Below, one piece after another: positions 1 to 64,000 of a DNA stretch of 64,000 nt (positions within the stretch are counted from its first letter, which is position 1; the number at the start of each line of letters is the position of its first letter). Below the pieces are notes generated by a model, which saw only the letters and a list, made by a program, of their open reading frames with translations, searched no databases and was not told the origin of the DNA. The DNA comes from Candidatus Bathyarchaeia archaeon (GTDB lineage: Archaea > Thermoproteota > Bathyarchaeia > Bathyarchaeales > Bathycorpusculaceae). A program made the position numbers and the translations under genes. The DNA is taken from assembly GCA_038883795.1 (NCBI GenBank), contig JAVZLK010000002.1, positions 96,001-160,000 of the forward strand, read 5' to 3'.

Positions 1-1085
1 TAGGCTATAGCTTTTACTATGCCATGATGCCTAAGAACGCTTATGAGTGGAGCGGCAGCATGATAACGTAAACCATCCGCCTTTATGGGCACCATTTCCG
101 TTTTATGCCCAAGCGTGTACATTTTAAGCATTGGCGTGTGTTCTGCTACATCGCCGAAATCATAGCGGTACTCGCCTTTAACAAGGTTTGGTGCCGCTTC
201 TGACTGGGCTGCCAAAAACTCACATCGACGCTTTTTCTGTAAAACTTCGCCGGCAAAGGGTAGGGCTATTCCGCCAAAGTTTGAGCCTCCACCCAAACAA
301 CCAATAATCAAGTCTGGAGAATCATCGGCAATTTCAAACTGTTTTATTGCTTCTAAACCGATGATTGATTGGTGTATTAGAACATGGTTTAGAACGGAGC
401 CGAGGCAATAAACGCTTCCTTCATGGGTTTCCGCATATTCCAAGCCTTCTGAAACTGCTATGCCCAATGACCCTTGATGGTTTAAATCCTTAGCTAAAAG
501 GGTTTTTCCGATGTTTGTTTCCTTGCTTGGAGAAGCATAAACGTCTGCTCCCATAAGTTTCATCAGCGTGCGCCTATCAGTCTTCCAGTTGTATACGGCT
601 CTGACCCAAAAAATCACGCACCTAAGCCCCATAATTGCCGCTGCATAAGAAAGCGCACTTCCCCATTGTCCAGCTCCGGTTTCTGTTACTAATGTTGTTT
701 TTCCTTCTTTAGCCGCATAATAGGCTTGTGCTAACGCTGTATTAACCTTGTGAGAGCCTGTGGGCGACAAGTCTTCCCGTTTATAATAAAGCCTCACCTT
801 CTTCAGTCCCAGATATTTTTCTAATCTTCTGGCTCTGTAAAGGGGACGGGGGCGTCCAGCTTGAATATATAATTCTCTTATTTCCTCTGGAATTGGAATC
901 CACCTTTCATTCGACATTTCCTGTCTAAGACATTCGTGCACCATGGTTTTTCCGAGAAATTCCATGCGTGAAGGACCAGTTTCTGGTTCTTTCGGTGGCG
1001 GTAATGGTTCGGGTAAATCTGGAATGATGTTGTACCATTTCGTCGGCAACTCGTCGATTGGGAGGTTTATTTGATTTTTCTCCAT
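1..1085 (-). CDS. trpB2: TrpB-like PLP-dependent enzyme (tryptophan synthase beta chain 2), runs off the window start
   Basis: Manual translation from ATG at 1085: MEKNQINLPIDELPTKWYNIIPDLPEPLPPP...LSPTGSHKVNTA...TETGAGQWG, typical of TrpB2; not in the ORF track because truncated. Confidence 0.9.
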   Translation of the reverse strand, partial: MEKNQINLPIDELPTKWYNIIPDLPEPLPPPKEPETGPSRMEFLGKTMVHECLRQEMSNERWIPIPEEIRELYIQAGRPRPLYRARRLEKYLGLKKVRLYYKREDLSPTGSHKVNTALAQAYYAAKEGKTTLVTETGAGQWGSALSYAAAIMGLRCVIFWVRAVYNWKTDRRTLMKLMGADVYASPSKETNIGKTLLAKDLNHQGSLGIAVSEGLEYAETHEGSVYCLGSVLNHVLIHQSIIGLEAIKQFEIADDSPDLIIGCLGGGSNFGGIALPFAGEVLQKKRRCEFLAAQSEAAPNLVKGEYRYDFGDVAEHTPMLKMYTLGHKTEMVPIKADGLRYHAAAPLISVLRHHGIVKAIA

Positions 1086-1174
1086 GAGCCTTCACCTTTT
1101 AAAGAATTTTCTTTTATTAATGCCCTCTCAAGTTAAAGATTTCCATTTAAACATGCAGTCTGCTCATACAAAAA

Positions 1175-2209
1175 CTATCTAAACCACTCTTCCAGTGTTG
1201 TTTTTCCCTTTTGCTTTGTTATGCCTTTCTGCATTTTCTCCACAGCCTTCCTGACACGGTCTTCTGAAAAGTCTCTTTCTCTACATATGAAATTTACAAT
1301 TCCTTCCATATCAGGTTCTTTCCATTCTATTTTGTAATTATCCGTAACCTTTGGATGGAGAAAAATCTCCCTAATTCTTTGAGGTTCAACTGGAAACTCT
1401 GCATTTTTCAAATATGGCATGGCATTCTCAATGTTCCCATACTCTTTTATCAGTTTTAAGGCAGTTTTTGGTCCCAAACCCTTAACGCCTTCTGGATTGA
1501 AGTCCGTTCCTATCAGTATGCCCACATCAATTAGCTGTTCATAAGTTATATCGCATTCTTGCAGAACACTTTCCAACTCGACAACTTCTGGAATAACTTC
1601 GATATAGACATTTTTGCTCGGAAGCTTTCTCCTTCCAGAAATTGTCACGTTTCTTACAAGCCTTGGAGCGCCAAAAAGCAAGCTGTCATAGTCTTGGCTT
1701 GCACAGTAGTCTGCGTCTCCACGCTTTACTATGTGTGCAGCTTGGGCTTCTCCTTCGCTGGGTGCTTGAATCCATGGGATTCCCATCAAATCCAAGAGTT
1801 TTTTGCTGTCTTCTGCCATGTAATCTTTCAGGCGGGAGGTGGCTTGCGCATACATGCGGGCTTCTTCTATCTTGCCCTCTTTTATGGCTTGTTCATATTT
1901 TATTAGGGCTTCTTCTTTTGCTTTCATGCGCCTCTTTATTTCCACTTCCTTAAGGGTGGGCGGTGTTCCATCAAAAACGTAAATTGGTTTTATTCCCATT
2001 TCCACAAGGTTGCTTGTTCTGTAAAGGAGCCCGCTTAAATGACTTGTGATTCTTCCCATAGTATCCTTTAGCGGCGTGCCGTTTGGCTGGCGGATTATTG
2101 CCAAAAACTGGTATAGGGCGTTATAAGCGTCTATGGCTATGGATTTTCCACTTAAATCTTCAAGTCTAACAATTTTTTTAGGAACCAAATCTCGAAGGTT
2201 TACTCCCAA
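1175..2209 (-). CDS. fen: Flap endonuclease 1
   Basis: IDAYNALYQFLAIIRQP, EGEAQAA, SQDYDSLLFGAP motifs; C-terminal PIP box TTLEEWF; probable start TTG at 2209 (ORF extends to 2263). Confidence 0.97.
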   Translation of the reverse strand: MGVNLRDLVPKKIVRLEDLSGKSIAIDAYNALYQFLAIIRQPNGTPLKDTMGRITSHLSGLLYRTSNLVEMGIKPIYVFDGTPPTLKEVEIKRRMKAKEEALIKYEQAIKEGKIEEARMYAQATSRLKDYMAEDSKKLLDLMGIPWIQAPSEGEAQAAHIVKRGDADYCASQDYDSLLFGAPRLVRNVTISGRRKLPSKNVYIEVIPEVVELESVLQECDITYEQLIDVGILIGTDFNPEGVKGLGPKTALKLIKEYGNIENAMPYLKNAEFPVEPQRIREIFLHPKVTDNYKIEWKEPDMEGIVNFICRERDFSEDRVRKAVEKMQKGITKQKGKTTLEEWFR

Positions 2210-2315
2210 AACAACCCCGTGAAAATATAGCATAAGACTATAATAATAAACTTGCGAAAACACACAAGATATAAGGAAGCTTTACAAATACAAAAGCTAT
2301 CAATGAGGAATAATC

Positions 2316-2504
2316 ATGGCAGAAAAAACAGCAACCATAACCCTCGTAACATGCACAAGCTGCGGCAAACCCATAGCTCCAGGAGCGGAAGCCACAAAAT
2401 TTCTATGCCCAAACTGTGGAGAAATTCTCATAAGGCGTTGTGGAAAATGCAGAAAGTTTGGGCGCCCCTATAAATGTCCAAAATGCGGCTTCACTGGACC
2501 ATAG
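2316..2504 (+). CDS. Small zinc-finger protein (DUF1610/HVO_2753-like)
   Basis: Four CxxC pairs, ends [11 protein letters not shown], typical of this family. Confidence 0.9.
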
Positions 2505-2536
2505 ATACAATAAGAAAAAAGTGGAAGTTGAAGCAT

Positions 2537-4129
2537 TTACTCTGGCGGTATTTCGCTGAGCAGTGTTTTTAGGTCTATGCCCATCTTCTTGTTCTTGTAA
2601 GCGTAGTAAATGTAGAGGGCTAAGCCTATACCTAAAACAAGGCATGATATGAAAATGTCCAATGGCGCCATGACTTGGGCGTTTGCGGCGAAGAAGAATA
2701 TGCCCAAAGCAAAGGCGGCAACACCACATATAGCTGGAACCGGTACTCCAGCAACTTCAACCTTAATGCTTTCGTAGATTTCAGGCTTAGTTATTGGCAG
2801 CAAAGCCAAGGCAAGTCCAGTGAATAAATAGCCAAGCAAATACATGAAAGTCGCATTAATTCCACCAGCCAAAGTTCTCAGCGGACCCAAAACTGGCGAA
2901 GAAATAATTATGCCTATGGCTCCACCAATTACCATGAACAATATTGCCCAAGTTGGCGTGTGGAATCTTTCGCTAACATCAGCGAACCTTTCTGGAAACA
3001 GCCTATCAAAAGCCAAAGAGAAGACTCGTCTAGTTTCCATCATTAAAGCGGCAGGCTGCACGTGGTAAAGGCTGAAGGCTCCAGCCGTTGCTATTAGAAA
3101 TGTGAGGAGCACATTTCCACCACCAAAAATAACACCAAACATGGGTAACACTGGCTCAATTCTAGGCGTGATTTTAAAGTCTGCTGCTGTGCCTTTGTAA
3201 TAGGCCCAATTATATTGTGAGATGAATTCTCCACCCGCATAAAAGGCTGAAGCTGCCATAGTTATATAAATAACAGCCGTTATCAACGTACCACCGATTA
3301 TTCCAATCAACAAGTTTCTTTTCGGGTTCTTTATTTCGCCCGACCATTGAGCAGGGTTATGAAAACCAGAGTATGCGAAAAGAGCCGCACCTGCAACAGC
3401 CCGAATTGTGGCATCAAAGTTTGGTGCAGCTGGGCTCCAATTATATTTCTGGGCGATCGAAACAATTTCATCGTAGGATCCTGTACCCCAGACGGAGTCC
3501 CATGCGCTTTTGAAGGATGTCGGATTGAATGGGTTTGCGTAGTTTAGAGCGATGCAAGCTAGTGCGCCTATTATTGGAATGAGCCATATTATTGCTGTGT
3601 AAGCTTTGAATGCTGTTCCTCCAATCGTCAAAAACAGCCACACAGTGAAAAGCAGGAACAAGGCGCAAGCAATTTTTATTGTGGGGTCAGCAGCGGCAAG
3701 CCAAGATCCAAAATCAGCTAGACCCTTGTTGCCTGTTCCTTGCCCCAGCATTCTAAAAGCAATAGCCCAAAGGGACACATCCGTATAAAGTAGAAATCCT
3801 ATTGAAAACCACCTGCCCAAGAAGTTTCCTATTGTTACGACGTAGCCGAGTGCTGGGTTTGTTGTTCTTGAGATGAAAACGTAGTCTCCTCCAGCCCTTG
3901 GCATGCAGGAGGCTAGCCATGCGTATGAGATGGCGAAGAAGAAGGCTGGAATAAGTCCGATTATGAAGGCTAGGGTGGGGTCTGAGCCTGGATAAGTGTA
4001 TGGCATTCTTATTGATAGTCCCCAGATTCCTGCGCCTATCATGTTGTTCATTGCCATCATTAGTGCCATCATTGGACCGAATTCTCTGACAAGCCCAGTG
4101 GCTTCTCTTACAAAAGTTGCTTTAGACAA
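2537..4129 (-). CDS. APC-family amino acid/polyamine permease
   Basis: N-terminal FVREATGLVRE, MPRAGGDYVFISR, about 12 hydrophobic segments. Confidence 0.9.
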   Translation of the reverse strand: MSKATFVREATGLVREFGPMMALMMAMNNMIGAGIWGLSIRMPYTYPGSDPTLAFIIGLIPAFFFAISYAWLASCMPRAGGDYVFISRTTNPALGYVVTIGNFLGRWFSIGFLLYTDVSLWAIAFRMLGQGTGNKGLADFGSWLAAADPTIKIACALFLLFTVWLFLTIGGTAFKAYTAIIWLIPIIGALACIALNYANPFNPTSFKSAWDSVWGTGSYDEIVSIAQKYNWSPAAPNFDATIRAVAGAALFAYSGFHNPAQWSGEIKNPKRNLLIGIIGGTLITAVIYITMAASAFYAGGEFISQYNWAYYKGTAADFKITPRIEPVLPMFGVIFGGGNVLLTFLIATAGAFSLYHVQPAALMMETRRVFSLAFDRLFPERFADVSERFHTPTWAILFMVIGGAIGIIISSPVLGPLRTLAGGINATFMYLLGYLFTGLALALLPITKPEIYESIKVEVAGVPVPAICGVAAFALGIFFFAANAQVMAPLDIFISCLVLGIGLALYIYYAYKNKKMGIDLKTLLSEIPPE

Positions 4130-4245
4130 TTTTCTCCTCTCCTAATTGCACAATTTTTTCATTATATTATGATGTATTTATAAGCCTTTTTAAAAAAGTT
4201 CACTTGTCATGGAATTCTTTAGAAAATTGATTGTTAAATCAAAAA

Positions 4246-5202
4246 TTAACAAGCCACCCTCCAGTGTCCCTGAACCTTATCCCCACTCAAGAAAACAATG
4301 TAACCACGCAAAATACCCTCAGCATACTCAGAACCAGGATTAACGCATAAGGTTCTACCAAACCTTTTGAAACCAGCAGACTCATGTATATGCCCATGCA
4401 ACCCCAAGAGAGGCTTATACTTCTCTATCATATGCCTCACAGCTTTGCTGCCCATAGGCGCCAAATCTACTCCGCCACCGAAGCGAACCCTAACTGAAAA
4501 GTCATCCTTAAGTCTGGGCGCTGTGTCGAGTCCAGAATTGTATGGTGGTGCATGAAAGTTGCATATGAGTTTCTCGTAATTTTTGGCTTTAGCCATTAAC
4601 CCCTCTAACATGGGTTCAAGCTTCTCGTCTGGCGCTTCCCTTGTGGTTTTCCAAGGAGTTGGATTAACCCAGCCGCATGTAACCATTTCATATCCGTCTG
4701 GAAGGTGGACAAGCTTCATTTCGCATGCAACTACAGAATCGCTCTTTTCAAGAATTTCATCAACAACCAAACGGTCGTCATTTCCAGGCGAAACGTAAAG
4801 CACGGATTTTCCCTTAAATTTTTCAGAGGCAAGGTCCATCCACTGTTGCATTCGTTCCACCATGAGGCGGTTGAAAAGGTCTTTTTGGGCTTGGGGGTCA
4901 TTGTTCAAGCGTTCAATTTCTTCTTTTTCGCATGGATAAGGATAGTAACCAGAATTGGCTATCTTTGCACTTTCTTCTTGAAGCTGATTTGCCGTAATTT
5001 TAATATGTCTGCCAAAAATTTCATATGAATATTCACTGCCTTCTCTAACCATTGGTATAACCATTTTTCCAGTTAAATCTCCACCCAAAATTGCAATGTC
5101 AACCTTAAAATGTTCAATTACTCTTAAAAACTTCTTCCAACAAGTGTCGCTTCCATGAACGTCTGATGCGAAGAAAAGTTTCAGCAACCTTTTCATCTCC
5201 AA
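4246..5202 (-). CDS. Calcineurin-like metallophosphoesterase (Icc-related)
   Basis: SDVHGS, GGDLTGK, PGNDD, HAPP, LHGHIHES, NPGSEY motifs. Confidence 0.9.
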   Translation of the reverse strand: MEMKRLLKLFFASDVHGSDTCWKKFLRVIEHFKVDIAILGGDLTGKMVIPMVREGSEYSYEIFGRHIKITANQLQEESAKIANSGYYPYPCEKEEIERLNNDPQAQKDLFNRLMVERMQQWMDLASEKFKGKSVLYVSPGNDDRLVVDEILEKSDSVVACEMKLVHLPDGYEMVTCGWVNPTPWKTTREAPDEKLEPMLEGLMAKAKNYEKLICNFHAPPYNSGLDTAPRLKDDFSVRVRFGGGVDLAPMGSKAVRHMIEKYKPLLGLHGHIHESAGFKRFGRTLCVNPGSEYAEGILRGYIVFLSGDKVQGHWRVAC

Positions 5203-5229
5203 ACTTTAGTTCTAATGATAATTTTCAAC

Positions 5230-5241
5230 AAAATATACTTT
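5230..5241 (+). repeat. Candidate attL core (AAAATATACTTT)
   Basis: Identical 12-mer at 13168-13179; sits at the left boundary of the foreign genes. Confidence 0.6.
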
Positions 5242-5250
5242 GCTCTATGC

Positions 5251-5451
5251 TTATGTCTGAGAAAGTAAATGTCTGCTATGTTTAACCATATGTTCGCAGT
5301 AATCCGTCGTTTCAGTTTGCGCATTATAGCAGTTTTGGCATTCAATTATTCGCTGTTTTAAATTCGCTTTCGGAAAACGCCAAACGCAATTAGAAAAAAT
5401 TGGGTGTTTCGGTTCGGCGGTTTCCGTTTGTTTTTTGGGCATCTTACGCAC
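5251..5451 (-). CDS. Small Cys-rich hypothetical protein
   Basis: 66 aa, C...CQNC...CEH; overlaps the stop of the upstream RHH-AbrB gene. Confidence 0.55.
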   Translation of the reverse strand: MRKMPKKQTETAEPKHPIFSNCVWRFPKANLKQRIIECQNCYNAQTETTDYCEHMVKHSRHLLSQT

Positions 5452-5734
5452 GCTCGATTCTTACGCCTTTCTCTGTTCGGAAAATCTTTACGGGAATGTC
5501 TACACCTTTTTGCCAGCCGAGCGCTTCGTATAAGGCTTTTTCAATGTGCAAAAACCCGTATTTGTTGATTTTGCCTTCAAAAACTGTTTGTTCGGTTTCC
5601 TTGGCTTTCTTTTCGATTATCTCTGCAGCTTTTTCCTCAGCGGTTTTGCCTTCTGCTTTGGCTGACTTTTCGAGCGCTTCAGCCGTTTTCTCGGGTAATT
5701 GAATTTTCTTTTTCGGTTCAAATCTATTATTCAT
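5444..5734 (-). CDS. DNA-binding protein, RHH-like N-terminus + AbrB/MazE-like C-terminus
   Basis: KKIQLPEKTAEALEKSAKAEGKTAEE (RHH pattern) and GKINKYGFLHIEKALYEALGWQKG (AbrB pattern); good SD (AGGAGAAGTGAG). Confidence 0.7.
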   Translation of the reverse strand: MNNRFEPKKKIQLPEKTAEALEKSAKAEGKTAEEKAAEIIEKKAKETEQTVFEGKINKYGFLHIEKALYEALGWQKGVDIPVKIFRTEKGVRIERA

Positions 5735-6200
5735 TTTTTCTCACTTCTCCTTTTAACTCGCCCTCGGCGTCTGTCCGAAGGCAATGAGAAAAAGGGGAAA
5801 AGAAAACTTCGCATTTCTGCTTGCTACACAGCCTACTTTGTATTTATCCTATGCAATCGAGTGTCGCTTACCCGCTTATATGCATCATGAACGTAATAAC
5901 GGTTTAATCCGCTATTCGTTTTTCATGTGCTGCATTTCGTGCGTTTCCGGGGCTTTACCATCGTGCCCGTTCCAGACCCGGGTAACCCCGTTCCCGCTTT
6001 CGCTTATCGGCGATTTAACGATTCGCTGATTATTTTTGAGCGTTTAAACGGGTCGCTTTTTCGATTGGCGCTTTTACGTTTATGCGTTTTTCGTTTCCGG
6101 GAGTTACGCTTTCCCGTCCGTTTTACGCTCGCTCCTACGGGTCGTTTCGTTTCGTTTTTTCCTGTGCGTGTCGCTTTGCGACGAATAAGCGTATATTGGG
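5735..6200. other. Structured non-coding region (long leader, ncRNA or origin candidate)
   Basis: No credible ORF; CG-rich; several stem-loops; TTTAAATA TATA-like box on the minus strand at ~6205-6212. Confidence 0.45.
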
Positions 6201-6369
6201 TATCTATTTAAATTTTAGGTATGAATTATTCAGATTAGGCTAATTAAGCCACAAATTGACGATTTTCAGACTATATAATAAAACGTTTGTCACACCAATT
6301 TAAAAAAGTGAAAATATGTGTAATTAAGAAAGTAAAAATTTAAATAAACAAACGATTATTAAATCACAA

Positions 6370-6394
6370 TGGTCATCAGTGATCAAAATGACCA
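6370..6394. promoter_or_regulatory. Inverted repeat TGGTCAT-N11-ATGACCA, putative operator
   Basis: Perfect 7-bp inverted repeat overlapping the start codon of the RHH gene preceding the methyltransferase. Confidence 0.4.
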
Positions 6395-6537
6395 AACATA
6401 TAAAAATTAGTGATGAAAACTACAAAGAACTCATAAAAATCATCGGACTACTACAGGTCAAAGAAAAAAGAAGAGTGACTATAGATGATGCAATAGATTT
6501 TCTTCTTCAGAAGGTGAAAGTAGATGAACAACAATAA
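6388..6537 (+). CDS. Small ribbon-helix-helix (CopG/VapB-like) regulator
   Basis: Manual translation MTKHIKISDENYKELIKIIGLLQVKEKRRVTIDDAIDFLLQKVKVDEQQ (49 aa); overlaps the MTase start; below the ORF-track cutoff. Confidence 0.75.
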   Translation: MTKHIKISDENYKELIKIIGLLQVKEKRRVTIDDAIDFLLQKVKVDEQQ

Positions 6538-7432
6538 GAACTCCCTTTATCCCGAACGTGTTTTGTCAGAGATCTTAAAGTCAAGAGAAATAGAACTGCC
6601 AAGGACTCGGCACAAGATTGTAATTGGTGACAGCAGACATATGGATGAAGTAGCAAACGAATCAGTGCATTTAATAGTTACATCGCCTCCTTACCCAATG
6701 ATAGATATATGGGACGGCTTATTCAAAAAATTAGGATGTAAAACCTTTAATGACATGCATGATTATTTAGCTGACGTTTGGGCGGAATGTAAACGAGTTC
6801 TAGTTAACGGCGGAATTGCTTGTATAAATATCGGGGATGCCCTACGAAAAGTTAACGGCGTCTTTAGACTTTTTCCAAATCATGCAGAAGTCATTAAAAG
6901 ATTTGAGGAACTCGGATTTGTAACATTGCCAAATATTCTTTGGAAAAAGCCTACGACTAAACCTAATTCTTTTCTTGGTTCTGGTTTCCTTCCAACCAAC
7001 GCTTATGTTACATTAGATTGCGAATATATACTGATTTTTAGAAAAGGTGGCGACCTGAGAAAGTTTCTTACAAAAGACCCATACAGATACGCCAGTTACT
7101 ATACAAAAGAGGAAAGAGATGTATGGTTTTCCCAAATTTGGGACATCAAAGGCGTTAAGCAAGAATCCAACGAAGTTGAAAGAAGAGTAGCAGCTTACCC
7201 AGACGAAATTCCTTATAGATTACTAAGAATGTTTTCGATAATAGGTGATACCGTTTTAGATCCATTCTTAGGAACAGGCACAACAACTAAAGTTGCCATG
7301 AACCTTCACAGAAATAGCATAGGCTATGAGATAGATGAAAAAATGCTAACTCTAATAAAGAAGAAAATCGGTTACCAGCAGAGATTGTTCGAACCACATA
7401 AATTTGAAATCGAAATAATTAAGAAGCATTAA
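6524..7432 (+). CDS. Beta-class amino DNA methyltransferase (probably N4-cytosine)
   Basis: Motif IV TSPPY precedes motif I VLDPFLGTGTT. Confidence 0.93.
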   Translation: MNNNKNSLYPERVLSEILKSREIELPRTRHKIVIGDSRHMDEVANESVHLIVTSPPYPMIDIWDGLFKKLGCKTFNDMHDYLADVWAECKRVLVNGGIACINIGDALRKVNGVFRLFPNHAEVIKRFEELGFVTLPNILWKKPTTKPNSFLGSGFLPTNAYVTLDCEYILIFRKGGDLRKFLTKDPYRYASYYTKEERDVWFSQIWDIKGVKQESNEVERRVAAYPDEIPYRLLRMFSIIGDTVLDPFLGTGTTTKVAMNLHRNSIGYEIDEKMLTLIKKKIGYQQRLFEPHKFEIEIIKKH

Positions 7433-7470
7433 TTAAAAAATACTATTAACAAATATGGAAAGAGGCGACA

Positions 7471-7749
7471 ATGATGAGTAAACTTGTAAGAATAGAGCAT
7501 ACATTAAGAAGATGGGAGAAAAAGTATGGCTACATAGGGCTTTCTCTTGAACAAGAGCGTGATTTGTTTTCTGAAGTTAAGGATAAACGTTTTACATTGA
7601 AATTTTTAGGAAAAACTTTATTGGAACGGAAAATCGACGATAGCTGGCGCATATATGTTGGGTCCAGAGTTATGGAAGATTTAAAAGTTGATGACGTTTT
7701 GACAATTTACCAAGACAAAGACGGAAATTACTACGTTGAAAGAAAATAA
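7471..7749 (+). CDS. Hypothetical protein, possible DNA-binding pseudobarrel/AbrB-like fold
   Basis: 92 aa with EKKYGYIGL and RKIDDSWRIYVG...LKVDDVLTI beta-rich pattern; SD-like GAGG upstream. Confidence 0.6.
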   Translation: MMSKLVRIEHTLRRWEKKYGYIGLSLEQERDLFSEVKDKRFTLKFLGKTLLERKIDDSWRIYVGSRVMEDLKVDDVLTIYQDKDGNYYVERK

Positions 7750-7752
7750 ATA

Positions 7753-8352
7753 TTATTGCTCAAACTCAAACTCTATACCATCTTCTGTTTTTCTGTAGTA
7801 AACAATCTTTGCTGCTATCTTTTCCCCCAAGCGACCCTTTTCAATTTTATAAGTTTCTGGTTTAATAGAGACTGGTGTATCACCAATGAATCCATCGATT
7901 CCTTGTGCTTCTTCATCTGGCGTCGCCAATCTGTAGTTTTTCCTCAAGGTTGAAGCAATTCTTTTTAGCACAAGCTCTTGAAAACGCAGTCCAATAAAAG
8001 TTTTAACCAACACCAAATCTTCAACCCATTCTCTCACTATATTTTCATCGATTTTATCCATAACATTTTTAAATTCTTCTAACTTTTTAACTATTTTCTT
8101 TGTCGCCCGATCTATTGCATTTGGCATCACAGCCAAATACCATTTTTTCCATCCTTCAAATGTCTTGTAAGGACATTTTTGAATTAACTCACTCATCTGT
8201 CCAACAACTTCTGGTCGTGTTGCACCAGAAAAGCGATTTGCCAAATTTAAAATAGGAGAAACGTAAGTAGGAAAAACCTTCGACTCGCCAATTAGTTCAG
8301 TCCTGAGTTCGTCATTTTTAAGTTTAAATTTCATTTCGTTCACACTTTGCAA
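7753..8352 (-). CDS. Type II restriction endonuclease, MjaI/MthZI family
   Basis: ATRPEVVGQMSELIQ and EEAQGIDGFIGDTPVSIKP (PD-(D/E)XK variant); convergent on an SPPY MTase. Confidence 0.8.
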   Translation of the reverse strand: MQSVNEMKFKLKNDELRTELIGESKVFPTYVSPILNLANRFSGATRPEVVGQMSELIQKCPYKTFEGWKKWYLAVMPNAIDRATKKIVKKLEEFKNVMDKIDENIVREWVEDLVLVKTFIGLRFQELVLKRIASTLRKNYRLATPDEEAQGIDGFIGDTPVSIKPETYKIEKGRLGEKIAAKIVYYRKTEDGIEFEFEQ

Positions 8353-8398
8353 ATGTGCTTTGTATATAAACTTGATAAAAAACTTTCGGGCAGAGCAA

Positions 8399-9517
8399 TC
8401 AATTTCTGAAAAAGGTTGTAAGCTCAGAGTTGGGAATAAACTTATGGAAGATTAAGCATTTATCAGACAGCGTATATCTAATAAGTTCCAGATTTGTTGG
8501 TTTATTTTCTTGTAAAAATTTCACAGCATCGCTTGAGAATTCTTTTGCACATAGGTAACCATATACTTTGCTTAAATTGTTTTCACAGAGAAACTCTGCT
8601 ATCCAAACCATATACTTGACAAGTTGGTTAATATGCTCAAAAGACGCTTCTTTAGTTTTTAACTCTATGATCTTATATATTCTGCAATCGTTTCTTTCCA
8701 GAAAACCAAAGACATCCATGAATTTTATGTAGAAAGAGCGAATGGTATTAGCAATGAAGCTAAAATCTCCAAAGATATTTTTAATATTTTCATGCGCCTT
8801 TAAATCCTCTGGCTCAAAGGCATTAGCCATAATCCACGCTTCCATTAATTTTTCATCTCTAACAAGACCATTAATAGGAACCAAAGGCAATTCTATCTTT
8901 TTAAAATTGGACAAATTTTTTGAAAATACACTCGAATTAGAAGGCCCTTTTGGATTATTCTTTCGAAGCAGTTCAATCAGTTTTTTACCCTCTTCAGGTA
9001 ATAGTGGTCTGACAGTTTTTTCTTTATCTTCATACTTCCATCTTTCTGGGATAGTCCATATGCCTTTACAAAGATCTTTTAACTTAAAAACTTCATTTGC
9101 ATCAAAACCTTCATCAAAATAGAGACCCTCATCAGATTTAATAGAAATTTGCCAAAGAAAGTCGCTTTCAGACAAGGAAGGTAACTTTTTATTAACCAAT
9201 TTTTCTTTTAATAAATTACTACTTCTAAATTCCTCAGGGATTGAAGGATTTTCCAGAAATGTGCTTTCAGCTCTAAAGGCACCAAAAATTTTTTGTTCAC
9301 CTTTCACATGTATAAAAATTTGATCATCTTTCTTCACCCTTTTTAGATCAGCGAATATATCATAAATAGTAGCAAGCAAAGCATTTAATTCTGCAATACT
9401 AAGCGATTTTTGTTTTGTATTCCTATAGTATTTTTTGGGAAGACGGACGCCTATATATCCTTCTCTAAGAAATTGTAAAAATGTTGATTTATTATCTACG
9501 CTTATTATATGCGGCAT
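8399..9517 (-). CDS. EVE/PUA-like domain + NucS-like PD-(D/E)XK nuclease (putative modification-dependent restriction enzyme)
   Basis: N-terminal LKRVKKDDQIFIHVKG..IFGAFRAES (EVE-like); C-terminal EKLMEAWI...MDVF...IIELK...INQLVKY (NucS/Mrr-like). Confidence 0.7.
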   Translation of the reverse strand: MPHIISVDNKSTFLQFLREGYIGVRLPKKYYRNTKQKSLSIAELNALLATIYDIFADLKRVKKDDQIFIHVKGEQKIFGAFRAESTFLENPSIPEEFRSSNLLKEKLVNKKLPSLSESDFLWQISIKSDEGLYFDEGFDANEVFKLKDLCKGIWTIPERWKYEDKEKTVRPLLPEEGKKLIELLRKNNPKGPSNSSVFSKNLSNFKKIELPLVPINGLVRDEKLMEAWIMANAFEPEDLKAHENIKNIFGDFSFIANTIRSFYIKFMDVFGFLERNDCRIYKIIELKTKEASFEHINQLVKYMVWIAEFLCENNLSKVYGYLCAKEFSSDAVKFLQENKPTNLELIRYTLSDKCLIFHKFIPNSELTTFFRN

Positions 9518-9703
9518 AACTTACTAAGATAAGATCATACTCTCACACTCAATAAAAGATTTATGTTAGGAGCCATCAATGTTGGAACAATTCAAAATCC
9601 TGAAATTTGAACTTGTGTTTAGAGGTCATATTCTCGACATCTCTTTGTATGATTCTGTCAAAATCTGGCAAAAAAGACTACTCAATGTTGTGAAAATTTA
9701 AAA

Positions 9704-9773
9704 TTCTGTTTTCCGTTTTTCGATTTTCGGTTTTCCGTATTTCGTTTTTCGGTTTTTCCGAGTTGCGTTTTTT
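9704..9773 (+). repeat. Tandem 22-bp repeat built of TTTT(C)CG subunits
   Basis: TTTTCCGTTTTTCGATTTTCGG (9709-9730) and TTTTCCGTATTTCGTTTTTCGG (9731-9752), 20/22 identical, plus a degenerate third copy. Confidence 0.75.
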
Positions 9774-9791
9774 ATTAAACGTTTATATATA
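9772..9791 (+). promoter_or_regulatory. Archaeal TATA box for the RHH-nuclease operon
   Basis: TTTATATATA at 9782-9791, about 30 nt before the 83 aa ORF. Confidence 0.55.
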
Positions 9792-9819
9792 ATCCGTTTC
9801 GTTAACTAAGCGAAAAAAG

Positions 9820-10071
9820 TTGATAATAATGAGCGAAAAAGAGAAAAATCCAAAAGCCTGCCCATTATTGGTTAGCGATAACCCTAAGGACATTAAAAAG
9901 CTGAAACTTGAAAAAGGACAATGCCCAATTCCACCTATCCTTATGAATGCAAAACTTAGCAATATCGCCGAGACGGCTGGCGTTTCCGTTGAGCGAATGT
10001 TTGAAGCTTTGGTTAACATCACAATAGAAGAGTTGTGCTCAAAAGGTTTACTTAATCTGGTGAGAAAATGA
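9820..10071 (+). CDS. Small protein with RHH-like C-terminal half
   Basis: PIPPILMNAKLSNIAETAGVSVERMFEALV fits a beta-helix-G-x-S-helix pattern; ATGA overlap with the next gene. Confidence 0.6.
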   Translation: MIIMSEKEKNPKACPLLVSDNPKDIKKLKLEKGQCPIPPILMNAKLSNIAETAGVSVERMFEALVNITIEELCSKGLLNLVRK

Positions 10072-10712
10072 TGATAACTATTCATTGGCGAACAGTCCGT
10101 AAAATCTGGCGTGAATTAGCTGGTAAAAAACCTTCTCCTCAAACAAGGCATATATCGATTAACGGGCATGATGTTGTTGAAGTAATATTTACAGAAGAGC
10201 AAGCAAATGTAGTTATCGAAAGAGCTGACATAAAAGGCACAGATGCTATTAAAAAAGGTAAAAAGGGACCTATTGTTACTTTAAACCCGATGCATTTAAA
10301 TAGAGTTGGTTTCTTAGGACAAGTTGCATTTTATATATACGCTTTCGCTGATTTTAAAAAAGGTTTAGAATTAATTAAAATAGGGTATCAACCAGATATC
10401 ACCGATGTAGTTTTTAAGGGTTACCAGATTGATATAAAGACTCGTTCTAAACATTGGCATGATTGGCTTATGGTTCCAGAATTTCAATTTAAGAATAAAT
10501 TACACGATTTTTACGTTGGTTGTAGGCTTATGAGAGAAAATCCGTATATTATTCAAATATGGGGTTATGCAACTCGCAAAGAATTAGAAGAAGTTGAACC
10601 TTCCGATAAGTGGGGATATGATTTAACCAGAGCGATACCGTTTAAAAATCTTCACCCCGTTATTGAATTAAGAGATTTACGAATTAAAAAACCTCTTCAA
10701 TCATTCTTTTAA
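10068..10712 (+). CDS. Putative PD-(D/E)XK restriction-fold nuclease
   Basis: GFLGQVAF helix, then PDITDVVFKGYQIDIKT (D...D-x-K), DFYVGC and IWGYAT strands. Confidence 0.7.
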   Translation: MMITIHWRTVRKIWRELAGKKPSPQTRHISINGHDVVEVIFTEEQANVVIERADIKGTDAIKKGKKGPIVTLNPMHLNRVGFLGQVAFYIYAFADFKKGLELIKIGYQPDITDVVFKGYQIDIKTRSKHWHDWLMVPEFQFKNKLHDFYVGCRLMRENPYIIQIWGYATRKELEEVEPSDKWGYDLTRAIPFKNLHPVIELRDLRIKKPLQSFF

Positions 10713-11645
10713 ATCTCAACCTGATTCGTAATTAGCGTTTAAATCTCGTGTTCAGTGCATCAACTTTTCGCTCGATAAGTTACCCTTCACCTCGGTTAAG
10801 AATAACCTCGTAAAATCGTGATGCACTAAACACAACATTTAAACGCTGATTTAAAAAAGCAACGAGATTTAGTGGCACGATTCGGTGCAATGTCTCTTCG
10901 CTTCACATGCTAGAGGATAGGTATAGCGGAAAACTCGACTCACGCTAATACGTATCTCCTAACCGATGAAACAAAGAGACATTGAATTGTTTCAACCTTT
11001 CTACCTCGAGAGAATAGGTCTGCGAAAATCTGCGTCTTAACGTGCCCTATATCCTACCGAGGTTGAAAGGTAGAAACGATAGTGCAAAGACTCTGTGTTT
11101 CTGTCGTCGGAGGCGTATAGTCAGTTCGGGAGGCAGTCCGGAGCAGCACCTATCCCCTAGGCGCAGAAACACAGAGACATTGCAGATTTACCCGATGCAC
11201 AATTTGAATACATAAAATTGAAAAATTGGTTCTCGTTTAAGAAAAATTCTGCTCACCCTATAACGCCTTTTTCTTTTTCCTTAATTGAAAATAAGCCTAT
11301 TAAGGATGAAGCACAGTTTTTCTTAAACGAGCTTCAATTTTTCAATTTTACAAAATGGGATAATACATGGAATTAGAACTTTAGTGGGTTATATCGCTTA
11401 AAGTTTGAGATTTTGAGATTTAGACTTTATAGCAGAATTTCGGGAAGGAAGAGATAGTAAGTTAGTTTAAAAGTTATCACTTTTGAAGAGGGTATATCTC
11501 TCCCTACGGTTTTTGCTATTAGACCCTAAATCTCAAAATATTGAATGTTGAATTGCGGGAAAATTTTTGCGCAAAAGCATGATAAACGCAGAATTATCAA
11601 GCGTTTAGGCACGGTTTGTTCGCTGATTTTTTAAGATTTTTCCGC
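10710..11645 (+). ncRNA. Array of 7 long imperfect hairpins plus 1 short one; putative structured ncRNA or ssDNA hairpin array
   Basis: Inverted-repeat units 10730-10851, 10888-10984, 10986-11080, 11083-11184, 11213-11350, 11377-11406 (short), 11410-11539, 11555-11645; no ORF; strand inferred from the upstream operon and uncertain. Confidence 0.65.
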
Positions 11646-11757
11646 CAAAAGAGTATACCGCACAAAAACAATCAACAAGCTAAGATTATGGAACATAATT
11701 AATTAGGAGGTATAATCGAATCACCGTCCGCTATAACGAAATTTTTTGGGTGCGAAG

Positions 11758-13026
11758 TTACCGTTTTACGATAACCTCGCCATTTGAAAGCCTGTGAACG
11801 ATTTGCCAGCCAGCTTTAAGATATTGCAGAAGTTGGCTTTCGGGAATCTGTTCAAAAGTTTCGTTTAAACCCGCTCCATCTGGGTTCGTGTCGCTTTCCT
11901 TCATTAAATCTTCGAATTCTTTCTCCGTCATCCAGCGTTTCGCACGGTGACCGTATAAAGTCATTAATTCAGCGAAGAATCGTTTGCGTTCTTCAGCGTT
12001 TAAAGTTTCCATTCTGGCTTTTATTTCGGCTTTAAGCAGTTCGTCATGTTCAGGTTTCGGCTGTAAATCAATTAAGTGGTAAGCCTTTGCGTATATGTCT
12101 CTTTGAATGTTTTCAGAGGGAATTACGTAGCGGCTTTCAATGTCGCTCATTTTCAATTTATGTCCCATCCAATAACGCAATATTATGGGGTGCCTAATTT
12201 CTAAAGCCATATACGTTTCAAACAGCTTTCTTATTCGATGCGGTGAAGCTTTAACGCCGACTTTTTCGCCGAGCCTTTCCACTATTTTCGAAAGACAATC
12301 TAAACCGAGTTTTTCGTAAGGTTTTCTGTTGCTTACGGTTAATGGTGTATTATCGTTTATCGTTTCGCCCCGTTTACGCCTTAAATCCAAATATAACCTT
12401 AAAACTTCAATGGCGTTTGGTCCAAGCCAAGTTTCATATCGCACCTGTTCTTTACGCCTGATAACGTGTATGTGTATGAATTGTTCGCCTTTTTCAAAAT
12501 CTCGTTTTATGTCGCCGTAAGTTAATTCGATAAAATCTTCTCTGCTCATGCCTGAATCTTTTAAGCCTCGAATTATCCACCTTTGCTGAACAGTTGCGAC
12601 GTTATCTATTTTCTTAAATTCTTCAATCGTTAAAGGTTTAAGACCTTCAATAATGCCTACGCTCGGTGTTCCTATGTCCAATTTTATTCGACAGTTATAT
12701 TTGATTAGGCTTTTTACGGTTGCGTGAACGCTTGAGGCTACGTTTTTGGTGAAACCTCTGTTTTTGACAAGCCAATTTACGAATAAGTCAAGTTTAACAT
12801 CCCAATCTTCTAAGGCTTTGTCTAAATCCGCTTTTGCCTCAGTTTCCCATTTAGCCACCGTTTCATCAGGGTTTAACCCGCTGAATTCATGCCAAAGCAT
12901 AAGATTTCGTGAATAAATGCGTTCGGTTCTTTTGCTTCCGCTTTTCTTTGCTGCAAGCCTTTCAAATAATCTTTGAACGGTTTTAAACTGTTTCGCCCAC
13001 TTTTCATATTTGCTTTCGCTTTCCAT
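11758..13026 (-). CDS. Tyrosine recombinase/integrase
   Basis: SGMSREDF (box I, atypical), RRKEQ, HRIRK, WMGH, SRY catalytic pattern; C-terminal YLKAGWQIV...GEVIVKR tail seen in archaeal integrases. Confidence 0.9.
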   Translation of the reverse strand: MESESKYEKWAKQFKTVQRLFERLAAKKSGSKRTERIYSRNLMLWHEFSGLNPDETVAKWETEAKADLDKALEDWDVKLDLFVNWLVKNRGFTKNVASSVHATVKSLIKYNCRIKLDIGTPSVGIIEGLKPLTIEEFKKIDNVATVQQRWIIRGLKDSGMSREDFIELTYGDIKRDFEKGEQFIHIHVIRRKEQVRYETWLGPNAIEVLRLYLDLRRKRGETINDNTPLTVSNRKPYEKLGLDCLSKIVERLGEKVGVKASPHRIRKLFETYMALEIRHPIILRYWMGHKLKMSDIESRYVIPSENIQRDIYAKAYHLIDLQPKPEHDELLKAEIKARMETLNAEERKRFFAELMTLYGHRAKRWMTEKEFEDLMKESDTNPDGAGLNETFEQIPESQLLQYLKAGWQIVHRLSNGEVIVKR

Positions 13027-13167
13027 TTTTCCACTTCCTTTAAATTAGACACTTTGCGCTTCCGCCCCTGAAGCCACGTAGTTGCTCACGTCCGTAAGGG
13101 CGCTTACGGTTTAAAAAAAAGGCGGGGATATTTTTAAACTTTATTTTATTGGACGTTTTTGTTTATT

Positions 13168-13179
13168 AAAATATACTTT
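13168..13179 (+). repeat. Candidate attR core (AAAATATACTTT)
   Basis: Identical to 5230-5241; about 140 bp upstream of the integrase start. Confidence 0.6.
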
Positions 13180-13269
13180 ATGGAACAACAAACTCATGCT
13201 TAAGACCGTGGTTTTACCAATAACTTTTTCTGTTTTCTCCCTTATTGTAATGTTTGGGGAAACCTAACA

Positions 13270-14358
13270 GTGCGTTACGTTCTCTTCAAAGATTATGATG
13301 GCACAACCTACGAAATTGAAATGCCATTAACTTCAAAAGTTAACTACGAAACTATCAGAAAAAGCCTTGAAATACCAGATTATGTTGACAAATCAAGTTT
13401 CACCATGGAAAGAGGCTTAGTTACCATTTGGGCTGGGCTTAACGCTCACAAAGTAAAAGAATTTTCTCCAACAGTATCTCTTCAAAAACCCATCAGAGAA
13501 CCCATACCAACTTTATTCTTTGGCGGGGCAGCAGTTCGCATGCTATCTCCAAGCGCAAACAAACCTTCAAGCCCCTTCTTCCGCGAATTAAACGACATAG
13601 ACTTAATTGCTCCCAAAAACCGCGCCCAAGACCTCTACAAATTATTGTTATCCCTTGGCGAAATTTGTGGAACAAGATATTACCATTTCGCAGCCCGTTC
13701 CGACTGCAGATTTAACGCTATGAGGGCTGGAAAACGTTACCGTGTTAGAACCATCGAAAAAATCCTTGAAGATGACTCACTAGAATGTGGAGTCCTTGAC
13801 ATATTCACAGACGCCGTGGACCTTAGGCATAAAGTTGACGTCCGCGAAGAATTCAACTTTCCAAAAGAAAACTTGTATACAATAGGCATTGAAAACGTCA
13901 TCCTCTCCAAATGTCAATTTATCTTTGACGTGCCAGTTTCCGTCCGAAATGAGCTTACCCGCCAGCACATGGAATATCGAGTTCTCAACTACCCCCATTA
14001 TAAAAGTGACCGCCTTTTGATTGGTATAGAAGAGAAGGACATGAAAGACGTATGCGCATTATTCTTTGACCACGAAATTGGCAACCAAAAAGATAACATA
14101 AACCCAGACAAAATGCGCAAAATTCTTGAAAAGGATAAGAAGTTTGCCTTAACTTTCCGGCTCAATCTCGAAAACATATTAAGAAATGATGTGGTTCTTC
14201 AAGGGATAGGGTTCTCAAAGGCAGATATTACAAAAATTTTCTCCCGCATACAGAAGATCTTAGATGCTATGCCAAAAGTGGAGAAGAAATGGAGTAGTCC
14301 ATGGTGGAACGTTGATGTGGAAACTCCTCAAATAGTTGGGAAAAGCCACATTTCATAG
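13270..14358 (+). CDS. Pol-beta-superfamily nucleotidyltransferase-like protein
   Basis: FGGAAV...RELNDIDL (GG + DxD), LDIF third acidic strand, KDMKD helix. Confidence 0.6.
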   Translation: MRYVLFKDYDGTTYEIEMPLTSKVNYETIRKSLEIPDYVDKSSFTMERGLVTIWAGLNAHKVKEFSPTVSLQKPIREPIPTLFFGGAAVRMLSPSANKPSSPFFRELNDIDLIAPKNRAQDLYKLLLSLGEICGTRYYHFAARSDCRFNAMRAGKRYRVRTIEKILEDDSLECGVLDIFTDAVDLRHKVDVREEFNFPKENLYTIGIENVILSKCQFIFDVPVSVRNELTRQHMEYRVLNYPHYKSDRLLIGIEEKDMKDVCALFFDHEIGNQKDNINPDKMRKILEKDKKFALTFRLNLENILRNDVVLQGIGFSKADITKIFSRIQKILDAMPKVEKKWSSPWWNVDVETPQIVGKSHIS

Positions 14359-14478
14359 AAACAGTTTTCATTAAAACGTAACGGATTCATTATCCTTTGA
14401 TGATTTTAATTGGCAAAACTTTAAATGGAGTTCCCTAATTGTTAAAGGGCGAGAAGAGTTTCGCAAGGAGAATATTGA

Positions 14479-14754
14479 ATGGGTAATGTTATAATTTCGT
14501 ACAAGATATTTCCAACAGACGTGATCGTGGACTTTACTAATTTGAAAAAGAAAATTGAAAAATGCTTGCCCGAATTTGCATCCGTTTATGGATACGGCGA
14601 AGAACCCATAGCCTTTGGCTTAAAAGCCTTAATAGCACACATAAAATTTCCAGAAGACAAAACTGGCATGCTGGATGAATTTGAAAAGAAACTTGAAGCA
14701 GTGGGTGAAATAAGCCAGGTGCAAACGATTATGGTGCGTAGGGTGAGCAGATAA
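14479..14754 (+). CDS. ef1b: Translation elongation factor 1-beta
   Basis: KIFP...EEPIAFGLKAL motif, 91 aa. Confidence 0.95.
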   Translation: MGNVIISYKIFPTDVIVDFTNLKKKIEKCLPEFASVYGYGEEPIAFGLKALIAHIKFPEDKTGMLDEFEKKLEAVGEISQVQTIMVRRVSR

Positions 14755-14839
14755 CCTTAAACGATTGTTTTAAACATTTATATAGGAATGAATCTTTGCT
14801 TTGAAACATATTACGATGCAAATAACGGAGGAATTCTAA

Positions 14840-17011
14840 TTGAGTGAAGTGCAATTGCGGGTTGGCGATGCAAAACAAAGGGATGTGGGAAGGGGAATAG
14901 CCCGCATAGACCAAAGAACAATGGAAAAATTGGGCATTTCAGCAGGCGACGTTATAGAAATAGTGGGTAAAAGGTCAACTTCAGCCATAGCTTGGCCAGC
15001 CTACAGCGAAGACCAAAACCGAGACATCATAAGAATAGATGGCTTCACTCGCAAAAATGCTGGAGTAGCCATAAACGAATACGTAATCGCAAGACCAGCC
15101 AAAGTCAAAAACGCCATAAGCATAACGTTGGCGCCTGTGGATATGCGATTGAACGTTGACGAAGACTTCACAAACTTTGTCAAAAACCGCCTCATGGAAA
15201 GAACTCTCGTGGAAGGCGACACCACACTGGTTATGATGCTTGGTCATGCTATACCCTTCACGGTCTCAAAGACCCGTCCCCACGGCATAGTTAAGGTTAC
15301 CCCAGAAACAAGACTAACAATCTTGAATGAACCAGCCCCAGAAGGGCGAGGGCTTCCAAGAACAACATATGAAGACATTGGCGGACTGCAAGAGGAAATC
15401 CAAAGAGTACGCGAAATGGTTGAGCTTCCATTGAGGCATCCTGAACTTTTCCAAAGGCTTGGAATAGAACCACCAAAAGGCGTATTGCTTCATGGACCGC
15501 CTGGGTGCGGTAAGACTTTGCTGGCTAGGGCTGTTGCTAACGAGTCTGAAGCGAATTTCTTCTCCATAAACGGACCTGAAATAATGAGCAAATTTTATGG
15601 CGAATCCGAAGCCAGACTTAGAGAAATCTTCCAGCAAGCCCAACAGAATGCTCCAAGCATAATATTCATTGACGAGTTGGATGCCATAGCGCCAAAAAGG
15701 GAAGAAGTCACCGGCGAGGTTGAAAGGCGTGTTGTTGCACAACTTCTTGCCTTAATGGATGGTCTATCTGGGAGAGGAAACGTCATAGTTATTGGCGCCA
15801 CAAACAGACCTGGCGCCCTTGACCCAGCCCTTCGTAGGCCAGGACGATTTGACAGAGAAATCGAAATAGGCGTTCCAGATAAGCGGGGAAGATACGAAAT
15901 CCTACAAATTCATACTCGTGGAATGCCCTTAGCTGAGGATGTTGACTTAAAGAAGCTTTCTGAAATAACTCACGGTTATACGGGCGCAGATTTGGCGGCT
16001 CTCTGCAGAGAAACAGCCATGAAAGCCCTCCGCCGATATTTGCCCCAAATAAACCTTGAAGAGGAGCGCATACCGCCAAGCGTTTTGGAGAAGATGGAAG
16101 TGAAAATGGAAGACTTCATAAATGCCTACAAAGAAGTGACGCCCACGGCCATGCGCGAGGTCTATATAGAAGTGCCAACAATTCATTGGGACGACATCGG
16201 CGGACTCGACGAAGTCAAACAGGAACTTAAGGAAGCGGTGGAATGGCCGCTGAAAAATCCTGAAATTTTCAAGAGGCTTGGAATAAAACCTCCAAAGGGC
16301 ATACTTCTTTATGGACCGCCTGGGTGCGGTAAGACTTTGTTGGCGAGGGCTGTGGCGACAGAAAGCGAAGCCAACTTTATAACAATTAAGGGTCCTGAAG
16401 TTTTTTCAAAATGGGTCGGCGAATCCGAGAAAGCCATAAGGGAAGTTTTCAGAAAAGCCAGAATGGCAGCGCCAGCCGTAATATTCTTTGATGAGATGGA
16501 TTCCCTTGTGCCCCGGAGAGGCTTAGGCTTTGCAGACAGTGGCGTAACAGAGCGAGTCATCAGTCAACTCTTAACTGAAATGGATGGAATCCTAACTTTA
16601 GAGGACGTTGTTGTTATAGCGGCTACGAACAGACCTGACATTATTGACCCTGCAGTGCTTCGACCTGGAAGATTTGATAGGCTGATATATGTGCCAGAAC
16701 CAGATGAGAAAACTCGGCTTCAAATATTCAAAATTCACACAAGAAATATGCCATTAGCCAAAGACGTAAGCTTGGAGCAGCTGGCTGCCATAACCAAGAA
16801 TTATTCTGGTGCAGACATAGAAGCCCTCTGCAGAGAAGCAGCCATGCACGCCTTACGGAGAGATGTGAACGCTAAAGAGGTTACATTGGCCGATTTTCAA
16901 GAGGCAATGAAAAAGATTGGGCCTTCAATAACGCCTGACATGGAAAAATGGTATAAAGGCTTCATGCAGCAGGTGAGGCAAGTTCAAAAACCAGCAACAC
17001 CAGTGGCTTAG
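14840..17011 (+). CDS. cdc48: CDC48/VAT AAA+ ATPase
   Basis: N-domain [10 protein letters not shown]; two AAA modules with GPPGCGKT and RPGRFDR. Confidence 0.97.
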
Positions 17012-17023
17012 GAGTGCGTAATT

Positions 17024-17251
17024 TTGCCAGTCAAAACTTGGAAGACGCATCCAGCCTACTACGTTCTATTAGAAGTCTTAAAAAAGAAGGGCGCCATGAC
17101 GGATACTGAGCTCTTTGAAGTTTTAAGCGAGGAGTTTAAGGATTTAGGCTTCAAGGATTTCAACGAGTTTCTTATGAGGTTGGAGGTTGCTGGAAAAATA
17201 CGAACAACCTCTATGGTTCGTGGAAAAAGAAGAGTTGAACTTATAACATAA
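17024..17251 (+). CDS. Small winged-helix protein
   Basis: 75 aa, LMRLEVAGKI wing pattern; directly after cdc48. Confidence 0.7.
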   Translation: MPVKTWKTHPAYYVLLEVLKKKGAMTDTELFEVLSEEFKDLGFKDFNEFLMRLEVAGKIRTTSMVRGKRRVELIT

Positions 17252-17282
17252 GCATTTAACTTCAAACTTTTTATGTGTAATC

Positions 17283-18515
17283 ATGGAAAACCTTTCAGAT
17301 GCCATAGTCATTGGAGGCGGACCCTGCGGTTCCTTTACAGCCCTAAACCTTGCGAAGCTTAAAGTTAAGGTAAGAGTTTTTGAAGAACACGCCCAAATTG
17401 GCTTTCCAGCGCATTGTCCAGGACATGTGGCAATTAACGGTTTGAAACGTTTAGGCTTATATCCACTTCCGGAAGGCATTGTTGAGAACACTTTTTGTGG
17501 AGTTATCTTTCACTCGCCGAAAGGCAGCGAATTTTCTGTCCGCTTTTCTTCACCCATAACGTGCGTTGTTAACCGTTCCCTTTTTGACAATTATATTGCA
17601 GAAATGGCGAAAAATAAAGGAGTTTTTTATCATCTAAATTCTCGTGTTGAATCCTTAATCTTTGAAGACGGTTTTGTAAAAGGAGTAAGCGTAAACCAGA
17701 ATGGAAAAGTCGAAAAATTTTTCGCTAAAATTGTGGTGGATGCTGAAGGAATTTCTTCAAAAATTCTGCGACAAGTCAACTTCTCACCCAAATATGGGCG
17801 TATGTTCGTTCATGGCGTACACGCAGAAGTTGAAAACGTTGAAAATGTGGAACAAGACAGCGTAGAAGTCTTTCTCGGCAAAGATTATGCGCCTGGTTTC
17901 TATGCATGGTTAATTCCAAAAGGCGAAGACAAAGCAAAAGTTGGGTTAGCCGCAAAGCGTGGAAATCCGAAAGATTTTCTGCAATGTTTCATGCTTAAAC
18001 ATCCAGTAGCCTCAAAAAAATTGCGTAAAGCGAAAATTTTGCATATGGCTTTTCATCCCATATCCCTTGGCGGACCAATCTCAAAAACTTATTCGAATGG
18101 TTTTTTGGCTGTTGGCGATGCAGCTTCTCAAGTTAAGCCGACAACTGGCGGCGGCGTAATTTTTGGGCTTTCATGTGCAAGGATTGCTGCTGAGGTTGCA
18201 TATGAAGCCTTGCAGAGAAATGATTTTTCTTCAAAATTTCTAAGTGTATACGCCCAGCGCTGTAAAGAAAATTTTGGTTTTGACATGAAGGTTATGCTTA
18301 AAGTTAGGAAGATACTTAACGGTTTGTCTGACGAGAAACTTGACGAAGCTATCAGTTTATGTGAAAGGCTGAATTTAAACAAGACTTTAAATAAAATTGA
18401 AGAAATAGACTTTCAAGGGAAAACCCTTTTGAAACTTCTGCCGAATCCGAGGGTTTTGCCAATTATCCTTCGTTTCGTTTTTCTTTATATCTCTGCAACT
18501 TTTATGGAGCAGTAG
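17283..18515 (+). CDS. Geranylgeranyl reductase-family FAD oxidoreductase
   Basis: IVIGGGPCG, GFYAWLIP, VGDAASQVKPTTGGG. Confidence 0.9.
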   Translation: MENLSDAIVIGGGPCGSFTALNLAKLKVKVRVFEEHAQIGFPAHCPGHVAINGLKRLGLYPLPEGIVENTFCGVIFHSPKGSEFSVRFSSPITCVVNRSLFDNYIAEMAKNKGVFYHLNSRVESLIFEDGFVKGVSVNQNGKVEKFFAKIVVDAEGISSKILRQVNFSPKYGRMFVHGVHAEVENVENVEQDSVEVFLGKDYAPGFYAWLIPKGEDKAKVGLAAKRGNPKDFLQCFMLKHPVASKKLRKAKILHMAFHPISLGGPISKTYSNGFLAVGDAASQVKPTTGGGVIFGLSCARIAAEVAYEALQRNDFSSKFLSVYAQRCKENFGFDMKVMLKVRKILNGLSDEKLDEAISLCERLNLNKTLNKIEEIDFQGKTLLKLLPNPRVLPIILRFVFLYISATFMEQ

Positions 18516-18538
18516 ATAAATAGGTTGTTAAAGGAGTA

Positions 18539-19485
18539 CTATGCATACTTATTTAGCCATTGAGCCAAAACATTTTCTAAATCGTTAACTATGTTAATCG
18601 TATTCTCTAATCTTATTGCATTGAAGGGAGTAGCAAACGATTCAAGAACTTCGAATGCTAAATGTTGCAATTTTTGAAAGGATGTTTGGTTTAGTTCCTT
18701 AAAAGCAGCTAATGGCTTAGAATAGTTAGCAGATGACTCTGCTTCTGCTATTAAATTTTCTAGGACAGACCTTACGGTAGGTCCTCCCTGGCATGATTTC
18801 CACTGAATAAAGGTATAACACATAAATCTATCAATTATATAAAGTGGTTTCCTATACCCGCTAAGTTCTGGGTTTAGGGCATCAACCCTTTTAGACCATG
18901 ATAATATGCATACTCCATTTCATTGAAAAAACCTTTAATCAAAGCTTTAATATTAAATTCGTTAGGTTCGGTTTCTCGGAGTCCATGTCGATATGTCAAT
19001 AAGAGAAATGAAATGCTGGTAGCTCTATCGATGCCGAACTTAAATAGACTTAAGGCGTAACCGGTGCCTTCTAGATTTTTCTGTAAGCTAGACTGCAATA
19101 AATTGTAATAATATGCATTCCCTACAGCTGAGGCTATGAGAGTAACAAGTACAGCAACCAAGAAAATGTTTCTAGTTTTCTTCGTTTTCCATTTGGAGGG
19201 TGAAATTGGCAAATGTGGATGTTCTTCCACTCCACTCATTAGATTTACTGCAGCAATTCCTATGCTGGAGAGTTCGTATTTGCCGTTTTCTGAATGCCTA
19301 ATCAATTCACCCAAGTTTTCAATGTGATAACTCAGATGCCCACTGTCAATGGAAAGGATGTTCAAAATTTCTGAGAAACTCATTTGCTTGCCCACTAACA
19401 TTCTAAGTATCTTTCTTCGTATAGGATGTTTGAGTGACCTAAAAATCAAAGAATATGTTTCTTCCTCCATTTTTTCCGCACACAT
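18539..19485 (-). pseudogene. ArsR-type wHTH membrane-anchored regulator, apparently frameshifted
   Basis: 18874-19485 has LKHPIRRKIL wHTH plus a TM helix; the frame of ORF 18539-18823 is open back across the first stop, so a 1-nt insertion near 18880 joins them. Confidence 0.55.
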
Positions 19486-19689
19486 TGTTTCCTTTCCTCA
19501 TTTTTTATGAGTTTAAATGGAAAGAAAAGGGTTTTTATGAAGAAAACTTTACAAAAAACTGTAAAGAAAACTTCACTTAAAATGGTAAGACTCCTTGCTA
19601 CTCCATGGTAGATACCAAAGTTAAATCTAAACATCTGCAAATCCTTAAAATCCTCGAGCGACAAAATGGAGTAAGCGGTTGAAAGTGGC

Positions 19690-20052
19690 ATGTCGGAATT
19701 TCGTTATAAGCAAGTGCTTGTCTTTCGTTCAGATTTAAAATTAAGCAAAGGTAAGATTGCTGCTCAAGCTGGGCATGGCGCTGTTTCTGCTGCTGAAGAG
19801 GCTCGCAAAAATCAAAAAGCTTGGTGGAGCGCTTGGATGGATGAGGGGCAATGCAAAATTGTTGTTAAAGTTAAAGGTGAAAAGGAAATTTTGGAGTTAG
19901 AAAAAGAGGCGAAGACTTTGGCTTTGCCATGCGCACTAATCATAGATAGGGGCTTAACAGAAGTTCCGCCTGGAACCATAACCTGTTTGGGTATTGGTCC
20001 TGCGCCATCCGAAATTATCGATAAACTGACTGGGAAGCTTCCTCTTCTTTAA
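19690..20052 (+). CDS. pth2: Peptidyl-tRNA hydrolase Pth2
   Basis: LSKGKIAAQAGH, DRGLTEVPPGT, GIGP. Confidence 0.97.
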   Translation: MSEFRYKQVLVFRSDLKLSKGKIAAQAGHGAVSAAEEARKNQKAWWSAWMDEGQCKIVVKVKGEKEILELEKEAKTLALPCALIIDRGLTEVPPGTITCLGIGPAPSEIIDKLTGKLPLL

Positions 20053-20066
20053 GGAAGGCGAAAGGT

Positions 20067-21443
20067 TTGTTTGTTCCTAACCTTGAGAAACTTATGGGCA
20101 TGGAAGTTTATGCCACAAGTTCTTTAGGTATTGGTGGAGCTATTAGGCATTGTGTTGATGATTTTATTGTTGAGGAAATCCTTGTTGACGGTTCTAGAGC
20201 GGAAGTAAAATGTTCTGGTATGCCCAAAGCGTTAGGTTCTTCGGCAGAGAGGAAACGTTATCTTTTATGTGTTTTGGTCAAACGAAATTGGGACACTTTT
20301 TTAGCCATAAAAACCATAGCCAAGCAACTCGGCCTAAGCCCAAACAATATTCATTTTGCTGGCATAAAAGATGCTAAAGCGGTTACCGCCCAATTCATTA
20401 CGGTTGATGGTGTTTCAGCCTATGAAATTCGAAAGACTAAAGTTAAAGATATAAAAATCCATCCAGTAGGCTATCTTCGCCACAAGCTTTCCACATACTA
20501 TCTCTTTGGAAATAATTTCAACATAACCATTAGAGCCATAAGCCACTCCAAATCATCCATCAAAAAGCGTATAGAAAAGACCATCGGAGAACTTGAGACT
20601 ATTGGTGGGATTCCAAATTTTTTCGGCCACCAACGTTTCGGCACAGTTCGCCCTATAACGCATACTATTGGAAAAGCCCTCGTCAAAGGAAACTTCAAAA
20701 AGGCCGTGATGCTTTTCTTGGCTAAACCAAGCCCTTACGAGCATTCAGAATCCAGAAAAGCTCGAGAACTGCTGCAAAAGACACAAGATTTTAATCAAGC
20801 ATTGAAAAGCTTTCCAAAACAGTTGCATTATGAACGTTTAATGCTTGAGCATCTGGCACGAAAACCGCAAGATTTTTTGGGAGCCTTTAAACGTTTGCCC
20901 ATCAAGCTTCGAGAGCTTTTTCCTCAAGCTTATCAAGCCTACCTTTTCAACAAATTCCTAAGCAAAAGAATTCTAGAAGGGCTTTCGTTAAATAAGGCTG
21001 AAGTGGGTGATTATGTTGTTAGTGTGCAGCGTTCTGGATTGCCATTATTAACAATGTATAAAGTTGTGAAGGCTGAAACTTGTGCAGAAATTAATGAGGC
21101 AATGAAGGCTGGAAAAATGCAGTTAGCTCTTCCTCTAATAGGTTTTAAACAGAAGTCTTCACAGGGTGTTCAAGGAGAAATTGAAAAACAAATTTTAGAG
21201 GAGGAAGGCATAACTTTTGAAAATTTTAAAATCAGTTTAATGCCAGAGGTAAGCTCGAAAGGTGAACTGCGAACCGCTTTAACTCCGCTAAACAATTTTC
21301 AACTAAAAGAAGTTTCCGCTGATGCAGCTAATCCATCCAAAAACATGGCAAAAATAAGCTTTGCGTTGCATCGGGGTTCGTATGCAACCGTACTCTTAAG
21401 AGAGATTATGAAACCACGTAATCTGTTAAAGGCTGGATTTTAA
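20067..21443 (+). CDS. truD: tRNA pseudouridine(13) synthase
   Basis: FAGIKDAKAVT, PNFFGHQRFG, GSYATVLLREI. Confidence 0.96.
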   Translation: MFVPNLEKLMGMEVYATSSLGIGGAIRHCVDDFIVEEILVDGSRAEVKCSGMPKALGSSAERKRYLLCVLVKRNWDTFLAIKTIAKQLGLSPNNIHFAGIKDAKAVTAQFITVDGVSAYEIRKTKVKDIKIHPVGYLRHKLSTYYLFGNNFNITIRAISHSKSSIKKRIEKTIGELETIGGIPNFFGHQRFGTVRPITHTIGKALVKGNFKKAVMLFLAKPSPYEHSESRKARELLQKTQDFNQALKSFPKQLHYERLMLEHLARKPQDFLGAFKRLPIKLRELFPQAYQAYLFNKFLSKRILEGLSLNKAEVGDYVVSVQRSGLPLLTMYKVVKAETCAEINEAMKAGKMQLALPLIGFKQKSSQGVQGEIEKQILEEEGITFENFKISLMPEVSSKGELRTALTPLNNFQLKEVSADAANPSKNMAKISFALHRGSYATVLLREIMKPRNLLKAGF

Positions 21444-22195
21444 AATAGTATGGAGAGGCATGTTAAGGCACCTTCTCCCTTGCGAAATTCAGACATCTCC
21501 AATTCAATCACAGAAAATCCCGCCGCTTCTACCATTTTCTTAGTTTTAGGATAGCCCTTCGCCATCAAAACTGTCCCATTTATGGCAAGACAATCCGCAG
21601 CATACTCCTCGTCTTTCGGGACAACAATTTTCTCATAATCTCGCATTATGTCCAAATCAAAGTATCCCTTCGAGAGGACGACATAATTGTTTCCAAGATA
21701 GGTACAAGCAGACTTTAAGTGAAGCACGTTTCGAACTTTCACTGGAACCACCTCTACATCACTTCCGTTCAAAATTTTCCTAAGTTGATGTATCGCTTGG
21801 AGGTTGGTTCTTTGGGAAAGTCCAACAAAAATCTTGTCTTCGATTTTTAGGGCGTCCCCGCCGTCGATGGTGGCTGGAGGCTTGATGTAGTAGGTTTCCT
21901 TTAGTTTTTCCAATACTTTGGCGACTTCAATCACTTCTGGTTTTCGGGATTTTATTTTCATGTTGCATATTATCGCCTTCTCTCTGATTATTATCGCTGT
22001 ATCTTCGACAAAACAACTGTCAGGAAGCGTATCATCGCCTTTCACCCAAACGAGTTTCAAACCGAGCCTTTCTAAAGTTTTGCAGTATTCTGCGTGTTGC
22101 TTTTTTGCAAGTGCCACATCTATTCTTTCGACATTTGTCCTAACACATTGGTCATAAGAATTTGGTACTGGTCTTACTATAGCGTACTTAACCAT
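21440..22195 (-). CDS. Dimethylarginine dimethylaminohydrolase/amidinotransferase family
   Basis: PDSCFVEDTA, DGGD, HLKS, GALTCLS. Confidence 0.9.
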   Translation of the reverse strand: MVKYAIVRPVPNSYDQCVRTNVERIDVALAKKQHAEYCKTLERLGLKLVWVKGDDTLPDSCFVEDTAIIIREKAIICNMKIKSRKPEVIEVAKVLEKLKETYYIKPPATIDGGDALKIEDKIFVGLSQRTNLQAIHQLRKILNGSDVEVVPVKVRNVLHLKSACTYLGNNYVVLSKGYFDLDIMRDYEKIVVPKDEEYAADCLAINGTVLMAKGYPKTKKMVEAAGFSVIELEMSEFRKGEGALTCLSILF

Positions 22196-22210
22196 AAGCT
22201 CACACTAGGT

Positions 22211-23383
22211 TCATTTAATTGCCTTTTCTGCATTTTCAATTAACGTTTGTTTCTTATCAAGTGGTACCGTTACGTTTGCGGCATATTGATGTCCATCAGC
22301 AACGCCAAAACCCTCTGAAGCCTTGTCCAAAAGGTTTACTGCGCCTGGAAGCTTTCCATTATCGATTAAAGATTGCAAGGTTTTTGGCACTCGAACCGAA
22401 GCTTTAACAAACTTTTCCTTCAGCGTTCCCCATCCTGGAATCTCTGATGGAACATTTACAAAACCAAAAATGTATTTGTTGGGTTTTACTAGGCGTGTTT
22501 GGTAAGCCAAGAAAGAACAGAATTGTCCAATAACTTTTGTGCCCATGCCAGCATACATGTCTCCAGCATCAAACCACTGAATGTGATCTGTTTCCTTCAA
22601 CCTTTCACGGTAAAGCCTTCCCAAAAGGTGACGGTTAGCCTCCTTACGCTTATTCTCTAACGCATTGATCTTTTCTTCAACTTCTTTGCTTAATCCTTCT
22701 AAGCAAGCGTTTACGCCAATTTCTGGACCCCCCTCATAATATCCTACAGCGCCCAAAATCTGAAGCTTGGCGAAAAGGGAGTCCAAGCGAGTTTTAAATT
22801 TGGTTATCTCGTAGCTTTTGCCCTTCTGCTGAATAATTCCATTTTTACATGCTTCTTCCAATACCATCTTATTTATTCCCATAAAGCCTTCTGGAATTTC
22901 GCAACTTCCAACCAGAGCCAAATAACCTAAATCCACATTTGTTTGGTTTAATGTTTTTGTGAATAAGTAGCAGCATGTTGCTCCAGAAAAGTCCGTTTCG
23001 CCCCTAAATCCATAGTTTTCAAGGTTTAAATCAAAAACTTGTGGGTCTGTGGCTGGTTTTGGGTCGTGATGGTCCAATATTATTGTTAGGTTTTTGCCCT
23101 TATTGTATTCGGATATCATGTCTGCGTGGGATGAGCCAATATCCACATAAAAAATTGTTTGACCCGTTTTTGAGTGTAAGTCTTCGATGACTTCTATGTA
23201 GACCTTTTCTAGGCAGAATGTTTTTGGCTTTATTTCTTCGCGTTCTAAAGCCTTTTTTGTTATTGCTGCTGAGCATAAACCGTCAGCGTCGTCATGATGG
23301 ACTATTATGGCTTCTCGCGGCTTTTTAGCCCTCAACTCCTCAATCGCTTGTTTTGCTTTTTTTTCAAAATCTTGAAGTTGCAT
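22211..23383 (-). CDS. DHH-family phosphoesterase (RecJ-like)
   Basis: HHDDADG, DIGS, LDHH, DGHQYAA. Confidence 0.88.
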   Translation of the reverse strand: MQLQDFEKKAKQAIEELRAKKPREAIIVHHDDADGLCSAAITKKALEREEIKPKTFCLEKVYIEVIEDLHSKTGQTIFYVDIGSSHADMISEYNKGKNLTIILDHHDPKPATDPQVFDLNLENYGFRGETDFSGATCCYLFTKTLNQTNVDLGYLALVGSCEIPEGFMGINKMVLEEACKNGIIQQKGKSYEITKFKTRLDSLFAKLQILGAVGYYEGGPEIGVNACLEGLSKEVEEKINALENKRKEANRHLLGRLYRERLKETDHIQWFDAGDMYAGMGTKVIGQFCSFLAYQTRLVKPNKYIFGFVNVPSEIPGWGTLKEKFVKASVRVPKTLQSLIDNGKLPGAVNLLDKASEGFGVADGHQYAANVTVPLDKKQTLIENAEKAIK

Positions 23384-23398
23384 GAGTAACGCCTCTTT

Positions 23399-23932
23399 TT
23401 AGCCTATTGTTTTTAGGATGTCTGACCGCGTTATTATCCCCACAATCTCTTTGCCCCTTGCCACTAATATTCCTTGATGTCTCTCAAGCAGTGGGCGGAC
23501 GGCGTCTATGGGCATTTCTTCCGACACTGTTGGCAAGGGTGGACCCATAACGTTTTTTACCTTTTCCTTTGCTATGTTTGAGCTTAAGTTTCTGATTATG
23601 CTTTCTTCTGTTATTGTTCCAACAACTCTGTTTCCGTTCAGCACGGGCATCTGCGAGATGGCATTTCTCACCATAATCTCGCTTACTTTTAAAATGTTGT
23701 TGTTTGGTCTCGCAAAGAGGACGCCTTCGGTCATTATGTCTTTGCACTTTTTCTTTTTTCCTTCCGTCAAAACTTCTAAGATTTTGTTGATTGTGGAAAG
23801 TCTCGGATCAACTTTCTCTTGTTCTATTTTTGCTATGTGGGCTTGTGATACGCCGACAAGTTCTGCAAGCCTTTTCTGGGTTAAGCCAGCCTCAAGTCTT
23901 AGTTTTCTAATGAGGGAGCCTGTCACCGCCAA
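23399..23932 (-). CDS. HTH(XRE)-CBS domain regulator
   Basis: GLTQKRLAELVGVSQAHIAKIE plus paired CBS domains. Confidence 0.92.
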   Translation of the reverse strand: MAVTGSLIRKLRLEAGLTQKRLAELVGVSQAHIAKIEQEKVDPRLSTINKILEVLTEGKKKKCKDIMTEGVLFARPNNNILKVSEIMVRNAISQMPVLNGNRVVGTITEESIIRNLSSNIAKEKVKNVMGPPLPTVSEEMPIDAVRPLLERHQGILVARGKEIVGIITRSDILKTIG

Positions 23933-24015
23933 AATATAACCACCAGTTATTTTCTTTTATAAATTAATACAGTAAATTATATATTTGTTTTGCGCATACA
24001 TCCCTAAACTTCACT

Positions 24016-25239
24016 GTGGAAAGGTTTACCATGCGGAACATAATAGTAGAAGACCTAAAACAGACGCCCTTGGAAAGACAGCGCATAGAAATAGTGGAAA
24101 GAAAAGGTCTTGGACATCCGGATTATATCTGTGATGCTGTGATGGACCAGATTTCCATAAACCTAAGCAAAGAATACTTGGAAAAGGCTGGTTTAATCCT
24201 CCATCATAACGTTGACAAATCTCTTCTTGTGGCTGGAGAAGCTGAACCAAGATTTGGTGGGGGCATAGTTAAACAGCCCATGCTCTTCGTTTTCGGCGAC
24301 AGGGCAACATCGGAATTTAACGGTACAAAAATAGACGTTAAAGAAATAGCAATACGCGTTGCCAAAGAGTGGTTCAGAAAGAACATGCGCTTTGTAGACC
24401 CAGAAAAACATGTGAAATATCAAGTAGAACTCAAGCCCGGCTCTGTGGGGCTTGTGGACATTTTTAAGCGGAAAGGAAAAGTTTTAGGAGCCAATGATAC
24501 GTCTGCTGCTGTTGGATATGCGCCAATGACTAGAACAGAAAAAATAGTTTTGGAAACAGAGAAATTCCTAAACTCTCAAAACTTTAAACAGCGTTTTCCG
24601 GAATCGGGTGAAGACATAAAGGTTATGGGTTTCAGAGTAAACAACACCCTAAACCTTACAATTTCCATGGCTTTTGTCGACCGCTTCATAAACAGCGAAG
24701 AAGAATACTTCGAAAAGAAAGCAAAAATTCTCGAAGAAACAGAAAAATTCGTCAAGGCAAACACAGACTTTGAAACAGTTAACATTCAACTAAACACTTT
24801 GGACGCTCGTGGAAGAGGCTTAGGAGGCTTATACCTAACAGTTTTGGGCACAAGCGCAGACAGCGGCGACTCAGGACAGGTTGGAAGGGGTAACCGTGTA
24901 AACGGCTTAATATCCCTAAACAGACCCTTCTGTTCCGAAGCCGCAGCAGGCAAAAACCCAGTAAGTCACGTTGGAAAAATCTATAACGTTTTAACCTACA
25001 AAATAGCCCAACACGTTTACGATGAAGTGCCTGAAGTTGAAGAAGTTTACATTTGGTTGCTGAGTAAAATTGGAAGCCCCATTGACCAGCCTGAAGTGGC
25101 AGCAGCACAAGTTATAATGAAGGGCAACAACGCCATAGAAAAGGTTAGACGCGAAATAAGCGATGTGCTAAACTACGAGCTGGAAAATATAGACAAATTC
25201 TGCATGGAGCTTGCCGAAGGAAAAATTCAAACATATTAA
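24016..25239 (+). CDS. mat: Archaeal S-adenosylmethionine synthetase
   Basis: ERKGLGHPD, ANDTS, GEDIKVMG, EAAAGKNPVSHVGKIYN. Confidence 0.97.
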   Translation: MERFTMRNIIVEDLKQTPLERQRIEIVERKGLGHPDYICDAVMDQISINLSKEYLEKAGLILHHNVDKSLLVAGEAEPRFGGGIVKQPMLFVFGDRATSEFNGTKIDVKEIAIRVAKEWFRKNMRFVDPEKHVKYQVELKPGSVGLVDIFKRKGKVLGANDTSAAVGYAPMTRTEKIVLETEKFLNSQNFKQRFPESGEDIKVMGFRVNNTLNLTISMAFVDRFINSEEEYFEKKAKILEETEKFVKANTDFETVNIQLNTLDARGRGLGGLYLTVLGTSADSGDSGQVGRGNRVNGLISLNRPFCSEAAAGKNPVSHVGKIYNVLTYKIAQHVYDEVPEVEEVYIWLLSKIGSPIDQPEVAAAQVIMKGNNAIEKVRREISDVLNYELENIDKFCMELAEGKIQTY

Positions 25240-25304
25240 CTTGAAACGTTTTTGAGTTTTTAATTGTAAGGCTTATTACTCTCCATTCTTAGGTATGATT
25301 AGAG

Positions 25305-26324
25305 TTGAAGTTTATGAAGGCTTGGGAAGCTGCTAGAAATGCTTTAGAATGCGTACTAGAATCCAAAAAGGGCGAAAGCATTATCGTTTTTTGTGATTAT
25401 GAAAAGCTTGATGTTGGTGAAGCCTTTACAAATGGCGCCCTAAACCTAGGCCTACAAACAAGACTAATACCGCTGAAAACTAGTGCGAATGTTTTTAGAA
25501 AAGAAATTCCACCCCAAATCATGGAAATTTTAACAAAATACACACCAGATATCTACATTAACCTTCTCCGCGGTTCTCGCGAAGAAACACCCTTTAGAAT
25601 AACACTCATAAAAATGGAAACAGCAGAACGCAAAGCCCGTTTGGGTCACTGTCCCGGCGTTACTTTAGACATGCTAACCCAAGGCGCTTTAGCTCTAACA
25701 GTTAAAGAGCATAGAGAAATGCAAAGTTTTGCAAAAAACCTAATCCAAAAACTGGGTGATGCAGCACACATAGAAATTACAAATCCAGCTGGCACAAAGG
25801 TTTCCCTAAACGTTGAAGGAAGACCCTTCTACACGGACACTATAATTGATTGGGAAACTATGAAGTGGATGAATTTGCCAACAGGCGAAGTTATCGTAGC
25901 GCCAGTGGAAGATTCTCTTGAAGGCACTTTTGTGTGCGACATGGCTGTGGGCGGAATAGGGCCTCTGAAAAACCCAGTTAAATTAACAATCCATAAAGGT
26001 AAAGTGGAAAACATTTTTTCTGAAGACTTGTTAACATTAGAGAAAATTAGAGATTCCTTTAAAACTGACGAGTGGTCAGATGTTGTGGGCGAGTTTGCTT
26101 TTGGAATAAATAAGAAAGCAAGGTTTGTCGAAGAGTTCCTTGAAGCGGAGAAAATGTTTGGCACAATTCACATAGCCTTCGGCAACAACTCCGACATGCC
26201 AGGCGGCAAAAACAAATCCAAGAACCACATGGACTTTCTGATTTCAAAGCCAACCGTGAAGGTTTTTGACAAAAAGGGCTCATGTATGAACGTTCTTGTT
26301 GATGGAGTTTTTCAATGCTTATAG
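25305..26324 (+). CDS. Thermophilic metallo-aminopeptidase (M29-like)
   Basis: NLPTGEV, GEFAFGIN, EAEKMFGTIHIAFG, HMD. Confidence 0.85.
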   Translation: MKFMKAWEAARNALECVLESKKGESIIVFCDYEKLDVGEAFTNGALNLGLQTRLIPLKTSANVFRKEIPPQIMEILTKYTPDIYINLLRGSREETPFRITLIKMETAERKARLGHCPGVTLDMLTQGALALTVKEHREMQSFAKNLIQKLGDAAHIEITNPAGTKVSLNVEGRPFYTDTIIDWETMKWMNLPTGEVIVAPVEDSLEGTFVCDMAVGGIGPLKNPVKLTIHKGKVENIFSEDLLTLEKIRDSFKTDEWSDVVGEFAFGINKKARFVEEFLEAEKMFGTIHIAFGNNSDMPGGKNKSKNHMDFLISKPTVKVFDKKGSCMNVLVDGVFQCL

Positions 26325-26388
26325 CATGCTATTGTTAAAACACTTAAAATAGTTAAAAGTTTAAACTTAGAAAGAAAGGTGAATACGG

Positions 26389-26649
26389 TTGAGTGGAACG
26401 GAAGAAAAGCTTCCTATATCTGGTTTCTACAAGGTTGTTGATTATATTAACATTTTTAAAAGCGAAAAATGGTGGGAAGCCATAGTAGTTTTCGAATCTC
26501 TCGGGAGGCGTTCCATCGGTTTGTATTTGTGGCAGAACAGAAACGGAACATGGAAAAGAAAGCATAAATTTAACATAAGAAACTTGGAAGAATGGAATAA
26601 ACTTAAAAACGCCATAGAACAACTAACGCCAAAACTGGTTTCAAAATGA
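26389..26649 (+). CDS. Hypothetical protein (possible PC4-like fold)
   Basis: Beta-strands rich in W/K/R followed by a C-terminal helix EEWNKLKNAIEQL. Confidence 0.65.
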   Translation: MSGTEEKLPISGFYKVVDYINIFKSEKWWEAIVVFESLGRRSIGLYLWQNRNGTWKRKHKFNIRNLEEWNKLKNAIEQLTPKLVSK

Positions 26650-26755
26650 TCATTTTAGCTATTTTATGTATTTTTGATTTTGTTTTTGAATAAGAATCCA
26701 AAATTGAATAATTTTATTAATTCATAACTACACAAAAACATGAAGGGCTGATATC

Positions 26756-27166
26756 ATGGAAACCGAACAAGAAGTTGAACAAGAAGCACAAGAAGTTGAA
26801 CTTCAAGAGGCAACAAATGGAGAAGAAATCGAGCAAGAACAAGAAACTGGAGAAGAAGAGTATCAAGTTGCAGAAGAAACGCCGATGCAAAAACAAGAGG
26901 CAAAACAGAAAAACACGCACTCTAGCAATCAGGTAGAAGATAGGAGCGGCTTCATTCATGGACTTTCCGTAGGTTTAGGAATTGGGTGTATTGCAACTTT
27001 CGTCATAGTTTGGATTTCAATATTCTTTGCTCCGCAGTTGCCGTCAGTCACCTACGAAAATTTGCTTTCAATATTCATTTACCCGCTAATCTATCTATTA
27101 ACAGTGGGTTTAATAGCACTGACTGCAGGCATAGTTAGAGAATATTATTCAAAAAGCAAATTCTAA
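26756..27166 (+). CDS. Membrane protein with acidic E/Q-rich N-terminus
   Basis: Low-complexity E/Q region then two TM helices. Confidence 0.7.
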   Translation: METEQEVEQEAQEVELQEATNGEEIEQEQETGEEEYQVAEETPMQKQEAKQKNTHSSNQVEDRSGFIHGLSVGLGIGCIATFVIVWISIFFAPQLPSVTYENLLSIFIYPLIYLLTVGLIALTAGIVREYYSKSKF

Positions 27167-27250
27167 ATCTCTATTCTAGCCTTTTCTCTCTGCATTATTA
27201 AAAACAATAATAATTTAATAATTGATGGTTTAATCTATGATTGTGAAATC

Positions 27251-27874
27251 ATGTCCTACGCATTTAAGCAAATTTTAGAAAAAATAGCGGGTGAAAAAGC
27301 TCCAGGTCCATCTCCAACTTTTTCGCTTTTTCATATGTTAAATGCCATAGAAGTTATAGCTAAACAACCCATCGGTCGTGGCATGTTAGCTGAAAATTTG
27401 AAAGTTGGGGAAGGAGCTGTGCGCACTATAATAAGTCGACTGCAAAAAGCTGGTTTAATCACAGTTTCCAAGGCCGGATGCGTTCTTACAAAAAAGGGTT
27501 TAAGTTTATGGAAAGAGTATAAGGCAATCTTTAAAGAGAAAATAAAGATTGAGAAAAATGAGTTGACGCTTGCAGAGTATAATTTTGCAATTTTGCTAAA
27601 AAATCATGCGCATAAGGTTAAATCTGGTATGGAGCAACGGGATGCTGCCGTGATGGTGGGAGCGAAAAGTGCCACGACGCTGCTTTTTAGGGGGCAACGC
27701 TTAATCATTCCATCAGTTAGCAGCAATGTGGCTGAAGATTTTCCAAAGGCTGCAAGTCAGATTTTGAAACTTCTAAAGCCAGAGGAGAACGATGTTATAA
27801 TTATTGTTGGTGCTGATGCTCCAGAAAAAGCTCACTATGGAGCTTTAGCGGCGGCGTGGGTTTTGCTTAATTAG
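27251..27874 (+). CDS. wHTH + DUF4443-like domain protein
   Basis: PIGRGMLAENLKVGEGAVRT wHTH; GMEQRDAAVMVGA. Confidence 0.75.
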   Translation: MSYAFKQILEKIAGEKAPGPSPTFSLFHMLNAIEVIAKQPIGRGMLAENLKVGEGAVRTIISRLQKAGLITVSKAGCVLTKKGLSLWKEYKAIFKEKIKIEKNELTLAEYNFAILLKNHAHKVKSGMEQRDAAVMVGAKSATTLLFRGQRLIIPSVSSNVAEDFPKAASQILKLLKPEENDVIIIVGADAPEKAHYGALAAAWVLLN

Positions 27875-28632
27875 TATGTGTATTTATCTCCCCCAGCTAA
27901 AATGCGTTCTAATGCCATGTTGAAGTTTATCATCCCCTCATTCGTTTTCGCTGAAACTGGAATTAGCAAGAATCTTAAGCCAAGTTTGTGGATTGCCAGC
28001 ATCATGTTTCTGCTAAGTAAGCGCTTTGTTCCTTCAAGTTTTTGTTCAATCGCAGTTTCCAAAGCCTTAGGATTAGCCGACCAATCCACAATCTTGTCAA
28101 CTTCCTCTTTTGGAAGCAAGTCGCATTTTGAGAGAAGATGCACTTGTGGTAGTAAGAAGCGGTTATAGACCGCTGCTGAAAGGAAAAGGTTTGAAACATA
28201 ATTAAGTGGATTAACGCAAAAAACGGCGTCAAATAAGTAAACTATTGCTTTGTTTTCCTTTGTAAGCTCATTGGCAATGTAGGGTCCGCTTGCCCTAAAG
28301 GCGAATAACTCCATCTGCCCGGGAGTGTCAATCAAAACTATGTCTGACCTTAAATCCTCGATTTCTTTGGAAATTTCTTCAATTTTGTCTGCAATCAAAT
28401 CTGCAGCCATTATCAATGCGCCGTTTGGGCCTAAACTATACTCTTCCATGAGGCTTTCAATATCCACGTAATCTCTAATGTCCACGTCTGGCGTGTATGG
28501 AAGTGTTAAAGCTCCCGGATCAAGGTTTACGACTGCAACGTCTTGTTTTGCCATTTTTAGCCATTCATTGAAAGCTGATGTGAGCATTGACTTTCCAGAG
28601 CCAGCGGTTCCTATGATGAAAACTGTAAACAT
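27871..28632 (-). CDS. GPN-loop GTPase
   Basis: GTAGSGKS, LGPNGAL, DTPGQMELF. Confidence 0.95.
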   Translation of the reverse strand: MFTVFIIGTAGSGKSMLTSAFNEWLKMAKQDVAVVNLDPGALTLPYTPDVDIRDYVDIESLMEEYSLGPNGALIMAADLIADKIEEISKEIEDLRSDIVLIDTPGQMELFAFRASGPYIANELTKENKAIVYLFDAVFCVNPLNYVSNLFLSAAVYNRFLLPQVHLLSKCDLLPKEEVDKIVDWSANPKALETAIEQKLEGTKRLLSRNMMLAIHKLGLRFLLIPVSAKTNEGMINFNMALERILAGGDKYTY

Positions 28633-28659
28633 TATTATCGCCTTTTGGTTGTGTTAATA

Positions 28660-29832
28660 TCAATGCTTCAGTTGGTTGGTAAAAGTTTTTTCTGTTTGGG
28701 AGGGAATTTCTGGTGGTTGGGGTTCTTGTATTTTTGGTTGAGCTTGCCGAGAAGTGATGAATATGATTACGCCCATGCAAACTAAAATTGTAGTGGTTGC
28801 CAACAACAAAACGAAGAATGCGGATAGTACTGTTACTGTTTGGATTGGGCTGTCTGCTCCAGCATAATTATAATCTCCAGACCAGCTTGCACGAACAAAA
28901 CAAACTCCACTGGAAGTTTCCACATTCCAAACGTATCTAAACTGCCCATTAGAATCCGTTGTGGTTATGCCCAAAACTTTCCATGGCGAATTGTTCACGC
29001 TTATGTAAATGGTAACTGTCTTATTTGGTAGGGCTGGAGAAATTTCTCCAGTAAGCGAAACTGTGCCTTGATTAATAACATAAGTGGGGGACACGGTAAG
29101 CGAAATTGTTGATGCATTTAGGGGTTTGTAGCTTGCTGAAACTTGGCCAGGCGAAGATCGTTCACAGTTTTCAAGAGTAATAATTTCCGCGGAAGCCTGC
29201 TTTAAACTGTCTGGGCATTCGCCGACTCTCCATCCGTCTTGAAAGTAACCAGTGCACTCAGCAATGTAATATTTAATGTTGTTGTAGGTTATGTAGTAAA
29301 CTTGTCTTCTGGCATCGTATGGCGTATGTGAAAGGCTTACGCCGACATTCATGTGTGCTTCTTTTTCATAATATAAAAGTACAACTTCGAGTCCACCAGC
29401 TTTCATAATTGATGCTGCGATGAAAGAGAATAGGTCGCAGTCTCCCTTATTCTCCACCATAGTTTCTATCGGGTATTTTGCTGGTTCAGTTACTTCATAT
29501 GGGATTTGATGTACAATCATTAACACGCCGTTGGCGAAATCTTCATCATCCGAATAAATTTCCCATAGTTTATCTGCGATGGGCTTCAATGCGTATGGCG
29601 TTACAAATTTTGCAAAATCAGCCTCCGAATTCAAAGCGTGACTTTTTCCACGATAATAATCGTAGAGGGATTGTTGAATTGTAACGTTTAACCTATAATA
29701 TGTTGAGCCATTAGGTTCGTTTAAAATCTGATAGGAAACGCTGTAGGCTTCTGCCTGGCAACATGGAAACAAATAAAAAAATGTAAGCAAAACCATAATT
29801 GTTATAAGCGTTTTTGAAGGTTTCAGCTTCAT
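28660..29832 (-). CDS. Secreted transglutaminase-like protein with Ig-like domain and C-terminal membrane anchor
   Basis: Signal peptide; GDCDLFS...H...YIAECT; TTTDSNGQF Ig-like motif; C-terminal TM. Confidence 0.75.
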   Translation of the reverse strand: MKLKPSKTLITIMVLLTFFYLFPCCQAEAYSVSYQILNEPNGSTYYRLNVTIQQSLYDYYRGKSHALNSEADFAKFVTPYALKPIADKLWEIYSDDEDFANGVLMIVHQIPYEVTEPAKYPIETMVENKGDCDLFSFIAASIMKAGGLEVVLLYYEKEAHMNVGVSLSHTPYDARRQVYYITYNNIKYYIAECTGYFQDGWRVGECPDSLKQASAEIITLENCERSSPGQVSASYKPLNASTISLTVSPTYVINQGTVSLTGEISPALPNKTVTIYISVNNSPWKVLGITTTDSNGQFRYVWNVETSSGVCFVRASWSGDYNYAGADSPIQTVTVLSAFFVLLLATTTILVCMGVIIFITSRQAQPKIQEPQPPEIPSQTEKTFTNQLKH

Positions 29833-30004
29833 TGTTCTCTCAAAATTTGTTATTAACCTAATTTATGGCTCTTATGAACCCACAATCAATAGTGAAGGTA
29901 TTCTAAAGGATAATTTTGGGGAGATATCTTAAACAATTTGTCAAATAAAAATACTTTTGAATTAGTTCCTAGTTAAACGACATAATAATACCCTCAAATT
30001 ATAT

Positions 30005-31009
30005 ATGCAAAAGCTGTTAGAAATTGATGTAGAGACTATGGTGGAGATAACAAGTTTAGGTTTGCATATAACGGACTGTTGTAATGCCAACTGTCTTCAC
30101 TGTGCTTTTTTCTGTGGCCCAGAAATTAAGGGCTGTATGAATTTTAAAGAAGCGAAAAAGTATGTAACTGATGCTAAAGCATTGAATACTGAAATAATTT
30201 GTATAACGGGCGGTGAGCCGATGCTTTATCCCGTTTTAGTTAAAAGGATAATAGCTGAATGTAGCCATTTATCGTTTCCTCAAATATGGCTCTTCACTAA
30301 TGGCTTCTGGGCACACAATAAATCCAAAGCAAATGCAACTGTTCAGGAACTTAAAAACGTTGGCTTAACAAAAATGTTTTTTAGCGTAGATTTTTTCCAT
30401 CAAGAGTATGTGCCTATAAAATCTGTCAAAAACGCAGTTGAAGCATCTTTAGAATCCAGCCTTGAAGTTTCTATCGACGCAAGGTTTGTTGGTAAACCAG
30501 GAGAACAGAACAAGTTTAACTTTGCCACCCAACGCCATCTTGAATTTCTAAACAATCTTACCACAAAAGTTGAAGTGACAAAAACTCAATCCATGTTTGT
30601 CGGTAGAGCAGCAGAATCTCTCATAAAGCATGTTAAAATGAAACCCTTATCCGAAATCCTAACTGAAACATGCTCAGGTGCGTGGGCTGGGGGAACGCTG
30701 AAGTCTCCTTTGGGAGTTGATGTAGACGAGTTTGGATTCGTCACTATATGTCCGGGCTTAAGCATTGGAAATGCACGGGAAGTCTCTCTTAGAAAAATTG
30801 TTGAGAATTATAATTATCAAGATTATATGGTTATTGCTGTACTCTGCGATGAAGGGCTGAAAGGCTTAACAGAGCTTGCCTCTAAGTATGGTTTCGTTCC
30901 AAATAGAGCTTATGTCGATGGGTGTCATTTATGCTATGAAACGAGAAAATTCATTAGAAAACACTTTCCAGAAGCTTTTTGCTATTCTGATAAGATTTTG
31001 ACGAAATAA
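30005..31009 (+). CDS. Radical SAM protein
   Basis: CNANCLHC, ITGGEP, FTNGFW. Confidence 0.9.
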   Translation: MQKLLEIDVETMVEITSLGLHITDCCNANCLHCAFFCGPEIKGCMNFKEAKKYVTDAKALNTEIICITGGEPMLYPVLVKRIIAECSHLSFPQIWLFTNGFWAHNKSKANATVQELKNVGLTKMFFSVDFFHQEYVPIKSVKNAVEASLESSLEVSIDARFVGKPGEQNKFNFATQRHLEFLNNLTTKVEVTKTQSMFVGRAAESLIKHVKMKPLSEILTETCSGAWAGGTLKSPLGVDVDEFGFVTICPGLSIGNAREVSLRKIVENYNYQDYMVIAVLCDEGLKGLTELASKYGFVPNRAYVDGCHLCYETRKFIRKHFPEAFCYSDKILTK

Positions 31010-31051
31010 TTTCCGCTTAATTCGCAGAAAAACCATAGAAACATCTTAAAT

Positions 31052-31831
31052 TTAGATTTTCACGAATTCCCTTTCTCTGCGGTTAAAAACGCAAACTTTT
31101 GTATAACCCGCTTTCTTTGCTAATTTTATGGCTTCTTTGAAGTTTCTGCCCACATCGTTTGGTTCATGCGCATCTGAGCCAAAAACTATGGGAACATTGT
31201 GGTTTTGTAATATTTTCAGAAATTGTTCGCTTGGATAAATCTCTTGGCATGGTCTTCTTAATCCGCTGGTGTTGATTTCCGCACAAACGTTATACTTTAC
31301 CATTGCTTCAGCAGCCTCTTCAAGAATTTGGGAAAAATCAGTTTTTGGTTTAAATCCAAAAATTTTTATCAGGTCTGGATGGGCTAAAATGTCGAAAAGC
31401 TGACTTTGGCACAATTTTTTGACAAGACTAAAATATTCTTCATAAACCTTTAGAATATCTCTTTTTGAGTATTCGTTAATTTGTGATGGCGAATCAACAG
31501 ACCACTCGCCAATAAAATGAACAGCTCCAATAACGTAATCAAAAGGAAATTTTCTAACAAAATCTTCAATTTTTTCAGTAAATTTTGGTATGAAATCCAC
31601 TTCAGCGCCCAATTTCACTGGCAAATCTGCGTTAGCCTTTAAATTGAGAAAGTTTTGAAGATAAGTCGAGTTTATGGGTAGAAATGGGCATCCCTTAATG
31701 TGATGAAATGTTACATGTTCAGAGAAGCCTATTTCGCCAAGCTTCTTCAACTTTGCCATTTTGACATAATCTTCCATGGAGCCTTTGGCGTCCAGCGAAA
31801 CCTCAGTGTGAATATGATAATCTACAAGCAT
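31052..31831 (-). CDS. PHP-family histidinol-phosphatase (HisJ/HisK type)
   Basis: DYHIHT, SEH, AHPD, EINTSG, GSDAH. Confidence 0.85.
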   Translation of the reverse strand: MLVDYHIHTEVSLDAKGSMEDYVKMAKLKKLGEIGFSEHVTFHHIKGCPFLPINSTYLQNFLNLKANADLPVKLGAEVDFIPKFTEKIEDFVRKFPFDYVIGAVHFIGEWSVDSPSQINEYSKRDILKVYEEYFSLVKKLCQSQLFDILAHPDLIKIFGFKPKTDFSQILEEAAEAMVKYNVCAEINTSGLRRPCQEIYPSEQFLKILQNHNVPIVFGSDAHEPNDVGRNFKEAIKLAKKAGYTKVCVFNRREREFVKI

Positions 31832-31847
31832 TCATATTCACTTAGCC

Positions 31848-32666
31848 TTATGTTCTGATTTTTCCTCCACTTTTCTGCACGAGCTCTGACAATTGAATTA
31901 TGGCTTTTCCAATTCTGTCTTTGGCTATTTTAGAATTTTCAGCGGTTGTTGAAAAGTGGATTTCTATGCGCGGTTCTCTCTCCTCGCCTTTTGGATGGGA
32001 CTTTATATAAATGTAGGGGTTATCATGCATCGTCTTATCAATTAACGGAGCCAAAGAGGATTCCATGATGTTGTCAGCGTAAATGCTTGTTTCAAAAAAC
32101 ACAGCCTCTCCAGCCTCCCTTTTTAGAAGAGGCGCAACAGATTCCTCAAAAATAGCTTCCATTTCTGATGGAACACCTGGCAAAGCTATCAAAAATGTTT
32201 TTTCAACATCAATTTTTACGCCTGGAGCCGTGCCAATTGGGTTTGGTAATGGTTCTGCTCCTTCTGGAAGCTTTGCCATTTTCAATCTTGGAGGTGTCAA
32301 CTCCACCCTTTCAATTCTTCCAGCTTTCGCATATGCTTCATATTTTTCCCTAACCATTTTCAAAGCCTTCTCATTAACTTCTAATTTGCGGTTTAGAGCC
32401 TTAGCAATTCCTTCCAATGTTTTGTCGTCGAAAGTTGGTCCCAACCCGCCCGTTGTTATTAGAAAACGAGGCTTTCGCTGCAAGGCTTCTCTTATAGCGT
32501 TAGCAATTTCTTCGATATCATCGCTCACAACTGTTATTCGCCTAACAGCTATTCCCATGGAAGTTGCACGTTTGGCAAGCCATTGGGCGTTTGTGTTTAA
32601 TGTTTTGCCAATTAACAGTTCATTGCCAACGCAGATTATTTCCATTGTCTGAACCATCTTGTTCAC
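31848..32666 (-). CDS. CinA N-terminal (molybdopterin-binding-like) protein
   Basis: VGNELLIG...NTNA, TTGGLGPTFDD, LPGVPSEM. Confidence 0.88.
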   Translation of the reverse strand: MNKMVQTMEIICVGNELLIGKTLNTNAQWLAKRATSMGIAVRRITVVSDDIEEIANAIREALQRKPRFLITTGGLGPTFDDKTLEGIAKALNRKLEVNEKALKMVREKYEAYAKAGRIERVELTPPRLKMAKLPEGAEPLPNPIGTAPGVKIDVEKTFLIALPGVPSEMEAIFEESVAPLLKREAGEAVFFETSIYADNIMESSLAPLIDKTMHDNPYIYIKSHPKGEEREPRIEIHFSTTAENSKIAKDRIGKAIIQLSELVQKSGGKIRT

Positions 32667-32750
32667 TTTTCCCGCTTTTAGACTATTAAAAATAAATTGT
32701 TTGCTTTTATGCTGTTTGCTATTTTATCGTTAAAAACAGTCATGTAGTGC

Positions 32751-32966
32751 TTATTTTTTCTTGCTTAGCCACCACTTCAAATATTCCTTTCTCCGCTTTT
32801 CTTGCTCTTCTTCCTCGGTTTCAAAGGTTGGTCTAAGCTTTTCTCTAAGTTCCATCAACTCTTGCTGTGTCACAGATAATCCGCAGCTTTTGCAGACATA
32901 ATGTTTGGTGGCTAATATGTACTGCATTTCGCCTCCGCATTCTGGGCAATATGGCATTTCAATCAC
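32751..32966 (-). CDS. Zn-ribbon protein
   Basis: CPECGG...CKSCG, ends YLKWWLSKK. Confidence 0.8.
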   Translation of the reverse strand: MIEMPYCPECGGEMQYILATKHYVCKSCGLSVTQQELMELREKLRPTFETEEEEQEKRRKEYLKWWLSKKK

Positions 32967-33021
32967 TATTCTGCTCTACAAGTGAATGCTCTTTAAGAAA
33001 TAGGTTTCGCTCTTTCGCCCT

Positions 33022-34113
33022 TCATGTTATGAAGTTTACAAGTTTTGCCTCTTTAGCCAATGCAACAGCCTTCTCCATCTCATCACGGGTAAGCCTTCTG
33101 CGCAGTTCTGGAATTTCATAAGCTCGCCATTCTGGTCTATACTGAAACATCACGTTAACCCTTGTTTCCACGCCCAAATTTTCAGCTATCCAGTTTATAA
33201 TGGGCTTTGTGCAGCATTCCAAATGATTTGGCAAAACCAGTATGCGAATTATTAGTTCGCCGTAATTTTTTGCTTCCAAATGGTTGCGTGTGCAAACTTC
33301 CCAATAGTTTGGGGCTTCTGAAATTTTTTCGGCGCATTCGCCTGGTCCATACTTGAAATCTAATAGGTAAACGTCTGCGAATCCAGCTAAAAGTTGGGCT
33401 GTTTCTGGACTATAATAGGTGTTTGAGTTCCAAACAACTGGTATATTCACATTTACGTGTTTGAAGGTTTCAAGCCACTGCTTTAGCCATGGTGTTGGTT
33501 CTCCGCCTACTAGGTTGGCGTTTCTGCAACCGCTTAAGCGTAAATTTTCAACCTCCTTAGCCAAATCTTCCGTCTTGTAAACTTCGCCCTTCTCCATCCA
33601 TTGGGAAATTGTCCAGTTTTGGCAGTGTTTGCAGCGCATGGTGCAGCCCATGGTGAAAATGGTTCCAGAAGGCACAAGTTCTGGCTCTTCGCCCACATGC
33701 TCAAAAATGCTTGAAATCATAATTTCTGAACCGCATTTGCAAAAACCAAGTTTTCCCTCAATTCTGTTGGCTCCGCATCTTCGGGTGCAGAAATGGCAGT
33801 TAGCGAGGATTTTTTTGGCGATTTCGATTTTTAAGTCAAGGTAAGACTTTTCTGGAGTGGGCATTTTCTTCAAATTTTCTTGTTTAGTATCGATTTTTTC
33901 TTGAAGTTTATAGAATTCTTCTGTAAGTTCCGAATGTTTCCGCCAAAGCTTCTCTAAAGAATCTTTTTCGCTGAATTCTGCCACAAGTTTTTTCGCTATC
34001 AAAAATTTTGCTGGCTTCTTATCTTGCACAACAGCGAAATATCTACTTAGGCTTTTCCTAGCCATCTCATCATTGAGCACGCTCACCGCGTCTGGACGAA
34101 GAAGTCTCCACAT
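33022..34113 (-). CDS. PflX-like radical SAM protein
   Basis: CHFCTRRCGANR, GEEPELVPSGTIF, CTMRCKHCQN. Confidence 0.9.
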   Translation of the reverse strand: MWRLLRPDAVSVLNDEMARKSLSRYFAVVQDKKPAKFLIAKKLVAEFSEKDSLEKLWRKHSELTEEFYKLQEKIDTKQENLKKMPTPEKSYLDLKIEIAKKILANCHFCTRRCGANRIEGKLGFCKCGSEIMISSIFEHVGEEPELVPSGTIFTMGCTMRCKHCQNWTISQWMEKGEVYKTEDLAKEVENLRLSGCRNANLVGGEPTPWLKQWLETFKHVNVNIPVVWNSNTYYSPETAQLLAGFADVYLLDFKYGPGECAEKISEAPNYWEVCTRNHLEAKNYGELIIRILVLPNHLECCTKPIINWIAENLGVETRVNVMFQYRPEWRAYEIPELRRRLTRDEMEKAVALAKEAKLVNFIT

Positions 34114-34246
34114 TTTCTTCAGATATTAGGTAGAAACCTTTTGAATAAAAACATACCTTCTATGGAGTTCCTAGTCAATTTATCTGCTGTCTTTTACCTA
34201 AATTGGATAGCCCCTCTAGATTTTTAGGTATGATGGCGAGCAAGTC

Positions 34247-35308
34247 CTAAAATAGAGCGTAGGGATAAGCGTATCCGCTTGGATGCAACTTACCCCTAAT
34301 CGGAATTTCTTTTCCGCAAACTGGACAGCGCATATCTTTTGTTAAGTTCCACCTTGTAATCTCGAAGCTGAAGCGTTTAATCAGTAGCTCGTTGCAGCTT
34401 GGGCAATAAGTGTTTTCTGAGGGATGTCCGGGCGCGTTGCCTATGTAAACATAATTTAGTCCTTCATCCTTCGCAGCGACATAAGCCTTCTCTAAAGCTT
34501 CGATTGAGGTTGAGGGAATTGTTGTCAACTGATAATCTGGATGAAAACGCAGCAAATGAAAGGGCGTGTCTTTGCCAAGATTGTCCCTTATCCAAGCTGC
34601 CAGCTCCTTCACTCTTTCAATGGAATCCCCAATCTTTGGCACAACAAGATTTGTAATTTCAATGTGAATGTCATTTCGCTTCATCTCTTTTAGGGCTTCA
34701 TAAATTGGCTCAACAGATGGAACCGACGAAAAAGACTTGTAAAAATCTGGGTCTCCACCGCCTTTAAAATCTACGGTTGCAGCGTCCAAATACGGCGCTA
34801 TGGTTTTGACAGCTTCCGGCGTCATATACCCATTTGTTACGAAAGTGTTGAAAAACCCCACTTGATGAGCCAGCTTAGCCGTTTCATAGGCGTATTCAAA
34901 AAATATTGTTGGCTCCGTATAAGTGTAGCTTATTCCTTGGCATCCGTTGTCTCTTGCTGCCTTAACAACTTCTTCTGGTGGGAAATCTTTGCCCTCAATT
35001 TTTCTTTCTTGACTTATCATCCAGTTGTCGCAGAATTGGCAGCGGAAATTGCAGCCCACCGTTGCTATTGACATCACTAAGGCTCCAGGGTTAAAGTGCG
35101 ATAGGGGTTTCTTTTCTATAGGGTCTACGCAGGCTGAAATAGCCTTAGCATAAACTAGCGAAAAAAGGGTTCCGTCAACGTTTTTTCTTACTAAACAGAA
35201 TCCGGTTCCACCATCTTTTATGATGCATCTTCTTCCGCATAAGTTACATTTAACCTTCTTACCCTCTAATTTTTCGTATAACATTGCCTCATGTAATACG
35301 GATGCCAT
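34247..35308 (-). CDS. amrS: AmmeMemoRadiSam system radical SAM enzyme
   Basis: DPIEKKPL, GCNFRCQFCDNW, YTYTEP, RFHPDY. Confidence 0.92.
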   Translation of the reverse strand: MASVLHEAMLYEKLEGKKVKCNLCGRRCIIKDGGTGFCLVRKNVDGTLFSLVYAKAISACVDPIEKKPLSHFNPGALVMSIATVGCNFRCQFCDNWMISQERKIEGKDFPPEEVVKAARDNGCQGISYTYTEPTIFFEYAYETAKLAHQVGFFNTFVTNGYMTPEAVKTIAPYLDAATVDFKGGGDPDFYKSFSSVPSVEPIYEALKEMKRNDIHIEITNLVVPKIGDSIERVKELAAWIRDNLGKDTPFHLLRFHPDYQLTTIPSTSIEALEKAYVAAKDEGLNYVYIGNAPGHPSENTYCPSCNELLIKRFSFEITRWNLTKDMRCPVCGKEIPIRGKLHPSGYAYPYALF

Positions 35309-35343
35309 CTAACTATCTCCATAAACCTTTGGTTTAGCGTGGC

Positions 35344-35937
35344 TTATTTTGTTTGTCCCGCAGCCTTTTCTTTGACTTCGAAAACTAGGGGCGGAGAGGT
35401 GGTTTTTATGTCAATTTCTATGTTGAGCAAACCCTCCAAAAATCCAGCCCAAATTTCTGCTTCGTTGATAAATGGTGCTTTTATGAGAATGTATTTGTCT
35501 TTTAGGTAGATGTCGCCGAACCCTTGAACCCTTAACCTTTTGAAAACTTCTTGCCATTTTTCGTGGTTGGCAGTTTGAATTCCCAATGTTGCTTCCATAG
35601 AAACTTTTGCAGCTTCACCCATTTTTACGCCTATTTCTCGCCATTTCTCCGTTGGAATGTTGTTTATGAGAATGTTAATTAACTCCACATTTATGAATGC
35701 CATGCGGCTAATGCCACAATAACATTCGCCTGGAAACCGCCAATCATAAATCATCATACTCCTATAGACATCAAGCAATTTAGAAATAAGCGGCTTTATG
35801 CCCGGCTCCTTTCCCTCCCTAATTAATGAGTCGATGAATTCTCTTTCCTCTTTCTCCAGAATTATCGTTGTTCTTTTGGCTGTTTCTTCGCTTTTCTTCA
35901 TGATTTCTTCAAGCTTCTTCTTTTCGTTTTCTTGCAT
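35344..35937 (-). CDS. Hypothetical regulator (RHH-like N-terminus, V4R-like C-terminus)
   Basis: KRTTIILEKEEREFI; QGFG...WAGFLEGLL pattern. Confidence 0.6.
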   Translation of the reverse strand: MQENEKKKLEEIMKKSEETAKRTTIILEKEEREFIDSLIREGKEPGIKPLISKLLDVYRSMMIYDWRFPGECYCGISRMAFINVELINILINNIPTEKWREIGVKMGEAAKVSMEATLGIQTANHEKWQEVFKRLRVQGFGDIYLKDKYILIKAPFINEAEIWAGFLEGLLNIEIDIKTTSPPLVFEVKEKAAGQTK

Positions 35938-36085
35938 AACTATTATATCTTATAGCATATCTTATATGCTTTGCTAACTTGTCATACGCAACCGAACAAT
36001 TTTTAACGTGGCAAATTCTCTTTATATTTTGCCGATGAAGAATTTACTCGTCTGAAAAGATGATGCACCCTGGGGTATCTGAGGC

Positions 36086-36325
36086 TTAAGAAACAACTCC
36101 CTTTCTAATCAGATACCATATGAGCACTAAACCCGCTATGAAAAGGGCAAATCCGGAAATCATTGAAACAGCAAAGTCTATTTCAAAAACAATGTTAAGC
36201 ACATAAACCGCATATGGTCCCCCAAAAGTTAGGATAGCCGCCAAAATCAGTAAAAAGGTTCTCCAAAACTTTGAGCTCAAATCAAACTTCCGAGCTTCCT
36301 TTATTACTCGTTTTTCCTCGCCCAT
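36086..36325 (-). CDS. Small two-TM membrane protein
   Basis: Two hydrophobic helices; co-oriented with neighbours. Confidence 0.65.
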   Translation of the reverse strand: MGEEKRVIKEARKFDLSSKFWRTFLLILAAILTFGGPYAVYVLNIVFEIDFAVSMISGFALFIAGLVLIWYLIRKGVVS

Positions 36326-36367
36326 GCATCCACTTTCCTTTTAACCATTTTAATTTGGGATTTTCTC

Positions 36368-37012
36368 TTATAACCCTTCCTTTACCTCATTACCAAAGGC
36401 TTTCATGAGAAATTTAAAAACTGCAAAGCCCGCCCCTCGGTCTGCCCTAAAACCGCTGGTGGCGCCTAATAGGCATACGCCTTCTAAGCCTCGTTCCTTT
36501 GCAAGTCCCAACAATAAGCCCGTAGCTCCCACAATACGGCCTTTGCTATATATTACTGCGCCCTTCTCCATAAACTCCGCCGCCAGTCTTGGCGAAGTGG
36601 CAGCCACATAAACCTCCGCCTTATCGCTTGCCATGGGGATTCCGCCGATTGTTGTGATGAAGCTGCAGCCATATTTTTTAACAAAATCCAAAATTTCATT
36701 GCAAAGCATATAATGCGCAACAACATCATCGAAGGAAGGTTGTGTATCTCCCGTCATTATAATGAAATCGTTTTTCTCCATAGGGGCAGCATAAAACTCA
36801 TAGCGGGGCAAGTGGCAGATTCCCCTAGAATTTACGGAAACATAATCCGGAAAAGAAGGCGAATACAACTCAGCAAAAGGTTTAGCCCCGCAAAACTTTA
36901 TCAAAAGATGCGCCGCAATCTTCCCCACATTCCCAAAACCAGGAAGCCCCTCAACAAAAATTGGGCTCTCAAGAACTGGATTGAATATTTGACGGAAATA
37001 GGGCTTATCCAT
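36368..37012 (-). CDS. PAC2-family proteasome assembly chaperone
   Basis: EGLPGFGNVGKIA, GDTQP, IVGATGLLLG. Confidence 0.9.
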   Translation of the reverse strand: MDKPYFRQIFNPVLESPIFVEGLPGFGNVGKIAAHLLIKFCGAKPFAELYSPSFPDYVSVNSRGICHLPRYEFYAAPMEKNDFIIMTGDTQPSFDDVVAHYMLCNEILDFVKKYGCSFITTIGGIPMASDKAEVYVAATSPRLAAEFMEKGAVIYSKGRIVGATGLLLGLAKERGLEGVCLLGATSGFRADRGAGFAVFKFLMKAFGNEVKEGL

Positions 37013-37111
37013 AGAGCATCAGCTAAACACCATAAGGAAATTGCAACTAAAAGCTTTTACTAAATGACTTTCCCAAAAAGATTTAAGAAAGATTTTAACC
37101 AGCAATAAAGT

Positions 37112-37218
37112 AGCGGGGTGGGGTAGCCAGGATTAACCCGCTGGGCTCATAACCCAGAGATCGGTCGTTCAAAAAGAGGTCAAGCCTTGACCTCTTGAAA
37201 GTCGACCCCCCGCTACCA
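37112..37218 (+). tRNA. tRNA-Met initiator (CAT) with a 28-nt T-loop intron (37174-37201)
   Basis: AGCGGGG/CCCCGCT acceptor stem (A1-U72), GGG/CCC in the anticodon stem, CAT anticodon, encoded CCA; bulge-helix-bulge whose removal restores T-loop TTCAAAT. Confidence 0.93.
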
Positions 37219-37291
37219 AAATCCGCCATTATTAATTTGGAAAGTATGAAAAGAGTTTGGAATGAAAATCAGATGGTTTTTGCGTTACTGG

Positions 37292-37513
37292 TTATTTTGA
37301 GAATGAAAATCCAGTGAGTCGCTCGTTTTCTTTGTAGACGATGCTTCCATTGACAGTTAGATTTTCAACTTGAAGTAATGAGTGCATAAGCTTTGCTTCT
37401 TCAATTTTTTGCTTAAGCTGCTTTCGTATTTTTTCAAGTAATCTAATTCTTTCGGGATTATGCATTTCCAAAAGGTCAACTTTTTTGGCTTTCTTTTTGT
37501 TTTGTGCAGCCAT
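37292..37513 (-). CDS. Hypothetical protein
   Basis: 73 aa ORF with SD-like AGGCGA; no recognisable motif. Confidence 0.45.
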   Translation of the reverse strand: MAAQNKKKAKKVDLLEMHNPERIRLLEKIRKQLKQKIEEAKLMHSLLQVENLTVNGSIVYKENERLTGFSFSK

Positions 37514-37704
37514 TTCTATTCGCCTGCCTATGAATAACCAGTGTCGTATATCTTAATAAATTCGTTCTTTCAGCTTTCTGCATATATCAAAAGGTGACAT
37601 ATATAGGAAGAAAAGCCCAAAATGTTAGTCTCACTATTATTTGACGGTTAGGAAATTATTCGAGACATAAAAAAGGGGAAGGAGAAGTTTTGGAATCGCT
37701 ATTT

Positions 37705-40700
37705 TTATGCTGGACAATGTTTGCCGAAGCCGCCTTTATATGTCGAAATGGAAATAATTGTTTCAGAGTATATGCTTCCAGTTGTTAAGTCGTAGTAAAC
37801 TATAAATCCTGTTCCTTTAGCTTGTTGTGAAGCTGTTAGGGTTAATGTTTGTGTTCCGTATGGCGTTAGAATGAAACTGTCTGGAGCCAGCGTAACTCCA
37901 TCTAAGGGTTTGAATCTTAAACCTCCAACATTCATTGTATAGTCTTGGCTTCCTGGTTCATGTATGGTGATTATGGCTGTCCAATAGCCTATTGTTGGAT
38001 CTGTGATTGTTATTGTTTGTCCTTTTGTGGTTACTTGTCCGCGGTTAGCTCCAGCTGGGTCGTAGAGGGTTAGGTGAAGTACATGGTCTCCTGTCCAGTC
38101 AAGGGATGCGGTTAACGTTATCATGTCTGGTGTTACTGGAATTAACCATGCATCATAGCCAACGTTTGTCCAGTCAAATGAGTATACTGTGCCTAGAACT
38201 TGTTCTGTGAATGTTTCTGTTTGAAATGATAGAATCATTGTTTGGACATTTACATACCCGGGTATGTTGTTTGAAACCATGAATGTTTTGCTGGTTGCTG
38301 GTTTTAGGGAAAGATAATCTGGCGTGTTTATTGGTTTACCTTGTTTTAGTGTTATTTTTAGAGTTTCGCTGAATATGTCGCCAAAGTATATGGCGTGGAT
38401 TCCGATGTACCAGTAGCCCGGGTAGAGGCAGAAGGTTGAAAGAAGCTCCATTGTTGTTCCAGTTGTAGTGTACCAGTATTGTCCGCCGCCTTGCGGTCGC
38501 ACTATTTCAACAAAAGGAGCATAGGATAGGGCTTCAACTTCACCGTCTGGGGCGATGAGGAAAACGTCGAAGTCTGCATCTGGATAAGTCCATTCAACTG
38601 TAAGCATTATGTGTCCAATAGTACAGACTTTTACTGGTAAGTATATCCAATCGCCTGAAGCAGTAGCTCTTGGTTCGTTAACGACATTGGCTTCAACGTA
38701 AAACGTCTGTCCAAGTTTGGCTGGAACAGTAACAACTATTGGTATTGTGATTTGTGCGCCGTTGCATGTAACTTTCACAAATCCGCTGTAGCTGCCTGGG
38801 GCTGTGTTTTTTGGAACCGAGATTTTAGTAAATAACTGTTTACCCATAATGGTTGTAGAGATCCAGTTCCAAGCAACGAATCTATAAAATGTTATTTTTA
38901 CGTCAACAGGCTCAACAGTTAAGCCTCTATATGGGTTCCATATCCAAAGCACATAGCTTCCAGGCGTAACTCTGGCGTTGAACCACTGAATGTTTGTGTG
39001 GGCGTATGCATAGTTTATCAATATCCATCTTCCGTCTTCCTCGACCCGGTAGAGCGCCGTGTTAAGATGTATGTCCGTCCAGGTGCTTCCATCATACTCT
39101 TTTACTGGGCATCCATAGGCATATTCAGGCGGAAACTTCAGTTTTACATCCGCAAATTCGGTTCCTTCTGGAATTTCAAAGGGTAGGAATGTGCCTGGAT
39201 ATGGTATGGATAAGTCTTCGAAGGATATGGAATTAAACATCTCAAGTTTGGTTGTATATGCACTGTCAATGTTATCTGTGAAAGTGGACTTTGCCATGTA
39301 ACTGCACCCAGCTGAAAGGGTCGCTTCTATGGCATCTGTGTCAGAGTATGGGCGTTCACTTAGCGCAGCTAAAACTGCTTGTTCTGCGTCTACACGACCT
39401 GCTCCTTGACGAGTTGCCGGATAACCAAGGTCTTTTGCAGTGTTCATGAGTATTTCTTTTACACCTGCTGGTGATGGAGAAGTACCGTGGGCTTGCCTAT
39501 AGGCTTGAATTACTAATGCGCCTACTCCTGCAGCTATTGGTGTTGCCATGCTTGTTCCACCGAACTGAAGCCATAGATAGTATGGATAAGTATCCAATGT
39601 GAAGCCCCATGCGCCGATTGCGCATACGTCTGGGTCTATTCTACCGTCTGCTGTAGGGCCTCCACTGCTCCAGAATATTAACTGGTCGTTTTCATAGCCG
39701 TCTGCAGGCCATGTTGGCCAGTAACCAAGCCACCAATATACAAAAGAGTTTTCTGTTGAAGCCCCAACTGTGATAACGCTTTTACCACAGCCAGCACAAG
39801 AAACTGTGCCGAGGCCTTGGCTGTTGCCTGCAGCAACAAAGCAAGCTACCCCTCGTTTAGTAGCAGCATCCAACGCCAAACATGTTGGGTCATTTCCATC
39901 GTTTGGAATTTCTAATCCCCCGAGGCTCATGCTGATTATGTCTGCTCCACTTTCAACAGCCCACTCGATGCCCTCAATAATCCAAGAATCCCAGCCCCAA
40001 CCAGCATCCGTGAGAACTTTTCCTCCAATGATTTTGGCTCCTGGAGCAACACCCAAAACCTTAAAGTATATGCCTGGCACGCCCAAGTCCCAATCCACAA
40101 TGCCTTGGGCAGCAACACATCCAGCGCATGCTGTTCCATGTCCGTAACCATCGTGTGGAAACACGTCCTCCTCACTTGTAAACACTTTGTAGTCAATGAC
40201 AACGCCTTCCAGGTCTGGGTGTTCATAGAAAATTCCAGTGTCCAAGATAGCCACGGTAACGCCTGAACCATCAATTCCCATTTCCCAAGCCTTGTCTGCG
40301 CCTATCCAGAATGGAAACTGCGAATACCAATATGGATAAGTTTCGATGAAGTTTTCAATTGCAATTTCGCTGTCGTCTGATTGTGGAACTGGAATCAGAT
40401 ATCTCTTCTCATCCAACAGAATTCTATCCACGTCAACAAGCGCTGTCAAAGCTGGAATCTTGTCTGCTGGAAGCGAAACTGAAATAGCGTTTATAATGTC
40501 ATGTTCAGCATTAATTACTCCGCCCAAGCCACGGATACAATCCAAAGCTGCAGTTTTACTAACACCATCTTTCAGGACAACAACAACACGATACTCGCCA
40601 GCGGGTTCCATTTGAATCTGAGCGCGAAGATCAGGCTCCAGCTTGTCAAGATTAACCCTCATAGTAATTCCCGACGCCCTAACATTAGGAATCGGCGTAA

Positions 40701-40767
40701 AGGCAACTAAACTTAGTAAAATCGTTGCAACCACTAATGTTGAGACTATTTTCTTATTCAAATTCAT
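37705..40767 (-). CDS. Secreted S8 subtilase with I9-like propeptide and C-terminal beta domains
   Basis: Signal peptide; ILDTG, GHGTACAG, AAGN, GGTSMATP catalytic triad motifs. Confidence 0.93.
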   Translation of the reverse strand: MNLNKKIVSTLVVATILLSLVAFTPIPNVRASGITMRVNLDKLEPDLRAQIQMEPAGEYRVVVVLKDGVSKTAALDCIRGLGGVINAEHDIINAISVSLPADKIPALTALVDVDRILLDEKRYLIPVPQSDDSEIAIENFIETYPYWYSQFPFWIGADKAWEMGIDGSGVTVAILDTGIFYEHPDLEGVVIDYKVFTSEEDVFPHDGYGHGTACAGCVAAQGIVDWDLGVPGIYFKVLGVAPGAKIIGGKVLTDAGWGWDSWIIEGIEWAVESGADIISMSLGGLEIPNDGNDPTCLALDAATKRGVACFVAAGNSQGLGTVSCAGCGKSVITVGASTENSFVYWWLGYWPTWPADGYENDQLIFWSSGGPTADGRIDPDVCAIGAWGFTLDTYPYYLWLQFGGTSMATPIAAGVGALVIQAYRQAHGTSPSPAGVKEILMNTAKDLGYPATRQGAGRVDAEQAVLAALSERPYSDTDAIEATLSAGCSYMAKSTFTDNIDSAYTTKLEMFNSISFEDLSIPYPGTFLPFEIPEGTEFADVKLKFPPEYAYGCPVKEYDGSTWTDIHLNTALYRVEEDGRWILINYAYAHTNIQWFNARVTPGSYVLWIWNPYRGLTVEPVDVKITFYRFVAWNWISTTIMGKQLFTKISVPKNTAPGSYSGFVKVTCNGAQITIPIVVTVPAKLGQTFYVEANVVNEPRATASGDWIYLPVKVCTIGHIMLTVEWTYPDADFDVFLIAPDGEVEALSYAPFVEIVRPQGGGQYWYTTTGTTMELLSTFCLYPGYWYIGIHAIYFGDIFSETLKITLKQGKPINTPDYLSLKPATSKTFMVSNNIPGYVNVQTMILSFQTETFTEQVLGTVYSFDWTNVGYDAWLIPVTPDMITLTASLDWTGDHVLHLTLYDPAGANRGQVTTKGQTITITDPTIGYWTAIITIHEPGSQDYTMNVGGLRFKPLDGVTLAPDSFILTPYGTQTLTLTASQQAKGTGFIVYYDLTTGSIYSETIISISTYKGGFGKHCPA

Positions 40768-40998
40768 CCACCTCAGAATCTTTCCTTTTCTCCCCTTTTC
40801 TGCAACTCTTTTTTAGCGATTTCTAAATTTATATTTTACGGAAATATGTTCTAGTCATCACACATGCTTAAAATTATCCTAGAATGAGATTTTTACATCA
40901 GTAAAAAGAAATTCTGAAGGAGAATTAATAAATAATTAGAATCAAAAGAAACAGAATAGACGCACCAAACTTTAAATCCAAAGCAAGGTAAGATTAAA

Positions 40999-42525
40999 AT
41001 GCATGTTGACGCCTTGGAAAATGCGTTACTCTCGGTTACCATTAATCCTATTCTTAAATCGTTAATTGGCATGTTCGACGAAAAATGCCTTGCAGATGGA
41101 AGCTTACTTCTAAATTCTCTGAAAGACTTCTTAGGCGCACCAGTCCCTCTCTGCCTGAGATGCCAACATATAAGCAACAAACTAGCCAAACCATTTTATG
41201 AGCTTGGAAGTCGTTTTTTGCGTGTTGATAAAAATTTCATGCGTAATCAGTTTCTTAATCAGGAGTATGGTGAGGCTTGGTTGAGAGGTTTTGGTTTAAT
41301 GATGAAGGGTATTGAAAAGTATGGTGTGCGTGTTCCCTTCACGCCGGCTGGTCCTTTTGAAATTGTTTGGAATTTTACCTATCAATGTAATTTGAGATGT
41401 AAACATTGTTATGAAAATGCTGGTGGCGGAAAACGTCCAGAGCTTTCAACAGAAGAAGCCAAACAAGTCTTGGATATTCTTTCAAAAATTGCGGGCATTG
41501 GCTTGCCAGCCCTATCCTTTAGCGGAGGCGAACCCCTCGCTAGAAAGGATTTCTTTGAGCTTGCAGCTTACGCCAAAAAACGCATAGGATATGTGAGTAT
41601 AGCCTCCAATGGAACCCTCATCACCAAGGATAATGCGAGAAGGATTAAGGATGTTGGAATTGATTATGCGGAAATAAGCATTGACGGCGCCACGCCAAGC
41701 GTACATGACGAGTTTAGGGGCATACCGGGCGCTTTTGAAAGAGCTATGGAAGGCGTTAAAAATTGTGTGGAAGCGGGCGTAGATACGTGTATTGCAACAA
41801 CCATACATCGAGATAATCTATCTGAACTCGGCAAATTGATAGAACTGTCTAAGCAGTTGGGCGTAAGATTTATGCATTTTAATTACATCCCGACTGGAAG
41901 GGCTAAAGCCTATGTTGAATTAGACCTAACTCCAGACGAAAGGCTTTATGTGCTGGAGACAATAGGGAAAGAAATAATTGGGTTGTATTTACAAGCGAAA
42001 GAGGAAGAACTGAAAAGTGGAAAATCAAACATCAAAGTTGACAGGTTTTTCAGCACATGTCCTCAATACGCTAGCGTAACAAAAGAGCTTTCAAAACAGT
42101 TTGGCGAGAAATTTATGGTTGAAGCCCACTACGCGGCAAAAAAAGGTGTAGAAAGCGTGGCAAACTTTTTGGGCGGATGCGGAGCTGGACGCTTATACTG
42201 TTGTCTTGAACCAAACGGTGACATAAAACCCTGCGTTTTCTTCCCCACAAACAGCGACACAGTTTTGGGTAACATACTGAAAGACGATTTTGAAGAGATA
42301 TGGGATAAACATCCACTTTTATGGAAGCTTCGCATAAGAGAAAACCTTAAAGACTACATTGTTGACGGAAAAAGGATTGGTTGCGGAAGCTGCTCAGAAA
42401 AATATATATGCGGGGGCTGCCGAGCAAGAGCCTACAGCTATTTCAATGGAAACGTGAACACGCCAGATATTGGATGTATCCATAACAAGCCTTTATGGGA
42501 AAAAATAGTTGGAAATAAAAGGTAA
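40999..42525 (+). CDS. Radical SAM/SPASM protein
   Basis: CNLRCKHC, SGGEP, GCGAGRLY...PC, CGSC...CGGCRARA. Confidence 0.92.
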   Translation: MHVDALENALLSVTINPILKSLIGMFDEKCLADGSLLLNSLKDFLGAPVPLCLRCQHISNKLAKPFYELGSRFLRVDKNFMRNQFLNQEYGEAWLRGFGLMMKGIEKYGVRVPFTPAGPFEIVWNFTYQCNLRCKHCYENAGGGKRPELSTEEAKQVLDILSKIAGIGLPALSFSGGEPLARKDFFELAAYAKKRIGYVSIASNGTLITKDNARRIKDVGIDYAEISIDGATPSVHDEFRGIPGAFERAMEGVKNCVEAGVDTCIATTIHRDNLSELGKLIELSKQLGVRFMHFNYIPTGRAKAYVELDLTPDERLYVLETIGKEIIGLYLQAKEEELKSGKSNIKVDRFFSTCPQYASVTKELSKQFGEKFMVEAHYAAKKGVESVANFLGGCGAGRLYCCLEPNGDIKPCVFFPTNSDTVLGNILKDDFEEIWDKHPLLWKLRIRENLKDYIVDGKRIGCGSCSEKYICGGCRARAYSYFNGNVNTPDIGCIHNKPLWEKIVGNKR

Positions 42526-42533
42526 TTTAGCGT

Positions 42534-42731
42534 TTAGGCTTTTCCCTTCTCCTCTTTGCCGAAGTACTTTGTCCACTTAAGTTTTCTTGCATCCCGTCCT
42601 AATTTCAAGGAGCTTTTTCTGCATTTGCTTGAACAAAACCACAAAGTTGACCCATCATTTCTAACGTACATTATGCCTGTTCCCGCTGGGAATTCGTTGC
42701 CGCAAAAGGAACATTTTCTCGGTTTAGGCAA
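42534..42731 (-). CDS. rpl24e: 50S ribosomal protein eL24
   Basis: CSFCG...[17 protein letters not shown]...KLKWT. Confidence 0.97.
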
Positions 42732-42763
42732 AGTTAAACCCCTCTTGTTGACTTGAATTTTGA

Positions 42764-42994
42764 TTATCTTGTGATTTTCTTTGCTTCCCTTTCCGTTTCT
42801 CTAAGCATTAATATGTCTTGAACTCGCACTGGTCCCTTAACATTTCGCGTTATTATGCGTCCCTTGTCTTTTCCCTCTAAAATGCGAACCCTAACTTGGG
42901 TAATTTCGCCTGTTACGCCTGTCCGCCCAATAATTTGAATAACTTCTGCTGGAGTTATTTCCTCCGCAGCCTCTTTTTCTTCTTTGCTCATCAC
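42764..42994 (-). CDS. rps28e: 30S ribosomal protein eS28
   Basis: [25 protein letters not shown]. Confidence 0.97.
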
Positions 42995-43371
42995 TTGGCT
43001 CCTCTTTTCAAAGTTTCAACCCTTGAAATTATCTCTTTAACTAATCCCGCAGCATCTCCTTCCTTAACTATGCATGCCGAAGCAGCTGAAACATCTATGC
43101 CTATGGAACTGCCTATTTTCTCCTTGCTTGGAACAAAAACGTATGGGATTTTTCTTTCTTCGCATAAAAGCGGCAGATGAGCTACAACTTCTGGAGGGTC
43201 AACATCTTCCGCTATCACAACAAGTTTTGCTTGGGCTCTTTCAACAGCCTTCGTGGTTTCATTTGTTCCTTTCCTAACTATTCCAGTTTTTGCGGCTATT
43301 TGGAGGGCTTCATAGGCTGCATCTGCAATTTCTTTCGGGACCTCAAATTTTACGTAAAAGGGTTTTGACAT
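42991..43371 (-). CDS. rpl7ae: 50S ribosomal protein L7Ae (eL8)
   Basis: [28 protein letters not shown]. Confidence 0.97.
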
Positions 43372-43534
43372 TAGCCTCACCCGTCAAATCCACAAAGTTA
43401 ACATTACTTATTTATGAAGGTTTCGACTAAAATTGGGGCAATATGAGGCTTTAAGCCCAAATTGAAGTAGAAAGGTTTATATAAAATGCTTTGGTTTGAA
43501 CCATTCTGCTTTTCCGTGAGGGGAATTTAAAAGT

Positions 43535-43783
43535 TTGCAGAGAATAGGCCGAGTTCTCCACCTAAGTTCAAGCCGAAACCTTATAATAAAAATTGAAAGT
43601 AGCGCTCCAAAAATCGGCGAAACAGTTGTTGACGAAAATTTAACGCCTGTTGGAAAGGTTTTTGACATTTTCGGTCCAGTTTCCTCGCCCTATGCAGTAG
43701 TAAAGCCAACCTTGCGAGAAGCTGAGAAATTGGCGGGTAAGGTGTTGTATGTTTTCCCCTCTAAAGGAGAAAGGAGAAGATGA
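43535..43783 (+). CDS. gar1: H/ACA RNP protein Gar1
   Basis: [15 protein letters not shown]; upstream of tfb. Confidence 0.9.
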
Positions 43784-44760
43784 ATTTGAGCAGTGATGGG
43801 GAAGGGCGTGAGGATTCTGACCCTGCATTACCATTGCAGCATGTTGAGCCTACAAAGGTTCAACGTTGCCCAGAATGTGGCAGCACAAGACTTATGCGAG
43901 ATTATGAATGCGCCGAAATAGTTTGCATGGACTGCGGCTTCGTTGTGGCAGCAAAAATAGCCGATAGGGGACCAGAATGGCGAGCTTTTGATGATGAACA
44001 GAGGGCTAAGAGAACAAGGGTTGGCGCTCCCCTAACTTATACCATACATGATAAAGGCTTGTCAACAATGATTGATTGGCATGACCGTGACATTTATGGA
44101 AAAAGCTTGTCCCCTGGGCAAAAGGCACAGGTTTATCGCCTTAGAAAATGGCAACGTCGCATAAGGGTTTCTGATGCAACGGAACGTAATCTCGCCTTTG
44201 CATTGTCTGAAATAACAAAGTTCGCTACCAACCTTAGCCTTCCCAAAAACATTCTTGAAACGGCATCCGTCATTTACAGAAAAGCGGTCAAGGAAAGATT
44301 GATCCGTGGAAGGTCTATTCAAGGCGTAACTGCTGCAGCAATTTATTTGGCCTGTAGACAATGCGGATTGCCCAGAACATTGGAGGAGATAGCCCAAGCA
44401 TCCAACGTAAACAAAAAAGAGATTGGTCGCAGTTATCGTTTCCTAATCAAAGAGCTTGATTATTCAATCCCACCGCTTAAGCCAAGCCAGTACATAACAA
44501 AGTTTTCAAACCAGCTAACAATGCAGGGAAAAGTTGAAGAAATCGCCCACAAAATTTTATCAGCAGCGAAAGAGCTAAAACTAACTTCTGGTCGCGGTCC
44601 CACAGGAATTGCTGCCGCTGCAAGTTATATCGCTTCTGTGTTAACTGGCGAAAGAAAAACCCAGAGGGAAATAGCCGAAATAGCGCAAGTAACAGAGGTT
44701 ACCATTCGAAACCGCTACAAGGAACTCGTTGAAAGATTAATGTTTCAAATAACTATCTAA
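43780..44760 (+). CDS. tfb: Transcription initiation factor IIB
   Basis: CPECG...CMDCG Zn ribbon, [26 protein letters not shown]. Confidence 0.98.
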
Positions 44761-44808
44761 ATTTTCTCTCCTTTTTCTATGCATATACTCAGCTTGTGTA
44801 AGTGCTTT

Positions 44809-45099
44809 TTAAAGAAGTTCTTCTTCCTCGCAGCTAGGGCATTCGCTGCTCTCTTCTTTTTCTTCCTCTAAAGGGTATGTAACCTCACGGAGTTCTTGGA
44901 GAAATTCCTGTGGGATTTTTTCTTTTAATGTTTTAGCTTCCTTTTTTAGTTTGTTTACTTCATTTTCTAACTCTTTTGCTTTTTCGCTTAGTTCCACAAT
45001 TTCTTTAAGCTGTCCTATCTCCTCCAAAAGCATGCTTTTCTCCTTTTCTAAAGCCCTAATCTTTTCTTCCAACTTCGTTTTCATTTCAACAGCCTTCAT
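44809..45099 (-). CDS. Coiled-coil protein with acidic CxxC tail
   Basis: Heptad pattern; ends ECPSCEEEELL. Confidence 0.7.
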   Translation of the reverse strand: MKAVEMKTKLEEKIRALEKEKSMLLEEIGQLKEIVELSEKAKELENEVNKLKKEAKTLKEKIPQEFLQELREVTYPLEEEKEESSECPSCEEEELL

Positions 45100-45205
45100 A
45101 ACCCTTCACCCCTCCTCCTCTTATATTTGGTTTACAATTAATAATTTATCCTCCTTGGAATGCAAAACACATTTTAACTTTAAATGACAATTATTATAGG
45201 GGTTT

Positions 45206-45640
45206 GTGTTGGTTAAATGTCCAAAATGTGGTGTTGAAGCAGCCACACCAACTAAAACTTGGACCATTTCTCCTAAGAAACCAGTGAAAGAGGGCGAAGA
45301 AGTTGGAATTGTTATGGGAATATTTGAATGTCCAAATTGTAAAGCTAGATTTAGGTCTGCTTTGACTGCTGAAACTAGGGTTGAGGAGAGAGTAAGTATT
45401 AAAAATATGGTTGAAAGAATTAAAGGTATAAAGGGAGAGCTCATGCAGACTTTAAAGAATCTTCGTGAAAAAATAAAGACTTTAGAGACTGAACGGGCAA
45501 ATTTGATGATTGAAATTGAAAAATTAAAGAAAGTTGCCGAATCAAGGGTTAGCGCCCTTGAAAGCGAGGTAAGCATGCTGCGAGAAGAGGTAAAGTCTCT
45601 AAGAGACCTTTTGGGGTATCCAGAAGAAACAGAAAAATAA
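45206..45640 (+). CDS. Cren7-like chromatin domain (with two CxxC) fused to a coiled coil
   Basis: PTKTWTISPK...IVMGIFECPNCKARFR resembles Cren7 (PEKVWALAPK...KIGLFKDP..GKYFR); about 80 aa heptad tail. Confidence 0.7.
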   Translation: MLVKCPKCGVEAATPTKTWTISPKKPVKEGEEVGIVMGIFECPNCKARFRSALTAETRVEERVSIKNMVERIKGIKGELMQTLKNLREKIKTLETERANLMIEIEKLKKVAESRVSALESEVSMLREEVKSLRDLLGYPEETEK

Positions 45641-45653
45641 CAGTGATACCTGC

Positions 45654-46058
45654 TTAAGCTTTCAAATATTTTTTATAATATTCTTGAGCCTTGGCTACAG
45701 CTTTTTCTGGATTTTTTAGAATTAGATATTGTGTGTTTGGCGAAAGTTTCTGGCATTCGCTGAAATATTCAACAACCTTTTTCACGTTTCCTTCATAAAT
45801 GGCTAAGCCGCCTGCAATTTCATACCATGTTCGTGCTCTGACAAGATCTTTTTCTTTCTCGAATTTTTTGGCGTTTTCTGCTGCTTCTTTCATAGATGTT
45901 GTGATTTTTCTCGGGTCAAGGAACATGGTATTGTATAATGCTTCATAGGTTTCTTTGTCGTCTCCGCAGATTTGTTCAAGTTCGGTTATTGTCTTTGCAG
46001 TTTCTGTGTCCGCCTTCTTTTCTTCTTTTTTCTTTCTAAATCTGTCAAGTATACCCAA
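45654..46058 (-). CDS. Hypothetical helical (TPR-like) protein
   Basis: ARTWYEIAGGLAIYEG helical repeats. Confidence 0.7.
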   Translation of the reverse strand: MGILDRFRKKKEEKKADTETAKTITELEQICGDDKETYEALYNTMFLDPRKITTSMKEAAENAKKFEKEKDLVRARTWYEIAGGLAIYEGNVKKVVEYFSECQKLSPNTQYLILKNPEKAVAKAQEYYKKYLKA

Positions 46059-46123
46059 TGTTATTCCTCCTTTGTTTCAGTGTATTTAGGGTATGAGTAT
46101 AAGTAACAGTTAATTTTAAAGGT

Positions 46124-46759
46124 TTGTTGCTTATAAAATACTTTATGCCATACAAGTTTACCTTCGACCTTTCGAGGGTTCCCCGTTTCTTCTTTACTGA
46201 AGTAGCTAGGGTTGGGTTTCAGAAGGGTCTCCATAAAAGGGTTAGTGAGACTGTGCAGGAGATGATTAAAAAGTTTAGAATTCAAGAGATTACGGGGCTC
46301 AACTTGTCTGACGCTGTTTCTCTCCTCCAAGACCTTATAGATATGCAAGCCAGAAACCTTTTAGAAAGGGAACGGTTTGAGCAGACGAGAAGAAGAGTTC
46401 TTTTTCTGCCGCATTGTTCTAGGAAATATATGGATAATCGTTGTAAGGCAACCTTTGACCCCAACATTCCATCATACAGTTGTGCGCATTGTTCCCCAGA
46501 CTGCCTAATTAACAGGGCGGTGCTTCTCGCCGAAAAAAGGGGTTATGACGTCTACATATTGCCGGGCGGGTCGTGTGTTCAGAAAATTTTGAAAAATAAT
46601 CATTATGATGGGGTTATTGGAGTTGCTTGTGGCGAAGAAATAAAATTAAGCGGTGAGGCATTAAGCCATTTGGGAATTGCTGGTCAAGCTGTTCCTTTAA
46701 TAAAGAATGGTTGTGCAAACACCATTTTTAACATCGAAACTTTGTCAAATATCCTTTAA
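46124..46759 (+). CDS. DUF116-family protein
   Basis: LFLPHCSR, CAHC..DC.I, ILPGGS, GVAC. Confidence 0.85.
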   Translation: MLLIKYFMPYKFTFDLSRVPRFFFTEVARVGFQKGLHKRVSETVQEMIKKFRIQEITGLNLSDAVSLLQDLIDMQARNLLERERFEQTRRRVLFLPHCSRKYMDNRCKATFDPNIPSYSCAHCSPDCLINRAVLLAEKRGYDVYILPGGSCVQKILKNNHYDGVIGVACGEEIKLSGEALSHLGIAGQAVPLIKNGCANTIFNIETLSNIL

Positions 46760-46781
46760 AGAAGAAGAGACTATCTTAAGA

Positions 46782-46943
46782 TTACTTTACAAGTTCTCTT
46801 TTCTTCCAGCGCAAGTTTTTGCTTCGGCATTTTCTGCATTTAACTGCGGTTGCAGCATTTCTGGCGCCGCATTCTCTGCATATTTTCATGTATAATCTAT
46901 GTTTTTGGGCGAGAGTTTTTTTAAGTGGATCCATTATTGGCAT
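46782..46943 (-). CDS. rpl40e: 50S ribosomal protein eL40
   Basis: Manual translation MPIMDPLKKTLAQKHRLYMKICRECGARNAATAVKCRKCRSKNLRWKKRELVK; below the ORF-track cutoff. Confidence 0.95.
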   Translation of the reverse strand: MPIMDPLKKTLAQKHRLYMKICRECGARNAATAVKCRKCRSKNLRWKKRELVK

Positions 46944-47045
46944 TTGGTTTGCCTCTGTTAAGTGGCTAAAAGTGAAATATTATACTGGAAAATATACTTT
47001 TTGCATTTTTATGAACGTTTCTCTGGGGCTTTCTAAACGGCGATT

Positions 47046-47906
47046 TTATGTCAGCAACTCTGCTACGTCGCTTGGTTTTTCTGCCACTTTCACGTTGGCT
47101 TTTTTGAAGGCTTCTATTTTGCTTTCTGCAGTTCCAGCTTTTCCCATCACTATGGCTCCAGCGTGCCCCATACGTTTTCCAGGCGGGGCAGTGCGTCCAG
47201 CTATGAAGGCCACGACAGGTTTTGGATATTTTTCTTTTTGTATGTATTCTGCGGCGAGTTCTTCGAGGTTTCCGCCTATTTCACCTATTAAGACGACAGC
47301 TTCTGTTTGCGGGTCTTCTTTAAACATTTTTAGGGCGTCTATGAAGTTTAAACCCGTTATTGGGTCTCCCCCTAAGCCGAGACATGTGGATTGTCCTAAG
47401 CCTTTTCTTGTTAGGCTTGCTGCGATTTCGTATGTTAGGGTTCCGCTTCTTGAAACCATTCCTATGCTGCCTTTTTTGAAAATGTGGGCTGGCATTATTC
47501 CGAGTTTGCTTTCTTCTGGTGTGATTATGCCAGGCGTGTTTGGTCCAATTATTGTTGCTTTTAGTTGTTTTGCCGTTGCCATTAGGTTTATTGCATCTTT
47601 TATGGGGATGTGCTCCGTTATTATCACAATGGTTCTTATCCCATTTTCAAGCGCTTCTAAGGCTGCGTCTGCGGCGAAGGGTGCTGGAACGAAAATTATT
47701 GAGGCGTTTGCTGAATGTTTTTCTTGGGCTTCTTCCACGGTATCATAAACTGGGATTCCGTGGACTTGGGTTCCGCCTTTTCCGGGGGTTACTCCAGCCA
47801 CTATTTTTGTTCCGTATTCAAGCATGAGTTTTGTGTGGAAGCTTCCTTGGGTTCCTGTTATGCCTTGAACTATAGCGCGTGTATCTTTTCCTATTATTAT
47901 TCCCAA
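47046..47906 (-). CDS. sucD: Succinyl-CoA ligase alpha subunit
   Basis: [30 protein letters not shown] (phospho-His). Confidence 0.95.
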
Positions 47907-47907
47907 A

Positions 47908-49056
47908 TTATTCCCCTCCTTGTTTGGAGATTTCAACTGCTTTTTGTGCGGCTTCTTCCATGCTTTCTAAAACGTGGATTCCCGCTTCTTTCAGTATCCT
48001 TTTTCCCTCCTCTTCGTTTGTGCCTACAAGCCTAATAACCATGGGTTTTGTTACGCCCACCTTAGTTTTTGCTTCTAGAATTCCTCTTGCAACTTCGTCG
48101 CATCTTGTTATTCCGCCTAGAATGTTTATGAAAAGCGTCTTAACGTTTGGGTCTGAAAGCACTATTTTTAGGGCGGTGGCTATTTTTTCTGCTGGGGCGC
48201 CTCCGCCTACGTCTAAGAAGTTGGCTGGTTTTCCGCCATAATATTGGATTGTGTCCAAAGTTGCCATTACAAGGCCTGCCCCGTTGCCTATGACGCCTAT
48301 GTTTCCGTCCAGTTTGACGTAGGCTAAGTCGTTTTTTATGGCTTCTATTTCTTCTGAGGTTAGTTCACTTTCGCCTTCCAATAGCCTCTTCTTATATTCT
48401 TGGTGGCGGAATAGGGCGTTGTCATCAATTATTATGCGGGCGTCTGCTGCCACGAATTTACCATCAACCGTTTCCACAAGCGGGTTCATTTCAATTAATT
48501 CAGCATCGTAATCCATGCCAATTTTATATAGGGTTTCAAAGATTCTTGCAATTTCGGAAAGTTGACCGCCAGCATACCCCATTTTTCTTGCTATTTGTCT
48601 GGCATGAAAGGAGCGGAAGCCCTGTTGGGGGTTTATTGGGAATTTTATGACTTTTTCTGGGGATTTTTGGGCTACTTCTTCTATTTCCATTCCGCCCACA
48701 GATGAGGCTATTGCGATGTAGCTTTGATGGAACCTGTCTGTTGTTATGCCAAAATATAATTCCCTTTTTATCTGCATCTGTTCCTCAATCCATATGCTTT
48801 TTACTGATATCCCTTTTATTTGCATTTTCAGCAGTTTTTCAGCAGCCTTCTCTACCCCTTCAATGGTTTCAGGGAAGAGAATTCCGCCAGCCTTCCCCCT
48901 TCCAGCAACCAAAACTTGCGCTTTCACTGCGAAGGGTGGTTTTATCTGGCTTGCCACTTCTCTGGCTTGGTTTGGGTTTGTGGCTAGTCCTCCCTTTGGT
49001 GTTGGTATTCCATATTTTGCGAGTATATTTTTTGCTTCATATTCGAAAAGTTTCAT
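47908..49056 (-). CDS. sucC: Succinyl-CoA ligase beta subunit
   Basis: [35 protein letters not shown]. Confidence 0.95.
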
Positions 49057-49067
49057 TTCTTTCACTC

Positions 49068-49526
49068 TCACTTTATGGATTCTATTGTGACATAGGATTT
49101 TGTATCTTGTACACCATCAATAGAGGCTAACTTTTTTAAGACTTCGTCGAGTTTTCCCCTATCAACTATTAATAAGGCGTCAACATCGCCTGCTATTCTG
49201 AAGGCTCTTTGGAGGGCGAGTTCTTTAACTTTCTCGTAAGCATACATTCGCTTGTGGGGTGAAACCTTGAGAAATACAAAGGCGGGGTTTCCGGACACGC
49301 CAAGCGCCTCTAACCCTTTCTCGGTTACGTCTATGAAACCTCTTCCAGTGCGTATATAATTTAAGTCTCTGAGTTTTCGAAGGTGAATGTTTAAGGCTTG
49401 CCTGCTTATTCCAAGCTGTTTCGCCAACTCATCCTGTTTTACATGGAGAGTATATGTGCTTGTGGATTTTCCTTTTTCATAAAGCATTCGCAGCAATTGA
49501 ACTGAACGTCTTGTAAGTGCTTCCAA
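49068..49526 (-). CDS. Lrp/AsnC-like wHTH regulator
   Basis: QDELAKQLGISRQALNIHLRKL plus RAM-like C-domain (IAGDVD). Confidence 0.85.
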   Translation of the reverse strand: MEALTRRSVQLLRMLYEKGKSTSTYTLHVKQDELAKQLGISRQALNIHLRKLRDLNYIRTGRGFIDVTEKGLEALGVSGNPAFVFLKVSPHKRMYAYEKVKELALQRAFRIAGDVDALLIVDRGKLDEVLKKLASIDGVQDTKSYVTIESIK

Positions 49527-49734
49527 AGCATTTCCCTCTTTATGTTTTGTTAAGTTTAGACTTTACAATAGTACCGCTTATTTAAAAGTTTAGCAAAGAG
49601 AAAGCGTTAAACTACATTCTTTTTTGAATTTTCTTTTTATTGAATAGAAGTAAAAACCGTAATGTATTTATTTATCGATAAAAAAGGTTATGAAGCCATA
49701 GAAAACGTGAAAACTAGGAGTGAGGCGGTACAAA

Positions 49735-50013
49735 ATGTCAGAAAGCAACTCAGTGCTGATCGGGAGAAAGCCAGTAATGAACTATGTACTGGCTTGCATA
49801 ACCCTCTTTCACGGCGGAGCAAAAGAAGTGAATATTAAAGCAAGAGGGAGAGCCATAAGCCGAGCAGTTGACGTCGTTGAAGTTGTCAGACGCCGATTCC
49901 TACCAGATGTGAAAATCAAGAAAGTTGGTGTGGGAACAGAGCAGGTGGCACCCAGAGAAGAGGGTGGCACGCCCACAAACGTTAGCACCATTGAGATAAC
50001 ACTAGAACGTTAA
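49735..50013 (+). CDS. albA: DNA/RNA-binding protein Alba
   Basis: [31 protein letters not shown]. Confidence 0.97.
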
Positions 50014-50084
50014 ATTCAGCAACTCTACACAAAATTTGCAATGCTCCGCCGCCCCTCCTTTATTTGTGGAGGGCGCCTTTCTAG

Positions 50085-50594
50085 GTGAAAACAGAATTAT
50101 GCAGTTTCTGTTTGAAAAGTGGGATACTGTGCCAAAAGTGTTTAGCTAAAGTTGAGTCTGGCGAAATAACAGAATTGGACTTGAAAGTTGCCCGTTTGCT
50201 CTTATCCCTAGAAGAGAAGTTTCCCTCCCTTCAAAACGTTTATTTTCATAAAGCTGTGGACGCTGGCAAAACTTTAGCAGTAATTGTTGGACCTGGCGAT
50301 GTGCCCCGTCTTTTGGGTTATGGCGGCAAAATAATAAAGGCATTAGGCGAGGAAGTTGGCAAAAGTGTTCGTGTTTTGGAGCATGGAGTTGATGACAGAA
50401 AATTTTTGGAAGACTTATTCGCCCCTCTAAGCATAGTTACCATTAACACTATTTGGCTTCCAGATGGAACCACTGAGACCAGAGTAATCCTAAAGAAGAG
50501 GCGTGGTTCTCAGCCGCCTTTTGATGTAAAAGCTTTAAAGGAGATTGCTCGTAAAGTTCGCAACATGACTTTGCGAGTTGAATTTACAGATTAG
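50085..50594 (+). CDS. NusA-like KH-domain protein with N-terminal Zn site
   Basis: CSFCLKSGILCQKC; GYGGKIIK KH loop. Confidence 0.8.
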   Translation: MKTELCSFCLKSGILCQKCLAKVESGEITELDLKVARLLLSLEEKFPSLQNVYFHKAVDAGKTLAVIVGPGDVPRLLGYGGKIIKALGEEVGKSVRVLEHGVDDRKFLEDLFAPLSIVTINTIWLPDGTTETRVILKKRRGSQPPFDVKALKEIARKVRNMTLRVEFTD

Positions 50595-50604
50595 AGCTTG
50601 ACGG

Positions 50605-51933
50605 GTGCCATATATGAAGTTGGATTCCATTGGTGATTGGCGGAGAACCCATTATTCGGTTGACGTGAAGCCAGAAATGGATGGTTTGGAAGTTACGCTT
50701 TTCGGTTGGGTTCAAGAGATTAGGGATTTGGGTGGAATTCGCTTTATAATATTGCAGGATAGAGAAGGAACCATTCAAATCACTATTCCACGAAAAAAGG
50801 TTTCAAGCGAAGTTTTGGCGAAGTCTGATGTTTTGCAGAAGAGGTATAGCATAGGCGTGAAAGGAACCGTGAAAAAGACTGAAGTAACTCCAAGGGGGGT
50901 CGAAGTTATACCGAAGGAGATTAAAATTTTTGGCACAGCTACTTCTCAACTTCCAATAGATATTACTGGAAAGACGCCTGCGGGTTTGGAAACGCGGTTA
51001 GATGCAAGAGCCTTAGACCTTTGCCAAGACAAAAACATAGCAGTTTTTAAAATTCAGCACACAGCCGTAGAAGCCATTCGAGACTTTCTATTCGAAAGAG
51101 GCTTCATAGAAGTGCATACACCAAGGATTATTGCTTCCGCAACTGAAGGCGGCGCAGCCTTATTCCCAGTGGATTATTTTGGAAGGAAAGCCTTTCTCGC
51201 CCAAAGTCCCCAATTGTATAAAGAGCAGCTTGTCATGAGCCTTGAAAAAGTTTTCGAGGTGGGTCCATTTTTTAGGGCTGAGGAATCCCATACAAGATTT
51301 CATGCCAGCGAGTTTGTTTCCATCGATATCGAGCAAGCTTTTGCAGATGCTGAAGATGTGATGCAGTTGCTTGAAAGGTTGATGCAGCATGTTTGCAAAG
51401 TTGTGAATGAAAAATGCGGGAAAGAGTTGGCTTTGCTGAAGCATAAAGTCGAGGTGCCGACAGTTCCCTTTAAACGGTTTACTTACGATGAAGTTCTCAA
51501 AGAATTGGAAAGGGAAGGCGTAAATGTTCCATGGGGAGAAGACATTCCAACTCCAGCCCTAAGAGCTCTTGGAAAAATTCACCCATACTTCTATTTCATA
51601 ACCGACTGGCCCACGCACTCCAAAGCCTTTTACATAAAACCTCGGGATGATAAACCAGAAATTTGCGAGGGCTTCGATTTGATGTGGCGTTGGCTTGAGC
51701 TTGTTTCTGGCGGGACAAGAATTGCAGATAAGGAGCTTTTGATGAAACGTTTGCAGGAGAAGGGGTTAAACCCAGAGGCCTTCAAGTTTCATTTGCAAGC
51801 TTTTGATTTTGGGATGCCGCCGCATGCGGGTTGGGCTATTGGCTTAGAAAGGCTGACGATGATGTTGACGGGTAAAAGAAATATCAGAGAAGTTACTCTT
51901 TATCCTAGAGACAAGTTTAGAGTAACTCCATAA
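50605..51933 (+). CDS. aspS: Aspartate-tRNA ligase (archaeal type)
   Basis: RRTHYS, LAQSPQLYK, FRAEES, GMPPHAGWAIGLER. Confidence 0.97.
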   Translation: MPYMKLDSIGDWRRTHYSVDVKPEMDGLEVTLFGWVQEIRDLGGIRFIILQDREGTIQITIPRKKVSSEVLAKSDVLQKRYSIGVKGTVKKTEVTPRGVEVIPKEIKIFGTATSQLPIDITGKTPAGLETRLDARALDLCQDKNIAVFKIQHTAVEAIRDFLFERGFIEVHTPRIIASATEGGAALFPVDYFGRKAFLAQSPQLYKEQLVMSLEKVFEVGPFFRAEESHTRFHASEFVSIDIEQAFADAEDVMQLLERLMQHVCKVVNEKCGKELALLKHKVEVPTVPFKRFTYDEVLKELEREGVNVPWGEDIPTPALRALGKIHPYFYFITDWPTHSKAFYIKPRDDKPEICEGFDLMWRWLELVSGGTRIADKELLMKRLQEKGLNPEAFKFHLQAFDFGMPPHAGWAIGLERLTMMLTGKRNIREVTLYPRDKFRVTP

Positions 51934-52071
51934 ATTTCTTCATACTTTTGGCGCTTTTCCATCGCAATAGCGCCCTACCCTCTCTAGGTTTTTTCTGGTT
52001 TTATTTTATAGAGGTATATTACAGAATGGATAAAGAGGAGACTGCGAACTATTTATGGTGGAGGAGGAAAT

Positions 52072-52509
52072 ATGAAGAAGAAATATTCCTTGTTGTCTCT
52101 TGCCGTAGCCGCATTGCTTATCACAATTAGCCTTTCAACTATACGTTCAGAAGAAACGCAATGGCTTTGTTTTGCATGCGAAGACGGCGGCGTAGTTGAC
52201 AAAACACCATGCGAAGCTTTTACCGTGAAAATAGTTTTCAAAAACACTGGAAAATGTGAAGGAACATGGTCTATAAACATAGCCTTTGAAGGCGAAACTT
52301 GGAGCTGGAGCGGAACACCGCAAACATTAACTCTCAAACCATACAAAACAAAAACTTTAACATGGAATGGCACCGTTCCATGCGATGCTCCAATAAACTC
52401 CATAGCACGCCTAATAGTCTATTACAATGACTCTTTTGCTGCGCTGAACTGGTGGATTCACATCATTTCAGGAACAGAACTTACAATAACTTCAAGCACT
52501 GTGGAATAA
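52072..52509 (+). CDS. Secreted Ig-like beta-sandwich protein
   Basis: Signal peptide; VFKNTG...LTLKP pattern. Confidence 0.7.
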   Translation: MKKKYSLLSLAVAALLITISLSTIRSEETQWLCFACEDGGVVDKTPCEAFTVKIVFKNTGKCEGTWSINIAFEGETWSWSGTPQTLTLKPYKTKTLTWNGTVPCDAPINSIARLIVYYNDSFAALNWWIHIISGTELTITSSTVE

Positions 52510-52622
52510 AAGGGTCTATTGGGCATTCGTTCTGTAAAATTTAACATATTTTTTAGTTAAAAATGTCATAAAAACTGATAAACACCAACTTCTCTATTCG
52601 CAACAAGAGGCGAAAGGCCAAA

Positions 52623-54110
52623 ATGGGTTGTGGCGTATTTGGAGCAATAAACTTCGAAGAACAGCCCATATTCCCATACATTTACTGGGGCATGAGAGCC
52701 CAAAACCACAGAGGTCACCAATCCCATGGCTTCCTAACCTTTGATAATGGAAAATTTCATGTGCACAGAAGCTTAGACCTAATACCAAAAATAAAGACAA
52801 GCGCCATCCAAGAATGGTTTGGACGTTTGCCTGGGCGCATGGGTATAGCAAATGTTAGGTATACCACTTCTGGAAAATGTGATGAAAAATCCCTTATAAA
52901 GGGCACTCAACCAGTTACCGCTTCAAAAAATGGGTTTTCGGTGGCTGTTTCTTTTAATGGTAATGTTGTTAACGTATTCCAGGTTAAAGAGGAAATAAGC
53001 AAATATTTTCCAAAATTTTCTTACGAATGCGATGCCGACCTTGTTTCTCATAAACTCCTAATCGAATTATTGAAAAAGAAAGATATTGCGTCAGCAGTAA
53101 AAACGTGCATGGAAGAAATTGAAGGAGCCTTTTCCGTGGCGTGCATAACAAAGAATGGCGAGTTCTTCGCCTTCAAAGACCCAAATGGCATCAGACCATT
53201 ATGTGCCGGGCACAGCGAAGACAGAACAACTTACGCTTTCTCCTCAGAAACTGTAGGCTTAGACATAAACGGCTTCAAAAAAGCCTTTGAAATTGAGCCA
53301 GGCGAACTTGTAACAGTTTCAAAAGATGGGTTTCAAAGGGAGAAATTGGTGAATGGTAGATGCAAGGCTTTCTGTGCTTTCGAATTTGCATATTTCGCCA
53401 GACCAGACTCATGCTTTGATAACAAATATGTTTATGAAGTTAGAGAAGAGTTTGGAAGAAACCTTGTTAGAGAAAATCCAGAGATAGCCAAAAACGCAGA
53501 CATAGTCATATCCATCCCAGAAACAGGCGACGACGCAGCCTTCGGAGTTCATGAAGAGTCTGGCTTAAAATGGGAAAGGGCTTCACGAAGGCACCGTTTT
53601 GTAACAGAAAGAGCCTTTATACTACTGAATAGGGAGCGTTATGCGACCATAGACCGCAAAATTAACATTATAGCCTCTAAAGTTAATGGAAAACGAGTCA
53701 TAGTAACCGAAGACAGCATAGTACGCGGCGACACAACAAAAATAGTAATAGAAAAACTTCGCAGAATGGGCGCGAAGAAGGTTTACATGTTTGTAACTTT
53801 CCCACGCATAATTGGACCATGCTTCTATGGAATAGACATGGCAACATACGGTCAACTAATAGGCTCAAAGCATACGGCGGAAGAAATAGCAAAAATAATT
53901 GGCGCGGATGCCGTCTGCTACCAATCAATAGAAGGTTTCATAAAAGCCACTGGTTTCCGCAGCGACCAACTTTGTTTGGCATGCGTAACTGGCAAATATC
54001 CTACGCCGCTAGCGCAAAAAATTGCGGATGAGATTAAAAAGAAGTTCCTTGAAGGCTACGAGGAACAAGGGAGACTTTACGAAATATCTGAGGCTTTCCA
54101 AAAAGCCTAA
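52623..54110 (+). CDS. purF: Amidophosphoribosyltransferase
   Basis: CGVFG, HRGHQS, RYTTSG, CAFEFAYFARPDS, DSIVRG, PCFYGIDM, CLAC. Confidence 0.95.
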   Translation: MGCGVFGAINFEEQPIFPYIYWGMRAQNHRGHQSHGFLTFDNGKFHVHRSLDLIPKIKTSAIQEWFGRLPGRMGIANVRYTTSGKCDEKSLIKGTQPVTASKNGFSVAVSFNGNVVNVFQVKEEISKYFPKFSYECDADLVSHKLLIELLKKKDIASAVKTCMEEIEGAFSVACITKNGEFFAFKDPNGIRPLCAGHSEDRTTYAFSSETVGLDINGFKKAFEIEPGELVTVSKDGFQREKLVNGRCKAFCAFEFAYFARPDSCFDNKYVYEVREEFGRNLVRENPEIAKNADIVISIPETGDDAAFGVHEESGLKWERASRRHRFVTERAFILLNRERYATIDRKINIIASKVNGKRVIVTEDSIVRGDTTKIVIEKLRRMGAKKVYMFVTFPRIIGPCFYGIDMATYGQLIGSKHTAEEIAKIIGADAVCYQSIEGFIKATGFRSDQLCLACVTGKYPTPLAQKIADEIKKKFLEGYEEQGRLYEISEAFQKA

Positions 54111-54165
54111 AGCCAAAAATAAAATAGGCTTCAACCTCATTTCCTAAAAATAAAGGGCGCATGAA

Positions 54166-55575
54166 ATGGAGAAAGTTGGCATCCTCGTTGTTTCTTACGG
54201 AGCAAGAGAATCCGCCATAATAGACGCTTTCGCACGAAGCACAAATTATGATGTGAAAGTTTTTGTTGTTGATAAACAACGCAACCCCTTCAACGTCAAA
54301 AAGGCAACTAAGCATGTTGTTGTTCCAGATTTGAACGTGGAGGAAATATGCAAATTCGCAGAAAACAATAAGGACGAAATTGACTTTGGCATAGTTGGAC
54401 CAGAAAAACCCATAATCGACGGCGTCCGCGACCTTGTAGAAAAGCGAACGGGCATACCCATCATTTGTCCAAAAAAGCAATACGCTATAGAAGCAAGCAA
54501 AGTGCAACAGCGTCTACTATTCCAAAAAATTGTGCCAGAAGTGAATCCACGCTTCAAAATTTTCAACCCAAAAGATTACAAAACCCAAGAAGAAGCGAAA
54601 AAAGCTGTTTACAAATGGCTGGACGAACTTGAAAATAGGGCTGTCGTTAAACCAGACCAGCCAGCGGCCGGAAAAGGCGTAGGCGTATGGGGAGACCACT
54701 TCACGACACGTGAGCAGTTGTTCGAGCATTTTATGGCAAATTTCCAGCATGGAGCAGTAATAATCGAAGAGAAAATTGAGGGCGAAGAATCAAGTTTTCA
54801 AGCTTTCTGCGACGGCAAACACTTGGTGCCTTTACCAGAAACCAGGGATTATAAGCGAGCCTTCGACGATGACAAGGGTCCAAACACTGGCGGTATGGGT
54901 TCCTATAAGGATGTTAGCGATGTTTTGCCTTTCATGACCGCTGCTGATAGGGCTAAAGAAGTTGAAATTGTTAAGCGAATCTTTGAAAAGTGGAACATTA
55001 AAGATGGTGATAGCCTAAGAGGCATTCCATTTTACGTGGCTTTTATGCACACGGGCAAGGAACCGAAAATCCTTGAAAACAACAGCAGACCAGGCGACCC
55101 AGAAATAATCAACATTTTACCAATTTTGAAAGATGATTTTGTCGACATATGCTTCAAAATTTTGGAAGGAAACCTAACAAAAATCGAATTAGAAAAGGCT
55201 GCAACAGTTGTCACCTATAAGGTTCCGCCAAACTACGGCGGATACATAGACGCTTTTCCAAAACTTGTAGACAAAAACGAAATTGGCGCACCAGTCGACC
55301 TAACAAGGGCTTACGAACTAACCAAAAAATATGGCGAAAAAATCCGCATCTATCCAGCCTCCATGGAACTTCGCAACAGCGAAACTTACGCCCTTAAATC
55401 AAGAGCTGTGGGTGTTGTGGGCATAGGCGACGACATAGAAACTGCTAGAAAAATTTCTCTTGAGGGCATAAAAGCCATTAAAGGCGGAGCACTGTGGCAT
55501 AGAAAAGACATAGCCTCTAAAAAGCATATAGAAAAAAGCATTAGACATATGGAGAGGCTGAGGCTTAAAAAGTGA
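54166..55575 (+). CDS. purD: Phosphoribosylamine-glycine ligase
   Basis: GARE, VGPE, AAGKGV, DYKRAFDDDKGPNTGGMGSY. Confidence 0.93.
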   Translation: MEKVGILVVSYGARESAIIDAFARSTNYDVKVFVVDKQRNPFNVKKATKHVVVPDLNVEEICKFAENNKDEIDFGIVGPEKPIIDGVRDLVEKRTGIPIICPKKQYAIEASKVQQRLLFQKIVPEVNPRFKIFNPKDYKTQEEAKKAVYKWLDELENRAVVKPDQPAAGKGVGVWGDHFTTREQLFEHFMANFQHGAVIIEEKIEGEESSFQAFCDGKHLVPLPETRDYKRAFDDDKGPNTGGMGSYKDVSDVLPFMTAADRAKEVEIVKRIFEKWNIKDGDSLRGIPFYVAFMHTGKEPKILENNSRPGDPEIINILPILKDDFVDICFKILEGNLTKIELEKAATVVTYKVPPNYGGYIDAFPKLVDKNEIGAPVDLTRAYELTKKYGEKIRIYPASMELRNSETYALKSRAVGVVGIGDDIETARKISLEGIKAIKGGALWHRKDIASKKHIEKSIRHMERLRLKK

Positions 55576-56654
55576 AGAGAGTTTTCATATCGGACTGTGA
55601 AGGGCCAATCTCAAAAAATGATAATGCCTTCGAAATAACATCCCATTACGTTCCTAACGGAGACAAACTCTTTGCGGTTATAAGCAAATATGATGATGTT
55701 TTGGCAGAAGTCCTAAAAAGACCAAATTATAAGGCTGGAGATACTTTAAAGCTTATTTTGCCCTTCTTAAAGGCTTATGATGTCACAGACGCTAAAATGC
55801 GGGAATTTTCTGCTAAGAGCCTACTTTTAATTGCTAACGTGAAGGATACTCTATCGTATGTGAGAAATATAACCAATGCCTTTATTGTCAGCACAAGCTA
55901 CCAGCATTACATAGAAGCCTTATGCCAAGCCCTAAATTTTCCATACGAAAACACTTATTGTACAAAGCTTCGCCTCGACAAATACTCCATAACGGAGAAG
56001 GAAAGAAGCGAACTGAAAGAATTGGCAAAGGAAATTGTTAAGATGCCTTTAATCGAGATTCCTCCAAAGGCAAAAGCTCCAAGCGACTTCTCCAAAAGAG
56101 ACCAAGAACTAATTGGTCGGCTTGACGAAATTTTCTGGAGCATCATCGCTAAAATGGAGATTGGCAAAATTTTCTCCGAAGTTAATCCAGTTGGGGGCAG
56201 CGAGAAAGCCGAAGCAGTGAAAAACGCGGCTAAAAAGGTTGGTGCGGAACTGGCGGATGTGATGTATGTTGGCGACAGCATAACGGATGTTGAAGTCTTT
56301 CGGCTTGTGAAAGAAAATGGTGGCTTAGCCGTTTCTTTCAATGGTAACGAGTATGCCATAAGAAATGCCGAAGTTGCTATTTTGTCGGAAAGCAGCATAG
56401 CCACAGCAGTAATTGCAGAATTGTTTAGCAATTTTGGAAAAGAACAAACACTAAAAATTGTCAAAAATTGGAGTAGTGAAACACTAAAGACAGCGCTTAC
56501 AAATCAAACATTGCTTAACAAACTTTTTAGTTTGTATCCTAAAAAATTGCCTAAAGTTAAAATAATAACAAAAGAGAATATGGATGCTCTGGCAAAAGAA
56601 AGTAGCGAATTCCGGAAAAAGGTTAGAGGCGAAGCCATAGGAAGACTGGGATAA
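55572..56654 (+). CDS. HAD-superfamily hydrolase (EhaR-like)
   Basis: [14 protein letters not shown] motif I, VSTSY, K, VGDSITD, SFNGN. Confidence 0.8.
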
Positions 56655-57565
56655 TGGTAAAAAAAGCTGAAGTGGAAGATACTTATGCAGAGGCTTTCGA
56701 AGGAATCTTCTCTAGAATAATTGTTACAGCTGATGACGAAGAAACATTGCGAAAAGCTGCTGAGGATGCCACGGCAACGCCATCGATAGTTATTGGCAGA
56801 GTTGAAGGCGGAATAGAAAAATGGCTAAGCGAAAAGGAAACTCCGGATAAGCGTGAAGGCGCTTTGCTCCAGTTTTGGGGTGGAATAGACCCGAAAAAGC
56901 CCTTTTCAGAATCCCTAAAAAAATTTGAAGTTGAGCTTTCTTATAGAATTCGCCAGGACATTCTTGTTAAGCCTTTTACAGCAGTTTTTGACGTAACACC
57001 AAAGGCTGAAGGAAAAATTGACATGATGGAGCGTGTTGGACACTGCGGAGACGGTTATGAGTGGGTTGAAAAACGCTTTGGGCGTGAGGTTATTGTTGTT
57101 CCCATAATGGTTCCAGATTTCATTATCGAGCGCTATATAGGCTATGCCCGTGGAGTTATGGGCGCAAACTTTTGGGTTATGTGCAAAACAAAACAAGCCC
57201 TAAAAAGGGCTGGAGAAAAAGCCTTAGAGGCGATTCACAAAATTGAGGGTGTAATAACGCCTTTTGACGTGTGCAGTGCTGGTTCCAAGCCCGAAACAAG
57301 TTTTCCATGGATTGGACCAACAACAAACCATCCCTACTGCCCATCCCTAAAAAAGAAGTTGGGCAAAGAATCAAAGGTTCCAGAAGGCGTCAACTATATT
57401 CCAGAAATCGTGATTAATGGCGTTTCGCTTGATGTCGTGAAAAGGGCTATGCGGGCTGGCATGGAAGCCGTATTAGAAGTGGATGGCGTGGTTAAGGTTT
57501 CAGCTGGAAATTATAGCGGAAAACTTGGCGATTATAAGATTTACTTGCGTGAGCTGTTTTCATGA
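56654..57565 (+). CDS. Formylmethanofuran-H4MPT formyltransferase-like protein (divergent Ftr paralogue, EhaS-like)
   Basis: [42 protein letters not shown]; [10 protein letters not shown] and [10 protein letters not shown] replace canonical Ftr TSVIMCPAE and RIGQCVMTAP. Confidence 0.85.
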
Positions 57566-58476
57566 ACCGCTTTGACGTGGTAGGATTCGGCGCCTTAAAC
57601 GTTGACAAACTGTTTAAGGTAAACAAAATAGCTGGGGCTGAAGAAGAAGGCTTCATCATAGACTGCCAAGAATGGTGCGGAGGCTCAGCAGCAAACACCA
57701 CCGTAGGTTTGGCAAGGCTCGGCTGCAAAGTAGGCTTTATAGGAAAAGTAGCCAACGATAGGGAAGGAAAAATGCTAGTAGAAGATTTTCAAAAGGAGGG
57801 CGTCGACACAAACGGCATAATCTATGCCAAAAATGGCAGAAGCGGAACAGTTATGGGTTTCGTAGATCAAAAGGGCGAACGGGCATTATACGTGGACCCA
57901 GGCGTGAACGACACAATAGAGTTTAACGAAATAAACAAGCATTACGCTTTTAACACGCAATTTTTGCATTTAACCTCTTTTGTTGGAGAAAAATCCTTCC
58001 AAACCCAAAAGAAGCTTGTGGAAATGTTGCCAGAAAATGTTAAGGTAAGCCTTGACCCAGGCGAATTATACGCCAGAAAAGGATTAGCGGCATTAGAGCC
58101 CATAATAAAGCGTGCTTTTGTTTTAATGCCAAACCAAAGAGAACTCGAACTCCTAACCAAAACCAAAGATTACAAGAAAGGCGCTGAGATTTTGCTCGAA
58201 AAGGGCGTTAAAATAATTGCGGTAAAACTTGGCAATAAGGGCTGTTACGTTACCAATGGAAAGGAAAACCACCAAATAAACCGTTTTAACGTAAAAGTTG
58301 TGGACACAACAGGCGCTGGCGATGCCTTTTGTGCTGGTTTTCTTTATGGTATTATTAATGGTAAAAGTTTGTATGAGTGTGGAAAACTTGGCAATTTTGT
58401 AGCGTCAAGATGCATAATGAAAATGGGCGCCAGAACAGGGCTTCCGCGCATTGAAGAATTAGAACTTCTTCGTTAA
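57562..58476 (+). CDS. PfkB/ribokinase-family kinase
   Basis: [16 protein letters not shown]. Confidence 0.92.
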
Positions 58477-59277
58477 ATATTCAATTAAGCTTTCAAAGAT
58501 TAGTTTTCCATCGCCGTATTGTGGCATTTGCTTTTGTCTTGTCCAGTCTGGTTGTTGCCACCAATAGAATGCTCTTTCTGGATGCGGCATCAAACCAAAT
58601 ACTGTTCCTTCGGGGTTGCATATTCCAGCTATGTCATGGAAAGAGCCGTTTGGGTTTGTTGGAAAACGACCCTCAGCATATTCGCCATTTTTATCGCAAT
58701 AACGGAAGACTAGCTGGTCATTTTCGTAAAGCTTTTTCAGAAACTCCTTTTCCTTTTCTTTTGCAAACATGAATCTGCCCTCTGAATGGGCAACAGGAAC
58801 TCGCAAAACTTTTCCATGCGGAATCTTCCAAGTAAATGCACATTTTCCCTTATTTTCGTGCCTAATGTAAATCCATCGGCAGTTATATCCAGGCGGAAAA
58901 TTAGTTGCCAAAACTGCCTCTGGATATGGGCTTATTTCATCAAATCCTGGAAGAAAACCAGCCTCCACAAGCACTTGAAAGCCATTACAAATGCCAAGGA
59001 TTAAACGGTTTTCGTCTACAAAGGCTTTAAGCTCCTTGCCCAATTTAGCCATTATCCACTTCGCCCATATGGCGCCAGCCCGCACATAATCCCCATAAGA
59101 GAAGCCTCCCGGAAAAACCAGAACGTGATACTCCAAAAGGTTTCCATGTTTAACCAGTTCATTTGCATGTACGATTTCAGCGTTGACGTCTAACTCTTCA
59201 AAAGCCCGTTTTGTTTCTGCGTCGCAGTTTGTTCCGCCAACTCTTAAAACGCAGACTTTAATCTCTTCTCGCTTCAT
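58459..59277 (-). CDS. purQ: FGAM synthase glutaminase subunit
   Basis: GTNCD, PGGFSYGDY, GICNGFQ, MPHPER. Confidence 0.97.
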   Translation of the reverse strand: MKREEIKVCVLRVGGTNCDAETKRAFEELDVNAEIVHANELVKHGNLLEYHVLVFPGGFSYGDYVRAGAIWAKWIMAKLGKELKAFVDENRLILGICNGFQVLVEAGFLPGFDEISPYPEAVLATNFPPGYNCRWIYIRHENKGKCAFTWKIPHGKVLRVPVAHSEGRFMFAKEKEKEFLKKLYENDQLVFRYCDKNGEYAEGRFPTNPNGSFHDIAGICNPEGTVFGLMPHPERAFYWWQQPDWTRQKQMPQYGDGKLIFESLIEYLTKKF

Positions 59278-61661
59278 GTCCTAAACCCGCTGCTTAGGGT
59301 TCTTTTCCAACTTGTCAACAAATCTTTCAGCGAGGCATCGACAACAACTTCATTGTTTAATCCGTAAACGCATAACCTTGGAACTTTTGTGACCTTTCCT
59401 ACTTCAGCATATGCCACACTTTTAAACAATGCTTCAAACTCTTCCTTTGCCTTTTGCGAAACTTCCATCAAAAAGCGACTGTTCGACTCAGAAAACAGAA
59501 TGAAATCATTACGATTCAAATTTTCTCTCGGAACCTTCTGCAAATGTAATTCCATTCCATATCCACCAGCAAAAGCCATCTCCGCCGCCGCCACGCCTAA
59601 ACCTCCCTCTGATAAATCATGGCAAGCCTTAACCAACCCTAAATCAATAGCTTTGGTAATTGCCCTAAAAGTTTTCTTGGCTTGTTTTGCCCGAACTTTC
59701 GGCACAGCATTTCCAACAAAACCCTTAAGCCTATAATATTCAGAACCGCCCAACTCGTTATAGGTTTGTCCAACAATGTAGATTAAGTCGCCGATATCCT
59801 TGACATCCATGGACACAACCAAACGGACATCTGGAACAATGCCCAAAGCAGTAATTAAAAGCGTTGGCGTAACCGTTCCAAGCGGAGACTCATTGTAGAG
59901 ACTGTCCTTTCCAGAAATGAATGGTGTCTTAAAAGCGGTTGCAAAATCATAACAAGCCTCACAAGCCCTAACGAGACTGCCAAGAATTTCGGGCTTTTCC
60001 GGACTGCCCCACGTGAAATTGTCAAGTAAGGCTATTCTTCTTCCGCCAACAGACACATTATTCCTTATAGCTTCATCTATGGCTGAGGCAGTCATCCAAT
60101 AAACATCAATTTTTCCATAATTCGGATTCATCCCACAAGAAATGACTAAACCTTTCCACGAATCCGCTAACGGTTTGAGAACGGCAGCATCGTTGGGTCC
60201 AGAAAACTCGCCATGCAAGGGCTTAAGCAGAGTGTTTCCTTTTACCTCATGGTCATATGTGCGTATTACGCTTTCTTTGCTTGCAATGTTAGGCGATGAC
60301 AAAAGGTGCATAAGCGTTTCAGTCAAGTTTTCTGGTTCTTGAAAGGATGGCTCTTCAAAAATTTTCGGCTTATATTCTGCGGTTCTTACAACTTTAGGTG
60401 GTTCGAATAGAAATGGAATGTCTATTTCGGCAACTTTTTCGCCTTCATAATAAAGCCTTAAAACTTCATCCGACGTGTATTTTCCAATAGCATTAGCTTC
60501 CACATCCTCGTCCCTAAAAACTTCTAAAACTTTCTCCAAATTTTCTGGAGGAACAGCCAAAAGCATTCTCTCTTGGGATTCGGAAACGTAAATTTCCCAA
60601 GGAGCCAAACCAGGATATTTTAATGGAACCTTATCCAACTCAATAAAAGCGCCGCAACCAAATCGTTTTGCTGTTTCGCCAACCGCCGATGATAAGCCTC
60701 CTCCGCCCAAATCTGTTATTGCAGAAGCAAGCTCGAAATCTCGAATCCTAATTATCGCCCTTTTCAGCTTTTCCTCCTCGATGGGATTTGCAATTTGAAC
60801 TGCCGGTCTTGAAACTTCCTCTGACTTTTCTGTTAATACGGCTGATGCAAAGGTTACGCCGTGAATGCCATCTCGCCCGGTTCTTCCGCCAGCCAAAACT
60901 ATAACATCGTCTGGTTTAGCGTTTCTCCTAAACTTTTTCAATGGAAGCAATCCAACGCATCCGCAGTAAACAACCACATTCCCAACATAACTTTCATCAA
61001 AATATGTGGCGCCGTTAACCGTTGGAATGCCCATGTTATTGCCATAACTTCCAATACCAGCAACAACTCCCATGTAAACATACTTTGGATGCTTAACGCC
61101 AGAAGGAAGCCTTTCATAATCAAAATTCAACGGACCAAAACCCAGAACATCCATACACGCTATGGGGTCAGCCCAAACTCCCAAAACATCCCGAATTACA
61201 CCACCAACTCCGGTGGCTGCACCTCCAAAAGGTTCCACGGCTGATGGATGATTGTGAGTTTCAACCTTAACCGCCACTCCGTAACCCTTGTCAAAACGGA
61301 TTATACCCGCGTTATCCTCAAAAATGGAAAAACACCATTTTGGCTTAATTTCATCGGTTGCCTTTGCAATGTAGGTTCTAAAAAGGCTTTCAATCTCCTT
61401 CCCATCGAATTTTATCTTACCCTTGAAAGTCTTGTGGAAACAGTGCTCAGACCATGTCTGCCCAATAGTTTGAAGTTCCACATCTGTTGGGTTTCTTCCT
61501 TTTCGCCTAAAATATTCTTGAATGCTCTTCATTTCTTGCAAATTTAAGCCTATGCCAAGTTCGCTGCTTATTTCCAAAAGCTGTTTTTCAGAAGCCTCTA
61601 AGACGTTGATTTCGAAAAGTGGAAAGGAAGTTTTTCTGCGAATGTAAAGGTTCACATTCAT
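59274..61661 (-). CDS. purL: FGAM synthase subunit PurL
   Basis: WSEHCFHK, KVETHNHPS, SESQERM, DLSEGG. Confidence 0.97.
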   Translation of the reverse strand: MNVNLYIRRKTSFPLFEINVLEASEKQLLEISSELGIGLNLQEMKSIQEYFRRKGRNPTDVELQTIGQTWSEHCFHKTFKGKIKFDGKEIESLFRTYIAKATDEIKPKWCFSIFEDNAGIIRFDKGYGVAVKVETHNHPSAVEPFGGAATGVGGVIRDVLGVWADPIACMDVLGFGPLNFDYERLPSGVKHPKYVYMGVVAGIGSYGNNMGIPTVNGATYFDESYVGNVVVYCGCVGLLPLKKFRRNAKPDDVIVLAGGRTGRDGIHGVTFASAVLTEKSEEVSRPAVQIANPIEEEKLKRAIIRIRDFELASAITDLGGGGLSSAVGETAKRFGCGAFIELDKVPLKYPGLAPWEIYVSESQERMLLAVPPENLEKVLEVFRDEDVEANAIGKYTSDEVLRLYYEGEKVAEIDIPFLFEPPKVVRTAEYKPKIFEEPSFQEPENLTETLMHLLSSPNIASKESVIRTYDHEVKGNTLLKPLHGEFSGPNDAAVLKPLADSWKGLVISCGMNPNYGKIDVYWMTASAIDEAIRNNVSVGGRRIALLDNFTWGSPEKPEILGSLVRACEACYDFATAFKTPFISGKDSLYNESPLGTVTPTLLITALGIVPDVRLVVSMDVKDIGDLIYIVGQTYNELGGSEYYRLKGFVGNAVPKVRAKQAKKTFRAITKAIDLGLVKACHDLSEGGLGVAAAEMAFAGGYGMELHLQKVPRENLNRNDFILFSESNSRFLMEVSQKAKEEFEALFKSVAYAEVGKVTKVPRLCVYGLNNEVVVDASLKDLLTSWKRTLSSGFRT

Positions 61662-61909
61662 CTTTCTTCCTCAACCACAATCACATAATCATCCTTAGTT
61701 GGATTAGCCAAAAGCCTCCTACACATCTCATCAGCCTTCGCATCAGCCTCCCTTCTCGATTCAGCTTCAAGAATTACGGTGTAAACCTTGCTGACATTTA
61801 CAGTTTCAACTTTATAACCAAGTTCTTTCAGCAAATATGCTGTGGTCTCCCCTTCTGGGTCGCTATGTCCAGGCTTCAATTTTACTTCAATTTTTAAGCG
61901 GTATTTCAT
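61658..61909 (-). CDS. purS: FGAM synthase subunit PurS
   Basis: LKPGHSDPEG, LLANP. Confidence 0.95.
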   Translation of the reverse strand: MKYRLKIEVKLKPGHSDPEGETTAYLLKELGYKVETVNVSKVYTVILEAESRREADAKADEMCRRLLANPTKDDYVIVVEEER

Positions 61910-61969
61910 AGGCTAAGTTTGAGTTTTAAGAGATTTAAACGCTTTTATCAGCAAAAAGGCAAAATCATC

Positions 61970-63046
61970 TCAAAAAATTTTCTTACCCTTATAAAGAATT
62001 CTAATTCCTTTAGAATCCGTTACATGCCCTATAGGCTCAGCTTCTGCCCCATTCCTCTCCAAGACATCTACCGCCTTGTCCACATCCTTTTCGTCAACTA
62101 TAACCGCAAAACCCCACCCCATATTAAACGTCTTAAACATCTCCTCATCCGTAATTTTTCCACCTAATTCTGAAGCAGTTTTCTGAATTAGCTCAAAAAT
62201 AGGCTGCGGCTTAAAATTGTTAAATTCAAAACCTATCCCCTTAGAAAACCTTGTCAGTCTATCAAATTTTAAATACGCATCGCCAGTTATGTGAACCGCA
62301 GCCTTAACCCTAACCTCTTCTGCAACCCTAAGCAAAGGCTTAACATAAATCTTAGTAGGCTCAAGAACTTCGTAAACAATTTCCCTACTCAATCCGTCTG
62401 GAACGTCGTAAGGTTCATATTTTCCACCCCAACGCTTAAAAAGAACCTTCCTCGCCAAAGAAACGCCATTACTATGAATTCCAGAACTTCTCAAGCCGAC
62501 AATAACATCGCCAGCCTTTATGTCTCTTCCATAAATTATTTTTTCGCTAGAAACCAGCCCAATGGCTGCCACAACCAAATCAAAGCCTTTACCCTTTACC
62601 AAACCTTTAACTATTTCAGCGACATCACCAATTTCCCCACTCGGCACAACACATCCAGCTTCAACAGCCCCTTTGGCTATTCCTTTCAATAATTCCTCAA
62701 TTAAGCTTGGATCAGAGACTTGAGCATGAATGTTATCTGCAACCGCTAAGGGTTTAGCCCCGGACCTAATAACATCATTAACAGCAACAGCAACACCATC
62801 AACTCCGATAGTATCAAACTTTTCAGCCAACTGCGCAACAAGAACCTTAGTGCCCACACCTTCGATAACCAAATCCAAAAAACAATCTTTTCCTATAGGA
62901 AAAATGTTCCCATAAGGAAGCTCAACAACCCCACCATAACAACTAAACCCATAAGTTTCCCTTAAAATCCTCAAAGCCCTCTTAGATTCTGATCTAAGTT
63001 TTCTGTTAACCCCAGCCCTAGCATAAGTAAATTCCCGAGGCAACAC
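61970..63046 (-). CDS. purM: AIR synthase
   Basis: TYARAGV, EGVGTK, SSGIHSNG, HITG, TFNMG. Confidence 0.95.
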   Translation of the reverse strand: MLPREFTYARAGVNRKLRSESKRALRILRETYGFSCYGGVVELPYGNIFPIGKDCFLDLVIEGVGTKVLVAQLAEKFDTIGVDGVAVAVNDVIRSGAKPLAVADNIHAQVSDPSLIEELLKGIAKGAVEAGCVVPSGEIGDVAEIVKGLVKGKGFDLVVAAIGLVSSEKIIYGRDIKAGDVIVGLRSSGIHSNGVSLARKVLFKRWGGKYEPYDVPDGLSREIVYEVLEPTKIYVKPLLRVAEEVRVKAAVHITGDAYLKFDRLTRFSKGIGFEFNNFKPQPIFELIQKTASELGGKITDEEMFKTFNMGWGFAVIVDEKDVDKAVDVLERNGAEAEPIGHVTDSKGIRILYKGKKIF

Positions 63047-63160
63047 TAACCCTCTAACAGCAAGGCTTCATCTATTTTTATATGTAACACAAATAACAGT
63101 TTTGCTTCTTAAGTAATAAGAAAGTTATCACTTAAAAAAATCAAATTATCTATTTGAATC

Positions 63161-63571
63161 TTACCTGCGCCTTATGCCCCGCAAAGAAAGAGGTAGTGTA
63201 GCACGTTGTTCTACTTTTGCTAAATTATCTTCTTCCTGAACCGCCTTAACTAACTTATTACCCACATAAGCACTTAACAACATATCCCGCAAAATATTAA
63301 ATTGTCTCAAAAAAGCAAATCCCCGCTCACTAACCCTAAACAAAATTTTACCCTCCCTAACTTCCGCATCCAAGAAACCAATCTTAGTAAGGGACGGCAA
63401 ATACTTCTTAAGCTGCGCATAATTAATGCCGGTGCGCTTCATAAGAGAATACAAAGCAGCACCATTATTTCCTGCAGCCTCTAATATTAAAGCAATAATC
63501 TCCATTTGACTTCTATACTTCTTTTGCAAAGGCAAGCAAATTAAATCAAATTCCTTATTATAGTTCGCCAT
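63161..63571 (-). CDS. Winged-helix DNA-binding protein
   Basis: YRSQMEIIALIL...INYAQLKKYL...VSERG. Confidence 0.8.
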   Translation of the reverse strand: MANYNKEFDLICLPLQKKYRSQMEIIALILEAAGNNGAALYSLMKRTGINYAQLKKYLPSLTKIGFLDAEVREGKILFRVSERGFAFLRQFNILRDMLLSAYVGNKLVKAVQEEDNLAKVEQRATLPLSLRGIRRR

Positions 63572-63719
63572 AGCTCAAACCTTAACATTTTATGTGTGCA
63601 TTGAACAAATTAGGGATTTTTTCCATAGACTCCATTGAAAACGCTTAGACAAAAACTTATATCTCATGCGGAGTGTTTTTATGTTATTTCAATAGTTTCA
63701 ATTGACAAGGAGAAAAGGC

Positions 63720-64000
63720 TTGCCCCATCAAAAGCTAACACGAAATGAAACACAACTTCTTCAAGAAGTTTTAAGCGCAGACTATAAAAATGGCGACATA
63801 CGCCTAAGAGAAGGAGAATACCAATACAACCTTGCTAAAACAATCGCCTCCTTCCACCTCGAATTACATTTCCCAGACGTCAAAGACATAATAAAAAGAT
63901 TATACGGCGAAGAAAAAATTAACGACGTCCAATTCATCCGCATGATCCAAACAATTTTAAAAAAAATGGAAAAAAGTAACGTCGTTAAAATTTTGCCAAA
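63720..64000 (+). CDS. Hypothetical protein, runs off the window end
   Basis: TTG after AAGGAG; open frame PHQKLTRNETQLLQEVL...IQTILKKMEKSNVVKILP. Confidence 0.65.
   Translation, partial: MPHQKLTRNETQLLQEVLSADYKNGDIRLREGEYQYNLAKTIASFHLELHFPDVKDIIKRLYGEEKINDVQFIRMIQTILKKMEKSNVVKILP

What the first reader, a model, noticed from the sequence alone, without database searches (positions are those of the whole stretch)
10710..11645. ~935-nt array of back-to-back long imperfect hairpins between a nuclease gene and the integrase
Seen: from the nuclease stop codon onward almost all bases fall in consecutive inverted-repeat units. H1 10730-10851 (AATTAGCGTTTAAAT...GTGTTCAGTGCATCA / TGATGCACTAAACAC...ATTTAAACGCTGATT). 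H2 10888-10984 (CAATGTCTCTT/AAGAGACATTG). H3 10986-11080 (GTTTCAACCTTTCTACCTCG/CGAGGTTGAAAGGTAGAAAC). H4 11083-11184 (CTCTGTGTTTCTG/CAGAAACACAGAG). H5 11213-11350 (~40-bp arm TAAAATTGAAAAATTG...CTCGTTTAAGAAAAA). A short stem at 11377-11406. H6 11410-11539 (ATTTTGAGATTTAG/CTAAATCTCAAAAT). H7 11555-11645. Pairing continues toward the loops through bulges, H2-H4 are only 1-2 nt apart, and most units differ in sequence, so structure rather than sequence is what repeats. H3-H7 show mostly G-U wobbles on the + strand, but H1/H2 contain C-A pairs (G-U on the - strand), so the strand is not settled. Inference: either a multi-hairpin ncRNA (guide, antitoxin or decoy precursor array co-transcribed with the nuclease) or folded ssDNA sites used by the adjacent tyrosine recombinase. 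It matches no CRISPR, type III TA repeat or attC consensus I can recognise.
Basis: partly seen in the sequence, partly recalled or inferred. Interest (0 to 1): 0.92.

Follow-up and report, generated by a model that had tools for sequence, protein, structure and literature searches.

The report
Palindrome array in small archaeal integrative element
A 0.95-kb run of long imperfect palindromes sits between a nuclease-like gene and the integrase of a 7.9-kb mobile element inserted in an archaeal chromosome, and it is most likely a DNA site the element needs in cis (such as a replication origin), not a known RNA or an integron site.

Summary
Six hairpins (H1-H6) and a short stem fold far better than shuffles. 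H7 does not, but it holds a conserved sequence motif. The array lies inside a 7.9-kb integrated element (window about 5243-13167, 12-nt att repeat), which three same-genus genomes lack at that site.

Related arrays occur only next to P0001-family genes (PD-(D/E)XK-like, 214 aa here). I found them in 7 distinct metagenome contigs and in a 3.2-kb element of a sister genome that carries an unrelated integrase.

- The units are not dispersed repeats.
- They match no Rfam family and lack attC boxes.
- They show no consistent strand preference (G-U pairs 93 against 89 over 25 hairpins).
- Arm complementarity is maintained through two-sided changes (15 of 24 pairs, 0 of 500 shuffles).
- Arms are built of tandem 8-9-mers.
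- An AAATCTC motif is about 30-fold enriched.
- Whole units are inverted, moved or missing between relatives.

Best reading (confidence about 0.38): a cis-acting double-stranded or cruciform DNA module, probably the origin or processing site of an integrative plasmid, by analogy with the pRN1 and SNJ2 hairpin origins downstream of rep genes.

Rivals are a structured RNA, a shufflon-like recombination cluster, and selfish palindromes. No transcription or replication data were available.

The parts
5231..5242 (.). attL core (AAAATATACTTT), left border of the integrated element
   Evidence: Same-genus genomes G001, G002 and G003 join window 5241 directly to about 13159-13169. The 12-nt repeat was read.
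13168..13179 (.). attR core (AAAATATACTTT), right border, about 140 nt beyond the integrase start
9704..9760 (+). Run of about five 11-nt T-rich repeats (TTTTCCGTTTT-like) just upstream of a TATA-like box (TTTATATA, about 9783-9790) in front of the small-ORF/P0001 operon
   Evidence: Direct repeats D2, D3 and D7 and the sequence. The promoter reading is inference from the recalled archaeal TATA consensus.
9829..10071 (+). Small ORF (80 aa from the ATG, P0165) overlapping the P0001 start; conserved upstream of P0001 homologues in L023 and L024
   Evidence: tblastn, translation, no Pfam family
10068..10712 (+). P0001, 214 aa, PD-(D/E)XK-like protein of an unnamed family; its last codons lie in the outer arm of H1
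   Evidence: Invariant D110/D113...D122-x-K124. AF2 model pLDDT 82. Only weak fold matches to type II restriction enzymes and Hje, best E 0.035. No Pfam, NCBIfam or PHROG family.
10699..10882 (.). H1, about 184-nt hairpin (core 10730-10851) with TAAATCTC/GAGATTTA outer stem; homologues in L024, L031 and L040
10886..10986 (.). H2, unit of the H2/H3/H4 family
   Evidence: 97.3 bits
10988..11080 (.). H3, unit of the same family; arms are tandem 8-mers (TTTCAACC TTTCTACC)
   Evidence: (75.8 bits)
11083..11186 (.). H4, unit of the same family; 101 nt (11076-11176) absent from the L040-type arrays
   Evidence: joint 11075 to 11177 in one contig each of runs X1 and X3
11178..11198 (+). Junction motif CATTGCAGATTTACCCGATGC, recurring at unit borders (twice in L040; variants in L023, L024 and L031)
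11213..11350 (.). H5, A+T-rich 138-nt hairpin; outer arms are tandem 8-mers (AAAATTGA)
   Evidence: homologue in L040 at 7327-7459
11377..11406 (.). Short stem
   Evidence: z -3.6/-3.3
11402..11539 (.). H6, hairpin with TTTGAGAT tandem 8-mers and AAATCTC motifs in the stem
11553..11646 (+). H7 region. Not a significant hairpin, but it holds a conserved block (AAGMATGA ... about 40 nt ... TTTTTTMAAGATTTTTC) shared with L040, L031 and L027, with two T-runs on the + strand
   Evidence: a similar stretch at G000:C58 about 3930-3965
11758..13026 (-). Tyrosine recombinase (P0002, 422 aa) with a conserved C-terminal extension; convergent with P0001
   Evidence: Pfam Phage_integrase E 1.1e-5. XerA model 42.7 bits against a cutoff of 220. 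Homologues in L022, L027, L028, L029 and L031.

Best explanation
The array is a cis-acting DNA module of a small integrative, plasmid-like element of Bathyarchaeia-type archaea. The element's conserved parts are a small ORF plus a P0001-family PD-(D/E)XK-like gene, the palindrome array directly downstream, and a convergent tyrosine integrase.

The palindromes are built of inverted sets of tandem 8-9-bp iterons and a recurring AAATCTC motif. I propose they work as double-stranded or cruciform DNA. Most likely they are the origin or processing site where replication of the excised circle starts, read by the element's own protein and/or host factors.

Shown: the anatomy, conservation, linkage to the gene, maintenance of arm complementarity, absence of strand bias, and absence of dispersal.

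Inferred: that it is an origin, that P0001 acts on it, and that hairpins or cruciforms actually form.
For: 1. Mobile-element context. Three same-genus genomes have the empty site, and the element has a 12-nt att repeat.

2. Linkage to the gene.
- Among the 7 distinct metagenome contigs with an A1-family gene (9 loci; L025, L026 and L027 are one sequence), 5 have long inverted repeats within about 250 nt downstream.
- L023 has one unit about 300 nt downstream (76.9 bits).
- L030 ends 129 nt after the gene but shows inverted tandem 8-mers.
- In the sister genome the array (H2-H3 88% identical) follows P0015, a divergent member of the same superfamily (hhalign 83%, E 8.5e-6). That element is only about 3.2 kb, lying between host genes and a tRNA.

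3. Complementarity is maintained.
- In the unit family, 15 of 24 pairs show two-sided changes. 0 of 500 shuffles reached this, and slid controls gave at most 7.
- In H1, 13 of 43 pairs show two-sided changes among 4 loci.

4. DNA-like symmetry. There is no strand preference over 25 hairpins.

5. Iteron-like make-up.
- Tandem 8-9-mers occur at 8 places in the window array against 1.5 +/- 1.3 in 200 shuffles (maximum 6). They are mirrored in both arms.
- AAATCTC occurs at 7.0 per kb in the array against 0.22 per kb outside. L031 and L040 show the same pattern.

6. Precedents.
- pRN1: a 100-nt stem-loop downstream of the repressor/rep operon is required for replication (PMC4234260, abstract read).
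- SNJ2: a hairpin element downstream of rep is the likely origin, in an integrase-linked replication module (PMC13107129, abstract, section 25 and found passages read).

7. Fusion. One P0001-like domain is fused to a Walker A/B ATPase and a winged helix in P0032. This layout is common in initiators, which I state from recall.
Against: - No recognised replication protein is present, and P0001 matches no Rep family. Its fold matches are weak and point to restriction enzymes or resolvases.
- Array type does not track the protein. P0015 is barely alignable to P0001 yet shares H1, H2, H3 and H5. The L027 protein (56% identical) has quite different hairpins, and L023 (81%) lacks H1. This argues against sequence-specific co-evolution of protein and site.
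- Among 4 more distant P0001-like loci, 0 have a hairpin within 1.5 kb downstream.
- About 950 bp with 6-7 palindromes is far larger than the pRN1 or SNJ2 elements.
- Two-sided changes could also arise from DNA-level homogenisation of palindrome arms, without selection.
- The pairwise window-to-L040 comparison shows few compensatory changes: 0-2 per unit, against 0-25 broken pairs depending on unit, strand and orientation.
Confidence: 0.38

Rival explanations
1. Structured RNA. The array is transcribed from the small-ORF/P0001 promoter, or from promoters of its own, as a long structured 3' UTR or as separate hairpin RNAs (guide, decoy, antitoxin or stabiliser) that work with the P0001-family nuclease, in the way omega-RNAs are encoded at the 3' end of tnpB.
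For: - Strong folds and two-sided changes in stems.
- The H1 arm overlaps the end of the ORF in the window and in L024.
- A canonical TATA-like promoter points into the array.
- Conserved double T-runs on the + strand at the far end could be an archaeal terminator.
- Apical sequences of the H2/H3-type units are conserved.
Against: - No Rfam match at E up to 10 that reaches any gathering score, and none at gathering score in 7 related loci apart from two tRNAs.
- No consistent strand: G-U pairs 93 against 89, and units occur in both orientations relative to the gene.
- Arms made of tandem 8-9-mers and near-complete palindromy are not needed for RNA hairpins.
- The array also occurs with a catalytically doubtful relative: P0015 has E-I-G where the D-x-K motif lies.
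Confidence: 0.2
2. Recombination-site cluster. The inverted repeats (TAAATCTC stems, TGCAAWGWCTC unit ends, the CATTGCAGATTTACCCGATGC junction) are crossover sites for a tyrosine recombinase, so segments invert, excise and reshuffle as in a shufflon or an attC array.
For: - Between relatives whole units differ by inversion (H1), relocation, and presence or absence (H4, exactly 101 nt with a 2-nt ambiguity). The junction motif is duplicated at the borders.
- A tyrosine recombinase gene lies within about 110 nt of the array in the window and in L040.
- The array touches the 3' end of the upstream gene, as shufflons do (the shufflon comparison is recalled).
Against: - No attC boxes: 0 RYYYAAC and 1 GTTRRRY in the region, and no paired match.
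- The integrase is not IntI-like (42.7 bits against a cutoff of 220 for the XerA / integron-integrase model).
- The integrases next to near-identical arrays belong to different families.
- Its att core is unrelated in sequence.
- In L027, L028, L029 and L031 other genes separate the array from the integrase.
- Most arm pairs are only 23-60 nt apart, probably too short for synapsis (recalled).
- L022, with a 62% identical integrase, has no array.
Confidence: 0.15
3. Selfish or neutral palindromes. The region between the two convergent genes is a tolerated sink where foldback, MITE-like units or replication-slippage palindromes accumulate, duplicate and decay, with no function for the element.
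For: - High turnover of units between close relatives.
- No strand bias.
- Few compensatory changes in the close pairwise comparison.
- Unit ends look like terminal inverted repeats.
- The array type is uncoupled from the neighbouring proteins.
Against: - No other copy in the host genome by BLAST or by exact and 1-mismatch patterns.
- The covariance model found matches in 2 of 151 genomes, both within arrays.
- The array fills about a fifth of a 3.2-kb element that otherwise holds only an integrase and one gene.
- H1 and the right-end motif are conserved in sequence across elements whose proteins are 48% identical or less.
- Two-sided changes exceed all 500 shuffles.
Confidence: 0.17
4. CRISPR-repeat mimic. 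The hairpin arms imitate host CRISPR repeats. Unit ends resemble GCAATGACTC, and ...CTAAC..TGAAAC resembles the two ends of the host repeat. On this reading they act as RNA decoys for Cas proteins.
For: The only CRISPR array found in the host assembly (contig C30, 37-nt repeat) begins GTAGCAATGACTC and ends CTAACTGAAAC. H2/H4-type units begin TGCAATGTCTC or TGCAAAGACTC and carry CTAACCGATGAAAC near the 3' end.
Against: - Full-length identity of the repeat to the best array position is 18 of 37. In the 64-kb window 321 positions reach that score.
- The two resemblances are about 80 nt apart, not contiguous.
- The match was noticed post hoc.
Confidence: 0.03

Closest known systems
pRN1 plasmid origin (Sulfolobus): 100-nt stem-loop downstream of the orf56/orf904 replication operon (PMC4234260, abstract read)
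   Same: A small regulator-like ORF plus a larger gene form an operon with a long stem-loop directly downstream. The integrity of the stem, not its place, matters there. The stem-loop recurs in related plasmids.
   Different: Here there are 6-7 hairpins over 0.95 kb, not one. The upstream protein is a 214-aa PD-(D/E)XK-like protein, not a primase-polymerase/helicase. Nothing has been tested experimentally.
SNJ2 (Betapleolipovirus) Rep-Arvir origin: inverted repeat plus conserved hairpin within 210 bp downstream of rep, in an integrase-linked replication module (PMC13107129; abstract, section 25 and found passages read)
   Same: A temperate archaeal element. The hairpin-forming DNA lies immediately downstream of the candidate initiator gene, with an integrase in the same module. 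The motif recurs only next to homologues of that gene.
   Different: Rep-Arvir is a DUF7845/TBP-fold protein of about 470 aa with a catalytic tyrosine. P0001 has no such Pfam match. The SNJ2 element is a short bipartite site, not an array.
Integron attC arrays, including archaeal integrons (PMC9668308, passages read)
   Same: Tandem imperfect palindromes of about 60-140 nt whose structure, not sequence, is conserved, near a tyrosine recombinase.
   Different: No ORFs between the hairpins, no R''/R' boxes, no IntI-type integrase and no single recombinogenic strand.
Shufflons / multiple-inversion systems (R64 Rci; recalled, not read here)
   Same: A cluster of inverted repeats at the 3' end of a gene next to a tyrosine recombinase gene, with segment order and orientation differing between copies.
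   Different: The segments here are short palindromes without alternative coding ends. The recombinases beside similar arrays are unrelated. No within-population inversion has been shown.
Parvovirus-type terminal hairpins with tandem short initiator-binding repeats in the stem (recalled, not read here)
   Same: Long imperfect palindromes whose stems contain tandem short repeats. One palindrome (H1) occurs in both orientations.
   Different: The hairpins are internal to a circular or integrating element, not terminal. There is no HUH initiator, and the repeats have a period of 8-9, not 4.

Membership tests
Integron attC site / CALIN | R'' (RYYYAAC) and R' (GTTRRRY) boxes at the base of each hairpin (consensus recalled) | tested here: not met
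   0 RYYYAAC and 1 GTTRRRY on the + strand in 10690-11660, which together cover both strands. No paired match at 35-130 nt spacing on either strand.
Integron attC site / CALIN | Cassette ORFs between successive sites | tested here: not met
   Units are 1-30 nt apart. The only ORFs inside (57 and 52 aa) cross unit borders, and the 57-aa ORF (11042-11215) spans the H4 segment (11076-11176) that relatives lack.
Integron attC site / CALIN | IntI-type integrase with the additional domain | tested here: not met
   NCBIfam XerA/integron-integrase model: 42.7 bits against a cutoff of 220. The IntI-specific domain model itself was not available.
Integron attC site / CALIN | One strand (the bottom strand) is the folded, recombinogenic one | tested here: not met
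   No consistent strand preference over 25 hairpins.
MITE / dispersed palindromic repeat (REP, foldback) | Multiple dispersed copies in the genome | tested here: not met
   - BLAST of the array against the 2.18-Mb assembly (87% complete): only self matches below E 0.04.
- Patterns.
- Covariance model R1: matches in 2 of 151 genomes, all inside the two arrays.
- A loose pattern matched 31 of 301 genomes. By inspection only G000:C2 and G001:C8 are units, and the reversed control pattern also matched in 11 genomes by my count.
MITE / dispersed palindromic repeat (REP, foldback) | Target-site duplication at unit borders | tested here: inconclusive
   The H4 presence/absence joint has a 2-nt ambiguity (AC). 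This fits either a tiny duplication or slippage.
Known structured RNA family (Rfam 15) | Match at the family's gathering score | tested here: not met
   Window 9500-13500: best 21 bits against a gathering score of 43 (CRISPR-DR65, E 6.6). Seven related loci: only two tRNAs in L040.
Type III toxin-antitoxin RNA repeats | Near-identical short tandem direct repeats upstream of the toxin gene | tested here: not met
   Units are about 100-180 nt, mostly dissimilar, palindromic, and downstream of the gene.
Hairpin-type plasmid/virus origin downstream of an initiator gene (pRN1, SNJ2 kind) | Stem-loop(s) directly downstream of the gene, recurring with its homologues | tested here: met
   for the A1 family, and for L040. 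Not met for the 4 more distant homologues.
Hairpin-type plasmid/virus origin downstream of an initiator gene (pRN1, SNJ2 kind) | The upstream gene is a replication initiator | tested here: inconclusive
   No Rep family match. PD-(D/E)XK-like motif and fold. One fusion to a P-loop ATPase plus winged helix.
Hairpin-type plasmid/virus origin downstream of an initiator gene (pRN1, SNJ2 kind) | The element is required in cis for replication | not testable with these tools
   Needs a replication assay.
Shufflon / inverton | Alternative orientations within one population | not testable with these tools
   Only assembled contigs were available. The differences seen are between populations.

The most novel reading that the evidence does not exclude
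The hairpins are expressed and processed into RNAs that programme or regulate the P0001-family PD-(D/E)XK protein. This would be an omega-RNA-like partnership: an RNA gene overlapping the 3' end of the nuclease gene, carried by minimal integrase elements. It would be a new class of RNA-guided or RNA-controlled restriction-fold nuclease. A less radical novel reading is a new initiator/origin pair, a PD-(D/E)XK-fold initiator acting on a multi-palindrome origin. I would put that at about 0.25.
Probability: 0.06. Interest if true: 0.95.

Novelty: new variant of a known kind. Interest (0 to 1): 0.55.

Why it matters
Mobile elements of Bathyarchaeia are almost unstudied, and how their small integrative elements replicate or move is unknown. 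This work defines a minimal element type: an integrase, a PD-(D/E)XK-like gene and a 0.7-0.95-kb palindrome/iteron array, as small as about 3.2 kb. It gives exact borders and an empty site.

If the array is the origin, it offers a compact replicon for genetic tools in an uncultured-dominated lineage. It would also point to a new initiator family. If instead it is an RNA or a recombination device, it would be a new kind of either. In each case the unit structure makes clear predictions that can be tested with a handful of constructs: inverted tandem 8-9-mers, the AAATCTC motif and a conserved junction.

Tried and rejected
- Rfam at permissive E on the window, and at gathering score on 7 loci: nothing relevant.
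- attC consensus: absent.
- Dispersed-repeat tests: negative.
- BLAST of the array in 401 genomes of the order at E up to 1e-4: only the window itself. Only 2 candidates per genome were scored and G001 was not in that draw.
- Plasmid and phage collections: no DNA match and no tblastn match for P0001.
- IMG/VR with the A1 profile: none.
- An 18-mer of the junction motif hit two viral contigs with no further similarity, so these are taken as chance. A T-rich 18-mer of the right-end motif hit 116 or more contigs and was uninformative.
- CRISPR-repeat mimicry: not significant.
- Sequencing runs: no RNA holder listed, and the best holders carry only 5-7% of the words. Laying four runs gave contigs of related arrays only, with no evidence on expression.
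- hhalign of P0015 against the narrow A1 profile: 1.3%. With the broader A5 profile: 83%.
- Rep-Arvir membership of P0001: rejected, no DUF7845 match.
- Atlas feature hits to DUF5843-named clusters (0.96) could not be confirmed by Pfam, and no paper mentions that name.
- The search for related loci with A5 failed for lack of a conserved stretch.
- Supplementary files of the papers were not seen. The attC and IntI details of the archaeal integron paper and the Rep-Arvir member lists may sit there.
Full report
**What is there.** Window 10699-11646 is almost entirely made of long imperfect palindromes.
- The repeat finder gives arms of 41 nt (H5, 88%), 33 nt (H1, 88%), 37 nt (H2, 76%), 21 nt (H4, 90%) and 14 nt (H6, 100%). 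H3 appears in the minimum-energy folds.
- Of the 14 inverted-repeat pairs found in the whole 64-kb window, 5 lie in 10730-11539 and a sixth just beyond.
- The stretch folds with z = -13.0 and -12.5 on the two strands as RNA, and z = -8.5 with DNA parameters. No shuffle out of 20 did as well in any case.
- Unit by unit (100 shuffles each), H1-H6 have z between -4.5 and -11.6 and the short stem about -3.5. H7 is not better than chance (-1.9/-1.4).
Its outer arm contains the last codons and the stop of the upstream gene.

**Where it lies.** The window comes from an archaeal metagenome-assembled genome (EF-1 beta and CDC48 next door). The only close integrase relative in the genome collection is a Bathyarchaeia MAG.
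- Three of four same-genus genomes (G001, G002, G003) join window 5241 directly to about 13159-13169 on one contig. In the fourth (G004) the two flanks lie on different contigs.
- The sequence AAAATATACTTT stands at both borders, 5231-5242 and 13168-13179.
- The array is therefore part of a 7.9-kb integrated element of lower G+C. The element also carries an MjaI-type restriction enzyme with a methylase, a NucS-like nuclease, a small ORF followed by the 214-aa P0001, and a 422-aa tyrosine recombinase at the right end.
- The integrase's own recombination core lies 1.4 kb or more away from the array.

**The neighbouring gene.** P0001 has no Pfam, NCBIfam or PHROG family.
- Its 12 close homologues keep D110/D113 and D122-x-K124.
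- The AlphaFold model (pLDDT 82) has the alpha-beta-beta-beta-alpha-beta core of the restriction-endonuclease fold. Fold matches are weak (best E 0.035) and go to type II restriction enzymes and the Hje resolvase.
- A profile search finds 269 representative proteins at E up to 0.001, mostly 160-250 aa. One of them (P0032) fuses the domain to a Walker A/B ATPase and a winged helix.
- P0001 was not found in 100 relatives. The wider A5 profile hit 5 of 401 genomes of the class, the window's own included.

**Does the array recur?** Yes, with the close family.
- Nine metagenome loci encode A1-family proteins. L025, L026 and L027 are one sequence, leaving 7 distinct.
- Long inverted repeats lie within about 250 nt downstream of the gene in L024, L025/26/27, L028, L029 and L031.
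- L023 has a single H2/H4-type unit about 300 nt downstream (76.9 bits). L030 ends 129 nt after the gene but already shows inverted tandem 8-mers.
- A GC-corrected sliding fold over 5262 windows of 120 nt puts its rare outliers (0.5% of windows) mainly in these places.
- L024 and L031 share H1 with the window. L023, L024 and L031 share the TGCAAWGWCTC...GAGWCATTGCA unit ends and the junction motif.
- The closest array is in a sister genome (G001 contig C8, locus L040): H2-H3 are 88% identical and H5 about 75%.
- There the array sits between an integrase of a different family (Pfam Phage_integr_3, E 4e-29) and P0015. P0015 is a 187-aa protein that aligns with the broad P0001 profile at 83% probability but lacks the lysine of the motif.
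- That element is only about 3.2 kb, bounded by host genes and a tRNA. The array is roughly a fifth of it.
- Limits of the linkage: the 62%-identical integrase locus L022 has neither a P0001 homologue nor an array. Of 4 more distant P0001-like loci, none has a hairpin within 1.5 kb downstream. One has a tandem-9-mer hairpin inside the upstream winged-helix ORF and a convergent integrase.

**What the units are like.**
1. They are not dispersed repeats. BLAST of the array on the 2.18-Mb assembly gives only self matches. Exact and one-mismatch patterns find nothing else. A covariance model of the H2/H3/H4 family matches only the two arrays in 151 genomes.
2. Complementarity is maintained while sequence changes. 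In 8 orthologous and paralogous units, 15 of 24 pairs show two-sided changes. No shuffle of 500 reached this, and slid controls gave at most 7. For H1 it is 13 of 43 pairs among four loci. The close pair window/L040 alone shows few compensatory changes and several broken pairs, so the signal comes from the deeper comparisons.
3. There is no common strand. Over 25 hairpins oriented by the P0001-like gene, G-U pairs number 93 on the sense and 89 on the antisense strand. Energies favour sense in 11, antisense in 13, with 1 tie.
4. Arms are made of two or three tandem 8-9-mers, mirrored in the other arm: 8 such places in the window array against 1.5 +/- 1.3 in shuffles, and likewise in the other loci, with different 8-9-mers in L027-L030.
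5. AAATCTC occurs 7 times in 1 kb against 0.22 per kb elsewhere in the window. It is similarly enriched in L031 and L040, in both orientations, in stems of H1 and H6 and in apical parts of H2/H3-type units.
6. Units behave as modules. Relative to the window, the L040-type array lacks H4 (exactly 101 nt, 11076-11176) and H6, has H1 inverted and moved to the integrase side, and has the junction motif on both sides of H5. Contigs from two other metagenome runs show the same joints.
7. The H7 region is a conserved sequence block with two T-runs, shared by four loci.

**Reading.** The symmetry between strands, the iteron-like make-up, the tie to one gene family, and the large share the array takes of a minimal element all argue for DNA that is needed in cis.
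- Two archaeal precedents place the origin as a hairpin directly downstream of the initiator gene. In pRN1 a 100-nt stem-loop after the repressor/rep operon is required for replication (PMC4234260, abstract). In SNJ2 an inverted repeat plus a hairpin lie within 210 bp after rep, in a module tied to the integrase (PMC13107129; abstract, section 25 and passages).
- The window has the same layout: a T-rich 11-nt repeat run and a TATA-like box, a small ORF, P0001, then the hairpins.
- I therefore take the array as the probable origin or processing site of an integrative plasmid (0.38).
- Weak points: P0001 is not a recognised initiator. Array type does not follow protein similarity, so a sequence-specific protein/site pair is doubtful. 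The array is far larger than the precedents.

**Rivals.**
- A structured RNA (0.20) keeps the promoter, the T-runs, the overlap with the ORF end and the covariation. It has to explain the lack of a common strand.
- A shufflon-like recombination cluster (0.15) explains the inversions and unit losses. It lacks attC features, an IntI-type enzyme and a constant recombinase.
- Selfish or neutral palindromes (0.17) explain the turnover. They do not explain the absence of other copies or the conserved blocks.
- CRISPR-repeat mimicry (0.03) rests on short end matches only.
- No expression data exist for this stretch.

**Known or new.** The array and P0001 match nothing in Rfam, in the plasmid and phage collections, or in IMG/VR.
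- Full-text searches did not list a description of such arrays. The searches were: Bathyarchaeia + integrase + mobile genetic elements; integrons + Archaea + attC; archaeal + integrative element + imperfect palindromes + origin of replication; DUF5843.
- I read only listings for most of those papers.
- I file the finding as a new variant of a known kind (hairpin-type cis element of an archaeal integrative replicon). It is of moderate interest, and higher if the RNA or the new-initiator reading proves right.

Noticed in passing
window 6524-9517: The element carries an MjaI-family restriction enzyme (7753-8352, -; Pfam E 7e-66) with an N6_N4 methylase (6524-7432, +), and a 372-aa protein with a weak NucS/PD-(D/E)XK C-terminal match (8399-9517, -). 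This is defence-type cargo on a 7.9-kb integrative element.
   Followed up: partly
window 9704-9760: About five T-rich 11-nt direct repeats (TTTTCCGTTTT-like) lie directly upstream of a TATA-like box in front of the small-ORF/P0001 operon. Similar copies occur at 5688-5718 and 5908-5924 near the left end of the element. They may be operator or iteron sites.
   Followed up: partly
G000 contig C30 19203-19467 (own genome, not in the window): CRISPR array at a contig end with a 37-nt repeat (at least 4 copies). It is the only array my simple scan found in the 81-contig assembly.
   Followed up: partly
L040 5133-5207 (+) and 8981-9055 (-): Two tRNA genes flank the region that holds the 3.2-kb element of the sister genome. 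The one at 8981-9055 is probably its integration target. An annotated-looking 101-aa ORF (8755-9060) overlaps it and is probably spurious.
   Followed up: no
L213 984-1088: A perfect 21-nt-arm hairpin made of TTTTGAAAC 9-mers lies inside a 458-aa ORF with winged-helix matches. It sits immediately upstream of a distant P0001-like gene and about 0.8 kb from a convergent archaeal-type integrase.
   Followed up: partly
L029 6830-7060: A direct tandem repeat of about 100 nt (2.3 copies) lies downstream of the P0001 homologue, between its first hairpin and the next ORF.
   Followed up: no
window 12700-13026 and homologues (alignment A2): The integrase family shares a conserved C-terminal tail (LLxYLxxGWQIVHxLxNGxVIIRKG), sometimes preceded by a Cys-rich stretch (CxNGxxC). 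It lies outside the catalytic domain and its role is unknown.
   Followed up: no
G000 contig C58 about 3930-3965: A stretch resembling the right-end motif of the array (GCGGAAATTTTTTCTTTAAGATTTTTCACGCC) lies between two host genes. The motif may be a general promoter or terminator signal of these genomes and not specific to the element.
   Followed up: partly
P0032 (644 aa, from the representative library): A P0001-like domain is fused to a Walker A/B ATPase region and a C-terminal winged helix-turn-helix.
   Followed up: partly

Follow-up and report, generated by a model that had tools for sequence, protein, structure and literature searches.

A HAD, Ftr2 and PfkB gene trio in archaeal purine operons as a candidate module for the formylation of glycinamide ribonucleotide

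How does an archaeon whose purine genes encode the reactions on either side of step 3 (GAR to FGAR) carry out that step when neither PurN nor PurT is recognisable beside them? This question is raised by a locus in the window (the whole 64,000-nucleotide stretch that was analysed, from the MAG of an uncultured archaeon of the Bathyarchaeia), in which ORF calls together with Pfam/NCBIfam profile matches, the basis of the gene assignments, place the following genes:

52623-54110, + strand: purF, amidophosphoribosyltransferase (step 1); GATase_7; TIGR01134 319 bits, under the 350 cut-off
54166-55575, + strand: purD, GAR synthetase (step 2); GARS_N/A/C domains; TIGR00877 277 bits, under the 288 cut-off
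55572-56654, + strand: EhaR-like HAD-superfamily protein, 360 aa; Pfam HAD, Hydrolase_3, Hydrolase
56654-57565, + strand: Ftr2 (Ftr paralogue), 303 aa, candidate GAR/GAR-riboside formyltransferase; PF01913 152 bits, PF02741 192 bits
57562-58476, + strand: EhaT-like PfkB-family kinase, 304 aa; PF00294 182 bits
58459-59277, - strand: purQ (step 4, glutaminase subunit); GATase_5 232 bits
59274-61661, - strand: purL (step 4); AIRS, AIRS_C and FGAR-AT linker domains
61658-61909, - strand: purS (step 4); PF02700 75 bits
61970-63046, - strand: purM (step 5); AIRS and AIRS_C domains

The original prediction had described three overlap-coupled genes, for a HAD protein, an Ftr paralogue and a PfkB kinase, lying after purF-purD and converging on purQ-L-S-M, and the ORFs, profiles and overlaps bear this out. 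As read from the sequence, the purD stop overlaps the HAD start (GTGA, 55572-55575), HAD overlaps Ftr2 (TAATG, 56652-56656) and Ftr2 overlaps PfkB (ATGA, 57562-57565); the 3' ends of PfkB and the convergent purQ overlap by 18 nt, and the translated purF keeps the Cys of its N-terminus (MGCGVFG). We propose that the trio may be the step 3 module of archaea without canonical PurN or PurT, with Ftr2 transferring a formyl group from the H4MPT-bound C1 pool to GAR or to the GAR riboside, a reading to which the sequence evidence gives, in our judgement, about an even chance, and which makes the trio the best candidate so far for the missing archaeal purine formylation enzyme.

PurN and PurT had been predicted to be absent from the window, and this holds: the profile search gave no PF00551 (PurN) match in the window or in its 2.18-Mb, 87%-complete genome, and for PurT nothing beyond a 20-bit ATP-grasp match in that genome. 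These genome-wide absences are weak, because of the incomplete assembly and because purE, purC, purP and Ftr1 were likewise not found in it. As for a separate canonical ftr, none was found in this genome, where Ftr2 is the sole Ftr found and FwdA and Mch are present, but most relatives carry Ftr1, and the Ftr gene of the trio is a true divergent paralogue, as had been supposed. Since 18 of the 20 members of the genome's family have two Ftr genes, the missing Ftr1 is most likely an assembly gap; with FwdA and Mch present, Ftr2 may play the canonical Ftr role in this particular genome.

In the 27 Ftr2-type loci of Bathyarchaeia that were examined (L008-L019, L025-L039), purD adjoins HAD in 26 and HAD directly adjoins Ftr2 in 25, with PfkB directly next in 14 of the 15 that are long enough to judge; because the same adjacency is kept in these loci, the arrangement is not chance. 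The order purF-purD-HAD-Ftr2-PfkB was found again across Bathyarchaeia families and, among Asgard loci, in L179 and L180. Among 124 purD-positive Bathyarchaeia, which are related genomes and hence not independent samples, 55 have HAD only, 49 PF00551 (PurN-type) only, 11 a PurT-like protein only and three none of these, while six have both HAD and PF00551. Five of these six carry a divergent PurN and no Ftr2, and the sixth (G130) has a PurN-like protein without the catalytic Asn/His. None of the HAD-positive genomes among the 124 has PurT. A supposed case of HAD with PurT (G001) was rejected, the gene being PurK. Within the single family f11, HAD occurs in two genomes, a PurT-like protein in seven, PurN in one and none of them in one, and neither PurN nor PurT was found in any of the 20 genomes of family f1. 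At least two Ftr matches are present in 53/64 HAD-positive versus 8/87 HAD-negative Bathyarchaeia, and PurP is present in 56/64 of the former, so that step 9 is covered independently.

The slot directly after purD, which the module occupies here, is filled in other Bathyarchaeia by PurN (at least 13 genomes, by coordinates) or by PurT (family f17, 3/3 by coordinates; read in L164, NF006766 482 bits). In two families a divergent PurN takes the place of Ftr2, standing beside purD in five genomes by coordinates (G002, G010 and G034 of f8; G028 and G124 of f21): it runs directly into HAD-PfkB-FolD in L020 and L021, the HAD of L022 is a 366-base fragment at a contig end, and in G010 and G002 HAD and PfkB-FolD are placed elsewhere (L023, L024). 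This stand-in keeps the N-H-D triad and is accompanied by FolD, and the displacement of Ftr2 in situ by a PurN-type formyltransferase with FolD is an argument for formyl transfer as the role that Ftr2 has in the operon. Ftr2 itself has another fold than PurN (10-formyl-THF) and PurT (formate/ATP) and no sequence relation to them; its proposed donor is an H4MPT- or MFR-bound formyl group, and the module adds two proteins, HAD and the kinase, which likewise have folds other than those of PurN and PurT.

In Asgard genomes HAD again lies beside purD, and a second Ftr (Ftr2), mostly unlinked to HAD, is found in 24/26 HAD-positive versus 9/125 HAD-negative genomes. Canonical PurN is also present in 12 of the 24 purD-positive Asgard HAD carriers (full length, 143-181 bits in 11; two contig-end fragments in G181), and for this reason the anticorrelation between the trio and PurN/PurT that the original prediction called for is not universal: it is strict for canonical PurN/PurT in Bathyarchaeia but fails in these twelve, where the module is either redundant or doing something else. 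Ftr2' alone, without HAD or kinase, seems to suffice in at least one lineage: a purL-purF-purD-Ftr2' operon was read in Asgard G174 (L212), a weak Ftr match of 94-95 bits, as in G174, lies ~180 bases from purD in G163 and G185 (by coordinates), and PurN, PurT and HAD were found in none of the three.

Ftr2 has both Ftr lobes at full length (PF01913, distal, residues 3-151; PF02741, proximal, residues 154-301), scores 349 bits with the subfamily profile NF002554 (over 297) and 232 bits with the equivalog profile TIGR03119 (under 292.6), matches solved Ftr structures at 176-186 bits and shares 33-40% identity with the Ftr1 of relatives. A quick tree splits 33 Ftr2 rows from 35 Ftr1/Ftr3 rows (SH-aLRT 100), and at the level of sequence Ftr2 thus appears to be a clade distinct from, and not orthologous with, the biochemically characterised Ftr (EC 2.3.1.101; 1FTR, 2FHJ, 1M5H, 1M5S). 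The two share the two-lobe fold family and an aligned catalytic Glu: E251 of Ftr2 falls opposite the Glu of the 1FTR stretch YEIVING, and every Ftr1 and Ftr2 row has a Glu there. The catalytic glutamate of M. kandleri Ftr is Glu245. For FhcD, a passage of PMC6926001 gives Glu252 as the catalytic residue. Ftr naturally uses an aminomethyl primary amine as acceptor, a group that chemically resembles the amine in the glycinamide part of GAR; Ftr2 is encoded in purine operons and not with C1-pathway genes.

The HAD protein has motifs I-IV with an Asp nucleophile (D8, S107/T108, K212 and G234-D239, all invariant in alignment A1); motif I reads D8-C-E10-G-P, with Glu replacing Asp at position +2, motif IV is GDSITD (G234-D235-S-I-T-D239), and FRKxVRGEAIGxLG forms a conserved C-terminal tail. 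A clear homologue of solved structure is AF1437 of Archaeoglobus fulgidus (PDB 1Y8A, a 'hypothetical protein'; E 1e-47), which has the same D-x-E-G-P motif I. The structure model (pLDDT 94) reaches TM 0.81/0.93 to 1Y8A and, next, about 0.45/0.75 to SerB-type phosphoserine phosphatases, so that its closest characterised structural relatives are phosphoserine phosphatases and not nucleotidases. The PfkB model (pLDDT 94; TM 0.90 to E. coli ribokinase 1RKD) has a matching ribokinase fold, yet by equivalog score (177 bits with TIGR02152, under the 299.65 cut-off) and ribose-contact residues the protein does not classify as RbsK. Lys43 and Glu143 are ribose-contact residues of ribokinase (RbsK); the module kinase has GGSAAN where ribokinase has GGKGAN, without Lys43, and no Glu at the position aligned to Glu143, and it keeps Asp16, the Gly-Gly pair, Asn46 and the catalytic Asp255 (E. 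coli RbsK numbering). PfkB-family riboside kinases are known to act on purine intermediates, namely Salmonella aminoimidazole riboside kinase (1TYY/1TZ3) and adenosine kinase on AICA-riboside; the module kinase shares their PfkB fold but has weak sequence similarity to 1TYY (E 2.4e-12).

These kinships would also suit a module that serves purine synthesis away from step 3, in precursor supply or C1 balance, with another enzyme formylating GAR: the HAD, phosphoserine-phosphatase-like, would lead to serine and glycine, the kinase would be a ribokinase supplying ribose-5-phosphate/PRPP, and Ftr2 would shuttle formyl groups, for instance to provide PurP with formate. Beyond the closeness of the two models to SerB and ribokinases, the canonical PurN of the twelve Asgard carriers and the persistence of HAD-PfkB where divergent PurN replaces Ftr2 speak for such a role. 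We nonetheless consider it unlikely, because it would not predict strict PurN/PurT complementarity in the 124 purD-positive Bathyarchaeia, SerB above the TIGR00338 cut-off is also present in 11 HAD-positive Bathyarchaeia, the kinase is without the Lys43 of ribokinase and falls under the ribokinase cut-off, and PurT/PurP genomes need formate equally, yet are without the module.

It seems quite improbable that GAR is formylated by another unrecognised enzyme, such as a tandem PurP-like ATP-grasp paralogue using formate, and that the trio is unrelated, acting for instance in making or modifying a cofactor of the H4MPT or methanofuran type. The unassigned steps of H4MPT biosynthesis do include phosphatase and ribosyl reactions. 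Two PurP-like genes in tandem are present in many HAD-positive genomes, and cluster Ib and II PurP-like proteins (P. furiosus PF1517, PF0421) are described, in the relevant passage of Brown 2011 (PMC3261824), as without AICAR formyltransferase activity. Tandem PurP pairs, however, are found in PurT and PurN genomes too (G005, G016, G068, G103, G060, G097), and at least eight HAD-positive genomes have a single PurP match; one Ftr match is present in each of 57 HAD-negative Bathyarchaeia, where an H4MPT pathway thus appears to exist without HAD, and the formyltransferase that HAD-PfkB accompany may be of the H4MPT or of the folate type, pointing to the acceptor side and not to the cofactor. Least probable of all, in our view, is that Ftr2 is a second canonical formylmethanofuran:H4MPT isoenzyme of the Wood-Ljungdahl pathway or methanogenesis, its place in the pur operon having no purine-specific meaning. 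Both lobes and the score over the NF002554 cut-off would allow this, as would 54 positions common to Ftr1 and Ftr2 (the aligned catalytic Glu among them), the lone Ftr of the window's own genome (G000) beside FwdA and Mch, and five further HAD-positive Bathyarchaeia whose only Ftr match scores low, in the Ftr2 range (gene sequences partly read). Set against it are the separate Ftr2 clade, 39 Ftr2-invariant positions that differ from Ftr1 plus a 9-residue insertion, a purD/HAD linkage conserved across two phyla, the complementarity of Ftr2 with PurN/PurT, its displacement in situ by a PurN-type enzyme, and the Ftr1 present in 18/20 family members.

If the trio is the step 3 module, Ftr2 would be the formyltransferase, with N5-formyl-H4MPT or possibly formyl-methanofuran as donor, and would formylate the aminomethyl amine that the glycinamide moiety presents. 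Simple formyl transfer gives no reason for a phosphatase and a kinase; more speculatively, HAD and the ribokinase-like kinase may work on the acceptor at the end that bears the ribose 5'-phosphate. We put forward, tentatively and with rather low confidence, a third, non-homologous route to FGAR in the form of an ATP-driven three-enzyme shunt, in which HAD would dephosphorylate GAR to its riboside, Ftr2 would formylate the riboside from the H4MPT/methanofuran pool, and a dedicated riboside kinase would rephosphorylate it with ATP to the FGAR that PurLQS uses next, this last reaction drawing forward a formyl transfer that would otherwise stand near equilibrium. In E. coli PurN, the GAR phosphate is held by the SG.G(S/T)N loop. 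The divergent PurN found in place of Ftr2 has lost this loop while HAD-PfkB are kept with it, which fits the shunt, as does a kinase that keeps general ribofuranose contacts without the ribokinase-specific Lys.

The JGI name on homologues of the HAD protein is 'energy-converting hydrogenase A subunit R', and the same three protein families (HAD, Ftr paralogue, PfkB) make up EhaR/EhaS/EhaT, whose genes close the Methanothermobacter eha (energy-converting hydrogenase A) operon. Adjacent in the window and found again in Bathyarchaeia and Asgard archaea, the three genes form an EhaR/S/T-type trio; unlike its namesake, the window trio is flanked by purD and purQ, with no eha hydrogenase operon, and in related Bathyarchaeia/Asgard loci only pur-type genes are labelled beside it, most other neighbour ORFs being unannotated. 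For Methanobacteriales, Archaeoglobi and Methanopyrus, our evidence is entirely that of the literature. A GAR formyltransferase gene was not found in two Archaeoglobi and M. kandleri, nor in Methanothermobacter, Methanosphaera and two Methanobrevibacter (Brown 2011, PMC3261824), bearing out the supposition in the original prediction that some H4MPT-using archaea lack purN/purT. The last four species are called Methanomicrobiales in that paper. Passages of Chadwick 2022 (PMC9012536) report Ftr2 paralogues in ANME-1, ANME-2a/b, Archaeoglobales, M. kandleri and M. marburgensis and note separately that ANME-1, Archaeoglobales and Methanobacteriales are without PurN and PurT; the published occurrence of Ftr2 falls in lineages reported to lack these enzymes, and the passages concerned draw no connection. 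A literature search, with subscription journals mostly outside its coverage, found no paper assigning a step 3 function to the trio. Purine C8 derives from acetate C2 in M. stadtmanae even with formate present, and does not in M. smithii, labelling data that Brown 2011 (PMC3261824) calls inconsistent; in our reading, both results would fit C8 drawn from the H4MPT pool.

The gap at purine step 3 has been acknowledged since 2011 for Methanobacteriales, Archaeoglobi, Methanopyrus and ANME-1 (Brown 2011; again in Chadwick 2022), and it is now a directly testable proposal with named genes, widened to Bathyarchaeia and Asgard archaea, which offers a candidate role for structure 1Y8A and for the orphan genes EhaR/S/T. 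The shunt, if true, would couple the making of purines directly to the C1 pool of methanogenesis and the Wood-Ljungdahl pathway, and would account for the presence of these genes at the end of the anaplerotic Eha hydrogenase operon in Methanobacteriales. If the proposal holds, purine C8 in trio-bearing organisms would come from the H4MPT-bound C1 pool, which would bear on carbon-flux models of methanogens, on the interpretation of isotope labelling and on folate-independent nucleotide synthesis in early metabolism.

The original prediction placed three overlap-coupled genes, encoding an EhaR-like HAD protein, a paralogue of Ftr (Ftr2) and a ribokinase-like PfkB kinase, between purF-purD and a convergent pur block, and ORF listing together with Pfam/NCBIfam scans reproduced this gene map:

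52623-54110, plus strand, purF
54166-55575, plus strand, purD
55572-56654, plus strand, HAD-superfamily protein
56654-57565, plus strand, Ftr homologue (Ftr2)
57562-58476, plus strand, PfkB kinase
58459-63046, minus strand, purQ, purL, purS and purM, convergent with the genes listed before them

All three translational overlaps were found by direct reading of the sequence. Among the 27 Bathyarchaeia loci of the Ftr2 type, HAD adjoins purD in 26 and Ftr2 directly adjoins HAD in 25, PfkB is directly next in 14 of the 15 loci of sufficient length, and the convergent purM-S-L-Q block is common, as in the window. A predicted complex of Ftr2 and PfkB with HAD as partner scored 0.00 with unfolded controls, and so counts neither for nor against an interaction; of four runs examined for expression, the sole true raw-read RNA run yielded 0 reads and two that are probably DNA yielded fragmentary contigs only, a result that speaks neither for nor against transcription. 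Two relatives depart from the common layout. At L030 (G001:C4, 3807-4885; genome of 0.9 Mb), PfkB-Ftr2 is divergent from purD-HAD and Ftr2 is broken into a 270-aa and a 92-aa ORF that overlap, a frameshift or sequencing error. At L025 (G052:C1:1520000-1536000, 6393-8207), a 604-aa ORF, possibly a fusion or remnant, matches HAD in its last ~255 residues only, and purD was not found at E 1e-40 in this closed-looking 2.0-Mb genome.

We sampled 150 other Bathyarchaeia, each at least 80% complete (151 genomes with the window's own), and found two Ftr matches in 18/20 genomes of the window's family: one scoring 180-190 bits and located elsewhere, the other scoring ~150-158 bits and lying directly beside HAD (154.7 bits for the window copy). 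The Ftr sequences fetched fell into two groups, 54-100% (Ftr2) or 33-40% (Ftr1, the canonical Ftr) identical to the window protein, and a quick maximum-likelihood tree split 33 Ftr2 sequences of Bathyarchaeia and Asgard archaea from 35 Ftr1/Ftr3 sequences (SH-aLRT 100). Ftr2 and Ftr1 share 54 conserved positions, including a Glu aligned to the catalytic Glu, and differ at 39 clade-invariant positions and by a 9-residue insertion. The window gene is thus, as had been proposed, a divergent paralogue and not the housekeeping Ftr. A four-cysteine signature of Ftr2 was discarded, as C207 and C229 are conserved in Ftr1 too, leaving C131 and C177 as the only Ftr2-specific cysteines. The tree also holds a third paralogue clade, Ftr3 (L145-L148 in Bathyarchaeia genus g70; L209, L210, L211 and L217 in Asgard archaea; PF01913 123-131 bits, ~41% identical to Ftr1, SH-aLRT 100), whose genes have no linkage to pur genes or HAD; purD was not found in 4/5 g70 genomes.

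The window's own genome (2.18 Mb, 81 contigs, 87% complete), assigned to Bathyarchaeia by the names on near-identical homologues, carries purF, D, L, S, Q and M plus purB, PurB being the sole find of a tblastn search, as well as FwdA and Mch; Ftr2 is the sole Ftr found there. PurN and PurT, the usual enzymes of step 3 (GAR to FGAR), were not found in this 87% complete assembly, and neither were PurP, AICARFT, PurE, PurC or Ftr1. Most of the genes that surround Ftr1 in relatives are missing from it too, though one of them is internal to contig C1; since purE, purC and purP were not found either, a gap in the assembly is the simplest account of the missing Ftr1. In a relative (G099), PurP lies ~20 kb beyond HAD on the same contig, a position that contig C2 of the window's genome (172,490 bases) would be too short to include. 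The check first asked for, of the whole genome for purN, purT and a separate canonical ftr, found none of them, and these absences weigh little; we rest absence arguments instead on relatives that are 90-100% complete.

Our survey covered Bathyarchaeia and Asgard archaea. The 151 Bathyarchaeia genomes were searched for HAD, Ftr, PF00551 (the PurN-type domain), PurT, purD and PurP, leaving one partial HAD match (G057, 7.9e-5) out of the HAD set. Among the 124 purD-positive genomes, 55 had HAD only, 49 PF00551 only, 11 a PurT-like protein only, 6 both HAD and PF00551 and 3 none, and 20/27 purD-negative genomes were without HAD, PF00551 and PurT. Of the six double carriers, G130 encodes a PurN-like protein in which S-M-K stands where the catalytic N-x-H is expected, and the other five have the divergent PurN type of families f8 and f21. 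An apparent HAD and PurT genome (G001) was left out of the PurT set, its 'PurT' being a PurK adjoining PurE. The slot after purD is filled by PurN (directly after purD in at least 13 genomes by coordinates), by PurT (3/3 genomes of family f17 by coordinates, with locus L164 read) or by the module, and family f11 contains every solution, with 2 genomes carrying HAD, 7 a PurT-like protein, 1 PurN and 1 none. These relatives are not independent, so fewer evolutionary events took place than the counts suggest. PurD scored 220-280 bits when HAD-linked vs 300-505 bits when PurN/PurT-linked in Bathyarchaeia; with HAD-linked PurDs of Asgard archaea at 425-453 bits, we set this difference aside as a lineage effect.

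Families f8 and f21 show an in-situ DISPLACEMENT: their order is purF-purD-X-HAD-PfkB-FolD, without Ftr2, X being a divergent PurN. The loci of this folate-type operon variant are:

L020 (G034:C8), 2244-10093, read over its full length
L021 (G028:C17), read over its full length
L022 (G124:C162), with purF-purD-X present and HAD only as 366 bases where the contig ends

The genes of the variant are AICARFT (upstream in L020), FolD, PfkB, HAD, divergent PurN, purD and purF; each f8/f21 genome with this arrangement gave just one Ftr match, and no PurP was found in the genomes of the three loci. The divergent PurN, at 281-330 aa, carries an insertion and is extended at its C terminus; it scores 51-75 bits with TIGR00639, below the cut-off of 150, and keeps the Asn-His-Asp catalytic motifs in alignment. 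All 13 other aligned PurN-type rows, E. coli PurN included, have an N-terminal SG.G(S/T)N loop, which in E. coli PurN we take to bind the GAR 5'-phosphate; the divergent PurN has SGRD and four residues in its place. That a PurN-type enzyme and FolD take the place of Ftr2 within the same operon argues that Ftr2 would serve there in formyl transfer. HAD and PfkB are kept with either type of formyltransferase, which makes the shared acceptor a likelier target for them than the cofactor.

By alignment, the Asp nucleophile of the HAD protein lies within a D-C-E-G-P motif and its motif IV is GDSITD. The protein is homologous to A. fulgidus AF1437 (PDB 1Y8A); its model (pLDDT 94) gave TM 0.81/0.93 to 1Y8A, followed by phosphoserine phosphatases at ~0.45/0.75. 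That it might be a missing phosphoserine phosphatase is weakened by a canonical SerB, which scores above cut-off alongside HAD in 11 HAD-positive Bathyarchaeia. The kinase model (pLDDT 94) has a ribokinase-like fold (TM 0.90 to ribokinases), whereas the score of its sequence falls short of the ribokinase cut-off; compared with E. coli RbsK, the protein keeps Asp16, Gly41-Gly42, Asn46 and Asp255 but lacks Lys43 and Glu143.

Among the best 80 of 516 relatives found with the HAD alignment, all were labelled Bathyarchaeia but for one 3.6-kb 'Thorarchaeota' contig (G151:C231; L063/L166/L167). Its HAD-Ftr2 is ~65% identical to that of Bathyarchaeia family f1 and its Ftr2 nests within that family in the quick tree, so it is probably a binning contaminant. 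The label nevertheless led us to a second phylum, named Asgard from the source names on homologues, in which 26/151 genomes gave a strong HAD match (11 genomes with best matches of E 1.4e-7 to 6.4e-4 were left out of the HAD set, and G206, with a 22-bit PF00551 match, out of the PurN counts). Type 1 loci (2) read purF-purD-HAD-Ftr2-PfkB-purL-purQ-purM. Type 2, Odinarchaeia by homologue names, reads purQ-purL-purF-purD-HAD-PfkB-purE in 4/6 loci, purD not being found in the other two (L181, L182); purM is next in 4/6, and L185 is the one locus where purB, purP and a glutamine amidotransferase were recognised. Ftr2 lies elsewhere in type 2 and is 52-57% identical to the window's in the 5/6 genomes from which it was fetched (all but G175). 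In type 3 a gene for a HEAT-repeat protein, recognised in L183 alone, separates purD from HAD; Ftr2 (49-52% identical) is unlinked, as is the best PfkB match (41-44% identical to the type-2 kinase). The L183 gene (7126-7611) encodes a small protein of 161 aa, and between purD and HAD the other type-3 loci leave a similarly sized gap. Type 4 has purL-purF-purD-Ftr2' and neither HAD nor PfkB, as read in one genome:

L212 (G174:C1:151000-163000), 2471-11801, type-4 operon

This Ftr2' has 342 aa with extra N-terminal residues, and an M20 peptidase and an MFS transporter are next. By coordinates, G163 and G185 have the same weak Ftr match (94-95 bits) ~180 bases from purD, and neither PurN nor PurT was found in these three genomes.

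A second Ftr was present in 24/26 HAD-positive vs 9/125 HAD-negative Asgard genomes. These loci and this co-occurrence thus extend the links of the module to purine genes and of HAD to Ftr2 to a second phylum. Among 100 purD-positive Asgard genomes, 63 had PurN only, 3 PurT, 12 HAD only and 12 HAD and canonical PurN (among them five with a type-3 locus, HAD beside purD); the remaining 10, to which the three type-4 genomes belong, had none of these. The predicted anticorrelation of the trio with purN/purT therefore stands in the Bathyarchaeia counts, whereas the exclusivity of the module with PurN fails in Asgard archaea.

That some H4MPT-using archaea lack purN and purT agrees with a published survey, in which a GAR formyltransferase gene was not found in two Archaeoglobi and M. 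kandleri, nor in Methanothermobacter, Methanosphaera and two Methanobrevibacter, there termed Methanomicrobiales (Brown 2011, PMC3261824). Ftr2 paralogues are described in ANME-1, ANME-2a/b, Archaeoglobales, M. kandleri and M. marburgensis, and a separate section of the same paper gives PurN and PurT as missing in ANME-1, Archaeoglobales and Methanobacteriales; these sections draw no connection between the two (Chadwick 2022, PMC9012536). Our literature search found no paper giving Ftr2/EhaS a function.

The chief evidence against assigning the trio to step 3 is the canonical PurN that co-occurs with HAD in 12 Asgard genomes. The riboside route first proposed, in which HAD would dephosphorylate GAR, Ftr2 formylate the riboside and PfkB rephosphorylate it to FGAR, fits the data and has some indirect support; it is speculative, and we think it rather unlikely. 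On gene content and context, the reading with most support, to which we give about even chances, is that the trio is a module for step 3 of purine synthesis, with Ftr2 as the candidate formyltransferase.
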